In this document: positions 1 through 64,000 of the stretch, piece after piece | How positions within the stretch are numbered: position 1 is the first letter of the stretch | Layout: each line of letters starts with the position of its first letter | Assembly: GCA_045580715.1 (NCBI GenBank) | Contig: JAZNOH010000085.1 | Location: 33,585 to 97,584 of the forward strand | Source: Clostridia bacterium | Lineage (GTDB): Bacteria > Bacillota > Clostridia > UBA1381 | Length of the DNA stretch: 64,000 nt | Direction: 5' to 3' | Program-made: the position numbers and the translations under genes | Notes under the pieces: generated by a model | Database searches by the model: none | What the model was told of the DNA's origin: nothing | Seen by the model: only the letters and a program-made list of their open reading frames with translations

Positions 1-80
1 GTATTTTCTCCCCTCCCTACAGACATCTCATTTCCAAAGGGTGTCTAACAAAAAATAATGAAAGGAGTCTTGGATGTGAG

Positions 81-740
81 ATGGATAATGTAGAACAATT
101 GGCGCAGATAAATTGGTGGTATGTAATTGCCGCCATGCTTCTTCTTCTTGTTGTTGTGAAATTTATTTGGTCTTTGTTTGATTGGTTGTTTGTTGAGAAG
201 CTTGGTATTGAAACCAAGAGAATGAAACAAAGACGACAAGAAAGCGAACAGTTAAAAGCTACTACTGAATTAGCGAAAACAACTGCCGAAAATTTAGATA
301 AACTTCAAAAAAGGCAGACAGAAGATGAAGAAGAATTTAGAAATAATTTAAATAATTATATGGAAGAAAGTCGAAAAGACCGCAAGGCTTTACACGATGA
401 AATGACGGTCTATTCTAATAATAGAATTAACGACAGACAACAAAGCCTCGAAATTCAAAAGGAATTAAAAGACTCAATTGCGGTAAGAGATGTACAAATC
501 AACTCTTTGGTTATTGCTAATAAAGAAATGTTAGCTGAAAAGATTAATGAAAAATATAAATATTATATTTCGATTAATGGCATCCCAGAAGACGAATACG
601 ATGAATTTGTAAGTCTGCATAAAGCGTATAAGGGCGTTGGTGGAAATTCGCATGGAGATGCGAAATTCCAATATTGCATGGAGCATCTTCCTATAATTCC
701 TGTTAACACAAAATTAGTGGTCAAGCACAAAAAAGATTAA
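81..740 (+). CDS. membrane-anchored coiled-coil protein, function unknown
   Basis: 219-aa ORF. Hydrophobic helix WWYVIAAMLLLLVVVKFIW near the N-terminus, then a charged coiled-coil-like segment. AAAGGAG lies upstream. First gene of the + strand structural block. Confidence 0.6.
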   Translation: MDNVEQLAQINWWYVIAAMLLLLVVVKFIWSLFDWLFVEKLGIETKRMKQRRQESEQLKATTELAKTTAENLDKLQKRQTEDEEEFRNNLNNYMEESRKDRKALHDEMTVYSNNRINDRQQSLEIQKELKDSIAVRDVQINSLVIANKEMLAEKINEKYKYYISINGIPEDEYDEFVSLHKAYKGVGGNSHGDAKFQYCMEHLPIIPVNTKLVVKHKKD

Positions 741-765
741 GCAACATTTAAGGTGGTGATTTATT

Positions 766-2016
766 ATGAGCTTACAATCTATTACGAATTTAAATGTTGA
801 TTTTTATGATAAAAAATATATATTAATTAACGCAAAGCAACTTGACAAAAATTCAAGATTTATTTCAGTTACTTGTTACAATCACGGCGAACCCTATCCT
901 ATTAATTCTGGTGAACATTCGGCATATATTAGATATAAAAAATCGGATGACCATAGTGTTTTTAATTTTTGCGAGATAAATTACCAAGGTAAGATAACAG
1001 TCGAGCTAACAGAGCAAATGCTCGCATCTGATGGAATTTGTTATGCAGATTTAGTGATAGTAAACAAAGGAAGTGCAAGCGTAAATACCGATACTGGTGA
1101 AATTGTTGCGATAGACAACGCATCAATTTTGTCTACTATGACATTTTGCATTGATGTGTCTGAAACGGCTGTTGTGAATTCCGAGATTGAATCTTCATAT
1201 GAATTTAGTGGTCTTAACGAAGCTTTAGAGAAGGCTGAGGCAGAATACACAGAAGTCATCTTAACGGCAAAATCTTACGCTGTTGGTGGCACTGATATGA
1301 GGGAGAATGAAGATGTTGACAACGCCAAGTATTATTATGAACAATCTCTCGAAAATGCAAATAATGCCGCTGCAAGCGAATTAAATGCTGCCAATAGTGC
1401 GACTGCCGCCGCGACAAGTGAAGCCAATGCTTTAACAAGCGCAGACAAAGCCGCCATAAGTGACATCAACGCATCGGTTAATGCTTTATCCGCTTCTGCT
1501 AGTGCTTCAAGCGCAGAAACAAGTGAAATTGCTGCAAAGGGTTATGCAACTACTGCTCAAAATAGTATGAACTCTGCTGTTAATAGCGCAACATCGGCTT
1601 CTACAAGTGCTGCAAATGCGTATAATTATTATCTTCAAACAGAGGCGATAACCAATGGTTTAAACGGAGCATTTCATCCAAAAGGCACATGTTCATTTGG
1701 TGAATTAATGAGCGCAATAACGAGTGGTGAACTTGTTTTAGCCGCAGGCGATTTATATCATATAAGCGACAATTTTGTAACAGATGAGTCGTTTAGATGT
1801 GGCGCTGGCGTTGAGTATCCTGCTGGTACAAATGTTTATTATACATCGGATGGTTGGCTTGATTGTCTAGTGGGAACTACTGTTGCAGGTGTTAAAGGCA
1901 ATAATGAAACGAGTTATAGAAATGGCAATGTCAATTTGACTGCCGATAATGTGGGTGCTATACCAACTACAGATATAGCCACTGTTGATGAAGTAACAAA
2001 TTATTTAGGAATATAA
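766..2016 (+). CDS. BppU-like baseplate/tail fibre protein
   Basis: N-terminus LNVDFYDKKYILINAKQLDKNSRFISVTCYNHGEPYP resembles the BppU_N baseplate upper protein domain. Long Ala/Ser/Asn-rich coiled coil. RBS AAGGTGGTGA. C-terminus ATVDEVTNYLGI is shared with the 1197-aa fibre. Confidence 0.7.
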   Translation: MSLQSITNLNVDFYDKKYILINAKQLDKNSRFISVTCYNHGEPYPINSGEHSAYIRYKKSDDHSVFNFCEINYQGKITVELTEQMLASDGICYADLVIVNKGSASVNTDTGEIVAIDNASILSTMTFCIDVSETAVVNSEIESSYEFSGLNEALEKAEAEYTEVILTAKSYAVGGTDMRENEDVDNAKYYYEQSLENANNAAASELNAANSATAAATSEANALTSADKAAISDINASVNALSASASASSAETSEIAAKGYATTAQNSMNSAVNSATSASTSAANAYNYYLQTEAITNGLNGAFHPKGTCSFGELMSAITSGELVLAAGDLYHISDNFVTDESFRCGAGVEYPAGTNVYYTSDGWLDCLVGTTVAGVKGNNETSYRNGNVNLTADNVGAIPTTDIATVDEVTNYLGI

Positions 2017-2035
2017 AGAAAGAGGTGATTTAGAA

Positions 2036-2737
2036 ATGTATGTAATACTTGTGAATGATGATGACACATTGTATGGCTCAAAAAAAGAGCGTATTATGGA
2101 GAAATCGAAGTGTGTAGACAACTTAGTTTTTATCGTTGACCCTATTTATAGAAGCACATATGATATGACGAGTGCGACTGTAATGCTAGAGTATTTGCGA
2201 CCTATCAGCCGCAAGTACGAAACCGAGCTTCTTACTTTGTCTGATGAGAGATATAACGGCTTCCTGCAATATAAATTACCTTTCGATACCAATTTAACTT
2301 CGGAGCACGGCAGTTTGGAGTTGCAGTTGACCTTTGTATATACAGACCTCGATGCAAATGGTAATGGTATTCAGAGAGTCAGAAAGACCTCTCCTACTAT
2401 TATAGAAATTATCCCCATATCGGCTTGGTCGAACATAATCCCCGATTCGGCGCTTTCAAGCCTTGACCAGCGTCTAATAAAGCTGGACTCGGAAATTCGA
2501 GCGCTTGACGAAATGAATCGGATTGTTGCCGATAGCAAGGCTGATAATCTTAGATATAATAAAGACACAAACGAACTACAATTGTTGTCTGGCGAGAAAG
2601 AAATTGGCAACAAAGTAACATTAAAAACTGGCGACGCATCGTTGGATGATGGCGTTCCCGTTGTTGATTTTAATAGTGTTTCAAGCGGCGATTCTTCTGA
2701 TGAAGATGATGACGATGGCAATGTAGTTGAATTTTAA
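2036..2737 (+). CDS. tail-associated protein, function unknown (acidic C-terminus)
   Basis: 233-aa ORF with RBS AGAGGTGA. Tightly packed between tail genes. Ends SSDEDDDDGNVVEF. Confidence 0.6.
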   Translation: MYVILVNDDDTLYGSKKERIMEKSKCVDNLVFIVDPIYRSTYDMTSATVMLEYLRPISRKYETELLTLSDERYNGFLQYKLPFDTNLTSEHGSLELQLTFVYTDLDANGNGIQRVRKTSPTIIEIIPISAWSNIIPDSALSSLDQRLIKLDSEIRALDEMNRIVADSKADNLRYNKDTNELQLLSGEKEIGNKVTLKTGDASLDDGVPVVDFNSVSSGDSSDEDDDDGNVVEF

Positions 2738-2772
2738 AAAATAATTAAATTAATTGAAAGGAGGACAAACCT

Positions 2773-5700
2773 ATGAGTTTATCATTCGAAGACTCTCTGA
2801 AAAATAGTGTTACGAACAATATTGCAACTACGGAAAACGAAATTATTGAAGCGGTTGCCGTAATGAGCGTAGACAATACAAGTATAGATAGTCCTTCAAT
2901 TATGACGCTTGATGAAAGTTATGGAATAGCCGCATATTCTGGCGATGATGGTAGTTGGCAGCAGCATGCTGATTATGTATATTATTCAACCTTCTCTGAT
3001 GACAACATTTCTACCATTAGCGATACAAAAGATATTAATCTTGATGGAAAACAGTTTAACATAACTCAAGAAGAAAACTCTCAGTACATACCATTTGAAA
3101 TGTCGAGATACTATGACGGCTATGATTTGGTTAACGCTGTTATTTCTATTCATTATGAGACCAAGAGTGGACGACACGGTGCTTCCAAACCGATAAATGT
3201 AACCTTTAATAATGAAAAGATTAGATTTGGTTGGTTGGTTGATGCTGGTGCTACTCTTGATGCTGGAAAGCTTAAATTTGAAATTCATGCATACGGTACT
3301 GTAACGGGCAATGATGGAGTTTCTTTAAGTTATGTTTGGAAGAGTAAGAGCAATGATACTTTGAATGTACTTCAATCATTGTGCGATTGTGAAGAAGTGG
3401 TCAATAATATAGACGATACTTGGATACAGGAGTTGGTTACAGATGTTGCCGAAAAGGTTGCAGATGAGATTAAAAATGTTGCCGTTGGCGAACAAGTAAC
3501 GGCTGCTGAAAATGCTGCTGCTTCTGCTAAACAATCTGCTAACGATGCAAAACAATATGCAGAAAATGCGTCTACGGCTGCTACCGAAGAAGTTAATAAG
3601 GTTCTTGAAAATTACGCTACAACGAGTTATGTTGATGAAGCAGTTGCTGGTGTTGATGTTACGGAACAGTTGGCGAGTTATGTACGAACATCTGATTTGG
3701 AAACCAATTATTATACAAAGACTGATACTGAGCAAAGAATTTCAAGCGCCCTTGAAACTTACGCTACTACCCAATATGTAGACAACGCTATTGCAGATGC
3801 CGACATTTCTGGCAAGCTTGAAAATTATTATACAAAAGATGAGACTTATAACAAAACAGAAATAGATACTGCTCTTGCTAATGTAAGTGTTGATTTAACT
3901 GGTTATGCTACAGAAAAATATGTAGACGACAAGGCTGCCACCCTCTCTTCTTCTATTTCTACTAATACAGAGAATATTTCTTCTTTGGGCACGACGGTTA
4001 GCAACTTACAAAGCACTGTTAACTCTATAGACACCTCTCCTCGTCTTACTTATGATGTAGAATATAATGATGCAGAAAATCCTGATGTTGGAGAGAATGT
4101 TTTTGTTTTCTATGAAATTGAAAATGAAGGCGCGGAAAATGAAGTAAAAGAAGCTAAAAAGAAGTTCACTATTGTTGGTGGTTCAGGTGGAGGGGCTACA
4201 AGTAGTTCGTTGAAGATTGGCTATGTGACCACTTCTCCCCTTGTTGTTACAACAAACGACGAAGCAATTATTAAATATACTTTTTCTGGTACCGACTCTT
4301 CTGGTGATGCCGTGCCCGAAGGAACCGCGACTTGGAAAGTGGCTGGCAGAATTGTTGCAACAAACACCGCTCTTGCTGGTGAGAACTCTTTCGATGTTAC
4401 GGAATATCTTTCTGTTGGCACTCAAAAGGTTAACTTGTCTATTGTTGACGAAGCTGGTAGTTTGGTCACAAAAACTTGGACTGTGCAAAAAATTGATGTA
4501 AGACTTGAATCTACCTTTAATGACAAGTTGACTTATCCTATTGGAACCATATCTTTTGATTACACGCCTTATGGTGCTATTTCAAAGGTTGTTCATTTTG
4601 TTCTTGATGGTGTAGAAATTGGTACTGTTACCACCTCTTCTTCGGGTATCCCAATGGCATATGAAATTCCCACACAAGAACATGGTGCCCACTTGTTAGA
4701 GGTCTATATGACTGCTGAAATTAATGGTAATGCGATTGAGTCAAATCATATCGTGAAAGATATTATCTGGTATGATTCTGCGAGTGCCATTCCTGTAATT
4801 AGTACAGTATATCAGAATTTTACTGCAAGACAGTATGATGCCACTAATATTGAATATACCGTATATGACCCCACCACGGAAACTCCCACCGTGGAAATTG
4901 CCATAGATGGAAATGTTGTATCGACACCTACGCTTGATAAGGCTACGAATGTGTATTCATTTAAGACGGATGTTGTTGGTGAACATACTATCACCATTAC
5001 TTGCGGTGAGACTGTCAAGACCCTGATTGCCAATATTACAAAACTTGATATAAATATTACTCCCGTTACTGCTGGTTTAGTATTTGATTTTAATCCTTCT
5101 GGTAAATCAAATAATGATGCTGACAGAGTTTGGTCTAATGACACAGTTGCTATGACTGTATCTGATAACTTTGACTGGGTTAATGGTGGTTATCAGTATG
5201 ACGAAAATGGAGACCAGTATTTCTGTATTAAGGCTGGCACTTTTGCAACCATTGATTATCAATTGTTCGCAGACGACGCTAAGAAGAATGGTAAAGAAAT
5301 GAAGTTGGTGTTTAAGACAACCAATGTTGCAAAACCCGACGCCACATTCCTGTCTTGTATGGACAACACAACTGATTCTGACCATATTGGTATTCAGATG
5401 GATGTTCACGAAGCATTCATTTATGGTCAAGCTGGTAAGTTAGACCTCTCTTATTCTGAAGAAGATATTATTGAATTCGAGTTTAATATCTCTAAGAATA
5501 CAGAAGCAATTCCTATGGTAATGGGTTATGAGGATGGTGTTTCTACTCGTCCTATGGTCTACGACGACTCTTACAACTTTACACAGAATACACCTAAAGT
5601 TATATCTTTGGGTTCTGATTACTGTGATTTACATATATACAGGTTTAAGGTTTATAATACCTCTCTTACCGACAGAGGCATTTTGAATAACTTTATTGCC

Positions 5701-8700
5701 GATGCTCGTAATGCAGAGGAAATGGTTTCTCGTTATGACCGAAATCAGATTTATGACGAAAACCAGAATCTTGACCCCGATGTTCTCGCTGAGAAATGTC
5801 CTTGGTTGAGAGTGTATAAGATTTCTGCCCCCTACTTTACGAACAATAAGAGCGACAAAGTGCCGAATACTACCATTCAGCAGATTTATAAGAATGGCGA
5901 TGTTGTTTTGGACAACTGGACTTGTTACAATGCTCAGCATAGCGGACAAGGTACCTCCTCTAACAACTACGGTGCTGCTGGTAGAAATCTTGACTTTATT
6001 ATGAATAAGTCTGGCATTGACGGTGTAAACCCCTATTTCAAGTTGGGTGACGGAACCGAAGCAAGTGAGATTACTCTGACACGCACCTCTGTTCCCGTGG
6101 CTTATTTAAATGCAAAAGTCAATATTGCTTCGTCTAATAACTTGACAAATGCAATGTTGGCTAATAGATATAATGAGTTTAACCCCTACAACAGACCTTT
6201 TGTGCGTGACGAGGGCGTTGATACGAGCTTCATTAAAGATACTATGGAATTCCATAACTGTGTAATCTTTATTCAAGAAACTAATGAGGATTTGTCTACT
6301 CATAGAGAGTTTGCCGATAATGATTGGCATTTCTATGCAATCGGTAACATAGGCGACTCAAAGAAAACTGATAATACTCGTTTAACAGATATGAACGATA
6401 AGTATGAATGTTGTGTTGAAATTATGGATGTTGAGTTGCCACTGTCTGACTTTCCCATTGATACAATGTATAATGCAATGGGTTACAAGGAAGATGAGAC
6501 TACGCATGAAAAGAAATATATTTGGGTAAAGAATGAAAATCTAGGAATTCTTTATGAAAAGATTGACGGTGAGTATGTCTTAACTACAGATACCGAGGTT
6601 GATTTAACTAAAACTTATTATGTGGATATTCTTGAACACGATGATTTTAGCGAAGATTATACTTATGGTTGGCGTTATCTTTATGAAGGTGATGACGAAG
6701 AGGAAAATGCTGAAGTATTTGATTACTGTAAACAAAAGTGGATTGAACTTTATAGATTTATAACTACTTCTACCGATGAAGAGTTCAAGAATAGATTTGA
6801 TGAGTATTTTGTAAAAGACACTGCTCTCTACTATTACTTGTTTACCACAAGATATTGTATGGCGGATAACAGAGCCAAGAATTGTTTTATACATTATAGC
6901 AAGACTGGAGAAGTTGATGCTGAAGGTAATCCTATTCGCAAGTGGGATTTATCTTGGGGTTATGATATGGATACCAGCTTGGGTCTTAACAATTACGGTA
7001 AACAAGTCTATCGTTATGGTCTCGAAGATACCGATGTTGACGAAAAGGGCGAGGAAGTGTTTAGAGAATCTGATAGTACATTCTTCTGTCGTGTAAGAGA
7101 CCTCTTCCCTGCCGAACTCAAAGCAATGTACAACACTCTTGAGTCTAAGAATGCTTGGCATGCTGAAAGTTTTATCAACAAAGCAGATGAATGGCAGAGT
7201 CAATTCCCCGAAGAATTATGGCGAGTAGATATTGAGCGTAAGTACATTCGTACCTATAACGGCTCCTTTATTAATGGTAAAGGTGATGCTCAGTTCCTTG
7301 TAAATATGGCGAATGGTAAGATGAAATACCATCGTAGACAATGGGAGCGTAGCCAAGAAAAGTATATGGCTTCAAAATATCAATCTTCTATTGCTTCTTC
7401 TGACAACTCCGTATTTAGATGTAGTGTGCCCAATGGTGACTTGGTGGTTCAACCTAATTATAGATTAAAACTTACGCCTTATGCGTATATGTACTTGAAT
7501 GTTAAGTATGGCACACAAAATCCAATTCAATTAAGAGCAGAACCCAATATCGAATACGAAATCCCATTTGATGGCGAAAAAGCTGATATTGTAGATGTTT
7601 ACAGTTCTTCTCTTATTCAAGACTTTGGTGATTTGTCATCTTGTTATGTGGCGACTGCTGATACAAGTAAGGCAAGCAAGGTTAAGAGGTTGATTTTTGG
7701 TAATAGCACTGAAGGCTATGATAACCCCAACTTTACTACTTTGACAACTGGTGCAAACTATCTGTTAGAGGAATTAAATATCGAGAATGTTTCTGGATTA
7801 ACACAGTCTTTGAATTTAAGCGCATTGAATAATTTGCGTGAGTTATATGCTCATGGTTCTAACATTGGCGGTGTTACATTTGCCGATGGTGGCAAGATTG
7901 AAATTGCCGAATTGCCCGCAATTAACGCTCTTACCATGAAGAATTTGATGTATCTTGCAACACTTGACATTACGGACTTGAGTAAGCTAACTACGCTCAC
8001 AGTTGAGAATTGTGACACCGTTGACTTACTTACTATTTTAAATAATGCGCCCAACATTAATCGTGTAAGGATTGTTGGCATTGATTGGTCGCTTGAAGAT
8101 ACCGCTCTCTTAGAGAGATTATATGCAATGAAGGGTATTGATAGGAATGGTTATAATGCCGACCAGTCTGTATTAACTGGCAGGGTTCATGTGCCTGTTA
8201 TTAGACAGCAGCAATTGTATGATTATCAGAATGCATGGTCTGATTTGGAGATTGTGGCAGATACCATTATTGAACAGTTCGCAGTAACATTTATGAATGC
8301 TGATGGCTCTGTTTTGGAAGTTCAATATGTTGATAAGGGTGAGGATGCTGTTGACCCAACTACAAGGACAGATAACCCTCTCTCCCCCACTATTGCAAGT
8401 ACGGTTGAATATGATTTTACTTTTGCTGGTTGGGATTCTGCTTTGACGGATGTATTCAGTGAAAGAACTATCACGGCTATTTATACTGAGTCGCTTAGAA
8501 GTTATACAATTAAGTATGTTTCCAAGGGTATTACGATGCAAGAGACTACTGGTTTATATGGCGAAAATGTGCCTTATACTGGCGTAAGTCCTACTTATAC
8601 TGCGGAAGAAACTGGTTATGTCTACTATCTCTTTAATCGTTGGGATAAGTCTGGGTTTATCGACGGAGACAAGACTGTTAACGCAATATTCGATAAATTC

Positions 8701-9921
8701 ACATATACTGCAACCGCTTTTGACGGCAAAGAATTAGCAGACCTCTCCCCCGTTGAGATTTATGCCATGAATAAACTTGGGCTTGCCGAAAGTATCGTTA
8801 CAGATAAAGACCCATACACGATTGTTGTAGGTAACGATGTTGATTATGATGATATTGAATCCGAGTTGTTAATTTCTGAAAAGACATATTTCAATGGCTC
8901 TAATTATGTTGATACTGGTATTCAGTTATTTGATACGGATAAAGATTTTGTACTGGCTATGGACTATGAGTTTTTAGATGGCAATACTACAAATGGCGTT
9001 CTTGCACAGTGTTTCCAAGCAAATGGAACCAATGGCTTTAAACTTTGGTATAGCGGCGGTGTAAGGTTTACTTGGGGTACTTCATATGATGACATTGTTG
9101 ATATCAATAAGCGTGAGATTTTGGTTATTCGTCATGTGAAGGGTGATAACAACTTGTATATCTACAAATCTAATCTTGATGGCGATGAAGTTTTGTCTAC
9201 TGAATTGACAAGAACTAAGTCTACCGTTGGTACTGGCACCCTTGTATTTGGTTGTGCAAGAGCGGATGATGGAATCTACGAAAACTATGGCATTGGCAAC
9301 ATTAACTGGGCTAAGGTATGGTATGCAGACCTTGGGGAAGATGTTTGTAAAAACCTTGCTATGTGGACGCACGAATCTATTACATTGGAGGCTTGTGGAT
9401 TTAGGAAGTATTATTTGAGCGACAATACATCTAAGAGATGTTCATTTAGTTTACTCGCTTCTCACTTATTAGGTAGAACTAAGAGATGGAATGCGTCTAA
9501 TACTAACGCTGGTGGCTGGGCTAATTCCGAATTAAACAATGCTTTGAATACAAGATTGTATAATGCTATGCCCACTCAGATTAGAGAACTGCTTAAGAAA
9601 GTGATTGTTTATTCTTCGGTTGGTCAGATGTCTACCGAGTTAAGTTCCTCTGATTGTTATATTACAATCCCAGCGCTTATTGAAGTAGACCCAACTCAAA
9701 CATCGGAACCTTACAACAGTGAGGGTACTTCTATCTCTTATTTGAGCACAAATGATTCGAGAAAACGAGCATTTGATGGTGGAGATTACAATGCTTATTG
9801 GTTGCGTACACCTAATGTTTCTTATGCGAATTATATTTGGCGTATAGAAACCGATGGTCAAACACAAGGAATTACCAATGCCACGAGTAGCTTGGGTGTA
9901 CTTATTGAAATATCGTTTTAA
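2773..9921 (+). CDS. giant multidomain tail/receptor-binding protein (BppU-like N-term, coiled coil, Ig-like region, CotH-like domain, LRR, Listeria-Bacteroides repeats, LamG-like, DUF6273-like C-term)
   Basis: Uninterrupted 2382-aa ORF with RBS AAAGGAGGA. CotH-like motifs ADNRAKNCFIHY and RKWDLSWGYDMDTSLG (about 6865-6990). LRR-like LxxLxL run (about 7600-8100). Two FAVTF/YTIKY...GW repeats (about 8270-8700). C-terminal GGWANSELN...YWLRTP motif. Confidence 0.85.
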   Translation: MSLSFEDSLKNSVTNNIATTENEIIEAVAVMSVDNTSIDSPSIMTLDESYGIAAYSGDDGSWQQHADYVYYSTFSDDNISTISDTKDINLDGKQFNITQEENSQYIPFEMSRYYDGYDLVNAVISIHYETKSGRHGASKPINVTFNNEKIRFGWLVDAGATLDAGKLKFEIHAYGTVTGNDGVSLSYVWKSKSNDTLNVLQSLCDCEEVVNNIDDTWIQELVTDVAEKVADEIKNVAVGEQVTAAENAAASAKQSANDAKQYAENASTAATEEVNKVLENYATTSYVDEAVAGVDVTEQLASYVRTSDLETNYYTKTDTEQRISSALETYATTQYVDNAIADADISGKLENYYTKDETYNKTEIDTALANVSVDLTGYATEKYVDDKAATLSSSISTNTENISSLGTTVSNLQSTVNSIDTSPRLTYDVEYNDAENPDVGENVFVFYEIENEGAENEVKEAKKKFTIVGGSGGGATSSSLKIGYVTTSPLVVTTNDEAIIKYTFSGTDSSGDAVPEGTATWKVAGRIVATNTALAGENSFDVTEYLSVGTQKVNLSIVDEAGSLVTKTWTVQKIDVRLESTFNDKLTYPIGTISFDYTPYGAISKVVHFVLDGVEIGTVTTSSSGIPMAYEIPTQEHGAHLLEVYMTAEINGNAIESNHIVKDIIWYDSASAIPVISTVYQNFTARQYDATNIEYTVYDPTTETPTVEIAIDGNVVSTPTLDKATNVYSFKTDVVGEHTITITCGETVKTLIANITKLDINITPVTAGLVFDFNPSGKSNNDADRVWSNDTVAMTVSDNFDWVNGGYQYDENGDQYFCIKAGTFATIDYQLFADDAKKNGKEMKLVFKTTNVAKPDATFLSCMDNTTDSDHIGIQMDVHEAFIYGQAGKLDLSYSEEDIIEFEFNISKNTEAIPMVMGYEDGVSTRPMVYDDSYNFTQNTPKVISLGSDYCDLHIYRFKVYNTSLTDRGILNNFIADARNAEEMVSRYDRNQIYDENQNLDPDVLAEKCPWLRVYKISAPYFTNNKSDKVPNTTIQQIYKNGDVVLDNWTCYNAQHSGQGTSSNNYGAAGRNLDFIMNKSGIDGVNPYFKLGDGTEASEITLTRTSVPVAYLNAKVNIASSNNLTNAMLANRYNEFNPYNRPFVRDEGVDTSFIKDTMEFHNCVIFIQETNEDLSTHREFADNDWHFYAIGNIGDSKKTDNTRLTDMNDKYECCVEIMDVELPLSDFPIDTMYNAMGYKEDETTHEKKYIWVKNENLGILYEKIDGEYVLTTDTEVDLTKTYYVDILEHDDFSEDYTYGWRYLYEGDDEEENAEVFDYCKQKWIELYRFITTSTDEEFKNRFDEYFVKDTALYYYLFTTRYCMADNRAKNCFIHYSKTGEVDAEGNPIRKWDLSWGYDMDTSLGLNNYGKQVYRYGLEDTDVDEKGEEVFRESDSTFFCRVRDLFPAELKAMYNTLESKNAWHAESFINKADEWQSQFPEELWRVDIERKYIRTYNGSFINGKGDAQFLVNMANGKMKYHRRQWERSQEKYMASKYQSSIASSDNSVFRCSVPNGDLVVQPNYRLKLTPYAYMYLNVKYGTQNPIQLRAEPNIEYEIPFDGEKADIVDVYSSSLIQDFGDLSSCYVATADTSKASKVKRLIFGNSTEGYDNPNFTTLTTGANYLLEELNIENVSGLTQSLNLSALNNLRELYAHGSNIGGVTFADGGKIEIAELPAINALTMKNLMYLATLDITDLSKLTTLTVENCDTVDLLTILNNAPNINRVRIVGIDWSLEDTALLERLYAMKGIDRNGYNADQSVLTGRVHVPVIRQQQLYDYQNAWSDLEIVADTIIEQFAVTFMNADGSVLEVQYVDKGEDAVDPTTRTDNPLSPTIASTVEYDFTFAGWDSALTDVFSERTITAIYTESLRSYTIKYVSKGITMQETTGLYGENVPYTGVSPTYTAEETGYVYYLFNRWDKSGFIDGDKTVNAIFDKFTYTATAFDGKELADLSPVEIYAMNKLGLAESIVTDKDPYTIVVGNDVDYDDIESELLISEKTYFNGSNYVDTGIQLFDTDKDFVLAMDYEFLDGNTTNGVLAQCFQANGTNGFKLWYSGGVRFTWGTSYDDIVDINKREILVIRHVKGDNNLYIYKSNLDGDEVLSTELTRTKSTVGTGTLVFGCARADDGIYENYGIGNINWAKVWYADLGEDVCKNLAMWTHESITLEACGFRKYYLSDNTSKRCSFSLLASHLLGRTKRWNASNTNAGGWANSELNNALNTRLYNAMPTQIRELLKKVIVYSSVGQMSTELSSSDCYITIPALIEVDPTQTSEPYNSEGTSISYLSTNDSRKRAFDGGDYNAYWLRTPNVSYANYIWRIETDGQTQGITNATSSLGVLIEISF

Positions 9922-9926
9922 ATTAT

Positions 9927-9959
9927 AGAGGGCTTGGGGTATTCCCCCGCCCTCTTTTT
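9927..9959 (+). terminator. rho-independent terminator after giant tail gene
   Basis: AGAGGGC-TT-GGGG tatt CCCC-C-GCCCTCT followed by TTTTT. Confidence 0.8.
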
Positions 9960-9972
9960 GTGAGGTAAATAT

Positions 9973-10293
9973 ATGTATTATAAAGTAATTAAAAATAATA
10001 AGGTAATTGATGTGCTTGATAGTCTCACTTATTTGAAATGGCAACCAAAGCATAAAACGATGATTTTAAGTGATGAAAATGAAGCTCAGGCAATCCTTTC
10101 TTCTGATAAAAACACCATTTGGCATGAACGCACTCTTTATAAAATACCCATTGATGAGCCTAAATATGATACCGTGGATTTGGTTGAGATTGGTGAGTAT
10201 GAGTATAAACAGTTAAGAGTTCTCAATATGAAGACACCAGAGCAGATAGTTGATGAGTATAATTTGCTGTTGTTAGAAATGGGGGTTATATAA
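9973..10293 (+). CDS. hypothetical protein (XkdW-like position)
   Basis: 106-aa ORF with RBS GAGGTAAATATATG. Its stop overlaps the start of the XkdX-like ORF (TAATG). Confidence 0.6.
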   Translation: MYYKVIKNNKVIDVLDSLTYLKWQPKHKTMILSDENEAQAILSSDKNTIWHERTLYKIPIDEPKYDTVDLVEIGEYEYKQLRVLNMKTPEQIVDEYNLLLLEMGVI

Positions 10294-10424
10294 TGAATCA
10301 GTTTGTCGAATCTATGAAGCGTTTGTATAAAGATGGGAAAGTTAATAAAGAAAAGATAGTTGAATTATTTGTAAGTGGAAAAATTAGCGAAGAAGAAAAG
10401 TTGTATATCTTGGAAGTTAAGTAA
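10293..10424 (+). CDS. XkdX-like small phage protein (43 aa, below ORF-track cutoff)
   Basis: Own translation: MNQFVESMKRLYKDGKVNKEKIVELFVSGKISEEEKLYILEVK. This matches the XkdX family pattern (...Y..G....e.v..lV.kGkIt.eeY..It). Its ATG overlaps the upstream stop. Confidence 0.6.
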   Translation: MNQFVESMKRLYKDGKVNKEKIVELFVSGKISEEEKLYILEVK

Positions 10425-10487
10425 GCACTCTAATATCCTATTAGGGTTTTATATATAAAAAATTTTATTAAAAGGAGGAAAAGGAGT

Positions 10488-11330
10488 ATGGCTAATAAAG
10501 CAAAGCATGCCTTTGGTATGTTGGAAAACATTGATACCGCTCTGTCTAATGGCGCTATTGATAGTTATGATATTTTATTCGTCAAGGATACCAATGGCAA
10601 GCCTTATGTGGGCTGGATTGACAAAGATGGCAACAAAGTAATTTGCGACGACTCTGCTGAGTTTGCTGAACTTGAAACCGTAATTGCTACTAAGGTTGAT
10701 GCCGACGAAGTGGAGGCAAAATACGAAGAAATCAAGTATGAGATTGCCGATGTTCCTGTTGGCACTCTCGTTAATGTGAATGAGCGAGAAATTAGAATTA
10801 TGGCTCCTGCTGACACAGTTTGGACAAAACAGACTGTTGGCGAAGGCGGTGACGCTAACTGCTATTATGCAACCTTCAAAACTTATTGTCCTAGTGACAA
10901 TGTTGTTGGTTACATAGAGCATTTGGGCGACCAAGTTGATAGTGAAATTCTCACTGATTTAAAGACTGACAAGTATGGTCGCAAATATCAGCCTACTTGG
11001 TTGGCACTTGCGAAATACGATGAGTCTACTAACGCTTGGACTTATTACGGCGCTAATTCCAATGCCGATAAATTTATAGGCTGGAATTATCGAATTGACT
11101 GGTACGATGCCGACAACAAGATGATTGCATCTGACAGCATTAGAATTAATTTGTCTAACGAAGATTGTCACTCTTCTATTAAACCTTATTATGGGGTTTC
11201 GGAAACAGAAGAAGTTGACGCAAAAATTGACGAGGCTGTTGAAACCGCAAATGCGTATACAGATGCACAAATCGAGGCTAAACTGGCTGAGATTGCAGAA
11301 GCAGCCTCTTATGAGATTGTTGAATTCTAA
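10488..11330 (+). CDS. tail fibre-associated protein
   Basis: 280-aa ORF with RBS AAAGGAGGAAAAGGAG. MANKAKHAFG N-terminus resembles the other fibre N-termini. Ends EIVEF. Confidence 0.65.
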   Translation: MANKAKHAFGMLENIDTALSNGAIDSYDILFVKDTNGKPYVGWIDKDGNKVICDDSAEFAELETVIATKVDADEVEAKYEEIKYEIADVPVGTLVNVNEREIRIMAPADTVWTKQTVGEGGDANCYYATFKTYCPSDNVVGYIEHLGDQVDSEILTDLKTDKYGRKYQPTWLALAKYDESTNAWTYYGANSNADKFIGWNYRIDWYDADNKMIASDSIRINLSNEDCHSSIKPYYGVSETEEVDAKIDEAVETANAYTDAQIEAKLAEIAEAASYEIVEF

Positions 11331-11355
11331 AGTCCTATGATGGAGGTATGATGAT

Positions 11356-11826
11356 ATGGCGGATACAACTGCTACAAAAAGCATTCTGTCCTTGATTGCC
11401 ACCTCCTCTTCTAAAATAAAAGACTTGGTTATTAAAAATGGTCAATTGATTTTTATACAGGACTTAGGTCGCATTGCTTTTGACTTTAATAACAAAAGAG
11501 TTTTTTATAATCAAATTGTAGAATTAGAAACAGATATGGAGAGACAGGAATTAGTCTCTCCGTTAAGCGGATACTATTTTGTCATTGGTACGGGAGTGCT
11601 TTGGTATTATCGAGATGGATGGACACAGATTACGAGCGAGCCAGAGGAAGTAGTATTCATAGGTGTGGAACTTCCAACTCTAGGACAGGCGAATAAATTG
11701 TATGCTAACACCACAAGCGGCAACGAGAACATCTCCGTATGGGATGAGAATTTGGGCGCTTATGTGGTTGTTGCAGATAAGACACAAGAAGTGTCAGATA
11801 ACGACATTTTAAGTTTATTTAATTAA
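11356..11826 (+). CDS. tail fibre-associated protein, function unknown
   Basis: 156-aa ORF with RBS GGAGGT. Ends EVSDNDILSLFN, which resembles the ...EIxALFA tails of the two following fibres. Confidence 0.6.
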   Translation: MADTTATKSILSLIATSSSKIKDLVIKNGQLIFIQDLGRIAFDFNNKRVFYNQIVELETDMERQELVSPLSGYYFVIGTGVLWYYRDGWTQITSEPEEVVFIGVELPTLGQANKLYANTTSGNENISVWDENLGAYVVVADKTQEVSDNDILSLFN

Positions 11827-11934
11827 TTTTTAACTCTTAAAATGAGAGTTTTATTGAAATATTTTATGTTTAATATATGGATGTTGAATTAAATATTATT
11901 TTAAAAATACTTTATTTTAAAGGAGAAATTTATT

Positions 11935-13341
11935 ATGGCGAACACTAAAAAGTATGTTTCTTTAGACAAACTGAGTCTTTATGATGAGAAGATTAAGAAA
12001 GTGATTTCCGATGGCGATGACGCTGCGTTGGTTTCTGCTAAGTCCTATGCTGACGGTCTTGCTGTAAATTATGATGCTGCTGGCGCTGCTGCCACCGCTC
12101 TTTCTGATGCCAAGGCTTATGCCGATGGCAAGGACGCCGCTATTGCTGAGGCTAAGAAGGCTGGTACCGATGCCGCTGCCGCTGCTGCTGTTGCAGACGG
12201 TAAAGCTGTTGCGGCTCAGACCGATGTAGACAACCTTGAGGTTTATGTTGGTGTCATTCCCACAGGTGCTACCGCTACCGATATCGTTGGTTACATTCAG
12301 GAGAAGACCGCTGGTATTGCTACCGAGGGCGCAATGACTGAGCTTGGCAATCGCGTTGGCGCTGTTGAGGGCAAGGTCTCTACTATTGAGGGTGACTACC
12401 TTAAGGGTTCTGATAAGACCGAGCTTGAGGGTAAGATTTCTGCTGTTCAGACTGCGGTTGATACCGAAAAGTCTCGTGCAGAGGGCGTTGAGGCTGGTCT
12501 GAGAACTGATGTTGACGCAATCAAGGACGACTATCTCAAGGCTGCTGACAAGACCGAGCTTCAGGGCAACATTGATACTGTAAGCGCTGCTGTTGAGCGT
12601 CTTACTAACGGCGTTTCCGCTGATGAGGTTGATGGCGTTAACGACCTCATTCAGTATGTAAAAGACCACGGTACTGAAGTAACTGGCATGCAGGAAGACA
12701 TTTCCGAGAATGCTACCGCTATCGCTGGTGTTGCTGGTCGTATGGATACTGCCGAGGGCAAGATTTCCGCTCTTGAAGGCTCTGTCGCTACTAAGGCTGA
12801 GAAGACTTATGTTGATGAGGCTGTAGAGGCTCTTCAGGGTGAGGATACTTCTATCAAGGGTCGTCTTGATAATCTTGAGGCTGCCATTGGCGAGTCTGGT
12901 TCCGTAGCAGATGATATTGCGACTGCAAAACAGGAGGCAATTGACACCGCTGCTGGCGACGCTACAACTAAGGCGAATACTGCTGAATCTAACGCTAAGA
13001 GTTATGCCGATGGTCTTGATGAGGCAATGAACACTCGTGTAGAAGCGCTTGAAGCAATTGACCACGAGCACTCCAACAAGGCAGAGCTTGACCTTATTGC
13101 TTCTGGTGATAAGGCTAAGTGGGATGCTGCCGCTGCCAAGGCTCATGAGCATTCTAACCTTTCCGTTCTTGAGGCTATTACCGCCGCTAAGACTGCCGCT
13201 TGGGATGCTGCTGAGCAGGCTGCAAAGACCTACGCCGACGGTCTGAATTCCGCTATGGACACCAGAGTTAAAACTCTTGAAACTTGGCACAATAACTTTA
13301 CTGAAGTTTCTGAGGAAGAGATTAATGCGCTGTTTGCGTAA
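11935..13341 (+). CDS. Ala-rich coiled-coil tail fibre protein
   Basis: 468 aa with RBS AAAGGAGAAA. N-terminus MANTKKYVSLDKLSLYDEKIKK (shared adaptor motif). Repeated AKSYADG / KTYVDEAV fibre motifs. Ends EEEINALFA. Confidence 0.8.
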   Translation: MANTKKYVSLDKLSLYDEKIKKVISDGDDAALVSAKSYADGLAVNYDAAGAAATALSDAKAYADGKDAAIAEAKKAGTDAAAAAAVADGKAVAAQTDVDNLEVYVGVIPTGATATDIVGYIQEKTAGIATEGAMTELGNRVGAVEGKVSTIEGDYLKGSDKTELEGKISAVQTAVDTEKSRAEGVEAGLRTDVDAIKDDYLKAADKTELQGNIDTVSAAVERLTNGVSADEVDGVNDLIQYVKDHGTEVTGMQEDISENATAIAGVAGRMDTAEGKISALEGSVATKAEKTYVDEAVEALQGEDTSIKGRLDNLEAAIGESGSVADDIATAKQEAIDTAAGDATTKANTAESNAKSYADGLDEAMNTRVEALEAIDHEHSNKAELDLIASGDKAKWDAAAAKAHEHSNLSVLEAITAAKTAAWDAAEQAAKTYADGLNSAMDTRVKTLETWHNNFTEVSEEEINALFA

Positions 13342-13372
13342 GATTAAGATATTAATCTAATTAATAATATTT

Positions 13373-13400
13373 AGAGTAGGGGTTTATTCCCCTACTCTTT
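13373..13400 (+). terminator. hairpin terminator
   Basis: AGAGTAGGGG tttatt CCCCTACTCT followed by TT. 10-bp perfect stem with a short U tract. Confidence 0.65.
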
Positions 13401-13484
13401 AATGATATATAAATTTAAATATATAATTTATGAGGAATTTTCCTCTTATCTTTTTTAATTCTCTAAAAGAAAGGAGAAATCAAT

Positions 13485-15458
13485 ATGGCGATTAAAAAAT
13501 ATTTGTCATTAGACAGATTGACCGAATATGATGCCTTAATCAAAGAAGATTATGAGCAAAAAATTGCCAATGCTGTCAGTGGCAAAGCCAATTCTTCTCA
13601 TACCCACGACGATAGATATTATACTGAAACTGAAATAGACACCAAGCTCGCTGGTAAGTCTGATACTTCTCATACTCATAGCAACTATGTGCCTACTTCT
13701 CGTACAGTAAACGGCAAGGCTTTGACTGCTAATATAACTCTCTCTGCTTCTGATGTTGGTGCTTTGCCTGATACTACCACCATTCCTTCGATTGAAGGAC
13801 TTGCAACTGAAACTTATGTTGATGATGTTGCTTCTACTAAAGTAGATAAAGTTAGCGGAAAAGGCTTATCTACAAATGATTATACGACCACAGAAAAGAA
13901 CAAACTTTCAGGCATTGCTTCTGGTGCGGAAGTAAACCAAAATGCATTTTCTAATGTTATTGTTGGCTCAACTACTATTGCGGCAGATTCTAAGACTGAT
14001 AGTTTGACGATTGCCGCAGGAACAGGAATTTCTGTTTCTGGTGACGCAACCAATGATAAGGTTACTATCACAAACTCAGGTGTTCGTTCTATTGCAACTG
14101 GTTCTACCAATGGTACTATATCAGTCAATACTAATGGAACTTCTGCTGAAGTAGCCGTTAAAGGTCTTGGTTCTGCCGCATATACAGCATCTTCGGCTTA
14201 TGATGCTGCTGGTACCGCACAGACAAAAGCCGATGCAGCATTGGCTTCCGCTAAGTCCTATGCAGACAGTGCCGCTGCAACCGTTAAGAATGATTTGCTT
14301 AATGGTGCTGGAACTGCTTACGACACTCTCAAAGAGCTTGGTGATTTGATTGTGGATAATGCGGACGCAATTGAGGCACTTGAAACAATTGCTTCTGGAA
14401 AAGCTGACGCTTCTCACTCCCACGCTATCGCAGATGTATCTGGTCTGCAGACAGCACTCGACGGTAAAGCCGCTGCTTCTCACGGAACTCATGTAACCTA
14501 TTCTACTACGGCTCCTGTAATGGATGGTACTGCTTCTGTTGGTTCTGCCGCCACTGTCGCTCGTTCTGACCACAAACACCCCACTGATACGAGCAGGGCA
14601 TCTAAAACCGAATTTGACGCTCATACATCTGATACTACTGCACATATCACATCCACTGAGCGCACAAATTGGGGAGCGGCTTATACACACTCTCAAGCTG
14701 CCCACGCCCCTTCCAATGCAGAAAAGAACCAAAATGCATTTAGTAATATTACTGTAGGTTCTACAACAGTAGCCGCTGATACTACAACCGATACAGTTAC
14801 TTTCGTAGGAAGCAATGTAACAATCACTCCCGATGCAACAAATGATAAGATTACTTTTGCTGTTGCGAGTGGTTCGACAAGCACGGCGGGTATTGTAAAG
14901 CTTACAAATAGCACATCGAGCACATCTACAACGACTGCCGCTACGCCGAGCAGTGTTAAATCTGCATATGACTTAGCGAATACGGCAAATACTGCTGCGG
15001 CTAAGGCACAAGCAACTGCTGATGGCAAGGCAAATGCAACTCACACTCATAAAGTATCTGACATTTCTGACCTTACAGCCACTGCAACAGAGCTTAATTA
15101 CATGGATGGCGTTACATCTAATGTCCAAACTCAGTTAGATGGCAAAGCTGCATCTTCTCACTCTCATAGCGATGCCACCACTTCCACCGCTGGCTTTATG
15201 ACGGCTGCGATGGTTAGCAAGTTAAATGGCATTGCAACAGGTGCTAATAAAACTACCGTAGACTCTGCTTTGTCGAGCACTTCTACCAACCCCGTACAGA
15301 ACAAGGTTGTTAATGCGTCCATTACCGATTTAACTTCGGCAGTGTCGGCAAACACCTCTAGTATTTCCTCTCATTCTTCTGCTATTTCTGCACTTCAGAC
15401 AACAGTTGGGGAGATTCAGGAAATTACATCTGCGGAAATTCAGGCTCTCTTTGCCTAA
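13485..15458 (+). CDS. tail fibre protein with HxH repeats
   Basis: 657 aa with RBS AAAGGAGAAA. N-terminus MAIKKYLSLDRLTEYDALIK. Six HxH motifs (SHTH, SHSH, DHKH, THTH). Modules shared with the 873-aa and 1197-aa fibres. Ends SAEIQALFA. Confidence 0.85.
   Translation: MAIKKYLSLDRLTEYDALIKEDYEQKIANAVSGKANSSHTHDDRYYTETEIDTKLAGKSDTSHTHSNYVPTSRTVNGKALTANITLSASDVGALPDTTTIPSIEGLATETYVDDVASTKVDKVSGKGLSTNDYTTTEKNKLSGIASGAEVNQNAFSNVIVGSTTIAADSKTDSLTIAAGTGISVSGDATNDKVTITNSGVRSIATGSTNGTISVNTNGTSAEVAVKGLGSAAYTASSAYDAAGTAQTKADAALASAKSYADSAAATVKNDLLNGAGTAYDTLKELGDLIVDNADAIEALETIASGKADASHSHAIADVSGLQTALDGKAAASHGTHVTYSTTAPVMDGTASVGSAATVARSDHKHPTDTSRASKTEFDAHTSDTTAHITSTERTNWGAAYTHSQAAHAPSNAEKNQNAFSNITVGSTTVAADTTTDTVTFVGSNVTITPDATNDKITFAVASGSTSTAGIVKLTNSTSSTSTTTAATPSSVKSAYDLANTANTAAAKAQATADGKANATHTHKVSDISDLTATATELNYMDGVTSNVQTQLDGKAASSHSHSDATTSTAGFMTAAMVSKLNGIATGANKTTVDSALSSTSTNPVQNKVVNASITDLTSAVSANTSSISSHSSAISALQTTVGEIQEITSAEIQALFA
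14250..14600 (+). repeat. diverged paralogous fibre module (copy 1)
   Basis: Encodes AKSYADSAAATVKNDLLNGAGTAYDTLKELGDL...HGTHVTYSTTAPVMDGTASVG...ARSDHKHPTDTSRA. Nearly colinear with 20382-20732. Confidence 0.8.
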
Positions 15459-15495
15459 ATTTAATCTATTTAACTAATAAATATGTGCAAATAAT

Positions 15496-15527
15496 GAGGA
15501 CTCTTTGATAGAGTCCTCTTTCTTTTT
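15496..15527 (+). terminator. rho-independent terminator
   Basis: GAGGACTCT ttgat AGAGTCCTC followed by TTTCTTTTT. Confidence 0.8.
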
Positions 15528-15640
15528 GATTAACGAAAAATGCTAATTAATAATTATGTATAATGCGCAAATATATGATTTTTAATTATTAAATTTATAT
15601 AAAAATAAAAAATATAAATTTTGAAAGGAGAAATTTCATA

Positions 15641-18262
15641 ATGGCAGATAAAAAGGTATTTACAGATGAAAGTTTGGCTACTTTTGTTGATGAGATAAAG
15701 GCATATACAGACAATGCCGTTTCAGGCAAAGCTGACGAACACACCCACCCATACCTATCTTCTGGCACCAAGTACGCACTTTCAGACAGCGTTGGTGGAA
15801 ATGCGTTAATATCAAATAAAATGTCAGTTATAGGCAGAGTCTCTTCAAGTAATACCATTTTCCAAGCCGCTGCCGCTGCTGCGGTTAGAACTGAAGAAAT
15901 ATGGTTTGGTGGCTCAGATGGAGTTGCAGGTGGTATGCCAGCAGCTTATTGTATTACAGTTATTAAAAAAGGTGATAACCACAGAACCCTTTTAGATTGC
16001 TATCACTTAAATACTGGAAATCATTATATTAATGGTTGCATGGACACTAGGGATACAACTACATATCCATGGACGGGCTGGACTAAGCAGCCTACCGCAT
16101 CCGACCTCTCAACATTGAATGCTACAGTAGCAGGAAAAGCAAATGCTTCTCACACTCACGACGACAGGTATTACACAGAGACAGAAATTGATACCAAACT
16201 TTCAGAAATAAACGCATCTATTTCTGAAAAAGCCAATACTTCGCATACTCATACAGTTGCCAATATTTCTGACTTAACTGCAACTGCCACTGAATTAAAT
16301 TATGTTAGTGGCGTTGACAGCAATATTCAGACGCAGTTAGACGATAAACCCAACACCTCTGACCTTGGTTTTGTAAGAGTGGTATCTTGTTCTTCGAGTG
16401 ATGGAATTGCCTATACAGGAACGACCGATGGTATAACTGCTTTAACTGCGGGATTAACCATAGTCTTTATTCCCAATAAAACAAGCGCAAGCAAATCTCC
16501 TACACTAGATATTAACGGACTTGGTGCGAAGGGCATCAGAAGAAGATTGAGTCACCTTTCAACCACTGCACAATCGGGATACGCAAATACTTGGCTTTTT
16601 GCAAACAAGCCATTTTTGCTTATGTATGATGGAACTCAATGGATAGTTGACGGTTTAACAAAGCCGTCTGCAGTCGATTTATATGGAACGCCCGCTTTGG
16701 CAACCAAAGCGAATCAAGACGGTAATGGAAATGTTATTGTCGATACTTATGCTACAAAAACTGAATTAGAGGCTGTAAGTGATGCACTCGAAAACGAGAC
16801 TCTCCCAGATTATTGGGAAACCTATTTACCCGATAAAATAGCAGCTATTAAGGCTCTACAGGCAGCGGGAGGGAAAAATTGTTTTTCATTTATAGTTATG
16901 TCGGATATTCACTACTCATCAAATCTTGGCAAACGCTCTCCCGCCATAGCCAAAAGAATTATGGATGAATGCGACATTCGTTATGCTCTTGTGCTTGGAG
17001 ACTCGCAAGGTAGCGGTTCGCTTGCGTCCCTAGAGTTCACACAGGAGGAGTGGAATAACATTCACACTATGTTCAAACCTATTGCTGATAGGGCTTTATT
17101 CCAGTGTGGAAACCACGATGGTTCGTGGGGTGCCGCACTTTCCGATGGCACTACTTATCCGTACAATTTTACACCAGAGGAGCTTTATACGCTTGTGCAA
17201 AACAAAACATACGCCCATCATGATGTTGTGACTGATGAAAGTGGTACGGGCTATTATATTGACGATGTACCCCATAAAGTGCGCTATATCTTATTAAACA
17301 CAACTTGTAATGAGTATGTCGAGAATGCTGATGGTAGCGCTAAATATAATAACATGACTCATGCTCGATACACTCAGAGCCAGTACGATATGTTAATTGA
17401 GGCTCTGACAACCGTAAAATCTGGCTGGTCGGTTGTTGTAGCGTCTCATGTGCCTCCCAATGATGCATATGCCGATTATTTTGGTGGCGACACTACTGAG
17501 GGTGACGCTGTTATTATGCGCGGATTATTGAAGGCATATAAGAACAAGACTTCGTACACGGCGAGCTGGGATGGGACGGCTGGCGGTACAAGTTATACAA
17601 ACCTTTTTGACCCTTCTGGGGCGGGTTTTTATAACGACGGGACAAATATTTATTCGAACTGGATTCCTTATACTTCGGGCACTACCTATCATATAAAGGG
17701 GTGGGAAGATAACAATGCATCATGGGCTAACCCTTATAAAATGCATTTCTCCGACACTGCCGACGCTGCTTATAGTGGCGGTACAGGTCTGATGTATTGT
17801 TCCAATGCCAATGTAACGGCTAAAACTACAGCAGACTACGATAGTAGTGTTAGACTTATCAGACATGACACCGATTATTACACATACATTCAATTTTATT
17901 TTGCTTCTCAGACAAATGTTGACAACATAATTATTACGGCTAATGAACCCATCGCAGAAGGCGGCGCAGGTTACGATGCCGTTTCTGTTGATGTTGATTT
18001 CTCTGACGCAAATGGTGACCTTATAAGTTATTTTGCGGGGCATATGCATAAAGACTATCTTTATTCCAATACCGACTACGGCTTTGGCTTTAATATTATT
18101 ACCACTGCTTGTGATGCAGATTTGAATACTAGCGTCGCACATACTGAGGGTACAGTAACCGAACAATCTTTCGATGTTTTTACGGTGAATCGTAAAACGG
18201 GCACTATTTATGCCACTAAGATTGGTGCGGGCGAAGACCGCGAAATTGATATTAACGCTTAA
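15641..18262 (+). CDS. tail fibre protein fused to C-terminal calcineurin-like metallophosphoesterase domain
   Basis: 873 aa with RBS AAAGGAGAAA. Fibre N-terminus MADKKVFTDESLATFVDEIK plus HxH motifs and PTLDINGLGAKGI. All five MPE motifs occur in order: VMSDIHY, LVLGDS, GNHD, SHVPP, GHMHKD. Confidence 0.85.
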   Translation: MADKKVFTDESLATFVDEIKAYTDNAVSGKADEHTHPYLSSGTKYALSDSVGGNALISNKMSVIGRVSSSNTIFQAAAAAAVRTEEIWFGGSDGVAGGMPAAYCITVIKKGDNHRTLLDCYHLNTGNHYINGCMDTRDTTTYPWTGWTKQPTASDLSTLNATVAGKANASHTHDDRYYTETEIDTKLSEINASISEKANTSHTHTVANISDLTATATELNYVSGVDSNIQTQLDDKPNTSDLGFVRVVSCSSSDGIAYTGTTDGITALTAGLTIVFIPNKTSASKSPTLDINGLGAKGIRRRLSHLSTTAQSGYANTWLFANKPFLLMYDGTQWIVDGLTKPSAVDLYGTPALATKANQDGNGNVIVDTYATKTELEAVSDALENETLPDYWETYLPDKIAAIKALQAAGGKNCFSFIVMSDIHYSSNLGKRSPAIAKRIMDECDIRYALVLGDSQGSGSLASLEFTQEEWNNIHTMFKPIADRALFQCGNHDGSWGAALSDGTTYPYNFTPEELYTLVQNKTYAHHDVVTDESGTGYYIDDVPHKVRYILLNTTCNEYVENADGSAKYNNMTHARYTQSQYDMLIEALTTVKSGWSVVVASHVPPNDAYADYFGGDTTEGDAVIMRGLLKAYKNKTSYTASWDGTAGGTSYTNLFDPSGAGFYNDGTNIYSNWIPYTSGTTYHIKGWEDNNASWANPYKMHFSDTADAAYSGGTGLMYCSNANVTAKTTADYDSSVRLIRHDTDYYTYIQFYFASQTNVDNIIITANEPIAEGGAGYDAVSVDVDFSDANGDLISYFAGHMHKDYLYSNTDYGFGFNIITTACDADLNTSVAHTEGTVTEQSFDVFTVNRKTGTIYATKIGAGEDREIDINA

Positions 18263-18316
18263 TAACAAATAAAAGTATACAAGAAAAAATGTATAATAAA
18301 TCTTAATTTAGGTATG

Positions 18317-18353
18317 TAAGCTCGCCTTCTAATTAAAATTGAAAGCGAGCTTA
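18317..18353 (+). terminator. hairpin, probable terminator
   Basis: TAAGCTCGC ... GCGAGCTTA, a 9-bp stem around an AT-rich loop. The downstream U tract is weak. Confidence 0.5.
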
Positions 18354-18398
18354 TTATATAAATATTTTATTTTTAAAAGAAACAAGGAGGAATAAATT

Positions 18399-21300
18399 AT
18401 GGCAACTACAGATAATAGCGCAATACAACCATTAGATGTATATGACCCCATATGTAGTTCAGATAGTGTTTGGTATAAGGATAATGAGCTTTATTCGGTA
18501 TCCGATAAATTGGATGATATGGATGCGGTTATTGCGGCTAAAGCTGATTCCACACATACTCACACTGATTATGCATCCCAGTCTGATTTAGCTTTGCTGG
18601 AAGATGTTATTGGCACAAAGGCTAATGCTGTGCATACTCACTCCCAATATGCATCTTCTTCACATAGTCATGACGACTATGCAACCGTAATCGCACTTGA
18701 TACCCTTGAAAGCGAACTTGATAGCAAGGCAGATGCAAGTCATACTCATGCTGAGTATGCGCCCACCTCTCATACGCATAGTGAATACGCAGAAACTAAT
18801 CATGCTCACAGTAATTATGCTGAAACAACACATGCTCACGATAATTATGCGTCTGTTTCTCATACTCATACCGCATCTGAGGTCGGTGCGGCAGTTAGTG
18901 AACACAATCACGATGAAGATTATGCGGTAATTAACCATACACACACAGATTATGCCACCGTCACTTCTTTGAATGAACTTTCTGCAACTGTTTCTGGCAA
19001 AGCAAACGCTTCTCACTCCCACGACGATGTTTATTATACAGAGACCGAGATTGACACCAAACTTGCTGCCAAGGCGGATTCTACTCATAATCACGATGGC
19101 GTATATGATGTAAGCGGTGCGGCTGCAAGTGCTTTGACATCTGCCAATGCCTATACGGATTCTAAGATTGATGCTTTGGTTGGCGAGGGCGCTTCGGTTA
19201 CTCTTGATACTATTGGTGAGATTTCGTCTGCCATTGTAGACAACCAAGATGCAATTGATTTACTTAATGCTGCTATTGCAAACAAGGCTAATGCTACTGA
19301 TTTAAATTCCCACGCAAATGATACAGAGCTTCATATTACCACAACTGAAAGAAACAACTGGAACGCTAAGTCTGATTTCTCAGGCAGTTACAATGACTTG
19401 ACTAACAAGCCCAGTATTCCTTCCATTGATGGTTTGGCTAGTGAAGATTATGTAGATGAAAAGGTTGGTTCGGTTACAGTAGAGTCAATTGGCGCTTTGC
19501 CTAACACCACAGTAATTCCAACGGTTCCAACTAATGTCTCTGCTTTTACTAATGACGCAGGTTATCTCACGGAACATCAAAGTCTTGACGGATTAGCCAC
19601 TGAAACCTATGTAAATACACAGATTGATGCAATTGATATTCCTAGTGCCCTTTCTGATTTAACCACAGATTCTACCCATAGGCTTGTAACAGATACAGAA
19701 AAGGCTGTTTGGAATGCAAAGTCTGATTTTAGTGGTAATTACAATGATTTGACTAATAAACCCTCCATCCCCTCAATTACTGGTCTTGCCACTGAGACTT
19801 ATGTTGACGAGGCAGTAAGTTCCAAGGCTGATAGTGGTCACAATCATAATGATGTTTATTATACCGAAACAGAAGTAGACTCTCTTCTTTCTGCAAAATC
19901 TAATTCCTCTCATAACCACGATTCTTCTTATGATGCATTGGGCACCGCCGAAACAAAGGCAAATGCGGTTCAGGCTAATTTAGATGTGGTAAGCGAAGAC
20001 CTGACGGAGCATATCGACAATGCTGACATTCATTTCACTACCGCTGAAAGAACTAAATTAAGTGGTATTGCTGCCAATGCAAATAATTATACTCATCCTA
20101 ATTCTGGTGTTACCGCTGGGACATATAAGAGCGTAACAGTGAATGCGCAAGGACATATTACAGGTGGCGCCAATCCTACTACTCTTGCAGGTTATGGTAT
20201 TACCGATGCAGAAACGAAGGGCGCTGCAAATAGTGCTCTTACTTCTGCAAAAGCATATACCGATGAACTTATTGCCGACGAGGTGGCAAACAGAGATTCT
20301 GCCATCGCTACTGCAAAGAGTTCCGTTATTTCTACAGCTTCTTCTGATGCAACCACCAAGGCTAATAATGCTCTTGCTTCGGCAAAAACATACACAGACT
20401 CTGCTGTTGCCACTGTTAAGAATGATTTACTCAACGGTGCAGGAACTGCATATGATACTCTTAAAGAACTTGGCGACTTAATTGATGATAATACAGATGC
20501 TATTAGTGCTTTGGAGACCGTGGCAAGTGGCAAGGCTAACTCCGTACACACCCACGCTATCTCTGATATAACAAATCTCCAAACTACACTAAATGGCAAG
20601 GCTAATACAAGCCATGGTACTCATGTAACTTATTCGACAACCGCTCCCGTAATGGACGGAACTGCAAGTGTTGGTACCGCTTCTACCGTTGCTCGCTCCG
20701 ACCATAAGCATCCTACTGATACTTCGAGAGCGGCACAGACGGATTTAGATGCTCTTGAAACTGTTGTGGCGGGAAAGGCTAATTCAAGCCATACACACAC
20801 TATTGCAAATGTAACTAATTTACAAAGTGCATTAGATGCAAAACAATCTGCTATTACGGGTGGCGCAAGTACTATTACAAGTTCTAATTTAACTACTAAT
20901 AGAGCATTGATTTCTAATGGTTCAGGCAAGGTTGCTGTTTCGGCAGTCACCTCTACGGAATTAGGATATTTAGATGGTGTAACTTCTAATGTTCAAACGC
21001 AGTTAGATGGCAAGGCGGCTTCGAGCCATACTCATAATTATGCTGGCTCCTCTTCTGTTGGTGGTGCCGCTACAAGCGCAAACAAATTAAACACAAATGC
21101 TGGCGATGCAAATACTCCTGTTTACTTTGCAAATGGTGTACCAGTTGCTTGCACAGGTTTAGATTTGAATACTACTGGAAGTTCTGCGAGTTGCACTGGT
21201 AACTCGGCAACCGCCACCAAACTTGCTACTGCTCGTACTATTAATGGCACATCATTTGATGGAACTTCGGATATAAATCTAGCAAGAGCCTATAACTACT

Positions 21301-21992
21301 CTTTGGGTCAAGTTGGAAACAATGTTTCTTATTGTATGTTCGCAAGAACAAGTAGCAGTAACACGAGCGGTAATTGTGGTGCCACATTATTGGTGACTGA
21401 CTGTGGTAATTTTGGCGGTACATTGGCTGGTGCGTGGCTTGTTCAGTTGTCCAATAGAGGCAGCAAACCAACAATGAATGTAACAACTTTGTTGGCAAAC
21501 AATAATGGCACTGTTACTTTTGGCTATTATACTACTGAAGATTATTTTTATTTTGGAGTATATTGTGGCACTTATGCTTCAGATAGAACAATAACCGTAT
21601 TGCGCAATACCAGTGTAACCTTACAAGATTTCGGAGATACAACAACAGCGCCAAATGGTTGGACTGCTGTTACTCCAAGAGTCTTGTCTGTTGATGGGCA
21701 TACACATTCTTACGCTGGTTCTTCAAGTGTAGGTGGAGCTGCTACAAGTGCGAATAAATTGAATACTAATGCTGGTTCTGCAACTCAACCCGTATACTTT
21801 GCGAATGGCGTTCCCGTAAAAACGACATACACGCTTGGAGCTTCGGTGCCATCTGGAGCCAAATTCACAGACACGACTTATAGTGTTGCAACGACTTCCG
21901 CAAATGGTTTAATGGGCGCATCTGATAAGTCTAAATTGGATGGAATGGTATTGGCTACTGTTTCTGAAGTTGAAACATATCTTGGAATTTAA
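18399..21992 (+). CDS. long tail fibre protein with about 19 HxH motifs
   Basis: 1197 aa with RBS AAGGAGGAA. Dense run of (S/T/N)H(T/S/A/N)Hxx(Y)A repeats. Internal duplication HTH(N/S)YAGSSSVGGAATSANKLNTNAG...PVYFANGVPV. Ends ATVSEVETYLGI. Confidence 0.9.
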   Translation: MATTDNSAIQPLDVYDPICSSDSVWYKDNELYSVSDKLDDMDAVIAAKADSTHTHTDYASQSDLALLEDVIGTKANAVHTHSQYASSSHSHDDYATVIALDTLESELDSKADASHTHAEYAPTSHTHSEYAETNHAHSNYAETTHAHDNYASVSHTHTASEVGAAVSEHNHDEDYAVINHTHTDYATVTSLNELSATVSGKANASHSHDDVYYTETEIDTKLAAKADSTHNHDGVYDVSGAAASALTSANAYTDSKIDALVGEGASVTLDTIGEISSAIVDNQDAIDLLNAAIANKANATDLNSHANDTELHITTTERNNWNAKSDFSGSYNDLTNKPSIPSIDGLASEDYVDEKVGSVTVESIGALPNTTVIPTVPTNVSAFTNDAGYLTEHQSLDGLATETYVNTQIDAIDIPSALSDLTTDSTHRLVTDTEKAVWNAKSDFSGNYNDLTNKPSIPSITGLATETYVDEAVSSKADSGHNHNDVYYTETEVDSLLSAKSNSSHNHDSSYDALGTAETKANAVQANLDVVSEDLTEHIDNADIHFTTAERTKLSGIAANANNYTHPNSGVTAGTYKSVTVNAQGHITGGANPTTLAGYGITDAETKGAANSALTSAKAYTDELIADEVANRDSAIATAKSSVISTASSDATTKANNALASAKTYTDSAVATVKNDLLNGAGTAYDTLKELGDLIDDNTDAISALETVASGKANSVHTHAISDITNLQTTLNGKANTSHGTHVTYSTTAPVMDGTASVGTASTVARSDHKHPTDTSRAAQTDLDALETVVAGKANSSHTHTIANVTNLQSALDAKQSAITGGASTITSSNLTTNRALISNGSGKVAVSAVTSTELGYLDGVTSNVQTQLDGKAASSHTHNYAGSSSVGGAATSANKLNTNAGDANTPVYFANGVPVACTGLDLNTTGSSASCTGNSATATKLATARTINGTSFDGTSDINLARAYNYSLGQVGNNVSYCMFARTSSSNTSGNCGATLLVTDCGNFGGTLAGAWLVQLSNRGSKPTMNVTTLLANNNGTVTFGYYTTEDYFYFGVYCGTYASDRTITVLRNTSVTLQDFGDTTTAPNGWTAVTPRVLSVDGHTHSYAGSSSVGGAATSANKLNTNAGSATQPVYFANGVPVKTTYTLGASVPSGAKFTDTTYSVATTSANGLMGASDKSKLDGMVLATVSEVETYLGI
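18540..19100 (+). repeat. degenerate in-frame tandem repeat encoding the HxH array
   Basis: Twelve consecutive H-x-H units: THTHTDYA, VHTHSQYA, SHSHDDYA, SHTHAEYA, SHTHSEYA, NHAHSNYA, THAHDNYA, SHTHTASE, EHNHDEDYA, NHTHTDYA, SHSHDDVY, THNHDGVY. Confidence 0.85.
20382..20732 (+). repeat. diverged paralogous fibre module (copy 2)
   Basis: Encodes AKTYTDSAVATVKNDLLNGAGTAYDTLKELGDL...HGTHVTYSTTAPVMDGTASVG...ARSDHKHPTDTSRA. Counterpart of 14250-14600. Confidence 0.8.
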
Positions 21993-22010
21993 GAAAGGAA
22001 AGAATGAATT

Positions 22011-22262
22011 ATGGCAGAAGTAAAAAATAAAATTGTCACAGTCGAATCTTTGGCTGCTGTACATACACACAATCAAGATACATATATGACAAAATCTAAC
22101 CCCACTGGCGTTGGCACAATGACAATGACTGGTGATGGCAACTTTTCTGGTATTGTAGATGTTGGTTCTTTAAGATTGGGAGATGCAATGCTTGAATATG
22201 ATTCAACTGATGGCGTCTTGAAAATTGTATTTGGCACTACCGAAGACGATGTTACTGAGTAA
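22011..22262 (+). CDS. small fibre-like protein
   Basis: 83 aa with RBS AAAGGAAAGAATGAATTATG. N-terminus MAEVKNKIVTVESLAAVHTHNQD carries the adaptor-like motif and one HxH. Confidence 0.6.
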   Translation: MAEVKNKIVTVESLAAVHTHNQDTYMTKSNPTGVGTMTMTGDGNFSGIVDVGSLRLGDAMLEYDSTDGVLKIVFGTTEDDVTE

Positions 22263-22279
22263 GACTTGGAGGTGATATT

Positions 22280-23803
22280 ATGGCAGCACCAAGCGGAATT
22301 GTTTGGGGTTCGATTGTTGGTGGTTATGGACGAATAGGAATTTATGTCAAACTTACTAACACAAACACACAAACAACAAGACATACAGAAATTTGGTTTT
22401 GGAGTAAGTATTCGGTAGACGATTCTGCAAATACATTTTATTACAATGATAATGCAACAACCGCTACCACTTCTAAAGGAGCTGTAAATATCAATACAAC
22501 CGTGGCTTCGGGTAGTGGATGGTCTACTTCTAACCAAGTAAAATTAAAAGAATACGATTATACATTTACGAGAGGAACAAGTTCTTCTAAGCGTTATGTA
22601 GCTGCTAAACTCACAAATGTTGATAGAGTTGGCGGTACGATGTCGGTTAGCACAAGCTACACCATCCCCGCTTTAGCAAGTTATACCGTTAAATATAGCG
22701 CTAACGGTGGTAGTGGAGCACCTTCTTCTCAGACGAAATATTACGGCAAGACTTTAACTTTGTCGAGCACAAAACCTTCACGAACTGGGCATACATTTAA
22801 AGGCTGGGCTACATCTGCAAGTGGCAGCGTGGCTTATGCTTCGGGGGCAAGCTATACGGCAAATGCCTCTATAACATTGTATGCAGTTTGGCAAGCAAAT
22901 ACTTATACGGTTAAGTACAATGCTAATGGTGGCACAGGAGCACCGAGTTCTCAAACGAAGACTTATGGGGTTGCATTAACATTGTCTTCAACAAAGCCAA
23001 CAAGAGCCTCTGTTGATAGCGGCGATGGAGTTTTAACTACATACACATTTAAAGGTTGGGCTACTTCTGCTAACTCGTCTACAGTTGCATATGCTGCAGG
23101 AGCGAAATATACAGCCAATGCTTCTGTCACATTATACGCAGTATGGAGTACAAAGACCACAGTTACAGAATATGATGTTGTATACAATACAAATGGTGGT
23201 TCAAATGTTAGCCCTCAGGTTAAAACAAAGGGAGTGGCACTTACCTTAAGAAGCACTATTCCTACTAAAAATGGATATACATTTAAAGGTTGGGGGTTGT
23301 CTGAAGATGCTACAACAGTTGCATATGCTGCTGGAGCAAGTTATACAACCGATGCTGACATTATTTTATATGCTATTTGGACTCCTTGGACACACATAGT
23401 TCAGTTTAATGTAAATGGTGGCACTGGCACCGTTCCATCAAGCTTTACTAAAACAACAGATGTAGATGTGACGATTCCAGAAGGAAATATTTCAAAGGCG
23501 AATTGTGTATTTAAGTGTTGGTCTACAAAAGCAAGTGGTTCTGGTGGTACTAACTATTATATTGGCGACGCATACGAAGCTACAAAAAATGGTGGCACAG
23601 TAACTTTATATGCCATTTGGAAAGAAAGAAAGGTACTGATATATAAAGCTGACAAGAGTTGTGAAGCCGTCGAATTTATTGAGAGCGATGAAATACTTGG
23701 GTTTGAAAATACAGGTATGATATATGCACCAGAATTTATAGAAGATGGTAGTTTGATTTTAGGCGAAACAAGCTTCCACTTCGGAGAATTAGTTGAAAGA
23801 TAA
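22280..23803 (+). CDS. tail protein with about five Listeria-Bacteroides (InlB B-type) repeats
   Basis: 507 aa with RBS GGAGGTGA. Repeats of YTVKY.ANGG.GAPSSQTK.YG..LTLSSTKP.R.G.TFKGWATSA....AYA.GA.YTANAS.TLYAVW. Confidence 0.8.
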   Translation: MAAPSGIVWGSIVGGYGRIGIYVKLTNTNTQTTRHTEIWFWSKYSVDDSANTFYYNDNATTATTSKGAVNINTTVASGSGWSTSNQVKLKEYDYTFTRGTSSSKRYVAAKLTNVDRVGGTMSVSTSYTIPALASYTVKYSANGGSGAPSSQTKYYGKTLTLSSTKPSRTGHTFKGWATSASGSVAYASGASYTANASITLYAVWQANTYTVKYNANGGTGAPSSQTKTYGVALTLSSTKPTRASVDSGDGVLTTYTFKGWATSANSSTVAYAAGAKYTANASVTLYAVWSTKTTVTEYDVVYNTNGGSNVSPQVKTKGVALTLRSTIPTKNGYTFKGWGLSEDATTVAYAAGASYTTDADIILYAIWTPWTHIVQFNVNGGTGTVPSSFTKTTDVDVTIPEGNISKANCVFKCWSTKASGSGGTNYYIGDAYEATKNGGTVTLYAIWKERKVLIYKADKSCEAVEFIESDEILGFENTGMIYAPEFIEDGSLILGETSFHFGELVER

Positions 23804-23815
23804 GGAGAATATATT

Positions 23816-24433
23816 ATGGCAAAGTTAAAAGATACAGTTGTTGATGGAAATATAGAATTAACAGGCGATGTTACACTTCAAAATACAATGGCGATTAATG
23901 GAATAGCCACTGATGGAACTGAGCGTCAAAATTACCAAGCGTGTAATCATAATAATAACTGCATTGTTGGCTACGGAAATTATACGGCTGATAATGGCAA
24001 TACCCATATCTATGGCGTTGCTGTTAAGTCTATTACAAAAGACAATGATGTTACAGTAGACGGCATTCAGATTGCTCATACAGATGTTTCTACTGTAACG
24101 AGCCTTTCTAGTGGATGGAATTATTATGGCAGTTCTAGTGCCAACCTTCCAACGGTAAGACGCTATGGCAAGGTTGTAAGTTTAACTGGTGCTTTGACTA
24201 ATACGGCAGCAGTTACGATAAATACTTCTCATGTTAAAGTGTTCACCATTCCTTCTGGATATAGACCCTCACAGGATGTACTCGTTATGTGTCAGGGTTC
24301 TGGCGCTAACGAATTTGTTTTGCAAGTTAAAGCCAATGGCGAAGTGTACTTTGGTAGATATGGTACATCCTCTTTTGCATCGGTTTCCTCTGGTTCTTGG
24401 TTCCCATTCCATGCTTGTTGGGTTATGGAATAA
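23816..24433 (+). CDS. tail fibre tip-like protein, function unknown
   Basis: 205 aa with RBS AAGGAGAA. Last gene of the + strand structural block, followed by a strong terminator. Confidence 0.65.
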   Translation: MAKLKDTVVDGNIELTGDVTLQNTMAINGIATDGTERQNYQACNHNNNCIVGYGNYTADNGNTHIYGVAVKSITKDNDVTVDGIQIAHTDVSTVTSLSSGWNYYGSSSANLPTVRRYGKVVSLTGALTNTAAVTINTSHVKVFTIPSGYRPSQDVLVMCQGSGANEFVLQVKANGEVYFGRYGTSSFASVSSGSWFPFHACWVME

Positions 24434-24472
24434 TAAATACATAACAGATAATATTATATGAAATAAAATTTA

Positions 24473-24504
24473 AGGACAGTCCTTTATGGGCTGTCCTTTT
24501 TTTT
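24473..24504. terminator. bidirectional rho-independent terminator between convergent structural and HTH genes
   Basis: AGGACAGTCC tttat GGGCTGTCCT (10 bp) followed by T7 on the + strand. An A/T-rich tract lies on the other side, and the stop of the minus-strand HTH gene abuts it. Confidence 0.85.
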
Positions 24505-24688
24505 ACGATTTTAATTTGTCGTTATAAACCAAAGGCGTTGGTAGAACTTCTATCACTTCCTCTACTCTACATCCGAGATGCTGACATATGTTGTCTACTG
24601 TTTCTAAAGAAACATATTCACCCTTGGTCATTTTGGCAAGAGTTGATGTACTAAAGCCAACCGCTTCTCTAAGCTGGGTTTTTGTCAT
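24503..24688 (-). CDS. XRE/HTH_26-like transcriptional regulator (probable switch protein); true start probably upstream at a non-ATG codon near 24733
   Basis: MTKTQLREAVGFSTSTLAKMTKGEYVSLETVDNICQHLGCRVEEVIEV is a typical short Cro/CI-type HTH. The in-frame upstream codons encode ISYKPLFKLLLDRD behind a GGGAGG RBS (see finding). Confidence 0.8.
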   Translation of the reverse strand: MTKTQLREAVGFSTSTLAKMTKGEYVSLETVDNICQHLGCRVEEVIEVLPTPLVYNDKLKS

Positions 24689-24786
24689 ATCTCTATCTAA
24701 TAATAATTTAAATAATGGCTTGTAACTAATAATATAAATTACCTCCCTTCGCCCCTCTCAACCCTCTTTCCTACCACAATATTTGT

Positions 24787-24839
24787 ATTATATCATATAG
24801 TTTAGTTTGTTTGATATGTAGTTTAATATGATATATAAT
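24787..24839. promoter_or_regulatory. back-to-back divergent promoters with inverted repeat (candidate switch region)
   Basis: Minus strand: TGATATAAT extended -10 (24787-24795). Plus strand: TTGATA-17 nt-TATAAT (24811-24839). The 9-bp inverted repeat ATATCATAT (24790-24798) / ATATGATAT (24826-24834) overlaps both -10 regions. Confidence 0.45.
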
Positions 24840-24860
24840 ATATTTAGAAACATAAATATT

Positions 24861-24974
24861 TTATTTGTTAGAAAGAACATTGTTTTTCTTTTTAATCTTA
24901 AATGATTTAAGTTTTGCATTGTTCTTTTCTGCGATTAAAATACCCAATGTTTCGAAAAATTTTTCAATATTCAT
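24861..24974 (-). CDS. possible 37-aa Lys-rich small protein
   Basis: Own translation: MNIEKFFETLGILIAEKNNAKLKSFKIKKKNNVLSNK, preceded by AGAGGTG 6 nt upstream. Lies between the integrase and HTH genes. Short and AT-rich, so uncertain. Confidence 0.3.
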   Translation of the reverse strand: MNIEKFFETLGILIAEKNNAKLKSFKIKKKNNVLSNK

Positions 24975-25058
24975 AGCAACACCTCTATTTGTTTGTTATA
25001 CTATATTCATTATATTGTATAACCTTATGTGTTACTATGAGAAAAAATTGGTAAAGGG

Positions 25059-26492
25059 ATGATGCGTATGACTACTTTTGACAGAGAGAAGAAGGTCAGA
25101 AGAGCGTTTGACACTAGTAAGGTATTAAGAACGGCTGCCTATATTCGGGTGTCGAGCGACGAGCAGGTTAAGCATGGCTTCTCGATTGAGGCGCAGAAAG
25201 AGGGTTTGCAGAAATACGCCGAAGAACGAGGTTATAGGATTGTAGAATGGTACATTGATGAAGGTAAGTCTGCTCGTGGTAAAACTACGAAAAGGAAAGA
25301 ATATTTAAGACTTATCGAAGATGCTAAAAGAGGCAAATTTGAAATGATTATATTCAAATGTTTGGACAGATGGTTTAGGAATATAAGTGAGTATTACAAG
25401 GCTCAATCTGTTTTGGATGAAAAGGGTATTAACTGGGAATGTAGCGAAGAAGACTTTGATACAACCACTCGTGATGGTCGTTGGAAACTTCATATTTACC
25501 TCATGCTTGCACAAGATGAAGCGGACAAAACAAGTGAGCGTATCAATTATGTATTCGCACATAAAATTCAAAACAGAGAAGCTATATCTGGTTCCCAACC
25601 ATATGGCTTCAAAGTAAAAGAGATAGACGGTTTTAAAAGGGTTGTTAAAGACGAAAGTGTGTCTTGTATTGTTGATGATGTTTTTGATAACTTTGAACTT
25701 TTCAATTCTAAGAGAGCAACACTTTATTTCATACAAGACAAATACGATATTAAAGTGGAATACAAGTTAATAGGTCATATATTAACTAATCCTTATTATT
25801 ATGGTCATTATCGTGGTGTAGATGATTATATATGGGGTGGTTCTTATATTACAAAAGAACGCTACGACAAAATTCAGAAAATGTTAAAGAAAAATGTCAA
25901 AGCTCGTAAAAATAAAAAGAACCAAGATTATATTTTTAGCGGATTATTAGTATGCAGTATTTGTGGTTGCAAACTTTCGGCTCATTGTACCGACCTTCCT
26001 TTAGCAGATGGTAGCAAAAAAACTTATTTATTTTACAGATGCAGCAGGGCTGCTATGGCTAACAAATGTACTTCAAGGGGAACATTTAGTGAGATTAAGT
26101 TAGAGCAAAAACTAATACAGTCAATAGAAGAAGAAATTGAGGATTATATTTGCGAATATGAATTGGATGTCAAAAAAGAAAAGAAACCCAAAGTTGATAT
26201 TAAAAGTGTCAAAGAAGAGATACAACGGTTAAATGTTTCTTGGAGGAAGGGTCGTATGGAAGAATCGGAATATGATTATGAGTTTGAAAGATTGCAAAAG
26301 AAATTAGAAAAGGCACAAGAGGAGATTCCAGAAAAACACGATTTAACTCCTTTGTATGATTTCTTAAATAGTGGCTGGAAAGATATTTATGACACCTTAA
26401 CTTCTGTTGAGAAGAGGGCTTTGTGGCGCTCGGTAATTGACATAATAGAAGTTGATGTGTTGAATAAGGAATTTAAGATTAAGTTTATATAA
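25059..26492 (+). CDS. large serine recombinase (integrase)
   Basis: AAYIRVSSDEQVKHGFSIEAQ catalytic-serine motif. Resolvase domain, recombinase domain, Zn-ribbon CSICGCKL...YRCSRAAMANKC and a C-terminal coiled coil. The ATG at 25068 has the better spacing from AAAGGG. Confidence 0.9.
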   Translation: MMRMTTFDREKKVRRAFDTSKVLRTAAYIRVSSDEQVKHGFSIEAQKEGLQKYAEERGYRIVEWYIDEGKSARGKTTKRKEYLRLIEDAKRGKFEMIIFKCLDRWFRNISEYYKAQSVLDEKGINWECSEEDFDTTTRDGRWKLHIYLMLAQDEADKTSERINYVFAHKIQNREAISGSQPYGFKVKEIDGFKRVVKDESVSCIVDDVFDNFELFNSKRATLYFIQDKYDIKVEYKLIGHILTNPYYYGHYRGVDDYIWGGSYITKERYDKIQKMLKKNVKARKNKKNQDYIFSGLLVCSICGCKLSAHCTDLPLADGSKKTYLFYRCSRAAMANKCTSRGTFSEIKLEQKLIQSIEEEIEDYICEYELDVKKEKKPKVDIKSVKEEIQRLNVSWRKGRMEESEYDYEFERLQKKLEKAQEEIPEKHDLTPLYDFLNSGWKDIYDTLTSVEKRALWRSVIDIIEVDVLNKEFKIKFI

Positions 26493-26513
26493 AACCCATT
26501 TTCGAATGGGTTT
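26492..26513 (+). terminator. hairpin terminator after integrase
   Basis: AAACCCATT ttcg AATGGGTTT (9-bp stem, 4-nt loop). Confidence 0.6.
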
Positions 26514-26526
26514 AAAACTTACTCTT

Positions 26527-26576
26527 ACTTTGCTAAACTTACCCACACCAGTTGGAGTAGGTGCGAAAAGCAAAAT
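26527..26576. other. candidate attP core (imperfect palindrome)
   Basis: TTTGCTaaaCTTACCCACACC-agtt-GGAGTAGGTGCGaaAAGCAAA. The arms match at about 14 of 21 positions around a central AGTT. The island is locally GC-richer and sits directly after the integrase terminator. Confidence 0.35.
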
Positions 26577-26636
26577 AAAATAACTAAAGAAAATAGCCTT
26601 AAATACTGATATAATAGGCTTTAAGGAGTGATTGTA

Positions 26637-26864
26637 ATGAAGGGTGATAGAGAATTATTTAATCTTGCAAAGAATTATGTAATGGTCTTTGATTTATATG
26701 AAAGAGCCAGAATAAACAATGAAGAGTTTGCAGAAGAAATGGATAAGATAAGAAACGAAGTTTTAAAAAAGGGATATAGCATTGATAAATTTGTAGAATA
26801 TCAAAGTCTATACCGTGAATTATCTATTAAAGACTATTACGAGTTTATCAAAACTTTGGATTAA
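26637..26864 (+). CDS. hypothetical protein
   Basis: ORF with AAGGAG 8 nt upstream of the ATG at 26637 (the ORF track starts at a GTG at 26628). TGATATAAT extended -10 at 26607-26615. Confidence 0.6.
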   Translation: MKGDRELFNLAKNYVMVFDLYERARINNEEFAEEMDKIRNEVLKKGYSIDKFVEYQSLYRELSIKDYYEFIKTLD

Positions 26865-26888
26865 ATCTTAAATAGGAGTGAATGCACC

Positions 26889-27242
26889 ATGAAAGACACA
26901 AACAGACCTATCCATTATATTCGTAAAAACAGAGAAGACGAAGCTGTGATTTATTTAAAGGATAACGACCAAAAAGCAGCACAAAAATTATTTTGTTATA
27001 TGTATGCCACTGACCATAATATTAATGTATTAGGTGAAACAATGGATATTGAAGAAGTGAAAAATTGTAATGTAATGCTGATTGCATCTGCTTCTATGCT
27101 GACAAGAGACGAAAAAGAATATCGTAAAATTGAAAAGGGATTAAAGAAAAAAGGAATTAGAATTGAAGTTGCTACAAGTGGAGATAATGCCGACAGATAT
27201 GTTGATATGATGTTAAAGTTATCTCGTAAAGGACGCATATAA
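26889..27242 (+). CDS. hypothetical protein with degenerate resolvase-like N-terminal-domain pattern (no catalytic Ser)
   Basis: 117 aa with RBS AGGAGTGAATGCACCATG. AVIYLKDND...NVMLIASASMLTRDEKEYRKIEKGLKKKGIRIEV parallels the resolvase pattern xxxYxRVSxxxQ...vlvxxlDRlxRxxxxxxxixxxlxxxGvxl. Confidence 0.55.
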   Translation: MKDTNRPIHYIRKNREDEAVIYLKDNDQKAAQKLFCYMYATDHNINVLGETMDIEEVKNCNVMLIASASMLTRDEKEYRKIEKGLKKKGIRIEVATSGDNADRYVDMMLKLSRKGRI

Positions 27243-27247
27243 AAAGT

Positions 27248-27276
27248 ATTGAAAATGTATCATTGTGATGGTATAA
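27248..27276 (+). promoter_or_regulatory. orphan consensus SigA-type promoter
   Basis: TTGAAA-17 nt-TATAAT with TGG immediately upstream of the -10 (extended -10). No ORF follows before the terminator. Confidence 0.6.
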
Positions 27277-27282
27277 TCTTTT

Positions 27283-27349
27283 AAGCACTCACAACACTAT
27301 GTATACGCAAAAGACCCTTGTAGAAAATAATCTACAAGGGTCTTTTTTT
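27283..27349 (+). ncRNA. candidate small RNA of about 65 nt (promoter-to-terminator unit)
   Basis: The predicted TSS at about 27283 gives about 27 nt of unstructured leader (AAGCACUCACAACACUAUGUAUACGCA), then a 14-bp perfect terminator hairpin and a U tract. There is no RBS or credible ORF. Confidence 0.45.
27311..27349. terminator. strong rho-independent terminator (also faces the convergent minus-strand genes)
   Basis: AAGACCCTTGTAGA aaataa TCTACAAGGGTCTT followed by TTTTT. On the other strand it is followed by UUUUG. Confidence 0.85.
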
Positions 27350-27418
27350 ACGACACTGGATGTACGAGCAGCAATGATGTCGATATCTAATATTTATTAT
27401 ATTCAGTAGCATTGAATT

Positions 27419-27808
27419 TTATTCATTAACTGATTCCCAATCGCTAAATCTAAATTCGGGGTGTGTTATATATTCTTTTGCTATTGCTTTAAAATCTTTG
27501 GACTTGTTGTTGTATGTAGGCTTTAGATTGTGTAATTTGTCCATCTTTTCATATCCCATAGGAAATGGTTGCCTGAAAAATCTACCGTCCCAATCTCCCC
27601 AGTTCTTACTACTGTTAATGTAGGTATTGCAAAAATCTGCAAGAATTAGATATTCATCGTTATCGGTCTCTTTTGCAATTTCTTCGCATAAGGACTTTGC
27701 TTTTAATGCTCTGTCCTCTGCATTGCGACCAATCCATCCGTGACCCCAATTACCTCTAATATCTTCTAAAAGTAACTGAACTAATAGAATTTTTTCTCTT
27801 GTATTCAT
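27419..27808 (-). CDS. hypothetical protein
   Basis: 129-aa ORF with RBS AAGGAGAAAAACATATAAATG. Last gene of the minus-strand block. Confidence 0.65.
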   Translation of the reverse strand: MNTREKILLVQLLLEDIRGNWGHGWIGRNAEDRALKAKSLCEEIAKETDNDEYLILADFCNTYINSSKNWGDWDGRFFRQPFPMGYEKMDKLHNLKPTYNNKSKDFKAIAKEYITHPEFRFSDWESVNE

Positions 27809-27841
27809 TTATATGTTTTTCTCCTTAAAATAAATATCTTT

Positions 27842-28039
27842 TTATGGCGCAATTCCCATATCCCATTCCCAATAGTCTTCCCCATCAGGTGTTTCATAGG
27901 TTTTTACCCAATCTTTATATTCTTCTTCTCCGAGCAGGGCACGAACCATTTGGTCAATTACCCACATTTTATGATGTGCTCCGTCAATCTGACCATATGA
28001 CCATGCATAGCTTAACGCATTTTTAATTCTTTCTTCCAT
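27842..28039 (-). CDS. conserved small phage protein (YGQIDGAHHKMWVIDQMVRAL motif)
   Basis: 65-aa ORF. I recognise the motif as recurring in unrelated phages, with unknown function. Confidence 0.6.
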   Translation of the reverse strand: MEERIKNALSYAWSYGQIDGAHHKMWVIDQMVRALLGEEEYKDWVKTYETPDGEDYWEWDMGIAP

Positions 28040-28055
28040 ATTGTTCCTTTTAAAA

Positions 28056-28358
28056 TTATCTTTTTAATTGCTTACATTTCTCATAATCGCCAAGTGGCAC
28101 TAATGATGCGGTAAGTACTTGAAATGAGTTTGCTGCTTTAGCGCAAGACTCTCCAAGACCTTTCATTACCTTGCTTAGTTTGCTTAGACTGTATTGTGCC
28201 AACATACTATGAAGAAAACCGTAATTTAAATAAAGTGTTTTGTATGTCAGCAATTTTCTTTTTACATATTGGTCAAGATATTTCTGCCCATCTTTTTTAA
28301 GATGATTCTCGGCTATAATTTTATATCTATATTCTCGTTCTTTGTTTGATAATTGCAT
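28056..28358 (-). CDS. hypothetical protein
   Basis: 100-aa ORF with RBS TGAGGTAAGTTAATG. Confidence 0.6.
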   Translation of the reverse strand: MQLSNKEREYRYKIIAENHLKKDGQKYLDQYVKRKLLTYKTLYLNYGFLHSMLAQYSLSKLSKVMKGLGESCAKAANSFQVLTASLVPLGDYEKCKQLKR

Positions 28359-28388
28359 TAACTTACCTCATAAAATTTAAGTTTTAAG

Positions 28389-28673
28389 TTATCTAATCTC
28401 CACTATTCCAAAATGTAAATCATTATTAATAAATACTTTACAACCCTCATACAAAGCCTTTACATCGGTTCCTTCAAATGCCTTTATAGCATATACAGGG
28501 TCAAAAAATGTTTTTAAATGTAGTTCGGCTACAATTGCTTGGAATGTATTTATGTGCATAAATAAATATGGCTCTTCACCATTTAGCATTGTGTATTCAC
28601 AAATTTCTTCGCTTAATTTATTGAAGTTTATTTCTACGCCTCTTACATTTGCAATGGGAAACTTTCTACTCAT
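28389..28673 (-). CDS. hypothetical protein
   Basis: 94-aa ORF preceded by the conserved junction TTTTAAGAGGTAAATATG. Confidence 0.65.
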   Translation of the reverse strand: MSRKFPIANVRGVEINFNKLSEEICEYTMLNGEEPYLFMHINTFQAIVAELHLKTFFDPVYAIKAFEGTDVKALYEGCKVFINNDLHFGIVEIR

Positions 28674-28776
28674 ATTTACCTCTTAAAATCTCAGTTTTAT
28701 TTATATTTTTAATGTTTATTATTATTGACTAAAACGCTATGTTTGTCTGTTGTTTTAAACATTATCTTTTATAACA

Positions 28777-29313
28777 TTAATTGTTGTGCGATAATGCAAG
28801 ATATAAAACCTCTCTGGACATTTCTGCGATTGACTTATTATATCCAGCATTATTAATCATATAGTCAACCTCGTCCCATATGCCATCGAACATTCCAACA
28901 TCGGACAAGTTCCTTCTGTAACTCTCTTCTATGTCATCGCCGCGCTGAAGAATCTTAATGAGTCTATCTCTGCGAGGAACATTTATATAGAAAGATATTG
29001 TATTAATATCTTTAATTTTAGAAACTTGTCTTAAACCGTGAGGTGTAAGAACTGCAACTTTATCATCGGTGCAATCTTTCTTAGCAACACCATAGTACCA
29101 ATCTCTATAGACTGCTTGTTCTGCAAAGAAATCTTGTTCACTTAATCTACGAAATTGCGATTTACTAATAAAATGATAATCAACACCATCAACTTCGCCC
29201 TCTCGTGGAGGTCTGGTCGTATATGATACTATTTTGTTGTATCCACAATTATCTACAAGATACTTTTCAATGCTGGATTTGCCGCTGGCGCTCTCGCCTA
29301 CTAATACAATCAT
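28777..29313 (-). CDS. gmk: guanylate kinase
   Basis: P-loop GESASGKSS and YTTRPPREGEVDGVDYHFIS signature. 4-nt overlap with the upstream ThyX-like gene. Confidence 0.8.
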   Translation of the reverse strand: MIVLVGESASGKSSIEKYLVDNCGYNKIVSYTTRPPREGEVDGVDYHFISKSQFRRLSEQDFFAEQAVYRDWYYGVAKKDCTDDKVAVLTPHGLRQVSKIKDINTISFYINVPRRDRLIKILQRGDDIEESYRRNLSDVGMFDGIWDEVDYMINNAGYNKSIAEMSREVLYLALSHNN

Positions 29314-29933
29314 CTGCTCTCCTCCAATACAATTTCCTTAAAATATGGAAGACTCTTAATCCAGTCACAAAGCGTGTGCCATTCTGAGAGCTTGTGGTTT
29401 CGCCTTGCGTTATAGATATTAATAAGATTTTCATAGTTAAGAGTGCAAGTACGCATTTGATTATAGGACGAAGGAAGAAGCTGAATTATATTGTGCCAAT
29501 GCTCCTTATCCTTAGTCTCGTTATATTTAATGCGCTCATCCTCCATAAAGGCGATAAGCGAGTCGAGCTGTGCTAATGCAGCATTGCTCATTCTGTCACA
29601 AGAGAAGTCATCTCTGTTAAATTCTTTTGAGTGTATCTTGTGCATTGTTGAACAAGAGTTGGCAACAGTACCCACCTTGTAAGTGTCGTACTCTTTCCAC
29701 CAATATAACGGCGCCGTAATATCAACCGAAACAAAAATCTGACGAAGATATTTACGATGGTCGCTGCCCGCTTTCGCAAGCCTCTTCGCCAATCCCAAAT
29801 CATTTTCACCTAAAACATAGTTGCCATTTTTGTCATAATAACTATCACTTTTTGCCCAAGAATTTAGAGGGTTTCTGGCTCCCCTCATAGCATTCTCAAG
29901 ATTCATTACACTTGTTCTTTCAAGTTTAATCAT
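29310..29933 (-). CDS. ThyX-fold (flavin-dependent thymidylate synthase-like) protein with non-canonical active-site motif
   Basis: GSDHRKYLRQIFVSVDITAPLYWW.. and LLPSSYNQMRTCTLNYENLINIYNARR...SEW follow the ThyX pattern. The position of the RHRxxS motif reads TYKVGT. Confidence 0.65.
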   Translation of the reverse strand: MIKLERTSVMNLENAMRGARNPLNSWAKSDSYYDKNGNYVLGENDLGLAKRLAKAGSDHRKYLRQIFVSVDITAPLYWWKEYDTYKVGTVANSCSTMHKIHSKEFNRDDFSCDRMSNAALAQLDSLIAFMEDERIKYNETKDKEHWHNIIQLLPSSYNQMRTCTLNYENLINIYNARRNHKLSEWHTLCDWIKSLPYFKEIVLEESR

Positions 29934-29947
29934 TAATATACAGCTCC

Positions 29948-30427
29948 TTAAATTACTTCTTTTAAATATTTGCTATCGGTATTTTGTAAATAGCTTTCAA
30001 TTAATCGGCTCTCATTCTTGGTTTTACTAAAAGCTATAACATTAATTGTTTTATTTCCTTTTCTAGTGTATCCATCATTGGCTATGTGCTTAATTTTATG
30101 TTCGGTAAGGTAGTGGCATAACTTCTTAATATCTTCTACATCTGAAGATGTGAGCACCATTGTCCACTTTGCATCCTTACGAAACTTATTGTTAATAAGA
30201 AATGCAATATAGTTGCCAACTCCTGATGAAACCGCAACTATAACAATAGCCAATATCGTATTGTCTTCAATTACTTGGTCAATTACCAAATAGAATATCA
30301 ACTGAGAAATAACAACTAATATAGAAGATAATATCTTTTGTTCTTTATAGGTGGCAATGCTCTTGGCGGTTAGCACAATATTATCAAAAATCTTAATTAC
30401 TGCTAAAAATATATATCCAATCATCAA
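29948..30427 (-). CDS. UPF0316/DUF2179-like integral membrane protein
   Basis: 159 aa. Three N-terminal TM helices plus a C-terminal soluble domain. Colinear by eye with Bacillus YebE-type UPF0316 proteins. Confidence 0.55.
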   Translation of the reverse strand: MMIGYIFLAVIKIFDNIVLTAKSIATYKEQKILSSILVVISQLIFYLVIDQVIEDNTILAIVIVAVSSGVGNYIAFLINNKFRKDAKWTMVLTSSDVEDIKKLCHYLTEHKIKHIANDGYTRKGNKTINVIAFSKTKNESRLIESYLQNTDSKYLKEVI

Positions 30428-30627
30428 TAATCCGAACCTTCAACAATATCAAACTTTTCTAAGAGGCAGTCTTGGCATAATTCTTTGCCGCTATAATGAT
30501 ATAGCTTTTCTTCGCTACCACATTCATCGCAATAAAATCGTACAACATTTACATAGGGGCAATAGTAGCCCAAACAATGCAAGCCAATACTGGTGCATCC
30601 AACACATTCATCTTCTATTCTTTTCAT
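30424..30627 (-). CDS. Cys-rich small protein (zinc-ribbon-like)
   Basis: 67 aa with CVGC...C..YYC...YCDECG...CQDC. 4-nt overlaps on both sides. Confidence 0.6.
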   Translation of the reverse strand: MKRIEDECVGCTSIGLHCLGYYCPYVNVVRFYCDECGSEEKLYHYSGKELCQDCLLEKFDIVEGSDY

Positions 30628-31115
30628 TTGTAATCTTCGTCCTCAAAATCAATATATGTACTATAAAAATTATCAGTAAGTATTACTTCGTAATCTTCAT
30701 CGCCTTCATATCGAAATACAACAAGAAATAGATTGCCACTTTCGGTTTGATAAACAAACTTGTCTTTATTCTTTCTAAAATACTTAATAGCTGACCGAAT
30801 ACGCTCTCTTATCTTGTCATTATTACATACATCAACTGCACCATTTTCCTTAGAAGTGTGGAAGAAATGCGTGGGGAATTCAACATTGTCCACCGTTAAT
30901 GTAATGGTGTTTTCGTTTCCCTCAAGCATGTTGCCATAGCCACAGCAAGGGCAATCTAAATACATGCAACCAAGAGCGCCCATTCTTAAATCCGATTCTT
31001 CATATTCTAGTTCAGACCTACATTCCTCACAGATGTGCTTTCTCGGATACGGCTCAATCCCCTCGATATCTTCTTCAATGCCCACATTCTTATAATTATT
31101 TTTCAATACTTTCAT
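30624..31115 (-). CDS. hypothetical protein with zinc-ribbon motifs
   Basis: 163 aa with CEEC...CPCCG. Confidence 0.6.
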   Translation of the reverse strand: MKVLKNNYKNVGIEEDIEGIEPYPRKHICEECRSELEYEESDLRMGALGCMYLDCPCCGYGNMLEGNENTITLTVDNVEFPTHFFHTSKENGAVDVCNNDKIRERIRSAIKYFRKNKDKFVYQTESGNLFLVVFRYEGDEDYEVILTDNFYSTYIDFEDEDYK

Positions 31116-31402
31116 TCCTTTTCTCCTTTTCTATCTTTTTCCCAAGCAATCATTGCATTGTTGCCGAATACAACTTCATTTGTTAAGACCTTTTTCTTAT
31201 TTTCGAAATTATCCCAAATAATCTCTGGTCTCGACATTCTTATTTTCATCGGTCTTTTATCTCTTGCAATTTGATTTACTGTCTGCATGAAACTCGCTTC
31301 TATCATTGCTCTTGGCGCTTCTATTGTTTGTTTGTTAACTAATTTGTCTTCAATATAGATTTCAAATGTAACTCCATATGTTTCAAACATATCTCTAAGC
31401 AT
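31112..31402 (-). CDS. hypothetical protein
   Basis: 96-aa ORF with RBS GAGGTCATTAAAATG. Confidence 0.6.
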   Translation of the reverse strand: MLRDMFETYGVTFEIYIEDKLVNKQTIEAPRAMIEASFMQTVNQIARDKRPMKIRMSRPEIIWDNFENKKKVLTNEVVFGNNAMIAWEKDRKGEKE

Positions 31403-31429
31403 TTTAATGACCTCGCATTGTTTATATAT

Positions 31430-31621
31430 TTATCTCTTATTCTTTTCGTTTTCTCTTTCTTTAACTCTTGTTAAAAAACATCCCCAAGAACAAGTGTATC
31501 CGCCAGCGGCAATATATTTTGTATCGTCGTTGGGCTTAAATTCTTTTTTGCAAACAGGACAAGTAAGCAACCCCTTGGAACCGATAAGTTCTGATATGGA
31601 ATAATTCATAGTTTGTACCAT
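31430..31621 (-). CDS. small Cys-containing protein
   Basis: 63-aa ORF (CPVC...CSWGC). The RBS is weak and the start is uncertain (31621 or 31609). Confidence 0.5.
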   Translation of the reverse strand: MVQTMNYSISELIGSKGLLTCPVCKKEFKPNDDTKYIAAGGYTCSWGCFLTRVKERENEKNKR

Positions 31622-31748
31622 TATTATTTTATTTGCGTAGTTTTCCCTTGTTATCGTACAAGGTGGGAATTCGCAACCGCCCGTCGTAGACGCTTGTTTC
31701 GTAACATTTGCAGAGTTGTTGGCAACAAGAAAATATCAACCGTCTCTT

Positions 31749-31837
31749 TGGCGCAGAAAGAGGGATTCGAACCCCCGTGGGTGTTAGCCCTAACGGTTTT
31801 CAAGACCGCCTCGTTGTGACCGCTTCGATATTTCTGC
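31749..31837 (-). tRNA. tRNA-Ser (anticodon UGA), class II, CCA encoded
   Basis: Hand-folded. Acceptor GCAGAAA/TTTCTGC, anticodon loop CTTGAAA, long variable arm, T arm GGGGGTTCGAATCCCTC, 3-prime GCCA. Confidence 0.9.
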
Positions 31838-31842
31838 ATATT

Positions 31843-31928
31843 TGGTGTCGGTAGTGGGACTTGAACCCACACGATATCACTCGCCAGATTTTGAGTCTGG
31901 TGCGTCTGCCTATTCCGCCATACCGACA
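31843..31928 (-). tRNA. tRNA-Leu (anticodon CAA), class II, CCA encoded
   Basis: Acceptor TGTCGGT/ACCGACA, anticodon stem CCAGA/TCTGG with loop CTCAAAA, T arm GTGGGTTCAAGTCCCAC. Confidence 0.9.
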
Positions 31929-31932
31929 TAAT

Positions 31933-32007
31933 TGGTGACTCCAGCGAGAATCGAACTCGCGTTTTCGCCGTGAAAGGGCGATGTCTTAGCCGCTTGACTA
32001 TGGAGCC
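31933..32007 (-). tRNA. tRNA-Glu (anticodon UUC), CCA encoded
   Basis: Acceptor GGCTCCA/TGGAGTC, anticodon loop CTTTCAC, T arm CGAGTTCGATTCTCG. Confidence 0.9.
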
Positions 32008-32009
32008 AT

Positions 32010-32106
32010 TGGCGGAAGGTTTCGGACTTGAACCGAAACGCCGAATAAACTTCGACTACTCAGAGATTAGCAATCTCTTGCCTTACCAAATTAGGCTTAA
32101 CCTTCC
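32010..32106 (-). tRNA. tRNA-Ser (anticodon GCU), class II, CCA encoded
   Basis: Acceptor GGAAGGT/ACCTTCC, anticodon stem AGAGA/TCTCT with loop TTGCTAA, long variable arm, T arm TTCGGTTCAAGTCCGAA. Confidence 0.85.
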
Positions 32107-32699
32107 ACATATATAAGTACTCCAACAACCGCTATTGATAAGTAGCGATACGGTATTTTACCCTACTCCGCAGTAGCACACATCCATCTTTAGCATCGCG
32201 TACTATGAGCTACTCATTTAAGGGGTGAGCCAAATCCCACTAAAGAATCTACAACCCGACCTTTTATATGCCGTATATCGGTCAACGGCTATCTTTGTTG
32301 TTGGCTTTAAACGAAATCGCCTTTCGACGAAATCTCAACTCTTCCTACACTTGGATAGGCGAGCAATGATAGTTTTCTTTCGACTTTCGCCTATCGTAGA
32401 ATTGGTTCACTATCAACCTGTTTGTGCCTCTCCCTAACCCCTTCACTCCCTACGCCGAACAAAGGTCTTCATCGGAGTCAACATCATCTCAAGTATGGTG
32501 CTATGAACTGGTCTACCAGTTGTGCAAGATTTGACTACTATTCTGACATATAGACCACGCTTTACACTTATCTATGTCCGTTTTTGTTGTTTGCATAACC
32601 GTCAAGGACGGCATTGTGCTTACCAATGTCTTGGCACATTCGAATAGTAATCTTAACTTCCTTGATTGAGCGCAAGGGAACGCCTATGTCCTTTCGGAC
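32107..32699 (-). ncRNA. 593-nt ORF-free structured region inside the tRNA operon; candidate large ornate ncRNA (ROOL/GOLLD-like class)
   Basis: Flanked directly by tRNAs on the same strand. GC is visibly above the local background and there is no T-loop. Many local hairpins are present, including the GNRA-capped GUCC-GAAA-GGAC, CCAA-GACA-UUGG and UCGUC-GAAA-GGCGA, plus a 9-bp stem at 32354-32362/32387-32395. Confidence 0.6.
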
Positions 32700-32775
32700 T
32701 GGTCGGAATGACAGGATTTGAACCTGCGACATCTACATCCCAAATGTAGCGCTCTACCAACTGAGCCACATCCCG
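32700..32775 (-). tRNA. tRNA-Pro (anticodon UGG), CCA encoded
   Basis: Acceptor CGGGATG/CATTCCG, D arm GCTCAGTTGGTAGAGC, anticodon loop TTTGGGA, T arm CAGGTTCAAATCCTG. Confidence 0.9.
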
Positions 32776-32778
32776 ATT

Positions 32779-32853
32779 TGGCAGCGGTTGCTGGATTCGA
32801 ACCAGCGACTGCAGGAGTCAAAGTCCTGTGCCTTACCGCTTGGCGAAACCGCT
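32779..32853 (-). tRNA. tRNA-Gln (anticodon UUG), CCA encoded
   Basis: Acceptor AGCGGTT/AACCGCT, anticodon stem CAGGA/TCCTG with loop CTTTGAC, T arm CTGGTTCGAATCCAG. Confidence 0.9.
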
Positions 32854-32965
32854 ATACAATACCGCCTATAACGGTTTGCTCTATAAAGAACAAGGTTGAT
32901 TTTCACTCGCTTATTATATATAACTTTATTAGTTAAATAATGTTTATTTCCCTTTGACTGTACAT

Positions 32966-32994
32966 ATTATATCACAATAATAATTATTTGTCAA
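32966..32994 (-). promoter_or_regulatory. consensus SigA-type promoter P1 (drives tRNA/ncRNA operon)
   Basis: Minus strand reads TTGACA-17 nt-TATAAT with TGTGA directly upstream of the -10 (-16 TRTG motif). An A/T-tract UP-like element lies at 32995-33030. Confidence 0.8.
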
Positions 32995-33032
32995 TAGGTT
33001 TTTGAAATTTTTTAAAAATTTTTTATTTTATA

Positions 33033-33068
33033 TTTCGTCGTAAAAAGTATATAGAATTTTCAACGAAA
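33033..33068 (-). terminator. possible terminator hairpin after dut
   Basis: Minus strand UUUCGUUG...CGACGAAA, an 8-bp stem with a 20-nt loop followed by a U/A-rich tract. Confidence 0.3.
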
Positions 33069-33108
33069 CCTTGTTCTAACCACTTAAAATTAGAATTTTA
33101 TAATGTCA

Positions 33109-33594
33109 TCAGGCTTCTATCTTTAGCTGTTCATATTCGTCTTTCTTATTAGTACTTCCAAAACCGCCAACCCTAACATTATCAGTGTTGCCATTGTCTG
33201 CAACCAAGAAGTTAAAGAACGCGCCTTGAGCAATTCTATCGCCCCTCTTAATTGTCTGCGTTTCGTTACTAATATTCTTTAAGAAGACGCCAATGTTGCC
33301 ATCATTACCCTCATTAGAATAGTAGTCTGCATCAATCCAACCAGAAGTGTTTGCAAGCATAAACTTACCACCCATAGAGCTTCTAACATTAATAATCAAG
33401 CATTCATTACTCTTCATATAGGCTTTTATATCAGTCCACACTTTTGCGATGGCATTTGGCTCGATTGTGTAATTATCATTTGCATAAAAGTCATATGCCA
33501 TCGCCCTACTTGAACCTCTGGTTGGCAGAGTTATATCACCCACCGTTTTTCTCTTTTCGTCAATTACAACCTCAAATCCTCTAATTTTATTCAT
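33109..33594 (-). CDS. dut: dUTP diphosphatase (trimeric dUTPase)
   Basis: Motifs PTRGSSRAMAYDF, VRSSMG, GWIDADY, RGDRIAQ, VGGFGST. Confidence 0.85.
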   Translation of the reverse strand: MNKIRGFEVVIDEKRKTVGDITLPTRGSSRAMAYDFYANDNYTIEPNAIAKVWTDIKAYMKSNECLIINVRSSMGGKFMLANTSGWIDADYYSNEGNDGNIGVFLKNISNETQTIKRGDRIAQGAFFNFLVADNGNTDNVRVGGFGSTNKKDEYEQLKIEA

Positions 33595-33595
33595 T

Positions 33596-34162
33596 TTATT
33601 TCCTCGCTATTTTTATTAATTGATTTATACTTATTGACCCTATTGAATTACCTAAAACAATACATAAAAATTTTAGCAAATGGTCTAAATTAAAATTTAA
33701 AAATAAATATGGAAAATCTGCTATGCAATGTTCGTAACCAGACAAGATAAATGTCATAATACAAAATACTGTTATTATTGGTTTTTTACAATAAACCGCA
33801 ACAAACATTAAAACACCACACATTAATCCATATAAAAACAATCCAAAGTATCCATTGGAAAATTTTATGTCTGATACTTCTATTATTCTTTCATAGAATC
33901 CACTTTTCGAAATAGAACAAAAGATTGGAATCATTACACCGATTAAATTGCCAAGTAAAATTATTAATAAATTTTTAATTTCTTTTATCTTAAAGAATCC
34001 AATTTTGCCAGTGTATAGTTTTAAATCACATTCAATAATCACTAATAATGCTATTGAAAATAACATGGAACTTATATATGTATTTTGAACTTGAATCTGT
34101 AATGCAACGCCCAATCCAACTAAAATACCGCTTAATATAGATTGCTTAATAATCATTCCCAT
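33596..34162 (-). CDS. compact formate/nitrite transporter (FNT) family channel-like protein
   Basis: 188 aa and polytopic. FNT hallmarks occur in order: CDLKLYTGK (cf. GAELFTGN), LLGNLIG, LMCGVLMFVAVY, ILSGYEHCIADF (cf. GFEHSIANM), IVLGNSIGS. It overlaps the nrdG stop by 10 nt. Confidence 0.6.
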   Translation of the reverse strand: MGMIIKQSILSGILVGLGVALQIQVQNTYISSMLFSIALLVIIECDLKLYTGKIGFFKIKEIKNLLIILLGNLIGVMIPIFCSISKSGFYERIIEVSDIKFSNGYFGLFLYGLMCGVLMFVAVYCKKPIITVFCIMTFILSGYEHCIADFPYLFLNFNLDHLLKFLCIVLGNSIGSISINQLIKIARK

Positions 34163-34683
34163 AACACTATTTTTCCTTGTTCGAGGGAAGCTTTTACATT
34201 TATCACTCTTTGATTGCTGCTGCCTCTAAATTTCAATGTTAAATTTTTAAGTTCGTCTATGTACTTACCATCAACAAGAATGTCACACAATTCTACAATT
34301 GCCTGTCTATAAACGCTACTTAAATTTAAATTGTCGGTAACGATTGTTGGGAATATCTGCTCTAATGTGTATCCTGTATAAAGCCATATATCTTTTGTAG
34401 GAAACCTTTCTTTAATTTCTCTAATCAACAAATATATAGTTTCCACATTTTCGTCTTCAAGTGGGTGTCCACCAGAAAAGGTAATACCTTGAATGTAGGG
34501 CTTATCTAACGCTTCAAACAACTCCGCTTTGGCAATTTCGTCGAATGGCTTTCCCGAACACAAACTCCATGTTTCTGGATTATGGCACCCCTTGCAATGC
34601 AAGGAGCACCCGCTAACCCAAAGAACCACTCTTATGCCTTCACCATTGGCAATTGATGTCTTTTCTATCTTATGATAATTCAT
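34153..34683 (-). CDS. nrdG: anaerobic ribonucleotide reductase activating protein (radical SAM)
   Basis: CSLHCKGCHN (CX3CX2C) cluster motif. Immediately downstream of nrdD. Confidence 0.9.
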   Translation of the reverse strand: MNYHKIEKTSIANGEGIRVVLWVSGCSLHCKGCHNPETWSLCSGKPFDEIAKAELFEALDKPYIQGITFSGGHPLEDENVETIYLLIREIKERFPTKDIWLYTGYTLEQIFPTIVTDNLNLSSVYRQAIVELCDILVDGKYIDELKNLTLKFRGSSNQRVINVKASLEQGKIVLWE

Positions 34684-36855
34684 TTAATCACCAGCTCCTA
34701 AATGAACATAGCGATTCTTAATTTCTTCTGTGCGCCCCTTATTCCAGAAATTCTCTCCAAGATATCCACAGGTTCTTCTTACTACATTCATCTTGCTCTT
34801 GTCTCTGTTTCCACAATTAGGACAATACCAGTCGAGATTGTCATCAATCATAATCTCTCCGTCATATCCGCATACATGGCAGTAATCAGACTTGGTATTG
34901 ATTTCTGCATACTGAATATTGTCGTAGATATACTGAATTAAAGATAGTACAGCGGGGATATTATTTGTAAGATTAACAGCCTCAACATAAGATATACAGC
35001 CACCACTACTAATTGGATGGAACTGAGATTCAAACTTTAACTTATCGAATGCATTAATGTGTTCTTCAACAAACACATGATAACTATTCGTTAAGAAGTT
35101 TCTATTAGATTCGCCGTCAACTGTGCCCCACCGTCTTACTGTTGCCTGTGCAAACTTCTCTGTAAGACTTTCTGAAGGAGTGCCATAAAGTGCGAAACCA
35201 AGTCCAGTACGCTTCTTCCAATCTAAAACTTTCTTCTTCATATAGGAAACAATTTCAAGAGCTAACTTTTCACCTTCGGGTGTTGTATGTGATACACCAA
35301 GCAAAGCCTTAACACATTCGTACACGCCGATATAGCCAAGTGTAATGGTAGAATAGCCCTCTTGAAGTAAAGGATAAATTGGGGCGTGTTTAGGCAATCT
35401 TGCAATAGCACCGTGCTGCCAATGAATAGGAGATGCATCTGATGTAACATTCTTTAACTTCTCATATCGAAGAAGAAGACTTTCATAACAAAGTTCAAGT
35501 CTTTCATCGAATATCTTCCAAAAGTCCTCAATGCTTCCTTGAGCAGACATACCACAGTCGGCAAGGTTAATAGAGGTAAGACCCATATTAAATCTACCAT
35601 ACCACTTGTATTTGCCTTCTTCATTATTAATATCACCCTTATAAGGCGAGAGCCAAGCTCTACAACCCATACAACCAAATACATTGCCTTCGTAATTCTG
35701 ACGCATATGTTTTGCAGAAATAAAGTCGGGCATCATTCTCTTAGAAACACACTCTGCCGCAAGTTCTGTGATATACCAATACTCACTATCTTCGTGTATG
35801 TTATTCTCGTCAAGAACATAGAGAAGTTTAGGGAATGCAGGTGTAACCCATACGCCAACTTCATTCTTCATACCTTTAATACGCTGACGAATAAATTCTT
35901 CGATAATCATAGCGGTTTCCTTCTCATATTCGGAGTTTTCACCGATATACATAAATACGGAAAGGAAGGGTGACTGTCCGTTGCTGGTCTGGAGTGTATT
36001 TATCTGATATTGGAATGTCTGTACACCATCACGAACCTCTTTGGCAAGACGCTTTGCAACCACCGATTCAATTGCGTCAGCAGTTATAAGATTTTCATCC
36101 CAAAGTTCATGAGCTTCTTCCTCTACTTCTTTTCTGATTATCTCTTCGCTAATTCTTACAAAAGGTGCAAGATGCGAAAGAGTGATAGTTTGACCACCAA
36201 ACTGAGCTGACGCAACCTGTGCAATAATCTGTGTAGCAATGGTACAAGCAGTTCGGAAACTATGAGGTTTTTCAATCATCTTTCCATTGATGACCGTACC
36301 ATTCTGAAGCATATCTTCAAGATTAACAAGACAACAATTGAAACTGTGATTTAGATAATGCCCAAGGTCGTGAATATGAATAATGCCATCTTGGTGAGCC
36401 TGAGCAATATGAGGAGGCAGCATCATTCTAAGAGAAATATCCTTAGAAACTTCTTCGGCTACCAAGTCTCTACAAGTAGAAATCAAAGCTTCATTTTTAT
36501 TTGAGTTCTCAGATAAAGACGCTTTATTAGTGCCGTCAATAATGCCTAGCACTTTGTTGTCAATGGTGTTGTGCTGCCTCTGATATTCTCTTACTGCTCG
36601 ATAATCTTCGTATGCCTTGGCAGTAAGTCTTTGCTTTTTGGAAATAAGCTTATTGTACACCAGCGCTTCGATATCAGATATTGATACTTGCTCAACATCC
36701 CTCAATTCCATTTCGATTTCGTTGGCGATATCATTTGCGATTTTCTCTTTTTCGATGCCGCTACCGTGCTTCATAGCCTTGAGAATTGCTATGCTAATTT
36801 TATCTTTGTTAAACGACACAATATGACCGTCTCTTTTTACAACTGTATTAGCCAT
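34684..36855 (-). CDS. nrdD: anaerobic ribonucleoside-triphosphate reductase (class III)
   Basis: N-terminal ATP-cone (VVKRDGHIVSFNKDKI), C-terminal Zn motif CHVCG...CPNCG and glycyl-radical motif RRTCGYLG. Confidence 0.92.
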   Translation of the reverse strand: MANTVVKRDGHIVSFNKDKISIAILKAMKHGSGIEKEKIANDIANEIEMELRDVEQVSISDIEALVYNKLISKKQRLTAKAYEDYRAVREYQRQHNTIDNKVLGIIDGTNKASLSENSNKNEALISTCRDLVAEEVSKDISLRMMLPPHIAQAHQDGIIHIHDLGHYLNHSFNCCLVNLEDMLQNGTVINGKMIEKPHSFRTACTIATQIIAQVASAQFGGQTITLSHLAPFVRISEEIIRKEVEEEAHELWDENLITADAIESVVAKRLAKEVRDGVQTFQYQINTLQTSNGQSPFLSVFMYIGENSEYEKETAMIIEEFIRQRIKGMKNEVGVWVTPAFPKLLYVLDENNIHEDSEYWYITELAAECVSKRMMPDFISAKHMRQNYEGNVFGCMGCRAWLSPYKGDINNEEGKYKWYGRFNMGLTSINLADCGMSAQGSIEDFWKIFDERLELCYESLLLRYEKLKNVTSDASPIHWQHGAIARLPKHAPIYPLLQEGYSTITLGYIGVYECVKALLGVSHTTPEGEKLALEIVSYMKKKVLDWKKRTGLGFALYGTPSESLTEKFAQATVRRWGTVDGESNRNFLTNSYHVFVEEHINAFDKLKFESQFHPISSGGCISYVEAVNLTNNIPAVLSLIQYIYDNIQYAEINTKSDYCHVCGYDGEIMIDDNLDWYCPNCGNRDKSKMNVVRRTCGYLGENFWNKGRTEEIKNRYVHLGAGD

Positions 36856-36880
36856 ATCTATATCCTTTCTTTATATATAT

Positions 36881-38848
36881 TTATGAGTTTAACATTCTAA
36901 TCAATTCTTCTTCGTCTATGATAGGAATGTTTAACTCTTTTGCCTTCTTGTTCTTACCGCTTGTAGATGTAATATCATTATTTACAAGATAAGAAGTCTT
37001 CGCTGAAACTGAACCACTTACCTTGCCACCAGCAGCCTCTATCCTTTCTTTTGCTTCGTCTCTATTGGCAAAATGATTAAGAGAGCCAGTAATAACAAAG
37101 GTCAATCCAAATAGATTGTTGGAAGTTACGACTTCTTCGATTGTCTCAAACTCCAACTCTTTTGCGAGTTCTCTTATTTCACCGATATGATTGCGAATAA
37201 ATTCATTAATTTTTTCTGCTGTTTGGGAACCGATTCCATCAAGTTCCTCCCAGTCAAAATCGGAAGACCTTATAACGAAACTATGAAAATCTTCAAAGCG
37301 TGAAGCAATTGTTTTTGCGGTACTGCGTCCTACATCTGGAATACTTAATGCATAAATAAACCTGTCAAGCGTGGTGTTTCTACTATTTTCAATAGCATCA
37401 AGCAACTTATTAACGGACTTCTCACCAAAACCCTCTATATTCATCATTTCATAATAGTGGGGTTTGAGATTATAAATATCTTTAAAAGAAGAAAGCCAAC
37501 CAAGTTCAATGAACTTTTCTATTGTTGCTTCGCTCATTCCTTCTATATCCATTGCATTTTTAGAAACAAAATGAGTTAACCTACCAAGCAGCTTACCCTT
37601 GCAATTGTCATTGGTACACATAAGAACTTTCGAATCGTTGTCTTGCTTAATCTCCGTATCACCGCCACAAATGGGGCAAGTAGACGGAATAAAGATATGG
37701 TCGCGCTCTTTGCCCAATGCCGTTCTCTCATCGGCTGAAACATTTCTTTTTACTTGAGGAATAATCTGGTTTGCCTTATAGACTTCGATAATATCACCCT
37801 TATGCAAATCCAAACTTGTTAGAATAGAAATGTTATGAACAGATGCTCTCTCAACAGTTGAGCCGTCTATGTCTACTGGTTTGAATACGGCAGTAGGAGT
37901 AATCTGCCCAGACTTGCCTATTGTCCAATCTATATCAATCAACTCAGTTTCATACACATCGTCTTTAGCCTTATAAGCGATGCCATTCTTAAAGTGGTGG
38001 CTTGTAGCACCAAGAGACTTGCCGTATTCTATGTCGTTAAACTTAAATACGATGCCATCACAAGGCAGTCCATCTTCTTCTGCATAGTCAAATACATAAT
38101 CAATTGTATTCTGCAGCTTCTTGGGGTCTAAATTAACAGCAGACCAAAACGGCACGACATCAAAGCCTAAACCTTTTGCCCCATTTAAATTATCTTTGAG
38201 GCTATTGCCGCCGCCCTCAATAACATCCCAAGCTATAAATCTCAACTTTCTCTTTGTTACCAAAGATGTGTCAAGAACGGCAAGTGTACCAGCGGCTAAA
38301 TTACGGCTATTTTTAAACTCACCATTCTTATTGATTTCGGCAAAATCTTCATCAGTAATAATTGCTTCGCCATCCACAATATAAGTTCCTTCCTTATTAA
38401 TCTTTAAAGGAACATTCTTAAACTGTTTAACATGCTCGGTAATGTCGGAACCTATATAGCCATTGCCTCTAGTTTCCGCACTTGCAAGAATGCCGTCTTT
38501 GTAGGTCAGAGAACAAGTTAAGCCGTCAAGCTTAATGCTTGCTATCAGCTCCTTATTATTGGCAAACTTAACAAGCTCTTCAACAGTATGACACTTCTCA
38601 AGACTAAGCATGGGATGAGAGTGTGCTATTTCATTAAGCTCGGTCAATACCTTTGCACCTACATTATGAGTAGGGGAATTCGCCAATACAAAACCAGTTT
38701 CTTCTTCTAACTGTCTTAAATCTTCAAGTCTTGCATCGAATTGTTCATCTGACATAATGGGTGTACCAGTGTTGTAATAAGCATTGGCGGCTTCATTAAG
38801 AATTGAAACCATACCCTTCATCATATCTAATTCAATCTGATTTATCAT
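36881..38848 (-). CDS. ligA: NAD-dependent DNA ligase
   Basis: Adenylation motif IKLDGLT, Zn finger CPICGG...C.N..CKG, HhH repeats and a C-terminal BRCT-like segment (FVITGSL). Confidence 0.9.
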   Translation of the reverse strand: MINQIELDMMKGMVSILNEAANAYYNTGTPIMSDEQFDARLEDLRQLEEETGFVLANSPTHNVGAKVLTELNEIAHSHPMLSLEKCHTVEELVKFANNKELIASIKLDGLTCSLTYKDGILASAETRGNGYIGSDITEHVKQFKNVPLKINKEGTYIVDGEAIITDEDFAEINKNGEFKNSRNLAAGTLAVLDTSLVTKRKLRFIAWDVIEGGGNSLKDNLNGAKGLGFDVVPFWSAVNLDPKKLQNTIDYVFDYAEEDGLPCDGIVFKFNDIEYGKSLGATSHHFKNGIAYKAKDDVYETELIDIDWTIGKSGQITPTAVFKPVDIDGSTVERASVHNISILTSLDLHKGDIIEVYKANQIIPQVKRNVSADERTALGKERDHIFIPSTCPICGGDTEIKQDNDSKVLMCTNDNCKGKLLGRLTHFVSKNAMDIEGMSEATIEKFIELGWLSSFKDIYNLKPHYYEMMNIEGFGEKSVNKLLDAIENSRNTTLDRFIYALSIPDVGRSTAKTIASRFEDFHSFVIRSSDFDWEELDGIGSQTAEKINEFIRNHIGEIRELAKELEFETIEEVVTSNNLFGLTFVITGSLNHFANRDEAKERIEAAGGKVSGSVSAKTSYLVNNDITSTSGKNKKAKELNIPIIDEEELIRMLNS

Positions 38849-38856
38849 CTTTCACC

Positions 38857-39054
38857 TCAAAACATAACTAAATTTTCTCGGATTAAATAGTCGTCGCACT
38901 TAGAGAAATTTACATTGGTCTGCTTGGTGCAATATTCAATGTCCTTTTCGGTGCAATAGTCATCTTCGGGAATGTAAAACTGACAGGTGCGGCACTTAAT
39001 CTTGCACTTGCCCCCCTTCTTGTTCGACTTCTTCTGAGTCTTCTTATCGCTCAT
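38857..39054 (-). CDS. small Cys-rich protein
   Basis: 65-aa ORF (CKIKCRTCQFY...C..C). First gene downstream of promoter P2. Confidence 0.55.
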   Translation of the reverse strand: MSDKKTQKKSNKKGGKCKIKCRTCQFYIPEDDYCTEKDIEYCTKQTNVNFSKCDDYLIRENLVMF

Positions 39055-39094
39055 TTTTCTTTTGCCTTTCTTAATATTTTTATAACTTTATTTG

Positions 39095-39125
39095 TTAGGG
39101 CTTCTAAAATTTTTAGAAACCCTAA
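39095..39125. promoter_or_regulatory. 31-nt near-perfect palindrome in the leader downstream of promoter P2
   Basis: TTAGGGCTTCTAAAA-t-TTTTAGAAACCCTAA (14 of 15 arm positions pair). It starts about 8 nt after the predicted TSS. Confidence 0.55.
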
Positions 39126-39139
39126 ATTGTTACGGTAAT

Positions 39140-39168
39140 ATTATACACAATCAAAATTGATTTGTCAA
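39140..39168 (-). promoter_or_regulatory. consensus SigA-type promoter P2
   Basis: Minus strand TTGACA-17 nt-TATAAT. The same flanking A/T-tract element as P1. It overlaps the 3-prime end of the helicase gene. Confidence 0.8.
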
Positions 39169-39174
39169 TAGGTT

Positions 39175-41430
39175 TTATAAATTTTTTAAAAGTTTTTGCA
39201 TAAATGTATGGCGAGTCAAATTTGCTTTCTTCTTAACAGCCTGATTTACACTCTGCAAACTTCCCAAATGATATAACTTTTCTTTCATTCGTGTAAGTCC
39301 AACATACAGAAGATTGGAATTTAACATAAAGATGTGACTCTGCGGAGAACATAAAATTACCGTTTTAAAGCCTCCACCCTGCGATTTATGAATTGAGATG
39401 GCATACCCCAGCTTAACCATATTCATATCGTTTCTATAATACTTAACACGAACACCATTGAAATCGGCAATTACATATGTATTGCAAATCTCTTTTATAA
39501 TGGCGGTTTCTCCATTGGCTACAAATGCAGTCTCTGGTTCGTCGTCTAAGCCAAAATACATATCGTCAACGCCTTTTTCGTCCCTTGCTAACTCTGCGTT
39601 GTAATTGTTAACCGTCTGAAGTATTAAATCACCTTCATAATAAGTAGTATCTCCTACCTTCATATTAACTTCGCTACCATAATTGGGGTTGGCAACTCTC
39701 TGAATCATATTATTTAAAGCCACAGAACCACAATCGCCAACATTCTTTGCCGTTAATACTTGGATATCTTCAATGCTGCTACCATTGTCCAACAACTTTT
39801 TATACAAAGCCACCACATTTCTTGGAATTAATTCGGAAGCCAAATCAATAAACATATAGTCTTGATTGTCGCCAAATACAGTTGCCTTAGACTTCATATC
39901 ATTTGTTAAGTACGACTGACAACATCTCGTATCGGTTGCCACCCTCATCAGACCTCCGCTTGAATATCTAAAAATCTTATTCAAAGTAACAGTGGGGATT
40001 ATGTTTGCTTCCATAAAGTCGTGAAGCAAATTGCCACATGATACAGACGGCAACTGTGCATTATCGCCAATCATAAGCAACTTTGTACACTTGAAATCAA
40101 TTGCGTCAAGCAGCTTTTTGAATAGCCAAATATCAACCATACTAAACTCATCAACAATCACAATATCACAAAATAACTTGTGTTCTTCGTTGTATGTCCA
40201 AGTGTTAGGCGGAATATAACCAAGCCCCCTGTGGATGGTAGAAGCATCTTCTTTGGTGTTCTCGTGTAAAACCTTCGCTGCTCTTCCTGTGGGTGAAAAT
40301 AGTCTAAAGGATTTATTATTATTCTTCAACATATTAATAATTCCTTTGGTTGAATAGGTTTTACCAGAACCAGCAAAACCATTTAGAATGGCAATGTTGT
40401 TTTTGCACACTACATCAAGAATTTTTATCTGTTCGTCCGACAGTTCGAATTCGCCAACTCGCCTATACTTTTCAACATCATAATCCCATACATTGTTTGC
40501 ATTATGAACATTGGCAAGAATTGTATCTGCAATGTACTTTTCAGTTTCGTATGTTTTACGAAGGGCAACCGTCATATCTTCTTTATTGTAATAAATGTTG
40601 TCATCTTTGATAACATTTACAAAGTGGTCGGCACAGGCAGCCACCGTTCTAAGGCACTGCTGTCTAAGGTCAGCCAAGTTCATATTGGTATGTCCTTCGT
40701 TCTCGTTCTCTTCCAACAGATATAAAATACAGGACAGACAACGGTCTGGCGAAGTTTTAACATCATAACCAAAGTCGATTATATTTTCTTTTTGTAACTG
40801 AAGAATAATACTATCTGCGGTCTTGAAACCAATGCCAGAAATTCTAGTTAATGTGGTATAGGGTTCGCTCTTTAACTTCTCTTTAAGTTTGTCAATGGAA
40901 GAATATTTATCATAAATTTTCTTAATCATATTCATTGACAAAACATTTTTAAATTCGATTACCAAATCCATCAAAGCAAAGTTGGTAATTATTTTATCCT
41001 TAATAATCGCAAATGTCTTTTCGCCTATACCTTTAAGTTTAGAAAGGTCTATATCGTCTAGGTCGTTATCTTTAACCTTCTGAATAATATTGGGGTAATG
41101 CTCTACTAAAACACTTGCTTGATTATATGTGAGGATTTCAGAGAGAAAGGCGTATGTGCCTGCAGTAGTGGTTGGTACATCACGCTTGATGTTAATAACC
41201 TTATAACTTATTCCGTACTTATTAGTTTGTTCTTCGGCTGTAATTTCGTATTCGACTCCCAATGTCAGGTCACTCAGCTCTCCTAAAATACTGACATTGC
41301 CATATTTATTTTGTTTAATATCGGGATAGTCTTTTTCGTTAACTTCGACAGCGTATATTTTATAATCTGGCGTGTCATAAGTACATCTAATGATTACCCC
41401 TTTAAATTTAAATTGTTTCACTTCACTCAT
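39175..41430 (-). CDS. RecD-like (SF1) ATP-dependent DNA helicase
   Basis: Walker A GFAGSGKT, Walker B VIVDEFSMVD, HhH motifs GIGEKT / GIGFKT, C-terminal ISIHKSQGGGF. Confidence 0.85.
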   Translation of the reverse strand: MSEVKQFKFKGVIIRCTYDTPDYKIYAVEVNEKDYPDIKQNKYGNVSILGELSDLTLGVEYEITAEEQTNKYGISYKVINIKRDVPTTTAGTYAFLSEILTYNQASVLVEHYPNIIQKVKDNDLDDIDLSKLKGIGEKTFAIIKDKIITNFALMDLVIEFKNVLSMNMIKKIYDKYSSIDKLKEKLKSEPYTTLTRISGIGFKTADSIILQLQKENIIDFGYDVKTSPDRCLSCILYLLEENENEGHTNMNLADLRQQCLRTVAACADHFVNVIKDDNIYYNKEDMTVALRKTYETEKYIADTILANVHNANNVWDYDVEKYRRVGEFELSDEQIKILDVVCKNNIAILNGFAGSGKTYSTKGIINMLKNNNKSFRLFSPTGRAAKVLHENTKEDASTIHRGLGYIPPNTWTYNEEHKLFCDIVIVDEFSMVDIWLFKKLLDAIDFKCTKLLMIGDNAQLPSVSCGNLLHDFMEANIIPTVTLNKIFRYSSGGLMRVATDTRCCQSYLTNDMKSKATVFGDNQDYMFIDLASELIPRNVVALYKKLLDNGSSIEDIQVLTAKNVGDCGSVALNNMIQRVANPNYGSEVNMKVGDTTYYEGDLILQTVNNYNAELARDEKGVDDMYFGLDDEPETAFVANGETAIIKEICNTYVIADFNGVRVKYYRNDMNMVKLGYAISIHKSQGGGFKTVILCSPQSHIFMLNSNLLYVGLTRMKEKLYHLGSLQSVNQAVKKKANLTRHTFMQKLLKNL

Positions 41431-44400
41431 TTTATAACCTCATATTCAGCCATTACAACTCTCATTTCCGTAGAATCTACCCACTTGTCTCCATCTTTAA
41501 TTTTCTTATATTCATATGTGGTCACAGGCATATTGATTATTGAGAACAGCCCAAATGGGTTTCTCTTAAATACTTCAGACCTATTCACCCTTGTATCTAT
41601 TTTTTCGCCATCACTTATTCTATAGAGAGTGCAATATGGGCGAGTTGCACTTTTACTATCGTCAAAACTTGTGACAATATAATAATGTTCAGATATATCC
41701 TTATTAGTATAATTGGCGTATCCAAGAAACTCAACTTCAGAAGAAATCTGCTCTATTATACCAAGAGGCTCATTGTTTATTTGACTACAAAGTTCCTTAA
41801 TCAATCCCTCATTATCAATATCACGATACTGACTTGGCGTTTCTTTGCCAGAATATTTTGTCATAAGATATTCTGTAACTCCCAACTCTTCCATCTTTTT
41901 CTTTGCAATGATTTTTGCATTAGCGAACTTATCATAAATCTCATTCATATTCAAAAGATATTTGTTGTTGCCAAAATCAGAGAAGAAATTAAGTCGAATA
42001 AGAATATCGAGCTGTCTTGAATTTAATGTTGTTTTCTCTTTTATATCCTTTAACAAATCTATAAAAGAACCATATTTATTCTTTGACAGTTCCAATAATT
42101 CATTTGCGATTTGAGCATTACAAAACTTGATGCTGCTAATACCCTTATAGATAGCTCCGTTCTCTTTGTCCATAGTATAAAAACTACCAGACTTGCCAAA
42201 CTTAATTGGCTTGAGTTCGATATTATGTTTTTTAGCATATTGCAATATTTCTAAGCACTTATCTGAATCGCCTTCGTAAATATTTAAAGCCGTTGTAACT
42301 GTTTCTAATTTGTAATAACATCTTAGCCAGCCGACAACATATCCAAGAAAACTATAAGGCGTAGCATGGTTCAGAGAGAAAAGATACGAACTTGCATCAA
42401 TAATAACTTGGATAAAGTTTTCAATAAGTTTATTTGACTCTTCTTCACCAACACCATACTTTTCTTTCATGGTCTTATTAAAACCTTCTTTAATCTTGGG
42501 TATAAACTTATCAGTGCCAGTTTTCTTTGCAAAACCCCTTCGTACAATATCGGCTTCGCCCATTGTATAGCCACAAAAACTATGTAAAAACTCAATGATT
42601 TGCTCCTGATACACCAAATATCCAAGTGTTGGAGCAAGGAATTTATTCAATGCTTCATGTCCGTTATCACGATATTCACCTCTCGACAACTCATCACGAT
42701 AACTTGCGCCAGCAGGTCTAATGGCGCCGTTTGCCATTGACATCAAATCTATATATGAGAAGTTTTCGTTCTCCTTTTTGATTTTGGCAATTGTTTCATC
42801 GCTAAGCAACTGCTTAATATAGTCACCAGCATATGACGACTCAAACTGGAATATCATCGTACAATCGTCTCTAATTTCATCCCAAACCCTTTTATCGTCA
42901 AATGAAATATTGTCGGGTGTAATTCTTGGAATGCCAGCTAAATCACAGGTTTCATTAATCAAACCAACGCAATCAAGACCAAGAACATCCAACTTAACAA
43001 ATTGTAGACCGTCCAATTCTTTCATATTAATTTGAGAAATCATATTCTCATTTGTTTTGGTACTGCATAAGCCGAACCACTCATCTATCGGGAATGGCGA
43101 TACAACAAGACCCGCTGGGTGGTTGCCAACAGAAACAATTGTACCTTTTACAATATCTACATATTTAAATAGCTCTGGATACTTCTTAATATAAAAATCA
43201 TCAATGCAATCTTTTTTGTCTTCGTCTTGATATACTGCGTCGCTAATGGTCTGTGTTTCATCGACACTTAAACCCAATGCTCTACCGACATCTTTGATAG
43301 CACCCTTTAAAGCAATGGTATTAAAGGTGATAATGTCGCAACAATACAATCCTTCTTTATTAAACAAGTATTCTCTTACCTTGTATCTATCTTTCTTGCT
43401 CCAGTCTGTATCAACATCGGCAAGTGAAACCCTCTCCTTATTCATAAATCGCTCGAAATTAAGACCGTATTTAATAGAATCCACTTCTGTAATTCCAAGC
43501 AAATATGCGATTATGCTTCCACTAACCGAACCTCTGGAATAGCCATAACTTACACCTTGTCTTTTTAATTCAGATTTATAGTCTTCTTCAAGTAACAGAA
43601 AGTCAATTGCACCATTGTACTTATAAGTCTCTAATTCATACTGAATTTTCTTTTTATATTCATTAAAGTTATCGTACTTGGCAATGCCCCTATTTTTAAT
43701 GCCTTGTACAATCTTTTCTTTTAAAGCTTTTTCTGAATCGTTGTATAACTTAGGATATTTCTTTGAATAGTCTAATTTGAATTCCTCAATAGAACTTGCC
43801 ATTACATTTGTATTTTCAATGGCTTGTAAGCACACCTCTTCAGACAATGCATTTTGCTTTCTATATGCTTCAACCAATTCGTCATATGTCTTAAAGGTTA
43901 AATCCCAAGACTCCTCATCGGAAAAGAATACATTTTTAGCCTTTTGCAGAATGCTTCTACCCTCTATATGAGTATCATTTAAGCAATGTGTATCAGTTCC
44001 TGCAATAAGTGGTATTCCCGTTTTTTGATGAATTGCATAAAGAATCTTATTATATATGGCTTGGTCTGTACAATTATGATGCTGCACTTCAAGGTAGCAT
44101 CTGTGTTTATTCTTAATTAAGAATTTCAAAAACTCAGTTTTAAGATTGTTGTCGGCTTTATTGATAACTCCGCCAAGACAAGCCGTAGTGACAATAATAT
44201 TATCTGATGTAGTATATAACTCATCAAAACCAATTCGAGGTGCGTAATAGTAATGATAATCATTTCTATTAAAGGAAGCAGAGATTAATTTATTTAACTC
44301 TTTTACACCGTCATAATTCTTGGCGATTAATACACAGTGATAATTATCTCTATGTTTGTTTTCGATATCTTTGTCTGTTGTTAAATAAACCTCGGCGGCG

Positions 44401-44756
44401 TGGATGTATTTCATTCCTGCGGCTTCAATTGCTTCTTTCTTATGAACCCACTCAAAAATATTGCCGTGTTCCGCAAAGGCAAGAGCGGTCATACCAAGAG
44501 ACTTTGCACATTCTACATATTCTTTGTATTTTGTAACGGAGTCAATATTTGTGACTCCGTTAGATAAATCTGAATGTAAATGATATACTGTATAATTTTG
44601 ACCATTATTTTTAATGATACTTTGATTTTCTTTATCGCCAATTAATTCTTTTAACTCTTTTTCTGCTTCTATAAAATTATCATAGTGAAATACAATACTA
44701 TTATCTTCTTTTCTCTTTATAACATAATGGTCATAGTATCTATCTATAAAATACAT
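41427..44756 (-). CDS. dnaE: DNA polymerase III alpha subunit (DnaE-type)
   Basis: PHP domain HLHSDLSNG...AFAEHGN. Palm region RGSVSGSIIAYLLGITEVD...SLADVDTDW. 1109 aa. Confidence 0.88.
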   Translation of the reverse strand: MYFIDRYYDHYVIKRKEDNSIVFHYDNFIEAEKELKELIGDKENQSIIKNNGQNYTVYHLHSDLSNGVTNIDSVTKYKEYVECAKSLGMTALAFAEHGNIFEWVHKKEAIEAAGMKYIHAAEVYLTTDKDIENKHRDNYHCVLIAKNYDGVKELNKLISASFNRNDYHYYYAPRIGFDELYTTSDNIIVTTACLGGVINKADNNLKTEFLKFLIKNKHRCYLEVQHHNCTDQAIYNKILYAIHQKTGIPLIAGTDTHCLNDTHIEGRSILQKAKNVFFSDEESWDLTFKTYDELVEAYRKQNALSEEVCLQAIENTNVMASSIEEFKLDYSKKYPKLYNDSEKALKEKIVQGIKNRGIAKYDNFNEYKKKIQYELETYKYNGAIDFLLLEEDYKSELKRQGVSYGYSRGSVSGSIIAYLLGITEVDSIKYGLNFERFMNKERVSLADVDTDWSKKDRYKVREYLFNKEGLYCCDIITFNTIALKGAIKDVGRALGLSVDETQTISDAVYQDEDKKDCIDDFYIKKYPELFKYVDIVKGTIVSVGNHPAGLVVSPFPIDEWFGLCSTKTNENMISQINMKELDGLQFVKLDVLGLDCVGLINETCDLAGIPRITPDNISFDDKRVWDEIRDDCTMIFQFESSYAGDYIKQLLSDETIAKIKKENENFSYIDLMSMANGAIRPAGASYRDELSRGEYRDNGHEALNKFLAPTLGYLVYQEQIIEFLHSFCGYTMGEADIVRRGFAKKTGTDKFIPKIKEGFNKTMKEKYGVGEEESNKLIENFIQVIIDASSYLFSLNHATPYSFLGYVVGWLRCYYKLETVTTALNIYEGDSDKCLEILQYAKKHNIELKPIKFGKSGSFYTMDKENGAIYKGISSIKFCNAQIANELLELSKNKYGSFIDLLKDIKEKTTLNSRQLDILIRLNFFSDFGNNKYLLNMNEIYDKFANAKIIAKKKMEELGVTEYLMTKYSGKETPSQYRDIDNEGLIKELCSQINNEPLGIIEQISSEVEFLGYANYTNKDISEHYYIVTSFDDSKSATRPYCTLYRISDGEKIDTRVNRSEVFKRNPFGLFSIINMPVTTYEYKKIKDGDKWVDSTEMRVVMAEYEVIK

Positions 44757-44777
44757 TCATTATTCTCCCTTATAACC

Positions 44778-45539
44778 TTATTTGTTATTAATTATATTTT
44801 CAATTCTTTCTTTTGACATTTCACAATATTCTTTGCTAATATCTATACCAATAAATTTTCTATTATTTAATACAGCCATCCTACCAGTTGTGCCGCTACC
44901 AACAAACGGGTCAAACACTAAATCTCCCTCGTTACTCCAACTAACAATATGGTCATTAGCAATTTGTTCGGGAAACACTGCTGGATGAGATGTTTTATTT
45001 TGAGCAATTGCAATATCCCAAATATTATCTTTATATCTTTCATTGTTTAATATAAAAGATTTTTTAGTTCTCCCATTTTCACCACCCATATTTTTGCAAG
45101 TTGAATCATACTTTTTACCACCCATTTTACATTGCTGCATTATTGGGTTAAATGTCTTGGGGGTTCCCTTTGAAAAAATAAACATATATTCAAAAACATC
45201 AAAATATCTTTTTGTTTTTACTTTGGGCATTGGATTAGTCTTTCGCCAAATCATAGTGTCGTGTAAATTAAAGCCAATTTCTTTAAAATACAATGCCTGT
45301 TTAAATGATGTTCCAGATTCCGAACCCCTTTCGGTTTTATCACCGACTACCCAGACAACCACGCCACCGTCTTTTGTTATACGATATAACTCTCTTGCTA
45401 TGCCTTCAAAATCAAAACAATATCCATTATATTTTCTTAAATTATCATATGGTGGACTTGTTACCGTCAAATCTATGCAATTATCTGGAATTTTTTCTCT
45501 CATAACATCAAGACAATTGCCGTTTATAATCTTGTACAT
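44778..45539 (-). CDS. DNA methyltransferase (N4/N6 beta-class, SPPY motif)
   Basis: Motif IV LTVTSPPYDNLRKY is N-terminal and motif I FDPFVGSGTTG is C-terminal. No adjacent endonuclease. Confidence 0.85.
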   Translation of the reverse strand: MYKIINGNCLDVMREKIPDNCIDLTVTSPPYDNLRKYNGYCFDFEGIARELYRITKDGGVVVWVVGDKTERGSESGTSFKQALYFKEIGFNLHDTMIWRKTNPMPKVKTKRYFDVFEYMFIFSKGTPKTFNPIMQQCKMGGKKYDSTCKNMGGENGRTKKSFILNNERYKDNIWDIAIAQNKTSHPAVFPEQIANDHIVSWSNEGDLVFDPFVGSGTTGRMAVLNNRKFIGIDISKEYCEMSKERIENIINNK

Positions 45540-45561
45540 ATGTATATTACCTTTCTATCAA

Positions 45562-46365
45562 TTAACCGACATTAGCGGACTTAATCTCTTCTAACACACT
45601 ATTTAATCTATCAATGCTAAATTTGCACTGCTCTTCTGATAACTCACTGCCAATATAATTTAAACCTAACTTGATGCAGGCAACACCAGTAGTTCCAGTT
45701 CCATTAAAACTATCATAAATAATAGCATTCGGTTTCGCATATATATTTAATAGTTGCTCACAAAGCTCAGAAGAATATGTAGCTTTATTTAGTTTGTTTG
45801 TGCCATCATTGTTTTTTGCTTCAACAAAATTAAAAATATTTTCATAGAACTTCTGTCCAGTTCTCTCATTTTGGCTTTTAACCTTTTTATTTGCAACAAA
45901 TGTTTTGTATTCATCTTTTCTACAGAATACAAAGACAAATTCGCAAATTCTTGTAAGCTTATTATGACTAACATTATTAGGCAAAGCCGACTTCTTTTTC
46001 CATATAATTGTATCAGCGATTGTAAAATTGGTCTTGTTAATTACTTCAGCAATTGTTAAATACATCTGCTCAGGGTTTTCATTGCCATAAGACATATTGT
46101 ATAGAATACAACCGTTTTCTTTTAAAATAGAATCATAGTGGTTAAAAATATCTATCGTCCAATCAGTATATTCATCCGTGTTTCTTTGTTCGAGATAAAT
46201 ATCATATCTTCTTTCGTGATTATCCATTCCTCTTTCAAGATTTCCACTATTTCTGCCAGTGTTATACGGAGGCGAAGTAAGTACGATATCCACTTTTCCT
46301 CCAACCCTGTTAATTTTCTTCATTGTCTGTAAACAATCTTCGTTGTAAATCTTAAACATATACAC
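45562..46365 (-). CDS. DNA methyltransferase (N4/N6 beta-class, SPPY motif)
   Basis: IVLTSPPYNTGRN and IYDSFNGTGTTG. First gene downstream of promoter P3. Confidence 0.85.
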   Translation of the reverse strand: MYMFKIYNEDCLQTMKKINRVGGKVDIVLTSPPYNTGRNSGNLERGMDNHERRYDIYLEQRNTDEYTDWTIDIFNHYDSILKENGCILYNMSYGNENPEQMYLTIAEVINKTNFTIADTIIWKKKSALPNNVSHNKLTRICEFVFVFCRKDEYKTFVANKKVKSQNERTGQKFYENIFNFVEAKNNDGTNKLNKATYSSELCEQLLNIYAKPNAIIYDSFNGTGTTGVACIKLGLNYIGSELSEEQCKFSIDRLNSVLEEIKSANVG

Positions 46366-46429
46366 CTCGACTTATTTTTTATAAATTTATTTATTATAAT
46401 TATAAAAGACACTAATCTCTTACGCTGAT

Positions 46430-46458
46430 ATTATATCACAATAATAAAGACTTGTCAA
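46430..46458 (-). promoter_or_regulatory. consensus SigA-type promoter P3
   Basis: Minus strand TTGACA-17 nt-TATAAT with TGTGA at -16. Same family as P1, P2 and P4. Confidence 0.8.
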
Positions 46459-46487
46459 GTACTTTTAAGAAAATTCTTTAAACTTTT

Positions 46488-46751
46488 TTATTGTGTCGGC
46501 AATGGGAACATAATTATCGGCGCTCCCTCGCCAAAATAAGGGAGTGCTCTAATGGTGTTATATTCAATCCATTCCACCGCTTCCTCATCAGTCCAATCAT
46601 ATTTATCCACAAGCCAATCTACCATTTTGTCATAGTCATAAATGGCTCTGCCGTCTTCGCTTACACCAATAAGAGCATCATCATAACTCTCATTAACAAG
46701 ATACTTTACATCTTCGTAACCATATTCCAATAATCTTTCTTCTGCATTCAT
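46488..46751 (-). CDS. hypothetical protein
   Basis: The ORF is open to a TTG at 46823 (ORF track), but that start overlaps the upstream gene by 23 nt. The ATG at 46751 (MNAEERLLEYGYEDV...) is preferred. Neither has a strong RBS. Confidence 0.55.
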   Translation of the reverse strand: MNAEERLLEYGYEDVKYLVNESYDDALIGVSEDGRAIYDYDKMVDWLVDKYDWTDEEAVEWIEYNTIRALPYFGEGAPIIMFPLPTQ

Positions 46752-46800
46752 AATCACATTTAGGGTGAGAATATAATCCCACCCATCCCCTTGTCTTATT

Positions 46801-46983
46801 TTATTCTTCAGTCTCGCTCTCAATTACACACTTATCGCACTTGTCACTTGTAATAGTTGCACCACACTTAGGACAAGTTGTTTCGCCATTTAATATCAAA
46901 TCATCGTGCATTCCTATGTATTCCATAAGTCGCTTATGATATTCCTCAAACATTTCCAAGGTTACATATTTCTTTTCGTCCAT
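46801..46983 (-). CDS. small zinc-ribbon protein
   Basis: 60 aa with CPKCG...CDKC. Confidence 0.55.
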   Translation of the reverse strand: MDEKKYVTLEMFEEYHKRLMEYIGMHDDLILNGETTCPKCGATITSDKCDKCVIESETEE

Positions 46984-47018
46984 GTGTTCCAGCCTTTTAA
47001 AACCTTTATTTTATATGC

Positions 47019-47540
47019 TTATTTTTCGCTATACTTGTCTCCAATGTCATACATAGAACAGATAAAATCCATATATTCTTCATTATCAATCGCCTCTTTG
47101 TCAAAGAAGTCTTCGACATCTTTGCCATCTGCAATAACTATATAGAGATTACCAACATTACTAATATAACTTTTCTGAGAATCGTTTTCTTGGTCGCTTT
47201 CGCCAGTCCAATGAACATAATAATCATAATGTTCCACGATTGGTTCTTGACCATCTTTAACATAATCTTGGAACAATTCAAATTGTATGCTTGTAATATC
47301 ATCCCAAGAAGTGAGTCTGTCGAAAATTGGCTTTCTATCAAATTTACTATGCAATTTGTTGGCATCTTTATGAATTTCAATTGCAAATGTATATGCAACA
47401 TCCATTTTATCAATGGCGTTGCAAGCAATTCTTTGAATGCTGGTACGAATATCTTCTACCAAAAAATCCCCGATATACTTTCCATCAATTGTAATACACT
47501 CACAATTTTCAAGCACAAGCGTTATTTCTTTTAACTTCAT
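47019..47540 (-). CDS. hypothetical protein
   Basis: 173-aa ORF preceded by the junction variant TTTTAAGTTGAGGTAAAATTATG. Confidence 0.65.
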   Translation of the reverse strand: MKLKEITLVLENCECITIDGKYIGDFLVEDIRTSIQRIACNAIDKMDVAYTFAIEIHKDANKLHSKFDRKPIFDRLTSWDDITSIQFELFQDYVKDGQEPIVEHYDYYVHWTGESDQENDSQKSYISNVGNLYIVIADGKDVEDFFDKEAIDNEEYMDFICSMYDIGDKYSEK

Positions 47541-47576
47541 AATTTTACCTCAACTTAAAATCTTTGTTTTAATCGT

Positions 47577-47819
47577 TTAATCTTTAAAAGCAATATCGTT
47601 ATTAAACTTAAATCCAATATTTTCAACCATTCCCTTTTCGGATAGAATGATTGCCGCAACTCTTTCAGCACCGCTCCAGTCTCTTAACAGAGCCTCGGCT
47701 AAACGAAAATCAGAATACCAAACAGCCGCTTCTTCTTCTCTTGTTATTGATTCTCCATTGTCTACTTTGCTTACGGTATTTTCAAAATCGTCCAATACAT
47801 TTCTAATATTATTAAACAT
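47577..47819 (-). CDS. hypothetical protein
   Basis: 80-aa ORF with RBS AAAGAGGTGGAATTATG. Confidence 0.6.
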   Translation of the reverse strand: MFNNIRNVLDDFENTVSKVDNGESITREEEAAVWYSDFRLAEALLRDWSGAERVAAIILSEKGMVENIGFKFNNDIAFKD

Positions 47820-47849
47820 AATTCCACCTCTTTATTTAAAATCTTCGTG

Positions 47850-48212
47850 TTATTTTGTCCACTCTTTACATTCAATCATATGTTCATTCAGCCAATTGGC
47901 TACTAAGTGTCTATGGCAAAAGTCGCTTGGCTTCTCATAGCAAATAAGAGCGACATCTTTACCTTGTGACAAAACATATAATTCGGTAATTACTGCGTGA
48001 GGACTTAACTTGCTTAACACCTGTTCATTAAAGCACTTAATATAATAATCATTATCGTGATTTCTTTTCCATTCCATAAAGAAATTATACTTAGGTGCCA
48101 ACTTCTTATATTGCGCCCCCTTATACCAATCAGGAACTTTGCCACAAATTGAAATTGGCATAACATCGGGTGGCAACGATTTAAGTTTTGCAAAATAACT
48201 TGTGTATATCAT
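47850..48212 (-). CDS. DUF488-like protein
   Basis: MIYTSYFAKL...VALICYEKPSDFCHRHLVANWL matches the DUF488 pattern as I recall it. Confidence 0.5.
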   Translation of the reverse strand: MIYTSYFAKLKSLPPDVMPISICGKVPDWYKGAQYKKLAPKYNFFMEWKRNHDNDYYIKCFNEQVLSKLSPHAVITELYVLSQGKDVALICYEKPSDFCHRHLVANWLNEHMIECKEWTK

Positions 48213-48222
48213 AACCTACACC

Positions 48223-48444
48223 TCATTTTGCTTCCCATTTGCCAATTAAAATATGAAAATGTAACCACCATATATCAATTACGCCCTCACTGTTGGGATA
48301 TCTATAAATCCAAGGCATCCACAATATCGTTGGGAGAAATGAAAAATCATAACTTTCTTTATCTACATAGAATTTAATTTTAGGCTTAATTCTATATTCT
48401 TTTCTATGACCTTTGCATCTCTTTAAATCCTTAAATAATTTCAT
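48223..48444 (-). CDS. hypothetical protein
   Basis: 73-aa ORF behind the exact junction cassette TTTTAAGAGGTAAGATATG. Confidence 0.6.
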   Translation of the reverse strand: MKLFKDLKRCKGHRKEYRIKPKIKFYVDKESYDFSFLPTILWMPWIYRYPNSEGVIDIWWLHFHILIGKWEAK

Positions 48445-48471
48445 ATCTTACCTCTTAAAATCCCTGTTTTA

Positions 48472-48726
48472 TTAGTCCAATAATTCTACATCAATACAAA
48501 ATGTTTCTTTAAGATTTTTAATTTGTTCTGGTGTAGGTTTAGTAAATGCCATAGTATCATCAATGTTTATAGTAATTCCACCACATAGCCTTACACGAGC
48601 TATGGTTTTAGGAATTCTAATAAACATTGCGCTATCTGCTGCTATTATTGTGTTAGTTGCCGTCAATGATTCAAGCACATTCGCATTATGTACATTGTTC
48701 CACTCTGATGTTTCATTAAGTTTCAT
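48472..48726 (-). CDS. hypothetical protein
   Basis: 84-aa ORF behind the junction cassette. Confidence 0.6.
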   Translation of the reverse strand: MKLNETSEWNNVHNANVLESLTATNTIIAADSAMFIRIPKTIARVRLCGGITINIDDTMAFTKPTPEQIKNLKETFCIDVELLD

Positions 48727-48753
48727 CTATCCTTACCTCTTAAAATGTTAATT

Positions 48754-48993
48754 TTATAGCTGCCTTACAAAATCAGAAAGCATATCTATTACATAAGATT
48801 TATCATTGAACATTTGTCCGTTATCATACTGAAACCATTTCCATTCTTTGTGACGGCTTTCATTGTTGTGATTGTTAACAACGGTAATGACTCCACCAAT
48901 TTTCATGCTGTTTGGAACACAAGAAAGAAAATCTTCGTTGTATACAGATATGTCTTCGTCCTGCATAATTAAAACTTTTTCATGTTTTCTCAT
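48754..48993 (-). CDS. hypothetical protein
   Basis: Start moved to the ATG at 48993 (MRKHEKV...) because the cassette TTTTTAAGAGGCAATATG precedes it. The ORF-track start at 49047 would overlap the upstream gene. Confidence 0.6.
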   Translation of the reverse strand: MRKHEKVLIMQDEDISVYNEDFLSCVPNSMKIGGVITVVNNHNNESRHKEWKWFQYDNGQMFNDKSYVIDMLSDFVRQL

Positions 48994-49015
48994 ATTGCCT
49001 CTTAAAAACGATATT

Positions 49016-49483
49016 TTATTGTTCAATAAAAAATAAATTTTTATCACCTACATCAATATGTTTAATATCAACAAACTTATCGAAAAATTTATCATCTTTC
49101 CAATTCTCACATAAAGTTTCTTCTATAATATCTTCTATTAAAAAGAATACTCTTGGTGTCGGTCTAAAAGAAGGAAATTTCTTACTTCTACATTTGTTGA
49201 CTCTTCCACGAAGAACAGGTAAGCCGTGCATCCTTCTCTTGTTATTTGACCAATGTAGCGGATTTGTATAAAATTCTTTTTTCTTGATTTCGTACTCTTC
49301 TTTTTCTTGGTGAAGAATTTCCTCAATTTCTTTATCTCTTGGAGTTGGCTCTGCATTAAGAACTTGCTTGAACTCTTCTCTAATTGCTTCATTTACTTTT
49401 TTTTCAAATGTTGGTGCGATTTTGTCAAAAGCAGATAAATCGCCTTCGCCAAGATATTTCAACATATAATCTGTTGATTTCAT
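49016..49483 (-). CDS. hypothetical protein
   Basis: 155-aa ORF behind the junction cassette. Confidence 0.65.
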   Translation of the reverse strand: MKSTDYMLKYLGEGDLSAFDKIAPTFEKKVNEAIREEFKQVLNAEPTPRDKEIEEILHQEKEEYEIKKKEFYTNPLHWSNNKRRMHGLPVLRGRVNKCRSKKFPSFRPTPRVFFLIEDIIEETLCENWKDDKFFDKFVDIKHIDVGDKNLFFIEQ

Positions 49484-49507
49484 ATTTTTACCTCTTAAAA
49501 GAATCTT

Positions 49508-49738
49508 TTATAAATAAAATGTTTGTTGATACCACTCGCCCGTATTATGAGATGACCCATCAATGAATATCATTTCGACATCATATTCATCGCTGCCCAG
49601 AGATTTAACAATGGCAATAGGATTGTACAAACCTTCTTCTCTTAATTTAGAATAAATTTTTGATAGTACTGTCCTTGTTATCTCACCTAATTCCTCATAA
49701 GATAAATCATCATTAATCATACTAATAATTTCATTCAT
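49508..49738 (-). CDS. hypothetical protein
   Basis: 76-aa ORF behind the junction cassette. Confidence 0.6.
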   Translation of the reverse strand: MNEIISMINDDLSYEELGEITRTVLSKIYSKLREEGLYNPIAIVKSLGSDEYDVEMIFIDGSSHNTGEWYQQTFYL

Positions 49739-49764
49739 ATTTATTACCTCTTAAAATGAATCTT

Positions 49765-49995
49765 TTAATGTTCGTATAAAAAACTCTCAAACTCTTTAAG
49801 GCTGCATATATCATAGCTGCCCATACATTCGTGACCTCTTACTGGTTCTACAAAAATGCATTCTCTATAATACTCAGAATCCTTCTTGCCAAACTCTTCA
49901 TACCAAATATTGAACGGTTCATACATCCACGCTTCATGAAGCCAAAGATAGGCTTCGTACAGATTGTTAATTTCTTTACCTTCAACAATAATCAT
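49765..49995 (-). CDS. hypothetical protein
   Basis: 76-aa ORF behind the junction cassette. Confidence 0.6.
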   Translation of the reverse strand: MIIVEGKEINNLYEAYLWLHEAWMYEPFNIWYEEFGKKDSEYYRECIFVEPVRGHECMGSYDICSLKEFESFLYEH

Positions 49996-50011
49996 AAATT
50001 ACCTCTTAAAA

Positions 50012-50179
50012 CTAATCTTTTAATTGTTTGATACTTGAGATTCGCTCTGCCATATAAATAAATTGTTTATCTGTTTCAGATTTAACAGCATAAAAAATGT
50101 CTGCCAAATCTTCAAAAGAATATGCTTGTGCAAACCATTCTTGGATACAACCTTTCATATCTTCTGTTGAAATATTCAT
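50012..50179 (-). CDS. hypothetical 55-aa protein (below ORF-track cutoff)
   Basis: Own translation: MNISTEDMKGCIQEWFAQAYSFEDLADIFYAVKSETDKQFIYMAERISSIKQLKD. The exact junction cassette TTTTAAGAGGTAGATTATG lies upstream. It fills an otherwise empty 219-nt gap. Confidence 0.6.
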   Translation of the reverse strand: MNISTEDMKGCIQEWFAQAYSFEDLADIFYAVKSETDKQFIYMAERISSIKQLKD

Positions 50180-50214
50180 AATCTACCTCTTAAAATTAAA
50201 CTTTTAATTGTTCA

Positions 50215-50742
50215 TTAATATTGCAATCTTCTATTAATCTCTTCATTAATTAAATATTTTAAATCAACGCCATCATAATAAGGAGTTGTATTCATAACAT
50301 TGCCAACCAATCTTTCTCTAATTCTGTTCTTCATATCTTCTTTATAACCATTCACAGAATAATCAACTAATTCATTGGCAATCTGTTCAATCTTTTCTTT
50401 ATAATCATCTGTAGCAATAATTTCTTCTACTTTTTTAGCTAATTCTTCTTTTATTCTTGCGTTGAATTGATTCTTAATAAGTTCTCCAATTGGCACATCT
50501 TTATCTCTGTAGTTGCCCCAACTATCTTTTTCTCGCTGCTTAATTACCATTTTAGAAACTTGCTCTTTCTTCTCCCAATCATAATAAGAAGTCGTTGTGA
50601 ACAAATCGCTACTTATATAATTCATCAACTCAACCATATTTTGCTCATCTAACTGAGCAATATATTGGTCTACAATTTTCTGACCTAATACCTGTGAGAT
50701 ATCAATATTGATACCCATTACATCCATCTTTCCATTTTCCAT
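50215..50742 (-). CDS. hypothetical protein
   Basis: 175-aa ORF with RBS AGAGGTAATAATTATG. Confidence 0.65.
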   Translation of the reverse strand: MENGKMDVMGINIDISQVLGQKIVDQYIAQLDEQNMVELMNYISSDLFTTTSYYDWEKKEQVSKMVIKQREKDSWGNYRDKDVPIGELIKNQFNARIKEELAKKVEEIIATDDYKEKIEQIANELVDYSVNGYKEDMKNRIRERLVGNVMNTTPYYDGVDLKYLINEEINRRLQY

Positions 50743-50763
50743 AATTATTACCTCTAAAAAAAT

Positions 50764-50970
50764 TTAATCTACCAGCGATTTTTCAATAATCTTTGTCTGC
50801 AAATTTTCAATCTTCTTAATGACCTCGCACCAAAACCTCACCTTTGGGTTGCATGTTTCACAACAATTGTGCAGGTCACAATACCCCTTTTTAGTGCCAT
50901 AGACACTATATCCTTGGTGTCGGCTATCGTATAACATTTGCTTTGTTACCTTTAATTCCTTATGCTTCAT
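50764..50970 (-). CDS. small Cys-rich protein
   Basis: 68 aa behind the junction cassette. CDLHNCCETCNPKVRFWC. Confidence 0.6.
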   Translation of the reverse strand: MKHKELKVTKQMLYDSRHQGYSVYGTKKGYCDLHNCCETCNPKVRFWCEVIKKIENLQTKIIEKSLVD

Positions 50971-50994
50971 AATCTACCTCTTAAAATTCAGCTT

Positions 50995-51279
50995 TTATTT
51001 TCTTGTACAGTTCTCAACATCGCACCAAGACCTTCGCCAATCTTTTACTGCATCATCAAAGCACTGTAAAACCATTTCCATTGTTGTACCACAAAATACT
51101 TGTTCATGTTCTCCATCTTCTGTGAACTTGCAAAATATGGCTTGATTGTAGTCTTTTCTTCTGCGGTCATTATGGTCGCTATCCACTGTCATTCGTTGAA
51201 TGAATAGTTCTCGTAACTCATTAATAGCTTTTCTGCCTTCGGCAATTTCTCGCTGATTGTGTTTACAATTACATCCCAT
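50995..51279 (-). CDS. hypothetical protein
   Basis: Start moved to the ATG at 51279 (MGCNCKHNQ...), preceded by GAGGTG. The ORF-track start would overlap the nuclease gene by 38 nt. Confidence 0.6.
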   Translation of the reverse strand: MGCNCKHNQREIAEGRKAINELRELFIQRMTVDSDHNDRRRKDYNQAIFCKFTEDGEHEQVFCGTTMEMVLQCFDDAVKDWRRSWCDVENCTRK

Positions 51280-51289
51280 ATGTTGCACC

Positions 51290-52480
51290 TCAGATATTAT
51301 CGAGCCACGACAAATCCAGTTCGTCACTCTTATTATTTATAACATTACTACTTTTAGAAACCGTCTCGCTTCCAAGTAATCCGCCAAACATATCGGTTCC
51401 ATTCTGAGCAGCCTCAAGTCTCTTACAATACTCATCATAAGGCTTGTGAAGGTTTCTGCTGTATCCACAAAGATTTGCAAAGTAATAACTTTGTGCCTTT
51501 ACCGATTCGTCAGTGTCATAGAAACAAGCATCGCTCTGAGTCTCAGCATAATCTGCCTCTCTCAACTCAATATCCTTAATAACGGTAATAACATGCTCAG
51601 TCCACTTATTAATCAACTCTTCTGTTAAATCAACATAAACATAGCAATCGGAAATAACATACTTGGATTTTACTTCTTCAGGAAGACAATCAATGCTATT
51701 GGTATCAAGCATTTCCTTCAAATATTCATCTGGCTCATATTTATATGCCTTCAACCAAGTTTTCGCATTTGACTGTAAGCTTTCACCAATCTTACAACGC
51801 TCAACTTCTCTTGTTTTAATTTCACCATTTTTCTGCTGGTACTGAATAGATACATACTTGAGGAAGTTCCAACAAATCTTAATCTTATCCTTTGGTACAC
51901 CTTGTTGCATTAGACTCAAAGCATACAATACCAACTGACCGCTCTCGTTTTCTGCCTTGGCACCTTTATAAATACTTGAAGTTTTAAAATCCACAATATT
52001 GATACAAACCTCATCATCTTTGAAAGTAAGGTCAATGTATCCTTGAAATAAATTCTCGCCAACTTTAACTTTAACAAACTGTTCAATGACTGGCTTATTT
52101 TTTAAGACGGTATGGTTATTAAAGAAGTGAACAAGGTTCTCATAATACTTATCCTTAATCTTGCCATTTCTTTCTTCATCAGCTCTATCGAATTTAAGGT
52201 CTGCAATCTCTGCTGCTACTATCCAACCATCTTCAAATTCATCTATCATTTTCTCATAAGGAATCTCATTTGTGTAAAATTTCTCTAAGATGTTATGAGC
52301 AAGACCACCTGTGGTTGTATAGATTGAATCTGCTCTATCTTCTTTTGCTTTCTTTATGTATTTCAAATAATACTCATAAGGACTGGTATGAAAACAATTA
52401 ATTTTCGACCACGACCAGATTCGGTCAACGCCCTCTTTCTTCATAAGAGCTTGTAACTGCTCACTTGTTAATCTCGCCAT
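51290..52480 (-). CDS. PD-(D/E)XK (RecB/Cas4-like) exonuclease
   Basis: GYIDLTF...INIVDFKTSS...QLVLYA nuclease motifs. One N-terminal Cys plus three C-terminal Cys residues suggest a Cas4/AddB-type Fe-S cluster. Ends DELDLSWLDNI. Confidence 0.75.
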   Translation of the reverse strand: MARLTSEQLQALMKKEGVDRIWSWSKINCFHTSPYEYYLKYIKKAKEDRADSIYTTTGGLAHNILEKFYTNEIPYEKMIDEFEDGWIVAAEIADLKFDRADEERNGKIKDKYYENLVHFFNNHTVLKNKPVIEQFVKVKVGENLFQGYIDLTFKDDEVCINIVDFKTSSIYKGAKAENESGQLVLYALSLMQQGVPKDKIKICWNFLKYVSIQYQQKNGEIKTREVERCKIGESLQSNAKTWLKAYKYEPDEYLKEMLDTNSIDCLPEEVKSKYVISDCYVYVDLTEELINKWTEHVITVIKDIELREADYAETQSDACFYDTDESVKAQSYYFANLCGYSRNLHKPYDEYCKRLEAAQNGTDMFGGLLGSETVSKSSNVINNKSDELDLSWLDNI

Positions 52481-52696
52481 TTAATCACCTCGTATTTCCA
52501 TTGAACACTTATCGCTGGCATAAAGATTAACAACTAATTCACCGTCACCATCGTGTTCAAATTCACCATATAAATAATCTTCATCTGCGTGGCTTATAGT
52601 GCCCCAGAGAACATTGTCGCACTTAAGGGGTCTGCCTTTAACTTGCTCTGTCGTAAGGTTATCTATGTTTTTCACTTTGAATATACCGTTAGCCAT
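52481..52696 (-). CDS. hypothetical protein
   Basis: 71-aa ORF abutting the nuclease start. Confidence 0.6.
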   Translation of the reverse strand: MANGIFKVKNIDNLTTEQVKGRPLKCDNVLWGTISHADEDYLYGEFEHDGDGELVVNLYASDKCSMEIRGD

Positions 52697-52704
52697 TCTA
52701 CACC

Positions 52705-53142
52705 TTATCCTTCGTATTTCGTAAATAGTTCACCCATAGTAATGCCATTATACTTTGCCAAATCAACTGCTAAAGCACAAACATTTCTAGGCTGAGATGC
52801 ACCAATTACATCGCACATATAATCAGTTAGACTACTTGTGCAAATTTCAAAGTCATCGTCTTCATCTTCGTCATCCCAAGGCTCACCAGCCCAGCCCAAC
52901 ATTTCGTGACCATTGATATAAACTTTCGTATCAGGAACGCCAAGATTACTTCCCTCTGCACTTCTCCACCAAGCGTCTTCGCCAGCCAACTCTTCAAATG
53001 TTTCATCTGTCATATCGCACATAATATCAAACACTTCATTTGATACTTCCCAAACTTCATATTCGCTGCCTTTGTATGTGCGCTTTCCGTTAATTTCCTT
53101 ATTAAAAAACTGTTCCAAATTATTTCCTAAAATTTCTTTCAT
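52705..53142 (-). CDS. hypothetical acidic protein
   Basis: Start set at the ATG at 53142 (MKEILGNN...) behind TTTTAAGAGGTGATAATATG. Contains a DDEDEDDD tract. Confidence 0.6.
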   Translation of the reverse strand: MKEILGNNLEQFFNKEINGKRTYKGSEYEVWEVSNEVFDIMCDMTDETFEELAGEDAWWRSAEGSNLGVPDTKVYINGHEMLGWAGEPWDDEDEDDDFEICTSSLTDYMCDVIGASQPRNVCALAVDLAKYNGITMGELFTKYEG

Positions 53143-53167
53143 ATTATCACCTCTTAAAACTGCAATT

Positions 53168-53377
53168 TTAACATTCAATACCAATAGAACTAATGTCTAT
53201 TTCTCCTGAGAAATGAATACCAAGTACTTCTTTCTGAATATATCTATTCCACAAATAACAAGTAACAAGTTCTTCTGTTACTTCGCATATAAAACCAATT
53301 GGTTTGCCATTAACAATAATAGGAACTTTTACTGCGCTTTGACCATATGAACCATCATTCTTGAAATATACTTCCAT
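53168..53377 (-). CDS. hypothetical protein
   Basis: 69-aa ORF behind the junction variant TTTTAAGTAGGTGAAAATATG. Confidence 0.6.
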   Translation of the reverse strand: MEVYFKNDGSYGQSAVKVPIIVNGKPIGFICEVTEELVTCYLWNRYIQKEVLGIHFSGEIDISSIGIEC

Positions 53378-53406
53378 ATTTTCACCTACTTAAAATCGTA
53401 ATTTTA

Positions 53407-54261
53407 TTATTCAAATTTTGTGTCTTCATCAACAATTGAATTGTCATTGATTTCAAATAACATCTTATCAGTAACTTTCATTCTAATATCTGAACGCTTT
53501 ACACCATCGCTCCACCAAGGAGAAGATAATCCAATATCAAAGTTTTCAGTTGAAACATATTCACCGTCATAAAACCATTCGCAACCTTTGTACTTGAACT
53601 TTGTATTTGGCTTTAGTGAATTAACATATGCTTTTTTGCCAATATAATTCGGTGCAATATCGTACTCAGGATGTTTTACAATAAAGTCATTATAAATATT
53701 TGGTGCAGCTTTCTTTAAATCTTGAAGCACTTCTGGTACAACTTTCTTCTGATAATCTTCGATAACACCACCCATCATTGCGTGTGGTTTATAAGAAAAA
53801 ATTGCATAAAGTAAAGCATCTGTAACTTCATTGAGAGGAATAAAAACATCACCAGAACAGAAACCTACTTCACTAATAAGATATCCGTCTACATCTCGTT
53901 TCCATTTTTCATCTGTTTCTCTTCTTTTGCGAACAAGAGTGAACTTTAAATTCATATAAAGATTATCGCCAATAACAGCAACTAGTTTCTTAGGATAATT
54001 TAACTTATTATAAACTTCATCGCTCTGATATTTATTTTTAAAGTCATAATACTTCATAGCCCTACTTGTATAACCTTTAATAATATTATTTCTACCAAAC
54101 TTACAAGTAGGTGCAAGAAAACTACGACATCTCAAACACTTGCCTTCTTTATAAAAAGTGCATTGTTCATACATATCACAATAAATTTCATCTGCTTCCA
54201 ATGGTGCTTCTCTACCACCAAAGATTCCTTTTCCACCATATAAATTTACATTTATCTTCAT
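53407..54261 (-). CDS. hypothetical protein
   Basis: 284-aa ORF behind the exact junction cassette. Confidence 0.7.
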   Translation of the reverse strand: MKINVNLYGGKGIFGGREAPLEADEIYCDMYEQCTFYKEGKCLRCRSFLAPTCKFGRNNIIKGYTSRAMKYYDFKNKYQSDEVYNKLNYPKKLVAVIGDNLYMNLKFTLVRKRRETDEKWKRDVDGYLISEVGFCSGDVFIPLNEVTDALLYAIFSYKPHAMMGGVIEDYQKKVVPEVLQDLKKAAPNIYNDFIVKHPEYDIAPNYIGKKAYVNSLKPNTKFKYKGCEWFYDGEYVSTENFDIGLSSPWWSDGVKRSDIRMKVTDKMLFEINDNSIVDEDTKFE

Positions 54262-54285
54262 AGTCTACCTCTTAAAATCACCATT

Positions 54286-54498
54286 TTATTTATCGTCTAA
54301 ATAGAAGAATTCTGTGTGAGAGCCGACATCAAACACCTTAAGACCCTCTTTATCACGCCAACTTCTTGTGTAATAGATTTTAAAGTTTCTATCATTACAG
54401 AACTTATGTATTTCTTTCATAGCATCCTCTTCGGTTGCTGGCTCAGCAACAATCCTTCTGTTGCCGTATGAATTTTCAAAATACAATATCATGCTCAA
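54286..54498 (-). CDS. hypothetical protein
   Basis: 70-aa ORF with a 4-nt overlap with the upstream gene. Confidence 0.6.
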   Translation of the reverse strand: MSMILYFENSYGNRRIVAEPATEEDAMKEIHKFCNDRNFKIYYTRSWRDKEGLKVFDVGSHTEFFYLDDK

Positions 54499-54722
54499 CC
54501 CTCAACCAAAACATACTTGCCATATATAGACTTTGTGCCATTTGAATCGACAAAGGGAATGTCTATAGTCTGTATCTTTATACCTCTATTTCTAAGCCTA
54601 AAAATAATATCGCTCAAACGAGTAGCCTTGTACAAATCAATGGCTTCTAAGCTCGTAATACAACCGTATGTATGCAGGTGCTCTAAGACCTTTTCTGTTT
54701 TATTCTTTTTCTTTTCACTCAT
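54495..54722 (-). CDS. winged-helix/HTH_39-like DNA-binding protein
   Basis: VLEHLHTYGCITSLEAIDLYKATRLSDIIFRLRNRGIKIQT...YGKYVL pattern. Confidence 0.45.
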   Translation of the reverse strand: MSEKKKNKTEKVLEHLHTYGCITSLEAIDLYKATRLSDIIFRLRNRGIKIQTIDIPFVDSNGTKSIYGKYVLVEG

Positions 54723-54726
54723 TTTT

Positions 54727-55806
54727 CTATCCTTCTTTTTTCAAACTTTCTTGATATTTGCGCTGTTCATTTCTATCGTAAACAATTCTGTTGTCAAACA
54801 AGAATTGATAATCTTTGTTACGCGCATCCATAGGCGCATCTTTGTGCTGCAAAATTCCCATAAAATCTTTTATATAAGATACTTTTCTAATGTTTTTAAA
54901 CTTATCACAGATAAATCTTACTTCGTTCACATCAACATCGTTATCTAATGCAATAACAACTTCCACATTAAGACCGATAAGAATTCGCACTTGCTCGTCT
55001 GATATGCTTTTACCTGAAAGAGCGACCACGGTACTATCGCCAAGACTATCTCTTTTTAAAACTGATTTCTCACTTTCTGCAACCACTACATATCCCGCTT
55101 TTTGAATGGCGTCATAGTTCTCATATAATCCATACAAGTTAAGATGTTTAGGATAAGTAGGAGTTATAAAGTATTTCTTGATATTAAACTCTTCATAGTT
55201 TTCGATTGTTGTTCTCTGATTGAAACCAAGTAATTCGCCAGTTGCCCAGTAACGAAGGGGCACCACAATTCTCCTATGTTTATATGAATATGAGAGCTTG
55301 AATTTTTTTCTCGTTCTTTCTGTGATACCCTCTTTTACCCAATCAATGTGAAGCATCGGAATGTAATCATCTAAAAGTTTGTCATCTAAAATATGAATAT
55401 CATCTACATTAACTACGCTTCTATTGCACCTTAATACTTTTTTAAAGACATTGAGAGGGTCGAACTTCTTTTGCGGCTTCCCTTCTCTTTTCTTAAATTC
55501 AAAAGGCAGACCAAGAATTTTATGTATATATTTAACCGCTTCAACAAACGACAGTTTCTTAATGGTTTCCACCAGAGTTATCAAATCTTGACCATCCTCG
55601 TAATCAATACCCCTTGAAAAACTACGATAGTTTAGGTGTTCATTATTGCGGATACAAACACCCATTGGGTTGTCACCATCTGGTTGGGTTGCGCTAACAT
55701 ACCCCTTTTGGTCATTGCGCTTAATTTCATGACAACCAAGTTGTTCGAGTATATATTCTATTTTGTTTTCGTTATAGATATATTCTTTTAATTCGTTAAT
55801 TGTCAT
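54727..55806 (-). CDS. DNA primase (Toprim domain)
   Basis: Toprim motifs VVVAESEKSVL and VIALDNDVD. Located directly downstream of the DnaB-like helicase. Confidence 0.7.
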   Translation of the reverse strand: MTINELKEYIYNENKIEYILEQLGCHEIKRNDQKGYVSATQPDGDNPMGVCIRNNEHLNYRSFSRGIDYEDGQDLITLVETIKKLSFVEAVKYIHKILGLPFEFKKREGKPQKKFDPLNVFKKVLRCNRSVVNVDDIHILDDKLLDDYIPMLHIDWVKEGITERTRKKFKLSYSYKHRRIVVPLRYWATGELLGFNQRTTIENYEEFNIKKYFITPTYPKHLNLYGLYENYDAIQKAGYVVVAESEKSVLKRDSLGDSTVVALSGKSISDEQVRILIGLNVEVVIALDNDVDVNEVRFICDKFKNIRKVSYIKDFMGILQHKDAPMDARNKDYQFLFDNRIVYDRNEQRKYQESLKKEG

Positions 55807-55837
55807 AATGTTTACCTTATAATTTTATTTATTTATA

Positions 55838-57322
55838 TTAGTAATCCATAATTACATTGCAATATCCCAAGTCTTTATAGTGATTGATGGAAAAATCTGC
55901 TTCGCTAACAATTTGTATATCACTTTGACCATGCCTATTCTTACTTATAAACCCAATCATATAATGTTTGTCTTTATTCAGTTTAAACTCAAGTCTACTA
56001 TTGCTATTCTTAATAGGATTGTAACAGTATAACTCGTCTTTGCCGCCTTCGAACTCGGTTTGCAAGGGTCTTCTAAAGAAGATGTTCAAGCTAAAAATAT
56101 CCAAGATGCCCTTGGAAATACCAATGTCGGCATTTGTAAGGTACTTACTCTTATTCTTTACGAGCTGATATGTAATTACCATACAAGTGTTAGTGTGCTT
56201 AATACAGTCATAAAAATCAACACAATCGGTCATTAAAGACTTCCAAGACTCTTTATCGCGGGAATCGTAACTTTCTTTAAGTGTATCTAAACATATAACA
56301 TCACAACCCATTTTCGTATACTTCTTAATAAGTTTAATAACCGTTCTTGCAGTATATTGTTCAAGTGGGATAATAGTAATATTGTGGTTTTCTTTTTGAT
56401 TTTCAAACCACTCGGCAGCCTTGTATAGAACTTCCTTGGTTTCCTTATCAAAATTGCCATCTCTAAGAACTCTCTTTGGAATTGGGTGCTTTAATATGTT
56501 TGAACAATACCAAACGATTGCTTCTTTTTTAAATTTGTTCTCATCTTCCTCATTGATGATAAACAATGCTTTTAGGTTGTATTTTATCATTGAAGGAAAG
56601 ATATAGTTGATGCTCAAGGTCGATTTACCTACACCCGAAGCCGCTCCAAATCCAATAATGTTACCGCCTAACATACCGCCAGTTTCTCTATTGAGAATGT
56701 CACAGTTGGCAAACGGAATACCTACATTCTTACCAGCATCTAATTCATCAATCAGATTTTTCATATCGGCAAAGCCGTTGTAAGATTTAATATTGTTATC
56801 AATGTTTGCAAAAATATCGTTTAAATAAACTGTATACTCATCATACAATTCTTCTGCCGACATATCGCATATCTCACTGAGCCTTGCTTTATCACAAGGA
56901 AATCCGTATTTGACCAGTCTAGCGACAACATTCCATTTTCTTAGGTCTCTGACATAACTATCAAAGTTCTCTTCTTTGATATAAGCGCCAGCATTCTCAA
57001 TGGTTTGATAACCGCCATATTCGTTATAGTATTTATCTGCTAACTTGGAATGTTTCTCCAAATACAAACCGATATCAACTTCAGAAAGTGTTGCCATTTT
57101 CTCATTGATAATCATATCGTATGCAATAGCAAAATATACTCGCCAACAGTTATTATGTATATCGTTAAGTTCCAAATTCGTTTCTCTAAGCAAATCTGGA
57201 TTTTTATATATCATCGAAACAATGGAAGCCTCTGCTCCTAATTTATATTCAAGGATTTGCCTTGCAGCCTCTGCTTGCTTCTGTTCGAATGGAGTTAGTT
57301 TATTAGTGTTCTTTTCTGCCAT
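55838..57322 (-). CDS. dnaB: replicative DNA helicase (DnaB-like)
   Basis: Walker A GAASGVGKST, Walker B-like ALFIINEED, RecA-like C-terminal domain, 494 aa. Confidence 0.8.
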   Translation of the reverse strand: MAEKNTNKLTPFEQKQAEAARQILEYKLGAEASIVSMIYKNPDLLRETNLELNDIHNNCWRVYFAIAYDMIINEKMATLSEVDIGLYLEKHSKLADKYYNEYGGYQTIENAGAYIKEENFDSYVRDLRKWNVVARLVKYGFPCDKARLSEICDMSAEELYDEYTVYLNDIFANIDNNIKSYNGFADMKNLIDELDAGKNVGIPFANCDILNRETGGMLGGNIIGFGAASGVGKSTLSINYIFPSMIKYNLKALFIINEEDENKFKKEAIVWYCSNILKHPIPKRVLRDGNFDKETKEVLYKAAEWFENQKENHNITIIPLEQYTARTVIKLIKKYTKMGCDVICLDTLKESYDSRDKESWKSLMTDCVDFYDCIKHTNTCMVITYQLVKNKSKYLTNADIGISKGILDIFSLNIFFRRPLQTEFEGGKDELYCYNPIKNSNSRLEFKLNKDKHYMIGFISKNRHGQSDIQIVSEADFSINHYKDLGYCNVIMDY

Positions 57323-57335
57323 CGTCTATCCCCAC

Positions 57336-57791
57336 TTACCATAGGTTAGAAAATTTATTTTCTTTCTTTTCTTTTGGTTTAAATTCTGCACCAATATGAG
57401 TAGGCACTTCTACCGCCGTGTTTCTCGCTTCTTCTTTTGCCTTTTGTGCGTTTTTCATCTTTATATACACAGTGTTAATGTTCTTTTCTACAATCTTCAA
57501 AACATAATTAAACTTGTGCATTTCATCTGCAAATCTATTAGTTCTTAATGCTTTGGATATCTCTGGTGAACAGAATTTGAATGTATTTAATATTGTTTCG
57601 TAAGAATAATTTGCGGTGCTTGTTATGTTGTTATTCTCTATAAACTTATTAGTCAATAAACCTTTGAGCCTGAGAACCATTGTACTTGATAAGGCTTGGT
57701 TTTCATCATAACCCATTATGTTAGATTTCACATAATAGTACAGGTCTTCCCACGCCGCCTTTTCTTCTTTAGTCATCTTTTTCTTCGCCAT
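57336..57791 (-). CDS. hypothetical protein (possible helicase loader/initiator by position only)
   Basis: 151-aa ORF immediately upstream of dnaB. No motif recognised. Confidence 0.55.
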   Translation of the reverse strand: MAKKKMTKEEKAAWEDLYYYVKSNIMGYDENQALSSTMVLRLKGLLTNKFIENNNITSTANYSYETILNTFKFCSPEISKALRTNRFADEMHKFNYVLKIVEKNINTVYIKMKNAQKAKEEARNTAVEVPTHIGAEFKPKEKKENKFSNLW

Positions 57792-57881
57792 ATTCTCACC
57801 TCAATTTCATTTTTATAAATTATACCTTTATACCCCTAAGACAAAATATCAAAGGGGTATAATTAGGTATAACTTTATTAA

Positions 57882-58994
57882 TTACTTACAAGCTGCAAGT
57901 ACTTTCTTTGCCACATCCAAGTCGTTAATTTCATTAGGATTATTAAATCCGTTTTTCTTGCAAATTTCAAGTACTGGCTTAATAACATCAACATTTGCTC
58001 TATTCTCAACAAAGAAATTTACAATCTCTGCTTTGATTTCATTGAGTTCCCTTTCAACACGAGCAGCCTTTTCTGCTTCGGCAATACGCCTGAGATTTTC
58101 GGCATCTTCCTTGTCGTTCTCTTTCTTACGGTCTTCTACAGAGGTGCCGTTCTTATTAATCTCAGCCTTAATTGCATCGGTAATTGCCGTAATAAATTCA
58201 TCTGCATCGAGATTGATTTCAGGAACGATGTTGGAGAATCTTGACCCAGAATCTACTACAAACGAATCGTCGCGGAACTTAATCTTTCTCGTTTCATCCT
58301 TAATGGTAGTCTTAATCTCTTCCTTCTTGGTGACAATATTCTTCTTACCCGTCTTCTCTTTTTGCAACTCTCTATCAAAATAAGCAAGGCAAAGGAAGTG
58401 CAAGTTCTTTTTCAAAGCATTAAAATAGTTTTGCTGCTGGTCAGAAGTAAGAACCTGATATGTTTCATCATTATAGATATTCTTTACTTCCTTAGTCTTT
58501 ACATGACCAATCCACCAAACTTTAACACCGACACTTTCAAGTCTATCAATTTGTTCAAACATTAAATCTATTACCTTCTGTCCAGAACCAAATCCACCCC
58601 AGCTTTGATTAAGCGTTTTAGCCCTCTTATCAGGATTATCTTTATTCCAAAGTCGGATTGCCTCGTCGATAGCCATTAAAATATACTGGTCGTATGTATC
58701 TACAAAAACAACTCTAAGGTCTGCGTAATCCGCAGTCTTATTGTCTACAATATCATCAACAAATTCTACCCAATCATCCCAAGTAGGAAGATTTTCTGCA
58801 ACGATTCCCTCGATTGCGTCAGCTCCTCGCTCTCTGAAAAGCTCGGCAAAGATATATCCGTCTTCGCCTACGAGTTTTTCAGCAACCTGATAAAGTAAGG
58901 TAGTTTTACCGATTTTAGGTTCACCCAACATCATAAGCGAATAATTAAAAGGGTCTACTTTTACTTGATTCTTTTTTCCAAACTTTCTTGCCAT
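57882..58994 (-). CDS. AAA_24/Sak4-like ATPase
   Basis: P-loop LGEPKIGKTTLL, Walker B VFVDTYD. Typical phage recombination and replication ATPase context. Confidence 0.7.
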   Translation of the reverse strand: MARKFGKKNQVKVDPFNYSLMMLGEPKIGKTTLLYQVAEKLVGEDGYIFAELFRERGADAIEGIVAENLPTWDDWVEFVDDIVDNKTADYADLRVVFVDTYDQYILMAIDEAIRLWNKDNPDKRAKTLNQSWGGFGSGQKVIDLMFEQIDRLESVGVKVWWIGHVKTKEVKNIYNDETYQVLTSDQQQNYFNALKKNLHFLCLAYFDRELQKEKTGKKNIVTKKEEIKTTIKDETRKIKFRDDSFVVDSGSRFSNIVPEINLDADEFITAITDAIKAEINKNGTSVEDRKKENDKEDAENLRRIAEAEKAARVERELNEIKAEIVNFFVENRANVDVIKPVLEICKKNGFNNPNEINDLDVAKKVLAACK

Positions 58995-59088
58995 TCTATC
59001 ATTCTCCCATTCTATCTTATTATTACCGCTAAGAGAGGAATAATTAAATCCCTCTCTTATATATAACCTTATATCTTATGTATTAGCA

Positions 59089-60282
59089 TCAAAGGTTGTT
59101 AAGCCAGCTCATGCTGTCGTCGTCATCGGAATCATCGTCCACATCAAAAGGAGGCTTGCTGTCCTTTGTATTAGACTTCTTATTGTCATACAGATAATCA
59201 AGTACAAGGTCTTCCTCTGTGTATCTTTCCTCAAATCTCTGAATGACGGGCACCTTATCGTCGCCTACGAGCTTAATCTGAGGCTTCTTCAGCACCATTC
59301 TACGCTCACGATTACCATTAGCGGTACACTTGGCACAAGCCTCCTCTTCAGTATAGACACCCGCTATAACTAAATCTTTAATGTCGTCAGGAAGGTCATC
59401 GAGAGTTACCGTTACAACGGCACCGCCTTCAATAAACTCACCTTCAAAGGTAATCTGAGTAATTCCCTTCTTAACCTTAAAGAGCTTATCCATAATCTTC
59501 TTGCAAGCAGCCTCATTAGAGAAGTCCATTGCAAACTCAAACCGCTTATCGTAGGGATACTGACCGCCCTTTTCTTCGCCCTTTGCGTTTACAAGTTTAA
59601 CACCGTTATATTCCTTAAGGAAATCAAGCACCTTTGCATCGACATACATAACGCCCTTGTCCTTGTCAATGTTCTTAAGGCTTGCAGAATCCTTATCAAT
59701 AAGAATAGTCTGAGTAAAGGTTGCCTTATAGTTAGCAGAGTCATCTACCTTAGAAAGCACGATGCTGGTAATATTTTTACGAACCTGAACATTATCATTA
59801 TAAGTAGAGTACTTAAGATTGCCCTTTACATTCACTACCATATCTTCGGTGAGATGCTCCTTGATATAAGCGATAGCATCATAAGCACTGAGGAATCGCT
59901 TATAAAAAGTTTTGCCCTCAGAAGTTTTCTCTAAGCCCACAGTTACAAATGAAAGACTGCCAATCTCTTCGAGCACATCGTCATTGTTTCTATCTTCCCA
60001 ATCGACGATTATCTGCTTTTCGAAATCATCAGAACCATCTTCCTTCTTGCCATGAGCATAAATCTTGTTCTCATTTTCTTCACTGTAGCCCCCCATAAGC
60101 TCAGAGTATACCGTACCGTACTTCTCTCCACAATCCACACCAAGATTCAAGCTGTTGTAAACCCAATTGCTGCGTTCACTACGCTCGTCGATTTTGTAAG
60201 TATAGTCTCCAATTACAGGACGACCAATGAGCATAAAATTCGACACCCAATCATTTTTTTGAATTACTTTCTTTGCACTCAT
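59089..60282 (-). CDS. putative ssDNA-binding protein (assignment by context and acidic C-terminal tail)
   Basis: 397-aa ORF between the HNH and AAA_24 genes. C-terminus DVDDDSDDDDSMSWLNNL resembles SSB-type acidic interaction tails. No canonical OB motif was verified. Confidence 0.35.
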   Translation of the reverse strand: MSAKKVIQKNDWVSNFMLIGRPVIGDYTYKIDERSERSNWVYNSLNLGVDCGEKYGTVYSELMGGYSEENENKIYAHGKKEDGSDDFEKQIIVDWEDRNNDDVLEEIGSLSFVTVGLEKTSEGKTFYKRFLSAYDAIAYIKEHLTEDMVVNVKGNLKYSTYNDNVQVRKNITSIVLSKVDDSANYKATFTQTILIDKDSASLKNIDKDKGVMYVDAKVLDFLKEYNGVKLVNAKGEEKGGQYPYDKRFEFAMDFSNEAACKKIMDKLFKVKKGITQITFEGEFIEGGAVVTVTLDDLPDDIKDLVIAGVYTEEEACAKCTANGNRERRMVLKKPQIKLVGDDKVPVIQRFEERYTEEDLVLDYLYDNKKSNTKDSKPPFDVDDDSDDDDSMSWLNNL

Positions 60283-60304
60283 ACATTTTTCTCCTTTTAT
60301 TATA

Positions 60305-61054
60305 TTAATTTATTTTATAATCCTTAGAATTATCATAACTCCATTCGCCAAAATATTTATCTTCGGCTTCTTTCCTTGCTTTTACAGCATCTTCGAATTT
60401 GTCAAACAGCCCCAAATGAATTTGTTTCTTATCAATAGCAATATAAGCAGCCCATTTGTCGGTTGCTTTATGCCGACCAACGCCGACAACTCCCGATGTG
60501 TTATTTTTCTGTTTGGCTTTATTCATTTGGTTTTGACTTCTTGTAGCAATTCTTAGATTAGATTTTCGATTATCAAATCTTGATAATTCACCGTTCTTGT
60601 GGTCTATATCATACCGCACATCATTCAAATTCATAACAATTCTATGAAGCGATACAATTTTAGATGATTCTGGAATATACGCTTTTATATATCCTTCGTC
60701 ACTAATAAACCAACAATAATCTTTAATCAAATCATAATCTTCTAAGTCAAAATAGAACTCTTCGCCTTTAGATGTATAACCTACTCCGTATTCTCCAGAC
60801 AAATCGTATGTATTATATCTTTTGTTTTTAGATTTATGATTACATTCTTGTGCATAACATCCACAAGACCTTGTACCATTTTCTTTGGTAAGATTACATC
60901 CGATAACGGTAACTTCATTCCCGCAATCACATTTGCATAACCATTTACTCTTTTGTTTACCACTTGGAAAGATATGATTTTCAACTCTTTTAATAACGGT
61001 TAATCGACCAAATCTTTGACCAGTCAATTCTAATGAGTTGTTTACTCTACCCAA
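60305..61054 (-). CDS. HNH endonuclease with AP2 DNA-binding domain (free-standing homing-endonuclease type)
   Basis: HNH_3-like DIDHKNGELSRFDNRKSNLRIATRSQNQMN and AP2-like SGVVGVGRHKATDKWAAYI...HLGLFDKFEDAVKARKEAE. Confidence 0.8.
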   Translation of the reverse strand: MGRVNNSLELTGQRFGRLTVIKRVENHIFPSGKQKSKWLCKCDCGNEVTVIGCNLTKENGTRSCGCYAQECNHKSKNKRYNTYDLSGEYGVGYTSKGEEFYFDLEDYDLIKDYCWFISDEGYIKAYIPESSKIVSLHRIVMNLNDVRYDIDHKNGELSRFDNRKSNLRIATRSQNQMNKAKQKNNTSGVVGVGRHKATDKWAAYIAIDKKQIHLGLFDKFEDAVKARKEAEDKYFGEWSYDNSKDYKIN

Positions 61055-61134
61055 TCAAATTACACCACCATCCATCTATAAAATCTATAACATTATTAGT
61101 TACAAATAATTGCAACACAAACAGCTACGATGTT

Positions 61135-61163
61135 ATTATACTACAATAATTTCAAATTGTCAA
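61135..61163 (-). promoter_or_regulatory. consensus SigA-type promoter P4
   Basis: Minus strand TTGACA-17 nt-TATAAT. Shares the ATTATTGT spacer end and the A/T-tract upstream element with P1-P3. Confidence 0.8.
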
Positions 61164-61191
61164 TAGTATTTTCAAAATTTTTTCAAAAAAT

Positions 61192-61617
61192 TTAATTCAA
61201 GTGGAATTCCACCACATACTCTACCGCTTCTTTAATGCTCTCACACATTCTATCACAGAAGCATTCTAACCACGGATGAAGTTTTTTATTGTCCCTGTTA
61301 ATTCCCACAATAGGAATCTTCATATCATAGGCAATCGCAAGTTCTGCACAGGTTCCCAGACTTGATGGGTCATTAAAATTGACGATTACTAAATCAGAAT
61401 GCCTTAACCCATTCAAATCAAACTGCATTACTTCTCTCTGAGTTTTGTATCGCACTTCTTCAAAGTCAAAGTAATTAACGGGGTTAAAGAATACAGGCTT
61501 CTTTTCGCAATCATAATTAAAGTTAATTGCATCTATTACCTGCTGCCGCCATTTAGACCGCTCTTCGTAAGATAATGCGCCCATACCTCCACTAAGGTAT
61601 ATACGAACCTTCTCCAT
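61192..61617 (-). CDS. nucleoside 2-deoxyribosyltransferase-like protein
   Basis: RIYLSGGM... and DLVIVNF...GTCAELAIAYDMKIPIVGI pattern. The ATG at 61617 lies 8 nt after GGAAGGAG (the ORF track starts at a GTG at 61635). Confidence 0.55.
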   Translation of the reverse strand: MEKVRIYLSGGMGALSYEERSKWRQQVIDAINFNYDCEKKPVFFNPVNYFDFEEVRYKTQREVMQFDLNGLRHSDLVIVNFNDPSSLGTCAELAIAYDMKIPIVGINRDNKKLHPWLECFCDRMCESIKEAVEYVVEFHLN

Positions 61618-61649
61618 ATGTTCATCTCCTTCCACTTAAAATTGCCATT

Positions 61650-62489
61650 TTATAACTGCATTTTTGCAGCTTGAACACAGTTCTTCATTAACATACTGAC
61701 AGTCATTGCGCCAACCCCTCTAGGTACGGGTGTAATAGCAGATACAATGTCTTTTACATCCTCAAAGTCAACATCGCCACACAGAGTACCATCTTCCTGA
61801 CGATGAATGCCGACATCAATAACAACCGTATTCGGACTAATGTATTCTCTGTTAAAGAATTTCGGCTTGCCGATTGCACAAACAAGGATATCTGCTTCTC
61901 TGCAAATCTGCTTTAATCCTCTTGTTTTTGAATGGCATATCGTGACCGTACCATTATGACGAAGCAACTCTATTGCGGTAGGTTTACCAACGATATTACT
62001 TCTTCCTACAACAACGCAATTCTGCCCTTCAATTTTGATATTGTTTGCTTTTAGCAATTCAATAATGCCCTTTGCCGTACAAGGCACAAATGTTTCTTTG
62101 CCAATTGTTAACTTTCCAACATTTGATTCGTGGAAACCATCAACATCCTTTTCTGGAGCAATCGCTTGAAGTACTTTGTGTTCGTCAATATGACTTGGCA
62201 GGGGTAGCTGTACCAAAATGCCATTAATATTCTTATCTTTATTCAGCCTTTCGATAGTTTGAATTAATCTATCTTCTGACACCTCGCCAAATAGAAATGT
62301 AGTCGTTGTAATACCTACATATTTGCAAGCATTCTCTTTGTTCCTAACATATGTAGACGAAGCGGCATTGTTGCCAACTTGTATTACGGCAAGACGCACA
62401 CTTTGACCATTCACAGCCATCTCTTTGACCGTTTCTTTTACTTCATCTTTTACTTTGTCTGCAAGTTCTTTCCCATTTAATAGTTTCAT
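61650..62489 (-). CDS. folD: bifunctional methylenetetrahydrofolate dehydrogenase/cyclohydrolase
   Basis: VIQVGNNAASSTYVRNK, GILVQLPLP, DVDGFH, VVVGRSNIVGKP, TPVPRGVGAMT. The ATG at 62489 lies behind AAGGAAG. Confidence 0.88.
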   Translation of the reverse strand: MKLLNGKELADKVKDEVKETVKEMAVNGQSVRLAVIQVGNNAASSTYVRNKENACKYVGITTTTFLFGEVSEDRLIQTIERLNKDKNINGILVQLPLPSHIDEHKVLQAIAPEKDVDGFHESNVGKLTIGKETFVPCTAKGIIELLKANNIKIEGQNCVVVGRSNIVGKPTAIELLRHNGTVTICHSKTRGLKQICREADILVCAIGKPKFFNREYISPNTVVIDVGIHRQEDGTLCGDVDFEDVKDIVSAITPVPRGVGAMTVSMLMKNCVQAAKMQL

Positions 62490-62499
62490 TTTTTCTTCC

Positions 62500-62808
62500 T
62501 TACATATAATTATATCCAAGACTTTCGTGCTGTCTTGCCAAGTCAATCAGGTAAGACGGAGGATTTCTGCCAGAGCCATAATAATATCTCTTAATTTGAT
62601 TTTCTCTCGCTATCAACTTGGTCACAAGTTTACCACTCAAGAGATTATACACAATAATAATCCCGTTGTTTGTTATACAATGACGCTCCGCTCCGTGCGG
62701 ATGACCTTTATCAACAATAAATTCGTCAACCATATAACCGTACTTAAAGTGTTCATCAATGAACTTTTCTCGTTCACTTCTTTGACTCTGATAATGCTTG
62801 CTTACCAT
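62500..62808 (-). CDS. hypothetical protein
   Basis: ATG at 62808 (MVSKHYQ...) behind AGAGGAAAAG. It overlaps the end of the YopX-like gene by 35 nt. The start is uncertain. Confidence 0.5.
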   Translation of the reverse strand: MVSKHYQSQRSEREKFIDEHFKYGYMVDEFIVDKGHPHGAERHCITNNGIIIVYNLLSGKLVTKLIARENQIKRYYYGSGRNPPSYLIDLARQHESLGYNYM

Positions 62809-63196
62809 CTTTCTTTTCCTCTTTGTAACCGTCAAACACATTACCGACAACTTCGATGTATTCACACACCTCTGTACCAAGAGTGTAGAATTCATCACTA
62901 TCTACGCACAAGATAACATAACTTGAAAGCTCGTGAGCGTATGCGACAATGCCAATAACCGCTCTATCCTTATCGACTTGTGCCTTAATATAATCATATT
63001 CATAGACTAACACATCATTCTTATCATACAAATCAATATCTATGTGATATACATATCTGTCACCAGATAATACATGGGAAAGTTTAGTCCAGCCCAAAAC
63101 AGATTGATTGATGATATATAGTTCGCCATCTGGTGTTAGATAAACCTTGTTTTTTATCCAGCGTTTTTCTTTTGTGTCATAAACACGGTATGTCAT
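62774..63196 (-). CDS. YopX-like protein
   Basis: MTYRVYDTKEKRWI... N-terminus and the C-terminal EVVGNVFD motif are typical of the YopX family. Confidence 0.5.
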   Translation of the reverse strand: MTYRVYDTKEKRWIKNKVYLTPDGELYIINQSVLGWTKLSHVLSGDRYVYHIDIDLYDKNDVLVYEYDYIKAQVDKDRAVIGIVAYAHELSSYVILCVDSDEFYTLGTEVCEYIEVVGNVFDGYKEEKKDGKQALSESKK

Positions 63197-63205
63197 AATG
63201 CCTCC

Positions 63206-64000
63206 TTATATTTCTATTAATTTAATTGCTTTATCAATTTCATCAACAACATAATCAATATCTTCATATGTAATATCGTCTGATAAGCTAATGCGAATCG
63301 TTCTTATTGCCTGTTCGTTACTAAGACCGATTTCTTTAAGCACATGACTTGGCTCTATGGAATGACTATTACAAGCTGAACTAGTTGATATTTGAATACC
63401 ATCCATATCCAAAATATACAAAAGAGCTTCGCCTGTTATATTCTGAGGGAAAGTTACATTAATGTTATTAGGCAAACGATAATAGCTATCGCCATTTAAT
63501 TCGCAATCAAATTTTTGTTCAAGAAGGTCAATAAAATAATTTCTCTTCTTACACACTTCTTCAATTGCACTTTGACTAACATTACAATAATCAACAGCCT
63601 TGCTCAGTCCAATGATGCCAAATGTATTTTCTGTACCACCACGAAGATGACTCTCTTGGCTACCGTAAACAAGCGGCTGAATGTTTATGCACTCTTTTTT
63701 GTATAAAAAGCCAACGCCTTTAAGTACTGGCGATATTTTATGCCCACTCGCGCTCATTAAATCAATATCCAACTCTTTTACATTAATGGGGATATGTCCA
63801 AATGCCTGAGTTGCATCAACATGTAGAACTCCACCATATTCATGAACTAAATGAGCAATCTCTTTTATCGGTTGAACAGTTCCTATTTCATTATTAGCCA
63901 TATGTATACTTACCAAAATCGGTTCATTCCCACTGTTAGCCAACGCCCTCTCCAAAGACCGACAATCAACAAATCCAAACTCATCTACTTTGCAATATCG
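63206..64000 (-). CDS. cysteine desulfurase (class V aminotransferase, NifS/IscS-like), 5-prime end beyond window
   Basis: PLP-lysine motif SASGHKI..LKGVGFLY, RGGTEN, catalytic-Cys loop SSACNS. The frame stays open to the window edge (RYCKVDEFGFVDCRSLERAL...). Confidence 0.85.
   Translation of the reverse strand, partial: RYCKVDEFGFVDCRSLERALANSGNEPILVSIHMANNEIGTVQPIKEIAHLVHEYGGVLHVDATQAFGHIPINVKELDIDLMSASGHKISPVLKGVGFLYKKECINIQPLVYGSQESHLRGGTENTFGIIGLSKAVDYCNVSQSAIEEVCKKRNYFIDLLEQKFDCELNGDSYYRLPNNINVTFPQNITGEALLYILDMDGIQISTSSACNSHSIEPSHVLKEIGLSNEQAIRTIRISLSDDITYEDIDYVVDEIDKAIKLIEI

Follow-up and report, generated by a model that had tools for sequence, protein, structure and literature searches.

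Class III ribonucleotide reductase (RNR) constitutes the sole route to dNTPs in many strict anaerobes and in their phages. Enzymes of the T4/E. coli type use one formate per nucleotide, and formate is in addition a central interspecies electron carrier in the gut and the rumen. The window, by which the whole stretch of 64,000 nucleotides analysed here is meant, derives from a gut phage of roughly 100 kb (the 101.5-kb contig showed no terminal repeat) and encodes such a reductase together with a 188-aa membrane protein related to the formate/nitrite transporters (FNTs). The question raised by this locus is what a channel protein does beside the enzymes of dNTP synthesis.

The best reading, and in our view a probable one, is that the protein is a formate channel which feeds the class III RNR of the phage. 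It builds on the FNT identity, the fold, the pore residues, the operon packing, the recurrent nrdDG linkage and the purifying selection established here; that the channel carries formate, that it works as an importer and that NrdD benefits is what we infer. In the proposed mechanism, the FNT gene would share a transcript, and be coupled in translation, with a class III RNR of the formate-dependent NrdD1 type and its activase, and during anaerobic infection its product would take its place in the host membrane; with the pH gradient as driving force, formate would then flow in or equilibrate via a conserved Thr/His pair, and the stoichiometric reductant for phage DNA synthesis, one formate converted to CO2 per dNTP, would be secured. 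One-carbon units supplied through host Fhs and phage FolD may be a side benefit. If this is true, it would be the first genomic sign of reductant supply as a bottleneck solved by phages themselves and would represent an auxiliary metabolic gene of a new type, an importer of the cosubstrate of a phage enzyme. Phage replication in the gut and rumen would be tied to formate. For a broader proposition, we consider the chances to be even: short FNTs would form a distinct, self-sufficient class of formate channels captured by gut and rumen phages some ten times into nrdDG, formate supply, besides enzyme amount, would limit dNTP synthesis in anaerobic infection, and the phage would give FNT-less hosts access to environmental formate.

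Organization of the gene block

The order nrdD, nrdG and 188-aa ORF on the minus strand, as given in the initial annotation, was confirmed by the coordinates (Table 1). The genes are closely packed, that is, the nrdD stop directly abuts the nrdG start and 1 nt separates the FNT stop from the dut ATG. The overlap of 10 nt between the start of the ORF and the nrdG stop, which had also been claimed, is borne out by reading of the sequence: the junction is ...TTATGGGAATGA, with the FNT ATG at 34162 and the nrdG stop at 34153-34155. An alternative in-frame ATG at 34156, which would give an ATGA 4-nt overlap with the nrdG stop, is the start of a public protein record (P0001, 186 aa); the longer N-terminus is retained in homologues. 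The ligase ORF is 77-80% identical to its homologue in two other loci (L005 and L075), and the Pfam domains of the ligase were recorded for the syntenic homologue in the relatives L005 and L006. The upstream promoter-like site is the probable start of a transcription unit orf65-lig-nrdD-nrdG-FNT-dut, as judged from its pattern, and the scan gave no terminator-like site between this promoter and dut.

Table 1. Features of the gene block and related sites (positions in the window).
Feature	Position	Strand	Remarks and basis
nrdD (class III RNR, ATP-cone, formate-type/NrdD1 signature)	34684..36855	-	723 aa; profiles and motifs
nrdG (radical-SAM activase of NrdD)	34153..34683	-	176 aa; TIGR02491, PF13353, phrog_626
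Short FNT-family channel	33596..34162	-	188 aa; PF01226, AF2 model, Foldseek, hhalign
dut (dUTPase, last gene of the block)	33109..33594	-	PF00692; NF010561 E=4e-35; phrog_135
NAD-dependent DNA ligase, 25-nt gap upstream of nrdD	36881..38848	-	ORF list and syntenic homologue
nrdG stop/FNT start overlap, 10 nt	34153..34162	-	sequence reading
Sigma-70-like promoter, TTGACA-17-TATAAT, 12/12 matches	39140..39168	-	consensus scan, pattern only
Second perfect sigma-70-like promoter	32966..32994	-	consensus scan; next unit, tRNA cluster 31749-32853
folD of the phage (methylene-THF dehydrogenase/cyclohydrolase)	61650..62546	-	PF02882, PF00763

The short FNT and its partner reductase

The 188-aa ORF is a real member of the FNT family (TCDB 1.A.16). 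The profile PF01226 matches it far beyond chance, with 64.3 bits against a Pfam gathering score of 34.6, over residues 5-181 (profile positions 22-235 of 240), and the motifs pointed out beforehand as family hallmarks, LKLYTGK and SGYEHCIADF, occupy residues 47-53 and 141-150, respectively. The AF2 monomer model (pLDDT 91.4, pTM 0.86) consists of TM1 (2-24), TM2a (28-44), TM2b (50-56), TM3 (59-83), TM4 (105-125), TM5a (128-141), TM5b (146-155) and TM6 (159-187); a short helix (89-100) ends in K100, an omega-loop containing T51 breaks TM2 and an S-loop with E144-H145 breaks TM5. With regard to topology, the predicted fold matches solved FNT channels (TM 0.80-0.83), and TM values of about 0.8 were obtained by Foldseek for HSC, FocA and NirC. 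Alignment to E. coli FocA by hhalign (probability 95.6) pairs F35, L39, L49, T51, K100, F138, E144, H145 and N172 of the short FNT with F75, L79, L89, T91, K156, F202, E208, H209 and N262 of FocA, respectively, and all nine of these pore and vestibule residues are invariant in 30 family members. The two proteins differ at two sites, where G116 stands for FocA N172 and D149 for FocA N213; the N213D form of FocA works, and Gly at the N172 position is the only natural variant reported (PMC9380403). Furthermore, H209 of FocA is required for pH-dependent uptake (PMC12559229).

The supposition that the protein is a minimal member of the family also held, because the protein retains the aquaporin-like core of six helices, of which TM2 and TM5 are broken, and, relative to FocA, the N-terminal helix is absent and all loops are trimmed; only 4 residues precede TM1, and FocA residues 1-28 are without counterpart. 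An FNT of 188 aa with all pore residues and no N-terminal gate is a natural minimal construct, which is usable for testing models of FNT gating and proton coupling. By homology, the short FNT would be a pentameric channel for formate/formic acid. It was rejected as a FocA orthologue, since its score with the FocA equivalog TIGR04060 is too low (33.8 bits, cut-off 290.1) and the amphipathic N-terminal helix for coupling to PflB is missing; it also falls far under the NCBIfam NirC cut-off, and no family in PHROGs matches it. To our knowledge, the substrate specificity of FNTs is not readable from sequence, and by Foldseek the hydrosulfide channel HSC is structurally as good a match as FocA.

A protein devoid of the N-terminal helix on which the gating of FocA and its coupling to PflB depend (PMC12559229) might not supply a substrate at all, and small membrane proteins are frequent in phages. 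It might instead act on the membrane as a leak or depolarising pore in takeover or lysis timing, in superinfection exclusion, or as a poison subunit of a host FNT, which would be blocked so that PFL-made formate is kept in the cell. Such roles are very unlikely, as the entire pore-lining set is invariant and under purifying selection, the gene is located in the replication/nucleotide module and not in the lysis module, and the putative host is without any FNT to poison. Moreover, the short form is the sole FNT in some free-living bacteria and therefore works on its own.

The other side of the preferred reading, a formate channel feeding NrdD, is the reductase itself. PF13597 matches the window NrdD with E=1.5e-175, the ATP-cone and Gly_radical domains are also present, NF006732 gives 832 bits (cut-off 657), and among solved structures its best relatives are 9d3x and 1h78 (T4 NrdD). 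Enzymes of the formate type, a group including those of T4, E. coli and Lactococcus with NrdG, belong to the subtype reportedly named NrdD1 by Wei et al., the counterpart of which in RNRdb is said to be NrdDc. Their hallmarks are a Met placed two positions ahead of the thiyl Cys in the finger loop, with no third Cys adjoining, one bottom-face Cys, Asn and not Glu at the position of T4 N311, and a C-terminal glycyl-radical motif (PMC4493059, PMC9176816). The window NrdD has the finger loop GCMGCR at residues 394-399, whose C-M-G-C-R aligns with P-M-G-C-R of T4, NCC at 173-175 as the single bottom-face Cys, GRFNMG at 420 with Asn at the T4 N311 position and neither Cys-Cys nor Glu, and the glycyl-radical motif RRTCGYLG at 693. 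The active site, which the initial annotation had wanted checked, thus carries the formate-type pattern (MGCR, NCC, Asn) and not the thioredoxin type, and the window NrdD is by its motifs of the formate (T4/E. coli, NrdD1) type. Formate is the established reductant of NrdD1-type class III RNRs (PMC4390871, PMC9176816), and the subtype motifs point to the same reductant in the window. The activase is likewise clear from its profiles (TIGR02491, 188.3 bits with a cut-off of 126.1; PF13353, E=2e-48). In every FNT-linked NrdD the finger loop reads M-G-C-R, the bottom Cys is single and Asn occupies the T4-N311 site; since nearly all phage NrdDs may share this signature, its correlation with the FNT discriminates little.

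Recurrence in phages and neighbours in cells

The survey of co-occurrence suggested at the outset gave nrdD and/or nrdG beside a short FNT in 47 of 68 IMG/VR loci, in the three gene orders D-F-G (33 loci), D-G-F and F-D-G, and the linkage is found on several metagenome or MAG contigs as well. The nrdDG-linked state requires 11 changes on the FNT tree, at least six of them being forced by well-supported branches, and phage short FNTs appear to have been tied to nrdDG about ten separate times. Phage FNT copies are under purifying selection, with dN/dS of 0.11-0.25 (0.11-0.12 for the window FNT against its relatives).

The FNT is, however, not a fixed part of the lig-nrdD-nrdG-dut operon type, an idea which was rejected because none of the 14 IMG/VR nrdDG loci with the closest NrdDs, found by an NrdD-based search, has an FNT; these loci include lig-nrdD-nrdG-dut operons at 83-87% NrdD identity. 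Since the closest nrdDG operons are without it, the FNT is an accessory, dispensable insert. This absence, and the nesting of the window FNT clade among cellular Lachnospiraceae FNTs in the FNT tree, would suit a neutral passenger, acquired from a Lachnospiraceae-like host and without function during infection. Such a passenger is extremely improbable in view of the dN/dS values, the translational coupling of the gene and the repeated origin of the linkage, with three gene orders and NrdDs only 26-53% identical across lineages. A tblastn search of the window FNT against 50,697 INPHARED phage records gave no match, and that of a D-F-G-type FNT gave a single unannotated 4.6-kb fecal contig. Four large viral FNT contigs without adjacent nrdDG have NrdD or fragments of it elsewhere, for which there is no background rate for comparison. 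In the literature, we found no paper describing an FNT paired with nrdDG and no described nrdDG operon with a transporter gene.

Short FNTs of 180-220 aa constitute a large family in gut and rumen Clostridia. The metabolically informative neighbours encountered beside members of the family are all formate enzymes, namely NrdD1, PflB/PflA and Fhs/FchA/FolD: the order is FNT-pflB-pflA in L144, pflBA is divergent from the FNT in L140, fhs-fchA-ECF S-folD-FNT occurs in L148 (an isolate genome) and L133, and nrdD'-nrdG-FNT-folD in L115. Cultured carriers of a short FNT include Acetivibrio ethanolgignens ACET-33324 (L115), Lachnospiraceae bacterium LCP25S3_G4 (L148) and Huintestinicola butyrica (L152). 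Apparent "NrdG" matches in L140 and L144 were rejected, as they are PflA. Most cellular short FNTs adjoin uninformative genes such as coaBC, homoserine dehydrogenase and MatE, and within 1.5 kb of the FNT, pfl, fhs, folD and nrd are absent from all of 29 additional cellular loci, which leaves four loci as the cellular support for formate. The coaBC gene directly upstream of the FNT was rejected as a functional clue, having no tie to FNT chemistry; its synteny with the FNT is limited to one group of related Dorea/Lachnospiraceae genomes, which fall together in the FNT tree, and CoaBC in these genomes is 79-100% identical to the Dorea query.

These neighbourhoods bear on the possibility that another monovalent anion or acid, such as nitrite, hydrosulfide, lactate or acetate, is carried, so as to detoxify the infected cell or balance its pH, and that the channel has no mechanistic connection with the reductase. 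FNTs for nitrite (NirC), hydrosulfide (HSC) and lactate (PfFNT) are known. A cyanophage focA-nirA auxiliary gene serves nitrite (PMC8115048), HSC is the top Foldseek match, and the neighbours of most cellular homologues are unrelated to formate. Against this, none of about 180 loci showed a nitrite or sulfite reductase next to the short FNT, the informative neighbours are those listed above, and V. cholerae FocA is the best sequence match among solved structures, which makes a different substrate rather improbable.

Formate may also be carried mainly for the folate one-carbon pool and not for NrdD, host Fhs giving 10-formyl-THF and phage FolD methylene-THF for dTMP and purines, in which case adjacency to nrdDG simply reflects a nucleotide-metabolism module. 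This is compatible with a channel feeding NrdD, and it accords with the folD of the phage, with the position of folD directly next to the short FNT in L115, L133 and L148 and at a distance of about 4 kb in L050, with fhs and thyA in the MAG of the putative host and with dut after the FNT in the window and several other loci. As the main function it seems unlikely, because the FNT stands between nrdD and nrdG, genes normally abutting, in 33 loci, whereas folD is 27 kb from the FNT in the window and within 6 kb of it at only 4 of about 150 loci.

The MAG holding the contig encodes pflBA, fhs (on contig C104), thyA and an MGCR-type NrdD of its own. It has no further FNT, and a second genome from this genus, 99% complete, is without any. 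The MAG is a putative host, binning of a phage contig not being proof. The putative host produces formate via PFL, and a need for import is not obvious.

Comparison with known systems

In E. coli, Salmonella and Vibrio, formate passes through the channel FocA, which is encoded in the focA-pflB-pflA operon. The short FNT shares the fold of FocA (PDB 3KCU, 3KLY, 3Q7K and 9G49; TM 0.76-0.82) and is encoded next to a formate-handling enzyme, in L144 even as FNT-pflB-pflA. However, it has 188 aa against 285 and lacks the loop of about 29 aa between TM5b and TM6 and the first approximately 28 residues of FocA, whose N-terminal helix cross-links to PflB and is needed for translocation by FocA (PMC12559229). 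Moreover, the partner of the short FNT, NrdD, consumes formate, while the partner of FocA, PflB, produces it. HSC of Clostridioides difficile (PDB 3TDO and related entries) and NirC (PDB 4FC4) are the best Foldseek matches (TM 0.80-0.83, 22-24% identity), and HSC comes from Firmicutes like the short FNT family; but they are proteins of about 250-270 aa with N-terminal helices, which the short FNT is without, and their linked genes, for the sulfite reductase asrABC in the case of HSC and for nitrite reductase in that of NirC, are neighbours not seen with the short FNT.

The alignment of the window NrdD with T4 NrdD runs over the full length (E=9e-116), and the two proteins share Cys79, Met288, Cys290 and Asn311 as well as the motifs of the glycyl radical and the Zn ribbon, but T4 and the cultured INPHARED phages, unlike the window, have no FNT with nrdDG. 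A precedent is focA-nirA of cyanophages, described as auxiliary metabolic genes in viromes of oxygen-minimum zones (PMC8115048), in which a host-derived phage FNT under purifying selection likewise lies beside an anion-using enzyme. The cyanophage FNT transports nitrite, has full length and 86% identity to Prochlorococcus FocA, and has nitrite reductase as the partner (PMC8115048). That pairing is marine, whereas the one described here joins a miniature FNT with a class III RNR in Clostridia phages from the gut and rumen.

The short FNT and its gene block

The 188-aa hydrophobic ORF lies in a tight row of minus-strand genes at 39.2-33.1 kb (see the table), in which the ORF list and the profile matches agree with the order nrdD, nrdG, FNT given by the initial annotation. 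As read from the sequence, the nrdD stop directly abuts the nrdG start, the FNT ATG at 34162 produces the 10-nt overlap with the nrdG stop that had been noted, an alternative in-frame ATG at 34156 gives an ATGA overlap with nrdG, and 1 nt separates the FNT stop from the dut ATG. A pattern scan of 6.6 kb showed two sigma-70-like promoters, with no terminator-like site between them and no terminator-like hairpin anywhere in the stretch scanned.

Features of the window and of contig C85 (the whole 101.5-kb phage contig)
Feature	Position	Strand	Remarks
Giant 2,382-aa ORF	2773-9921	+	phrog_14959, unknown function; structural region
Large serine recombinase	25059-26492	+	
Guanylate kinase	28777-29313		
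Six-tRNA cluster	31749-32853	-	just downstream of dut; Ser-TGA, Leu-CAA, Glu-TTC, Ser-GCT, Pro-TGG, Gln-TTG
Sigma-70-like promoter	32966-32994	-	TTGACA-17-TATAAT, 12/12, pattern match only; upstream of tRNA cluster
dut (dUTPase)	33109-33594	-	PF00692 / NF010561
Short FNT	33596-34162	-	PF01226-type profile match
nrdG	34153-34683	-	TIGR02491 188 bits (cut-off 126)
nrdD	34684-36855	-	PF13597 E=1.5e-175, ATP-cone, Gly_radical; NF006732 832 bits (cut-off 657)
NAD-dependent DNA ligase	36881-38848	-	second in row
65-aa ORF		-	first in row (ORF list)
Sigma-70-like promoter	39140-39168	-	TTGACA-17-TATAAT, 12/12, pattern match only; upstream of ligase-RNR block
Two tandem N6/N4 DNA methyltransferases (253, 267 aa)	44778-46365	-	adjoin DNA polymerase gene
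FolD (methylene-THF dehydrogenase/cyclohydrolase)	61650-62546	-	phage-encoded
Class-V aminotransferase-fold protein	63206-64000	-	cysteine desulfurase or SerC-like; beside folD; runs off window
Tyrosine integrase	C85 13817-14851 (L167)		

The protein is a real member of the formate/nitrite transporter family, and its assignment holds both on profile search and on predicted topology: Form_Nir_trans (Pfam) gives 64.3 bits, where the gathering score is 34.6, and is covered from position 22 to 235 of 240, and an AlphaFold2 model (30 homologues in the input; pLDDT 91.4, pTM 0.86) has a protomer of six membrane helices with breaks in TM2 (28-44 / 50-56) and TM5 (128-141 / 146-155). The top Foldseek matches in the PDB are FNT channels only, namely HSC (TM 0.83), V. 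cholerae FocA (0.82), NirC (0.82) and PfFNT. The NCBIfam FNT, FocA and NirC models match only far below their cut-offs, so the protein is not an orthologue of any named subfamily.

In a profile alignment with E. coli FocA (probability 95.6), F35, L39, L49, T51, N72, K100, F138, E144, H145 and N172 pair with FocA F75, L79, L89, T91, N121, K156, F202, E208, H209 and N262, respectively, and all ten are invariant across the family alignment; the two motifs picked out earlier as FNT hallmarks are therefore the omega-loop Thr (T51) and the S-loop His (H145). A membrane effect or a poison subunit is considered quite improbable as the role of the protein. FocA N172 and N213 are replaced by G116 and D149; Gly is the sole natural variant reported at FocA N172, and the N213D variant of FocA is functional (PMC9380403). 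FocA residues 1 to ~28 and ~29 residues between TM5b and TM6 have no counterpart, and each remaining FocA loop is 7-10 residues longer, which, with the scores below the FocA and NirC cut-offs, bears out the description of a minimal or divergent member. The FocA N-terminal helix, which can be aligned in just 38% of FNTs, forms cross-links with PflB, and translocation requires its residues Y25, K26, T28 and K29 (PMC12559229); because this helix is absent, the window's FNT is presumably not gated by PflB.

The phage contig, its putative host and the spread of short FNTs

The window is phage DNA, carrying tail-fibre families, a family-A-like DNA polymerase (phrog_405), an ExoV/Dda-like helicase, a serine recombinase and six tRNAs, and the whole 101,519-bp contig, which opens with genes for terminase and portal, lacks any bacterial flank. 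The contig is probably incomplete, since terminal repeats are lacking and its sequence begins within a terminase-like gene; relatives are 114-159 kb. GC content is 0.42-0.45 between 12 and 22 kb of the window and 0.31-0.39 elsewhere.

The metagenome-assembled genome (MAG) containing this contig is a putative host only, assigned by binning, which is no proof of host. It encodes pflB-pflA, fhs, thyA and its own MGCR-type NrdD, and no FNT was found elsewhere in it (85% complete); if it is the host, it makes its own formate, and the phage FNT would add exchange with the outside. The glycyl-radical C-terminus of the MAG's nrdD (L158 / L163 on contig C8 of G000, the MAG; M-G-C-R) is a separate Pfam match ~130 nt past the end of the main open frame; a frameshift, an error in the assembly or splitting of the gene could account for this.

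A search of a 5.8-billion-protein set gave 665 homologues within the allowed length range; among the matches listed, lengths are 166-230 aa throughout, and the few named ones are "formate/nitrite transporter family protein" of Dorea or Lachnospiraceae MAGs. Furthermore, when 1.84 billion cluster representatives were searched with a profile, 1,403 matched at E<=1e-10, and the best 150 of these are almost all 180-220 aa. In the MAG's class a short FNT occurs in 42 of 399 genomes (about 1 in 10) and 29 of 216 genera. Any Pfam FNT match was found in 7 of 30 other genomes of its family, and since every match spans only 549-633 nt, these genomes have no FNT other than the short form; one genome of the MAG's genus, 99% complete, has no Pfam FNT match. 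The phage copies are under purifying selection (dN/dS 0.11-0.25; seven of eight pairs estimable), and a neutral passenger gene is the least probable of the explanations weighed.

Linkage to nrdDG in phages

Neighbours were surveyed in 68 IMG/VR loci and 80 loci from species-representative genomes, all encoding FNT relatives, in which NrdD, NrdG, Dut, ligase and other markers were placed by tblastn. By these markers nrdD and/or nrdG adjoin the short FNT in 47 of the 68 IMG/VR loci, and in neighbour clustering NrdD (47 loci) and NrdG (38 loci) are by far the commonest neighbours; the co-occurrence that the initial annotation had proposed to survey is recurrent, in three gene orders. The order nrdD-FNT-nrdG (33 loci) makes up one well-supported clade of mostly rumen-type contigs, the others being nrdD-nrdG-FNT, as in the window, and FNT-nrdD-nrdG. 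The window's lig-nrdD-nrdG-FNT-dut recurs in the loci L005/L006 and L075, with FNTs 77-81% identical.

In a maximum-likelihood phylogeny of 135 short FNTs with a FocA root, the RNR-linked state requires 11 changes, at least six of them being forced by branches with SH-aLRT 95 or more, and RNR-linked lineages are interleaved with cellular ones. In addition, linked NrdDs outside the window's own clade are only 26-53% identical to its NrdD, so that the association has been assembled or retained many times. The 50 rows labelled RNR-linked include L144, rejected as nrdG-linked because its adjoining gene is pflA instead of nrdG.

The FNT is absent from 14 IMG/VR loci with the closest nrdDG operons (NrdD 41-87% identical). 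The closest NrdD relatives (83-87%) lie in lig-nrdD-nrdG-dut without FNT: in L203:3929-7198 dut follows nrdG after 28 nt, and in L200:1600-5118 an unrelated 87-aa ORF occupies the FNT's slot. Therefore, the operon does not require the FNT, which is an accessory gene inserted at the nrdG|dut junction.

A conserved 166-aa ORF without Pfam match is the first or second ORF downstream of nrdG or FNT in 20 IMG/VR loci of the nrdD-FNT-nrdG clade (e.g. L029:1729-2229) and may likewise be an accessory gene of the reductase module. In L005:2256-5503 (and L006) a 266-aa ORF, without Pfam match and with homologues in nine viral loci, interrupts nrdD into 304-aa and 422-aa parts; the C-terminal part is 96-98% identical to that of the window, whereas NrdG and FNT are only 72-77% identical, and this contrast in a split gene points to local gene conversion associated with an intron or homing element.

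Formate as the probable substrate

The formate-type NrdD of T4, E. coli and L. lactis has a single bottom-face Cys (T4 C79) with a finger-loop Met pairing with it, and has neither a third Cys nor an active-site Glu (PMC4493059, PMC9176816, PMC4390871). The window's NrdD aligns end to end with T4 NrdD and PDB entry 9d3x, and its active-site pattern, left to be checked by the initial annotation, is of this type: C-M-G-C-R in the finger loop at 394-399 (aligned to T4 P-M-G-C-R), NCC at 173-175 and GRFNMG with Asn at the T4 N311 site; RRTCGYLG is also present. M-G-C-R, a single NC and the Asn occur in every short-FNT-linked NrdD with a readable region, which agrees with the formate model but is not strongly discriminating, because the sample is confined to FNT-linked NrdDs.

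Most cellular contexts are uninformative about function (coaBC upstream in one Dorea/Lachnospiraceae clade; elsewhere homoserine dehydrogenase, MatE or histidine kinases), and no formate enzyme lies within 1.5 kb in any of 29 extra cellular loci. Four cellular loci are informative: L148 (isolate Lachnospiraceae bacterium LCP25S3_G4) and L133 have Pyr_redox - formate-THF ligase - methenyl-THF cyclohydrolase - ECF S component - folD - FNT, L144 has FNT - pflB - pflA, the layout of focA-pflBA, and in L140 pflBA is head to head with FNT. Moreover, an Acetivibrio ethanolgignens scaffold (L115) carries nrdD' - nrdG - FNT - folD. The metabolically informative neighbours identified are thus three different formate-making or -using enzymes, and they are the strongest argument for the substrate at the level of sequence, albeit from few loci. 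To our knowledge, FNT substrate specificity is not readable from sequence, and carriage of another anion is rated as doubtful. The phage folD and class-V aminotransferase-fold genes may contribute to one-carbon or Fe-S supply. That the folate pool is the main user of the formate, a reading not exclusive of feeding NrdD, is unlikely, though less so than another anion.

A formate channel feeding the phage class III RNR is the reading that we favour, with somewhat better than even confidence. The phage would transcribe lig-nrdD-nrdG-FNT-dut as a single unit, ribosomes ending nrdG would re-initiate on FNT, and the FNT, by homology a pentamer, would assemble in the membrane. Formate would enter as formic acid along the pH gradient via the Lys vestibule and the Thr/His centre, NrdD would oxidise it to CO2 while NTPs are reduced, and for dTMP and purines this formate might also be used by phage FolD together with host Fhs.

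Channels of the FNT family, NrdD enzymes that depend on formate, and auxiliary genes in phages are all known already; our literature search found no paper pairing FNT with phage nrdDG or dealing with the 180-220-aa FNTs collectively. The one phage FNT described so far is from cyanophages (PMC8115048); that protein is a full-length nitrite transporter beside nirA, whereas the window's FNT has 188 aa and lies next to nrdDG.
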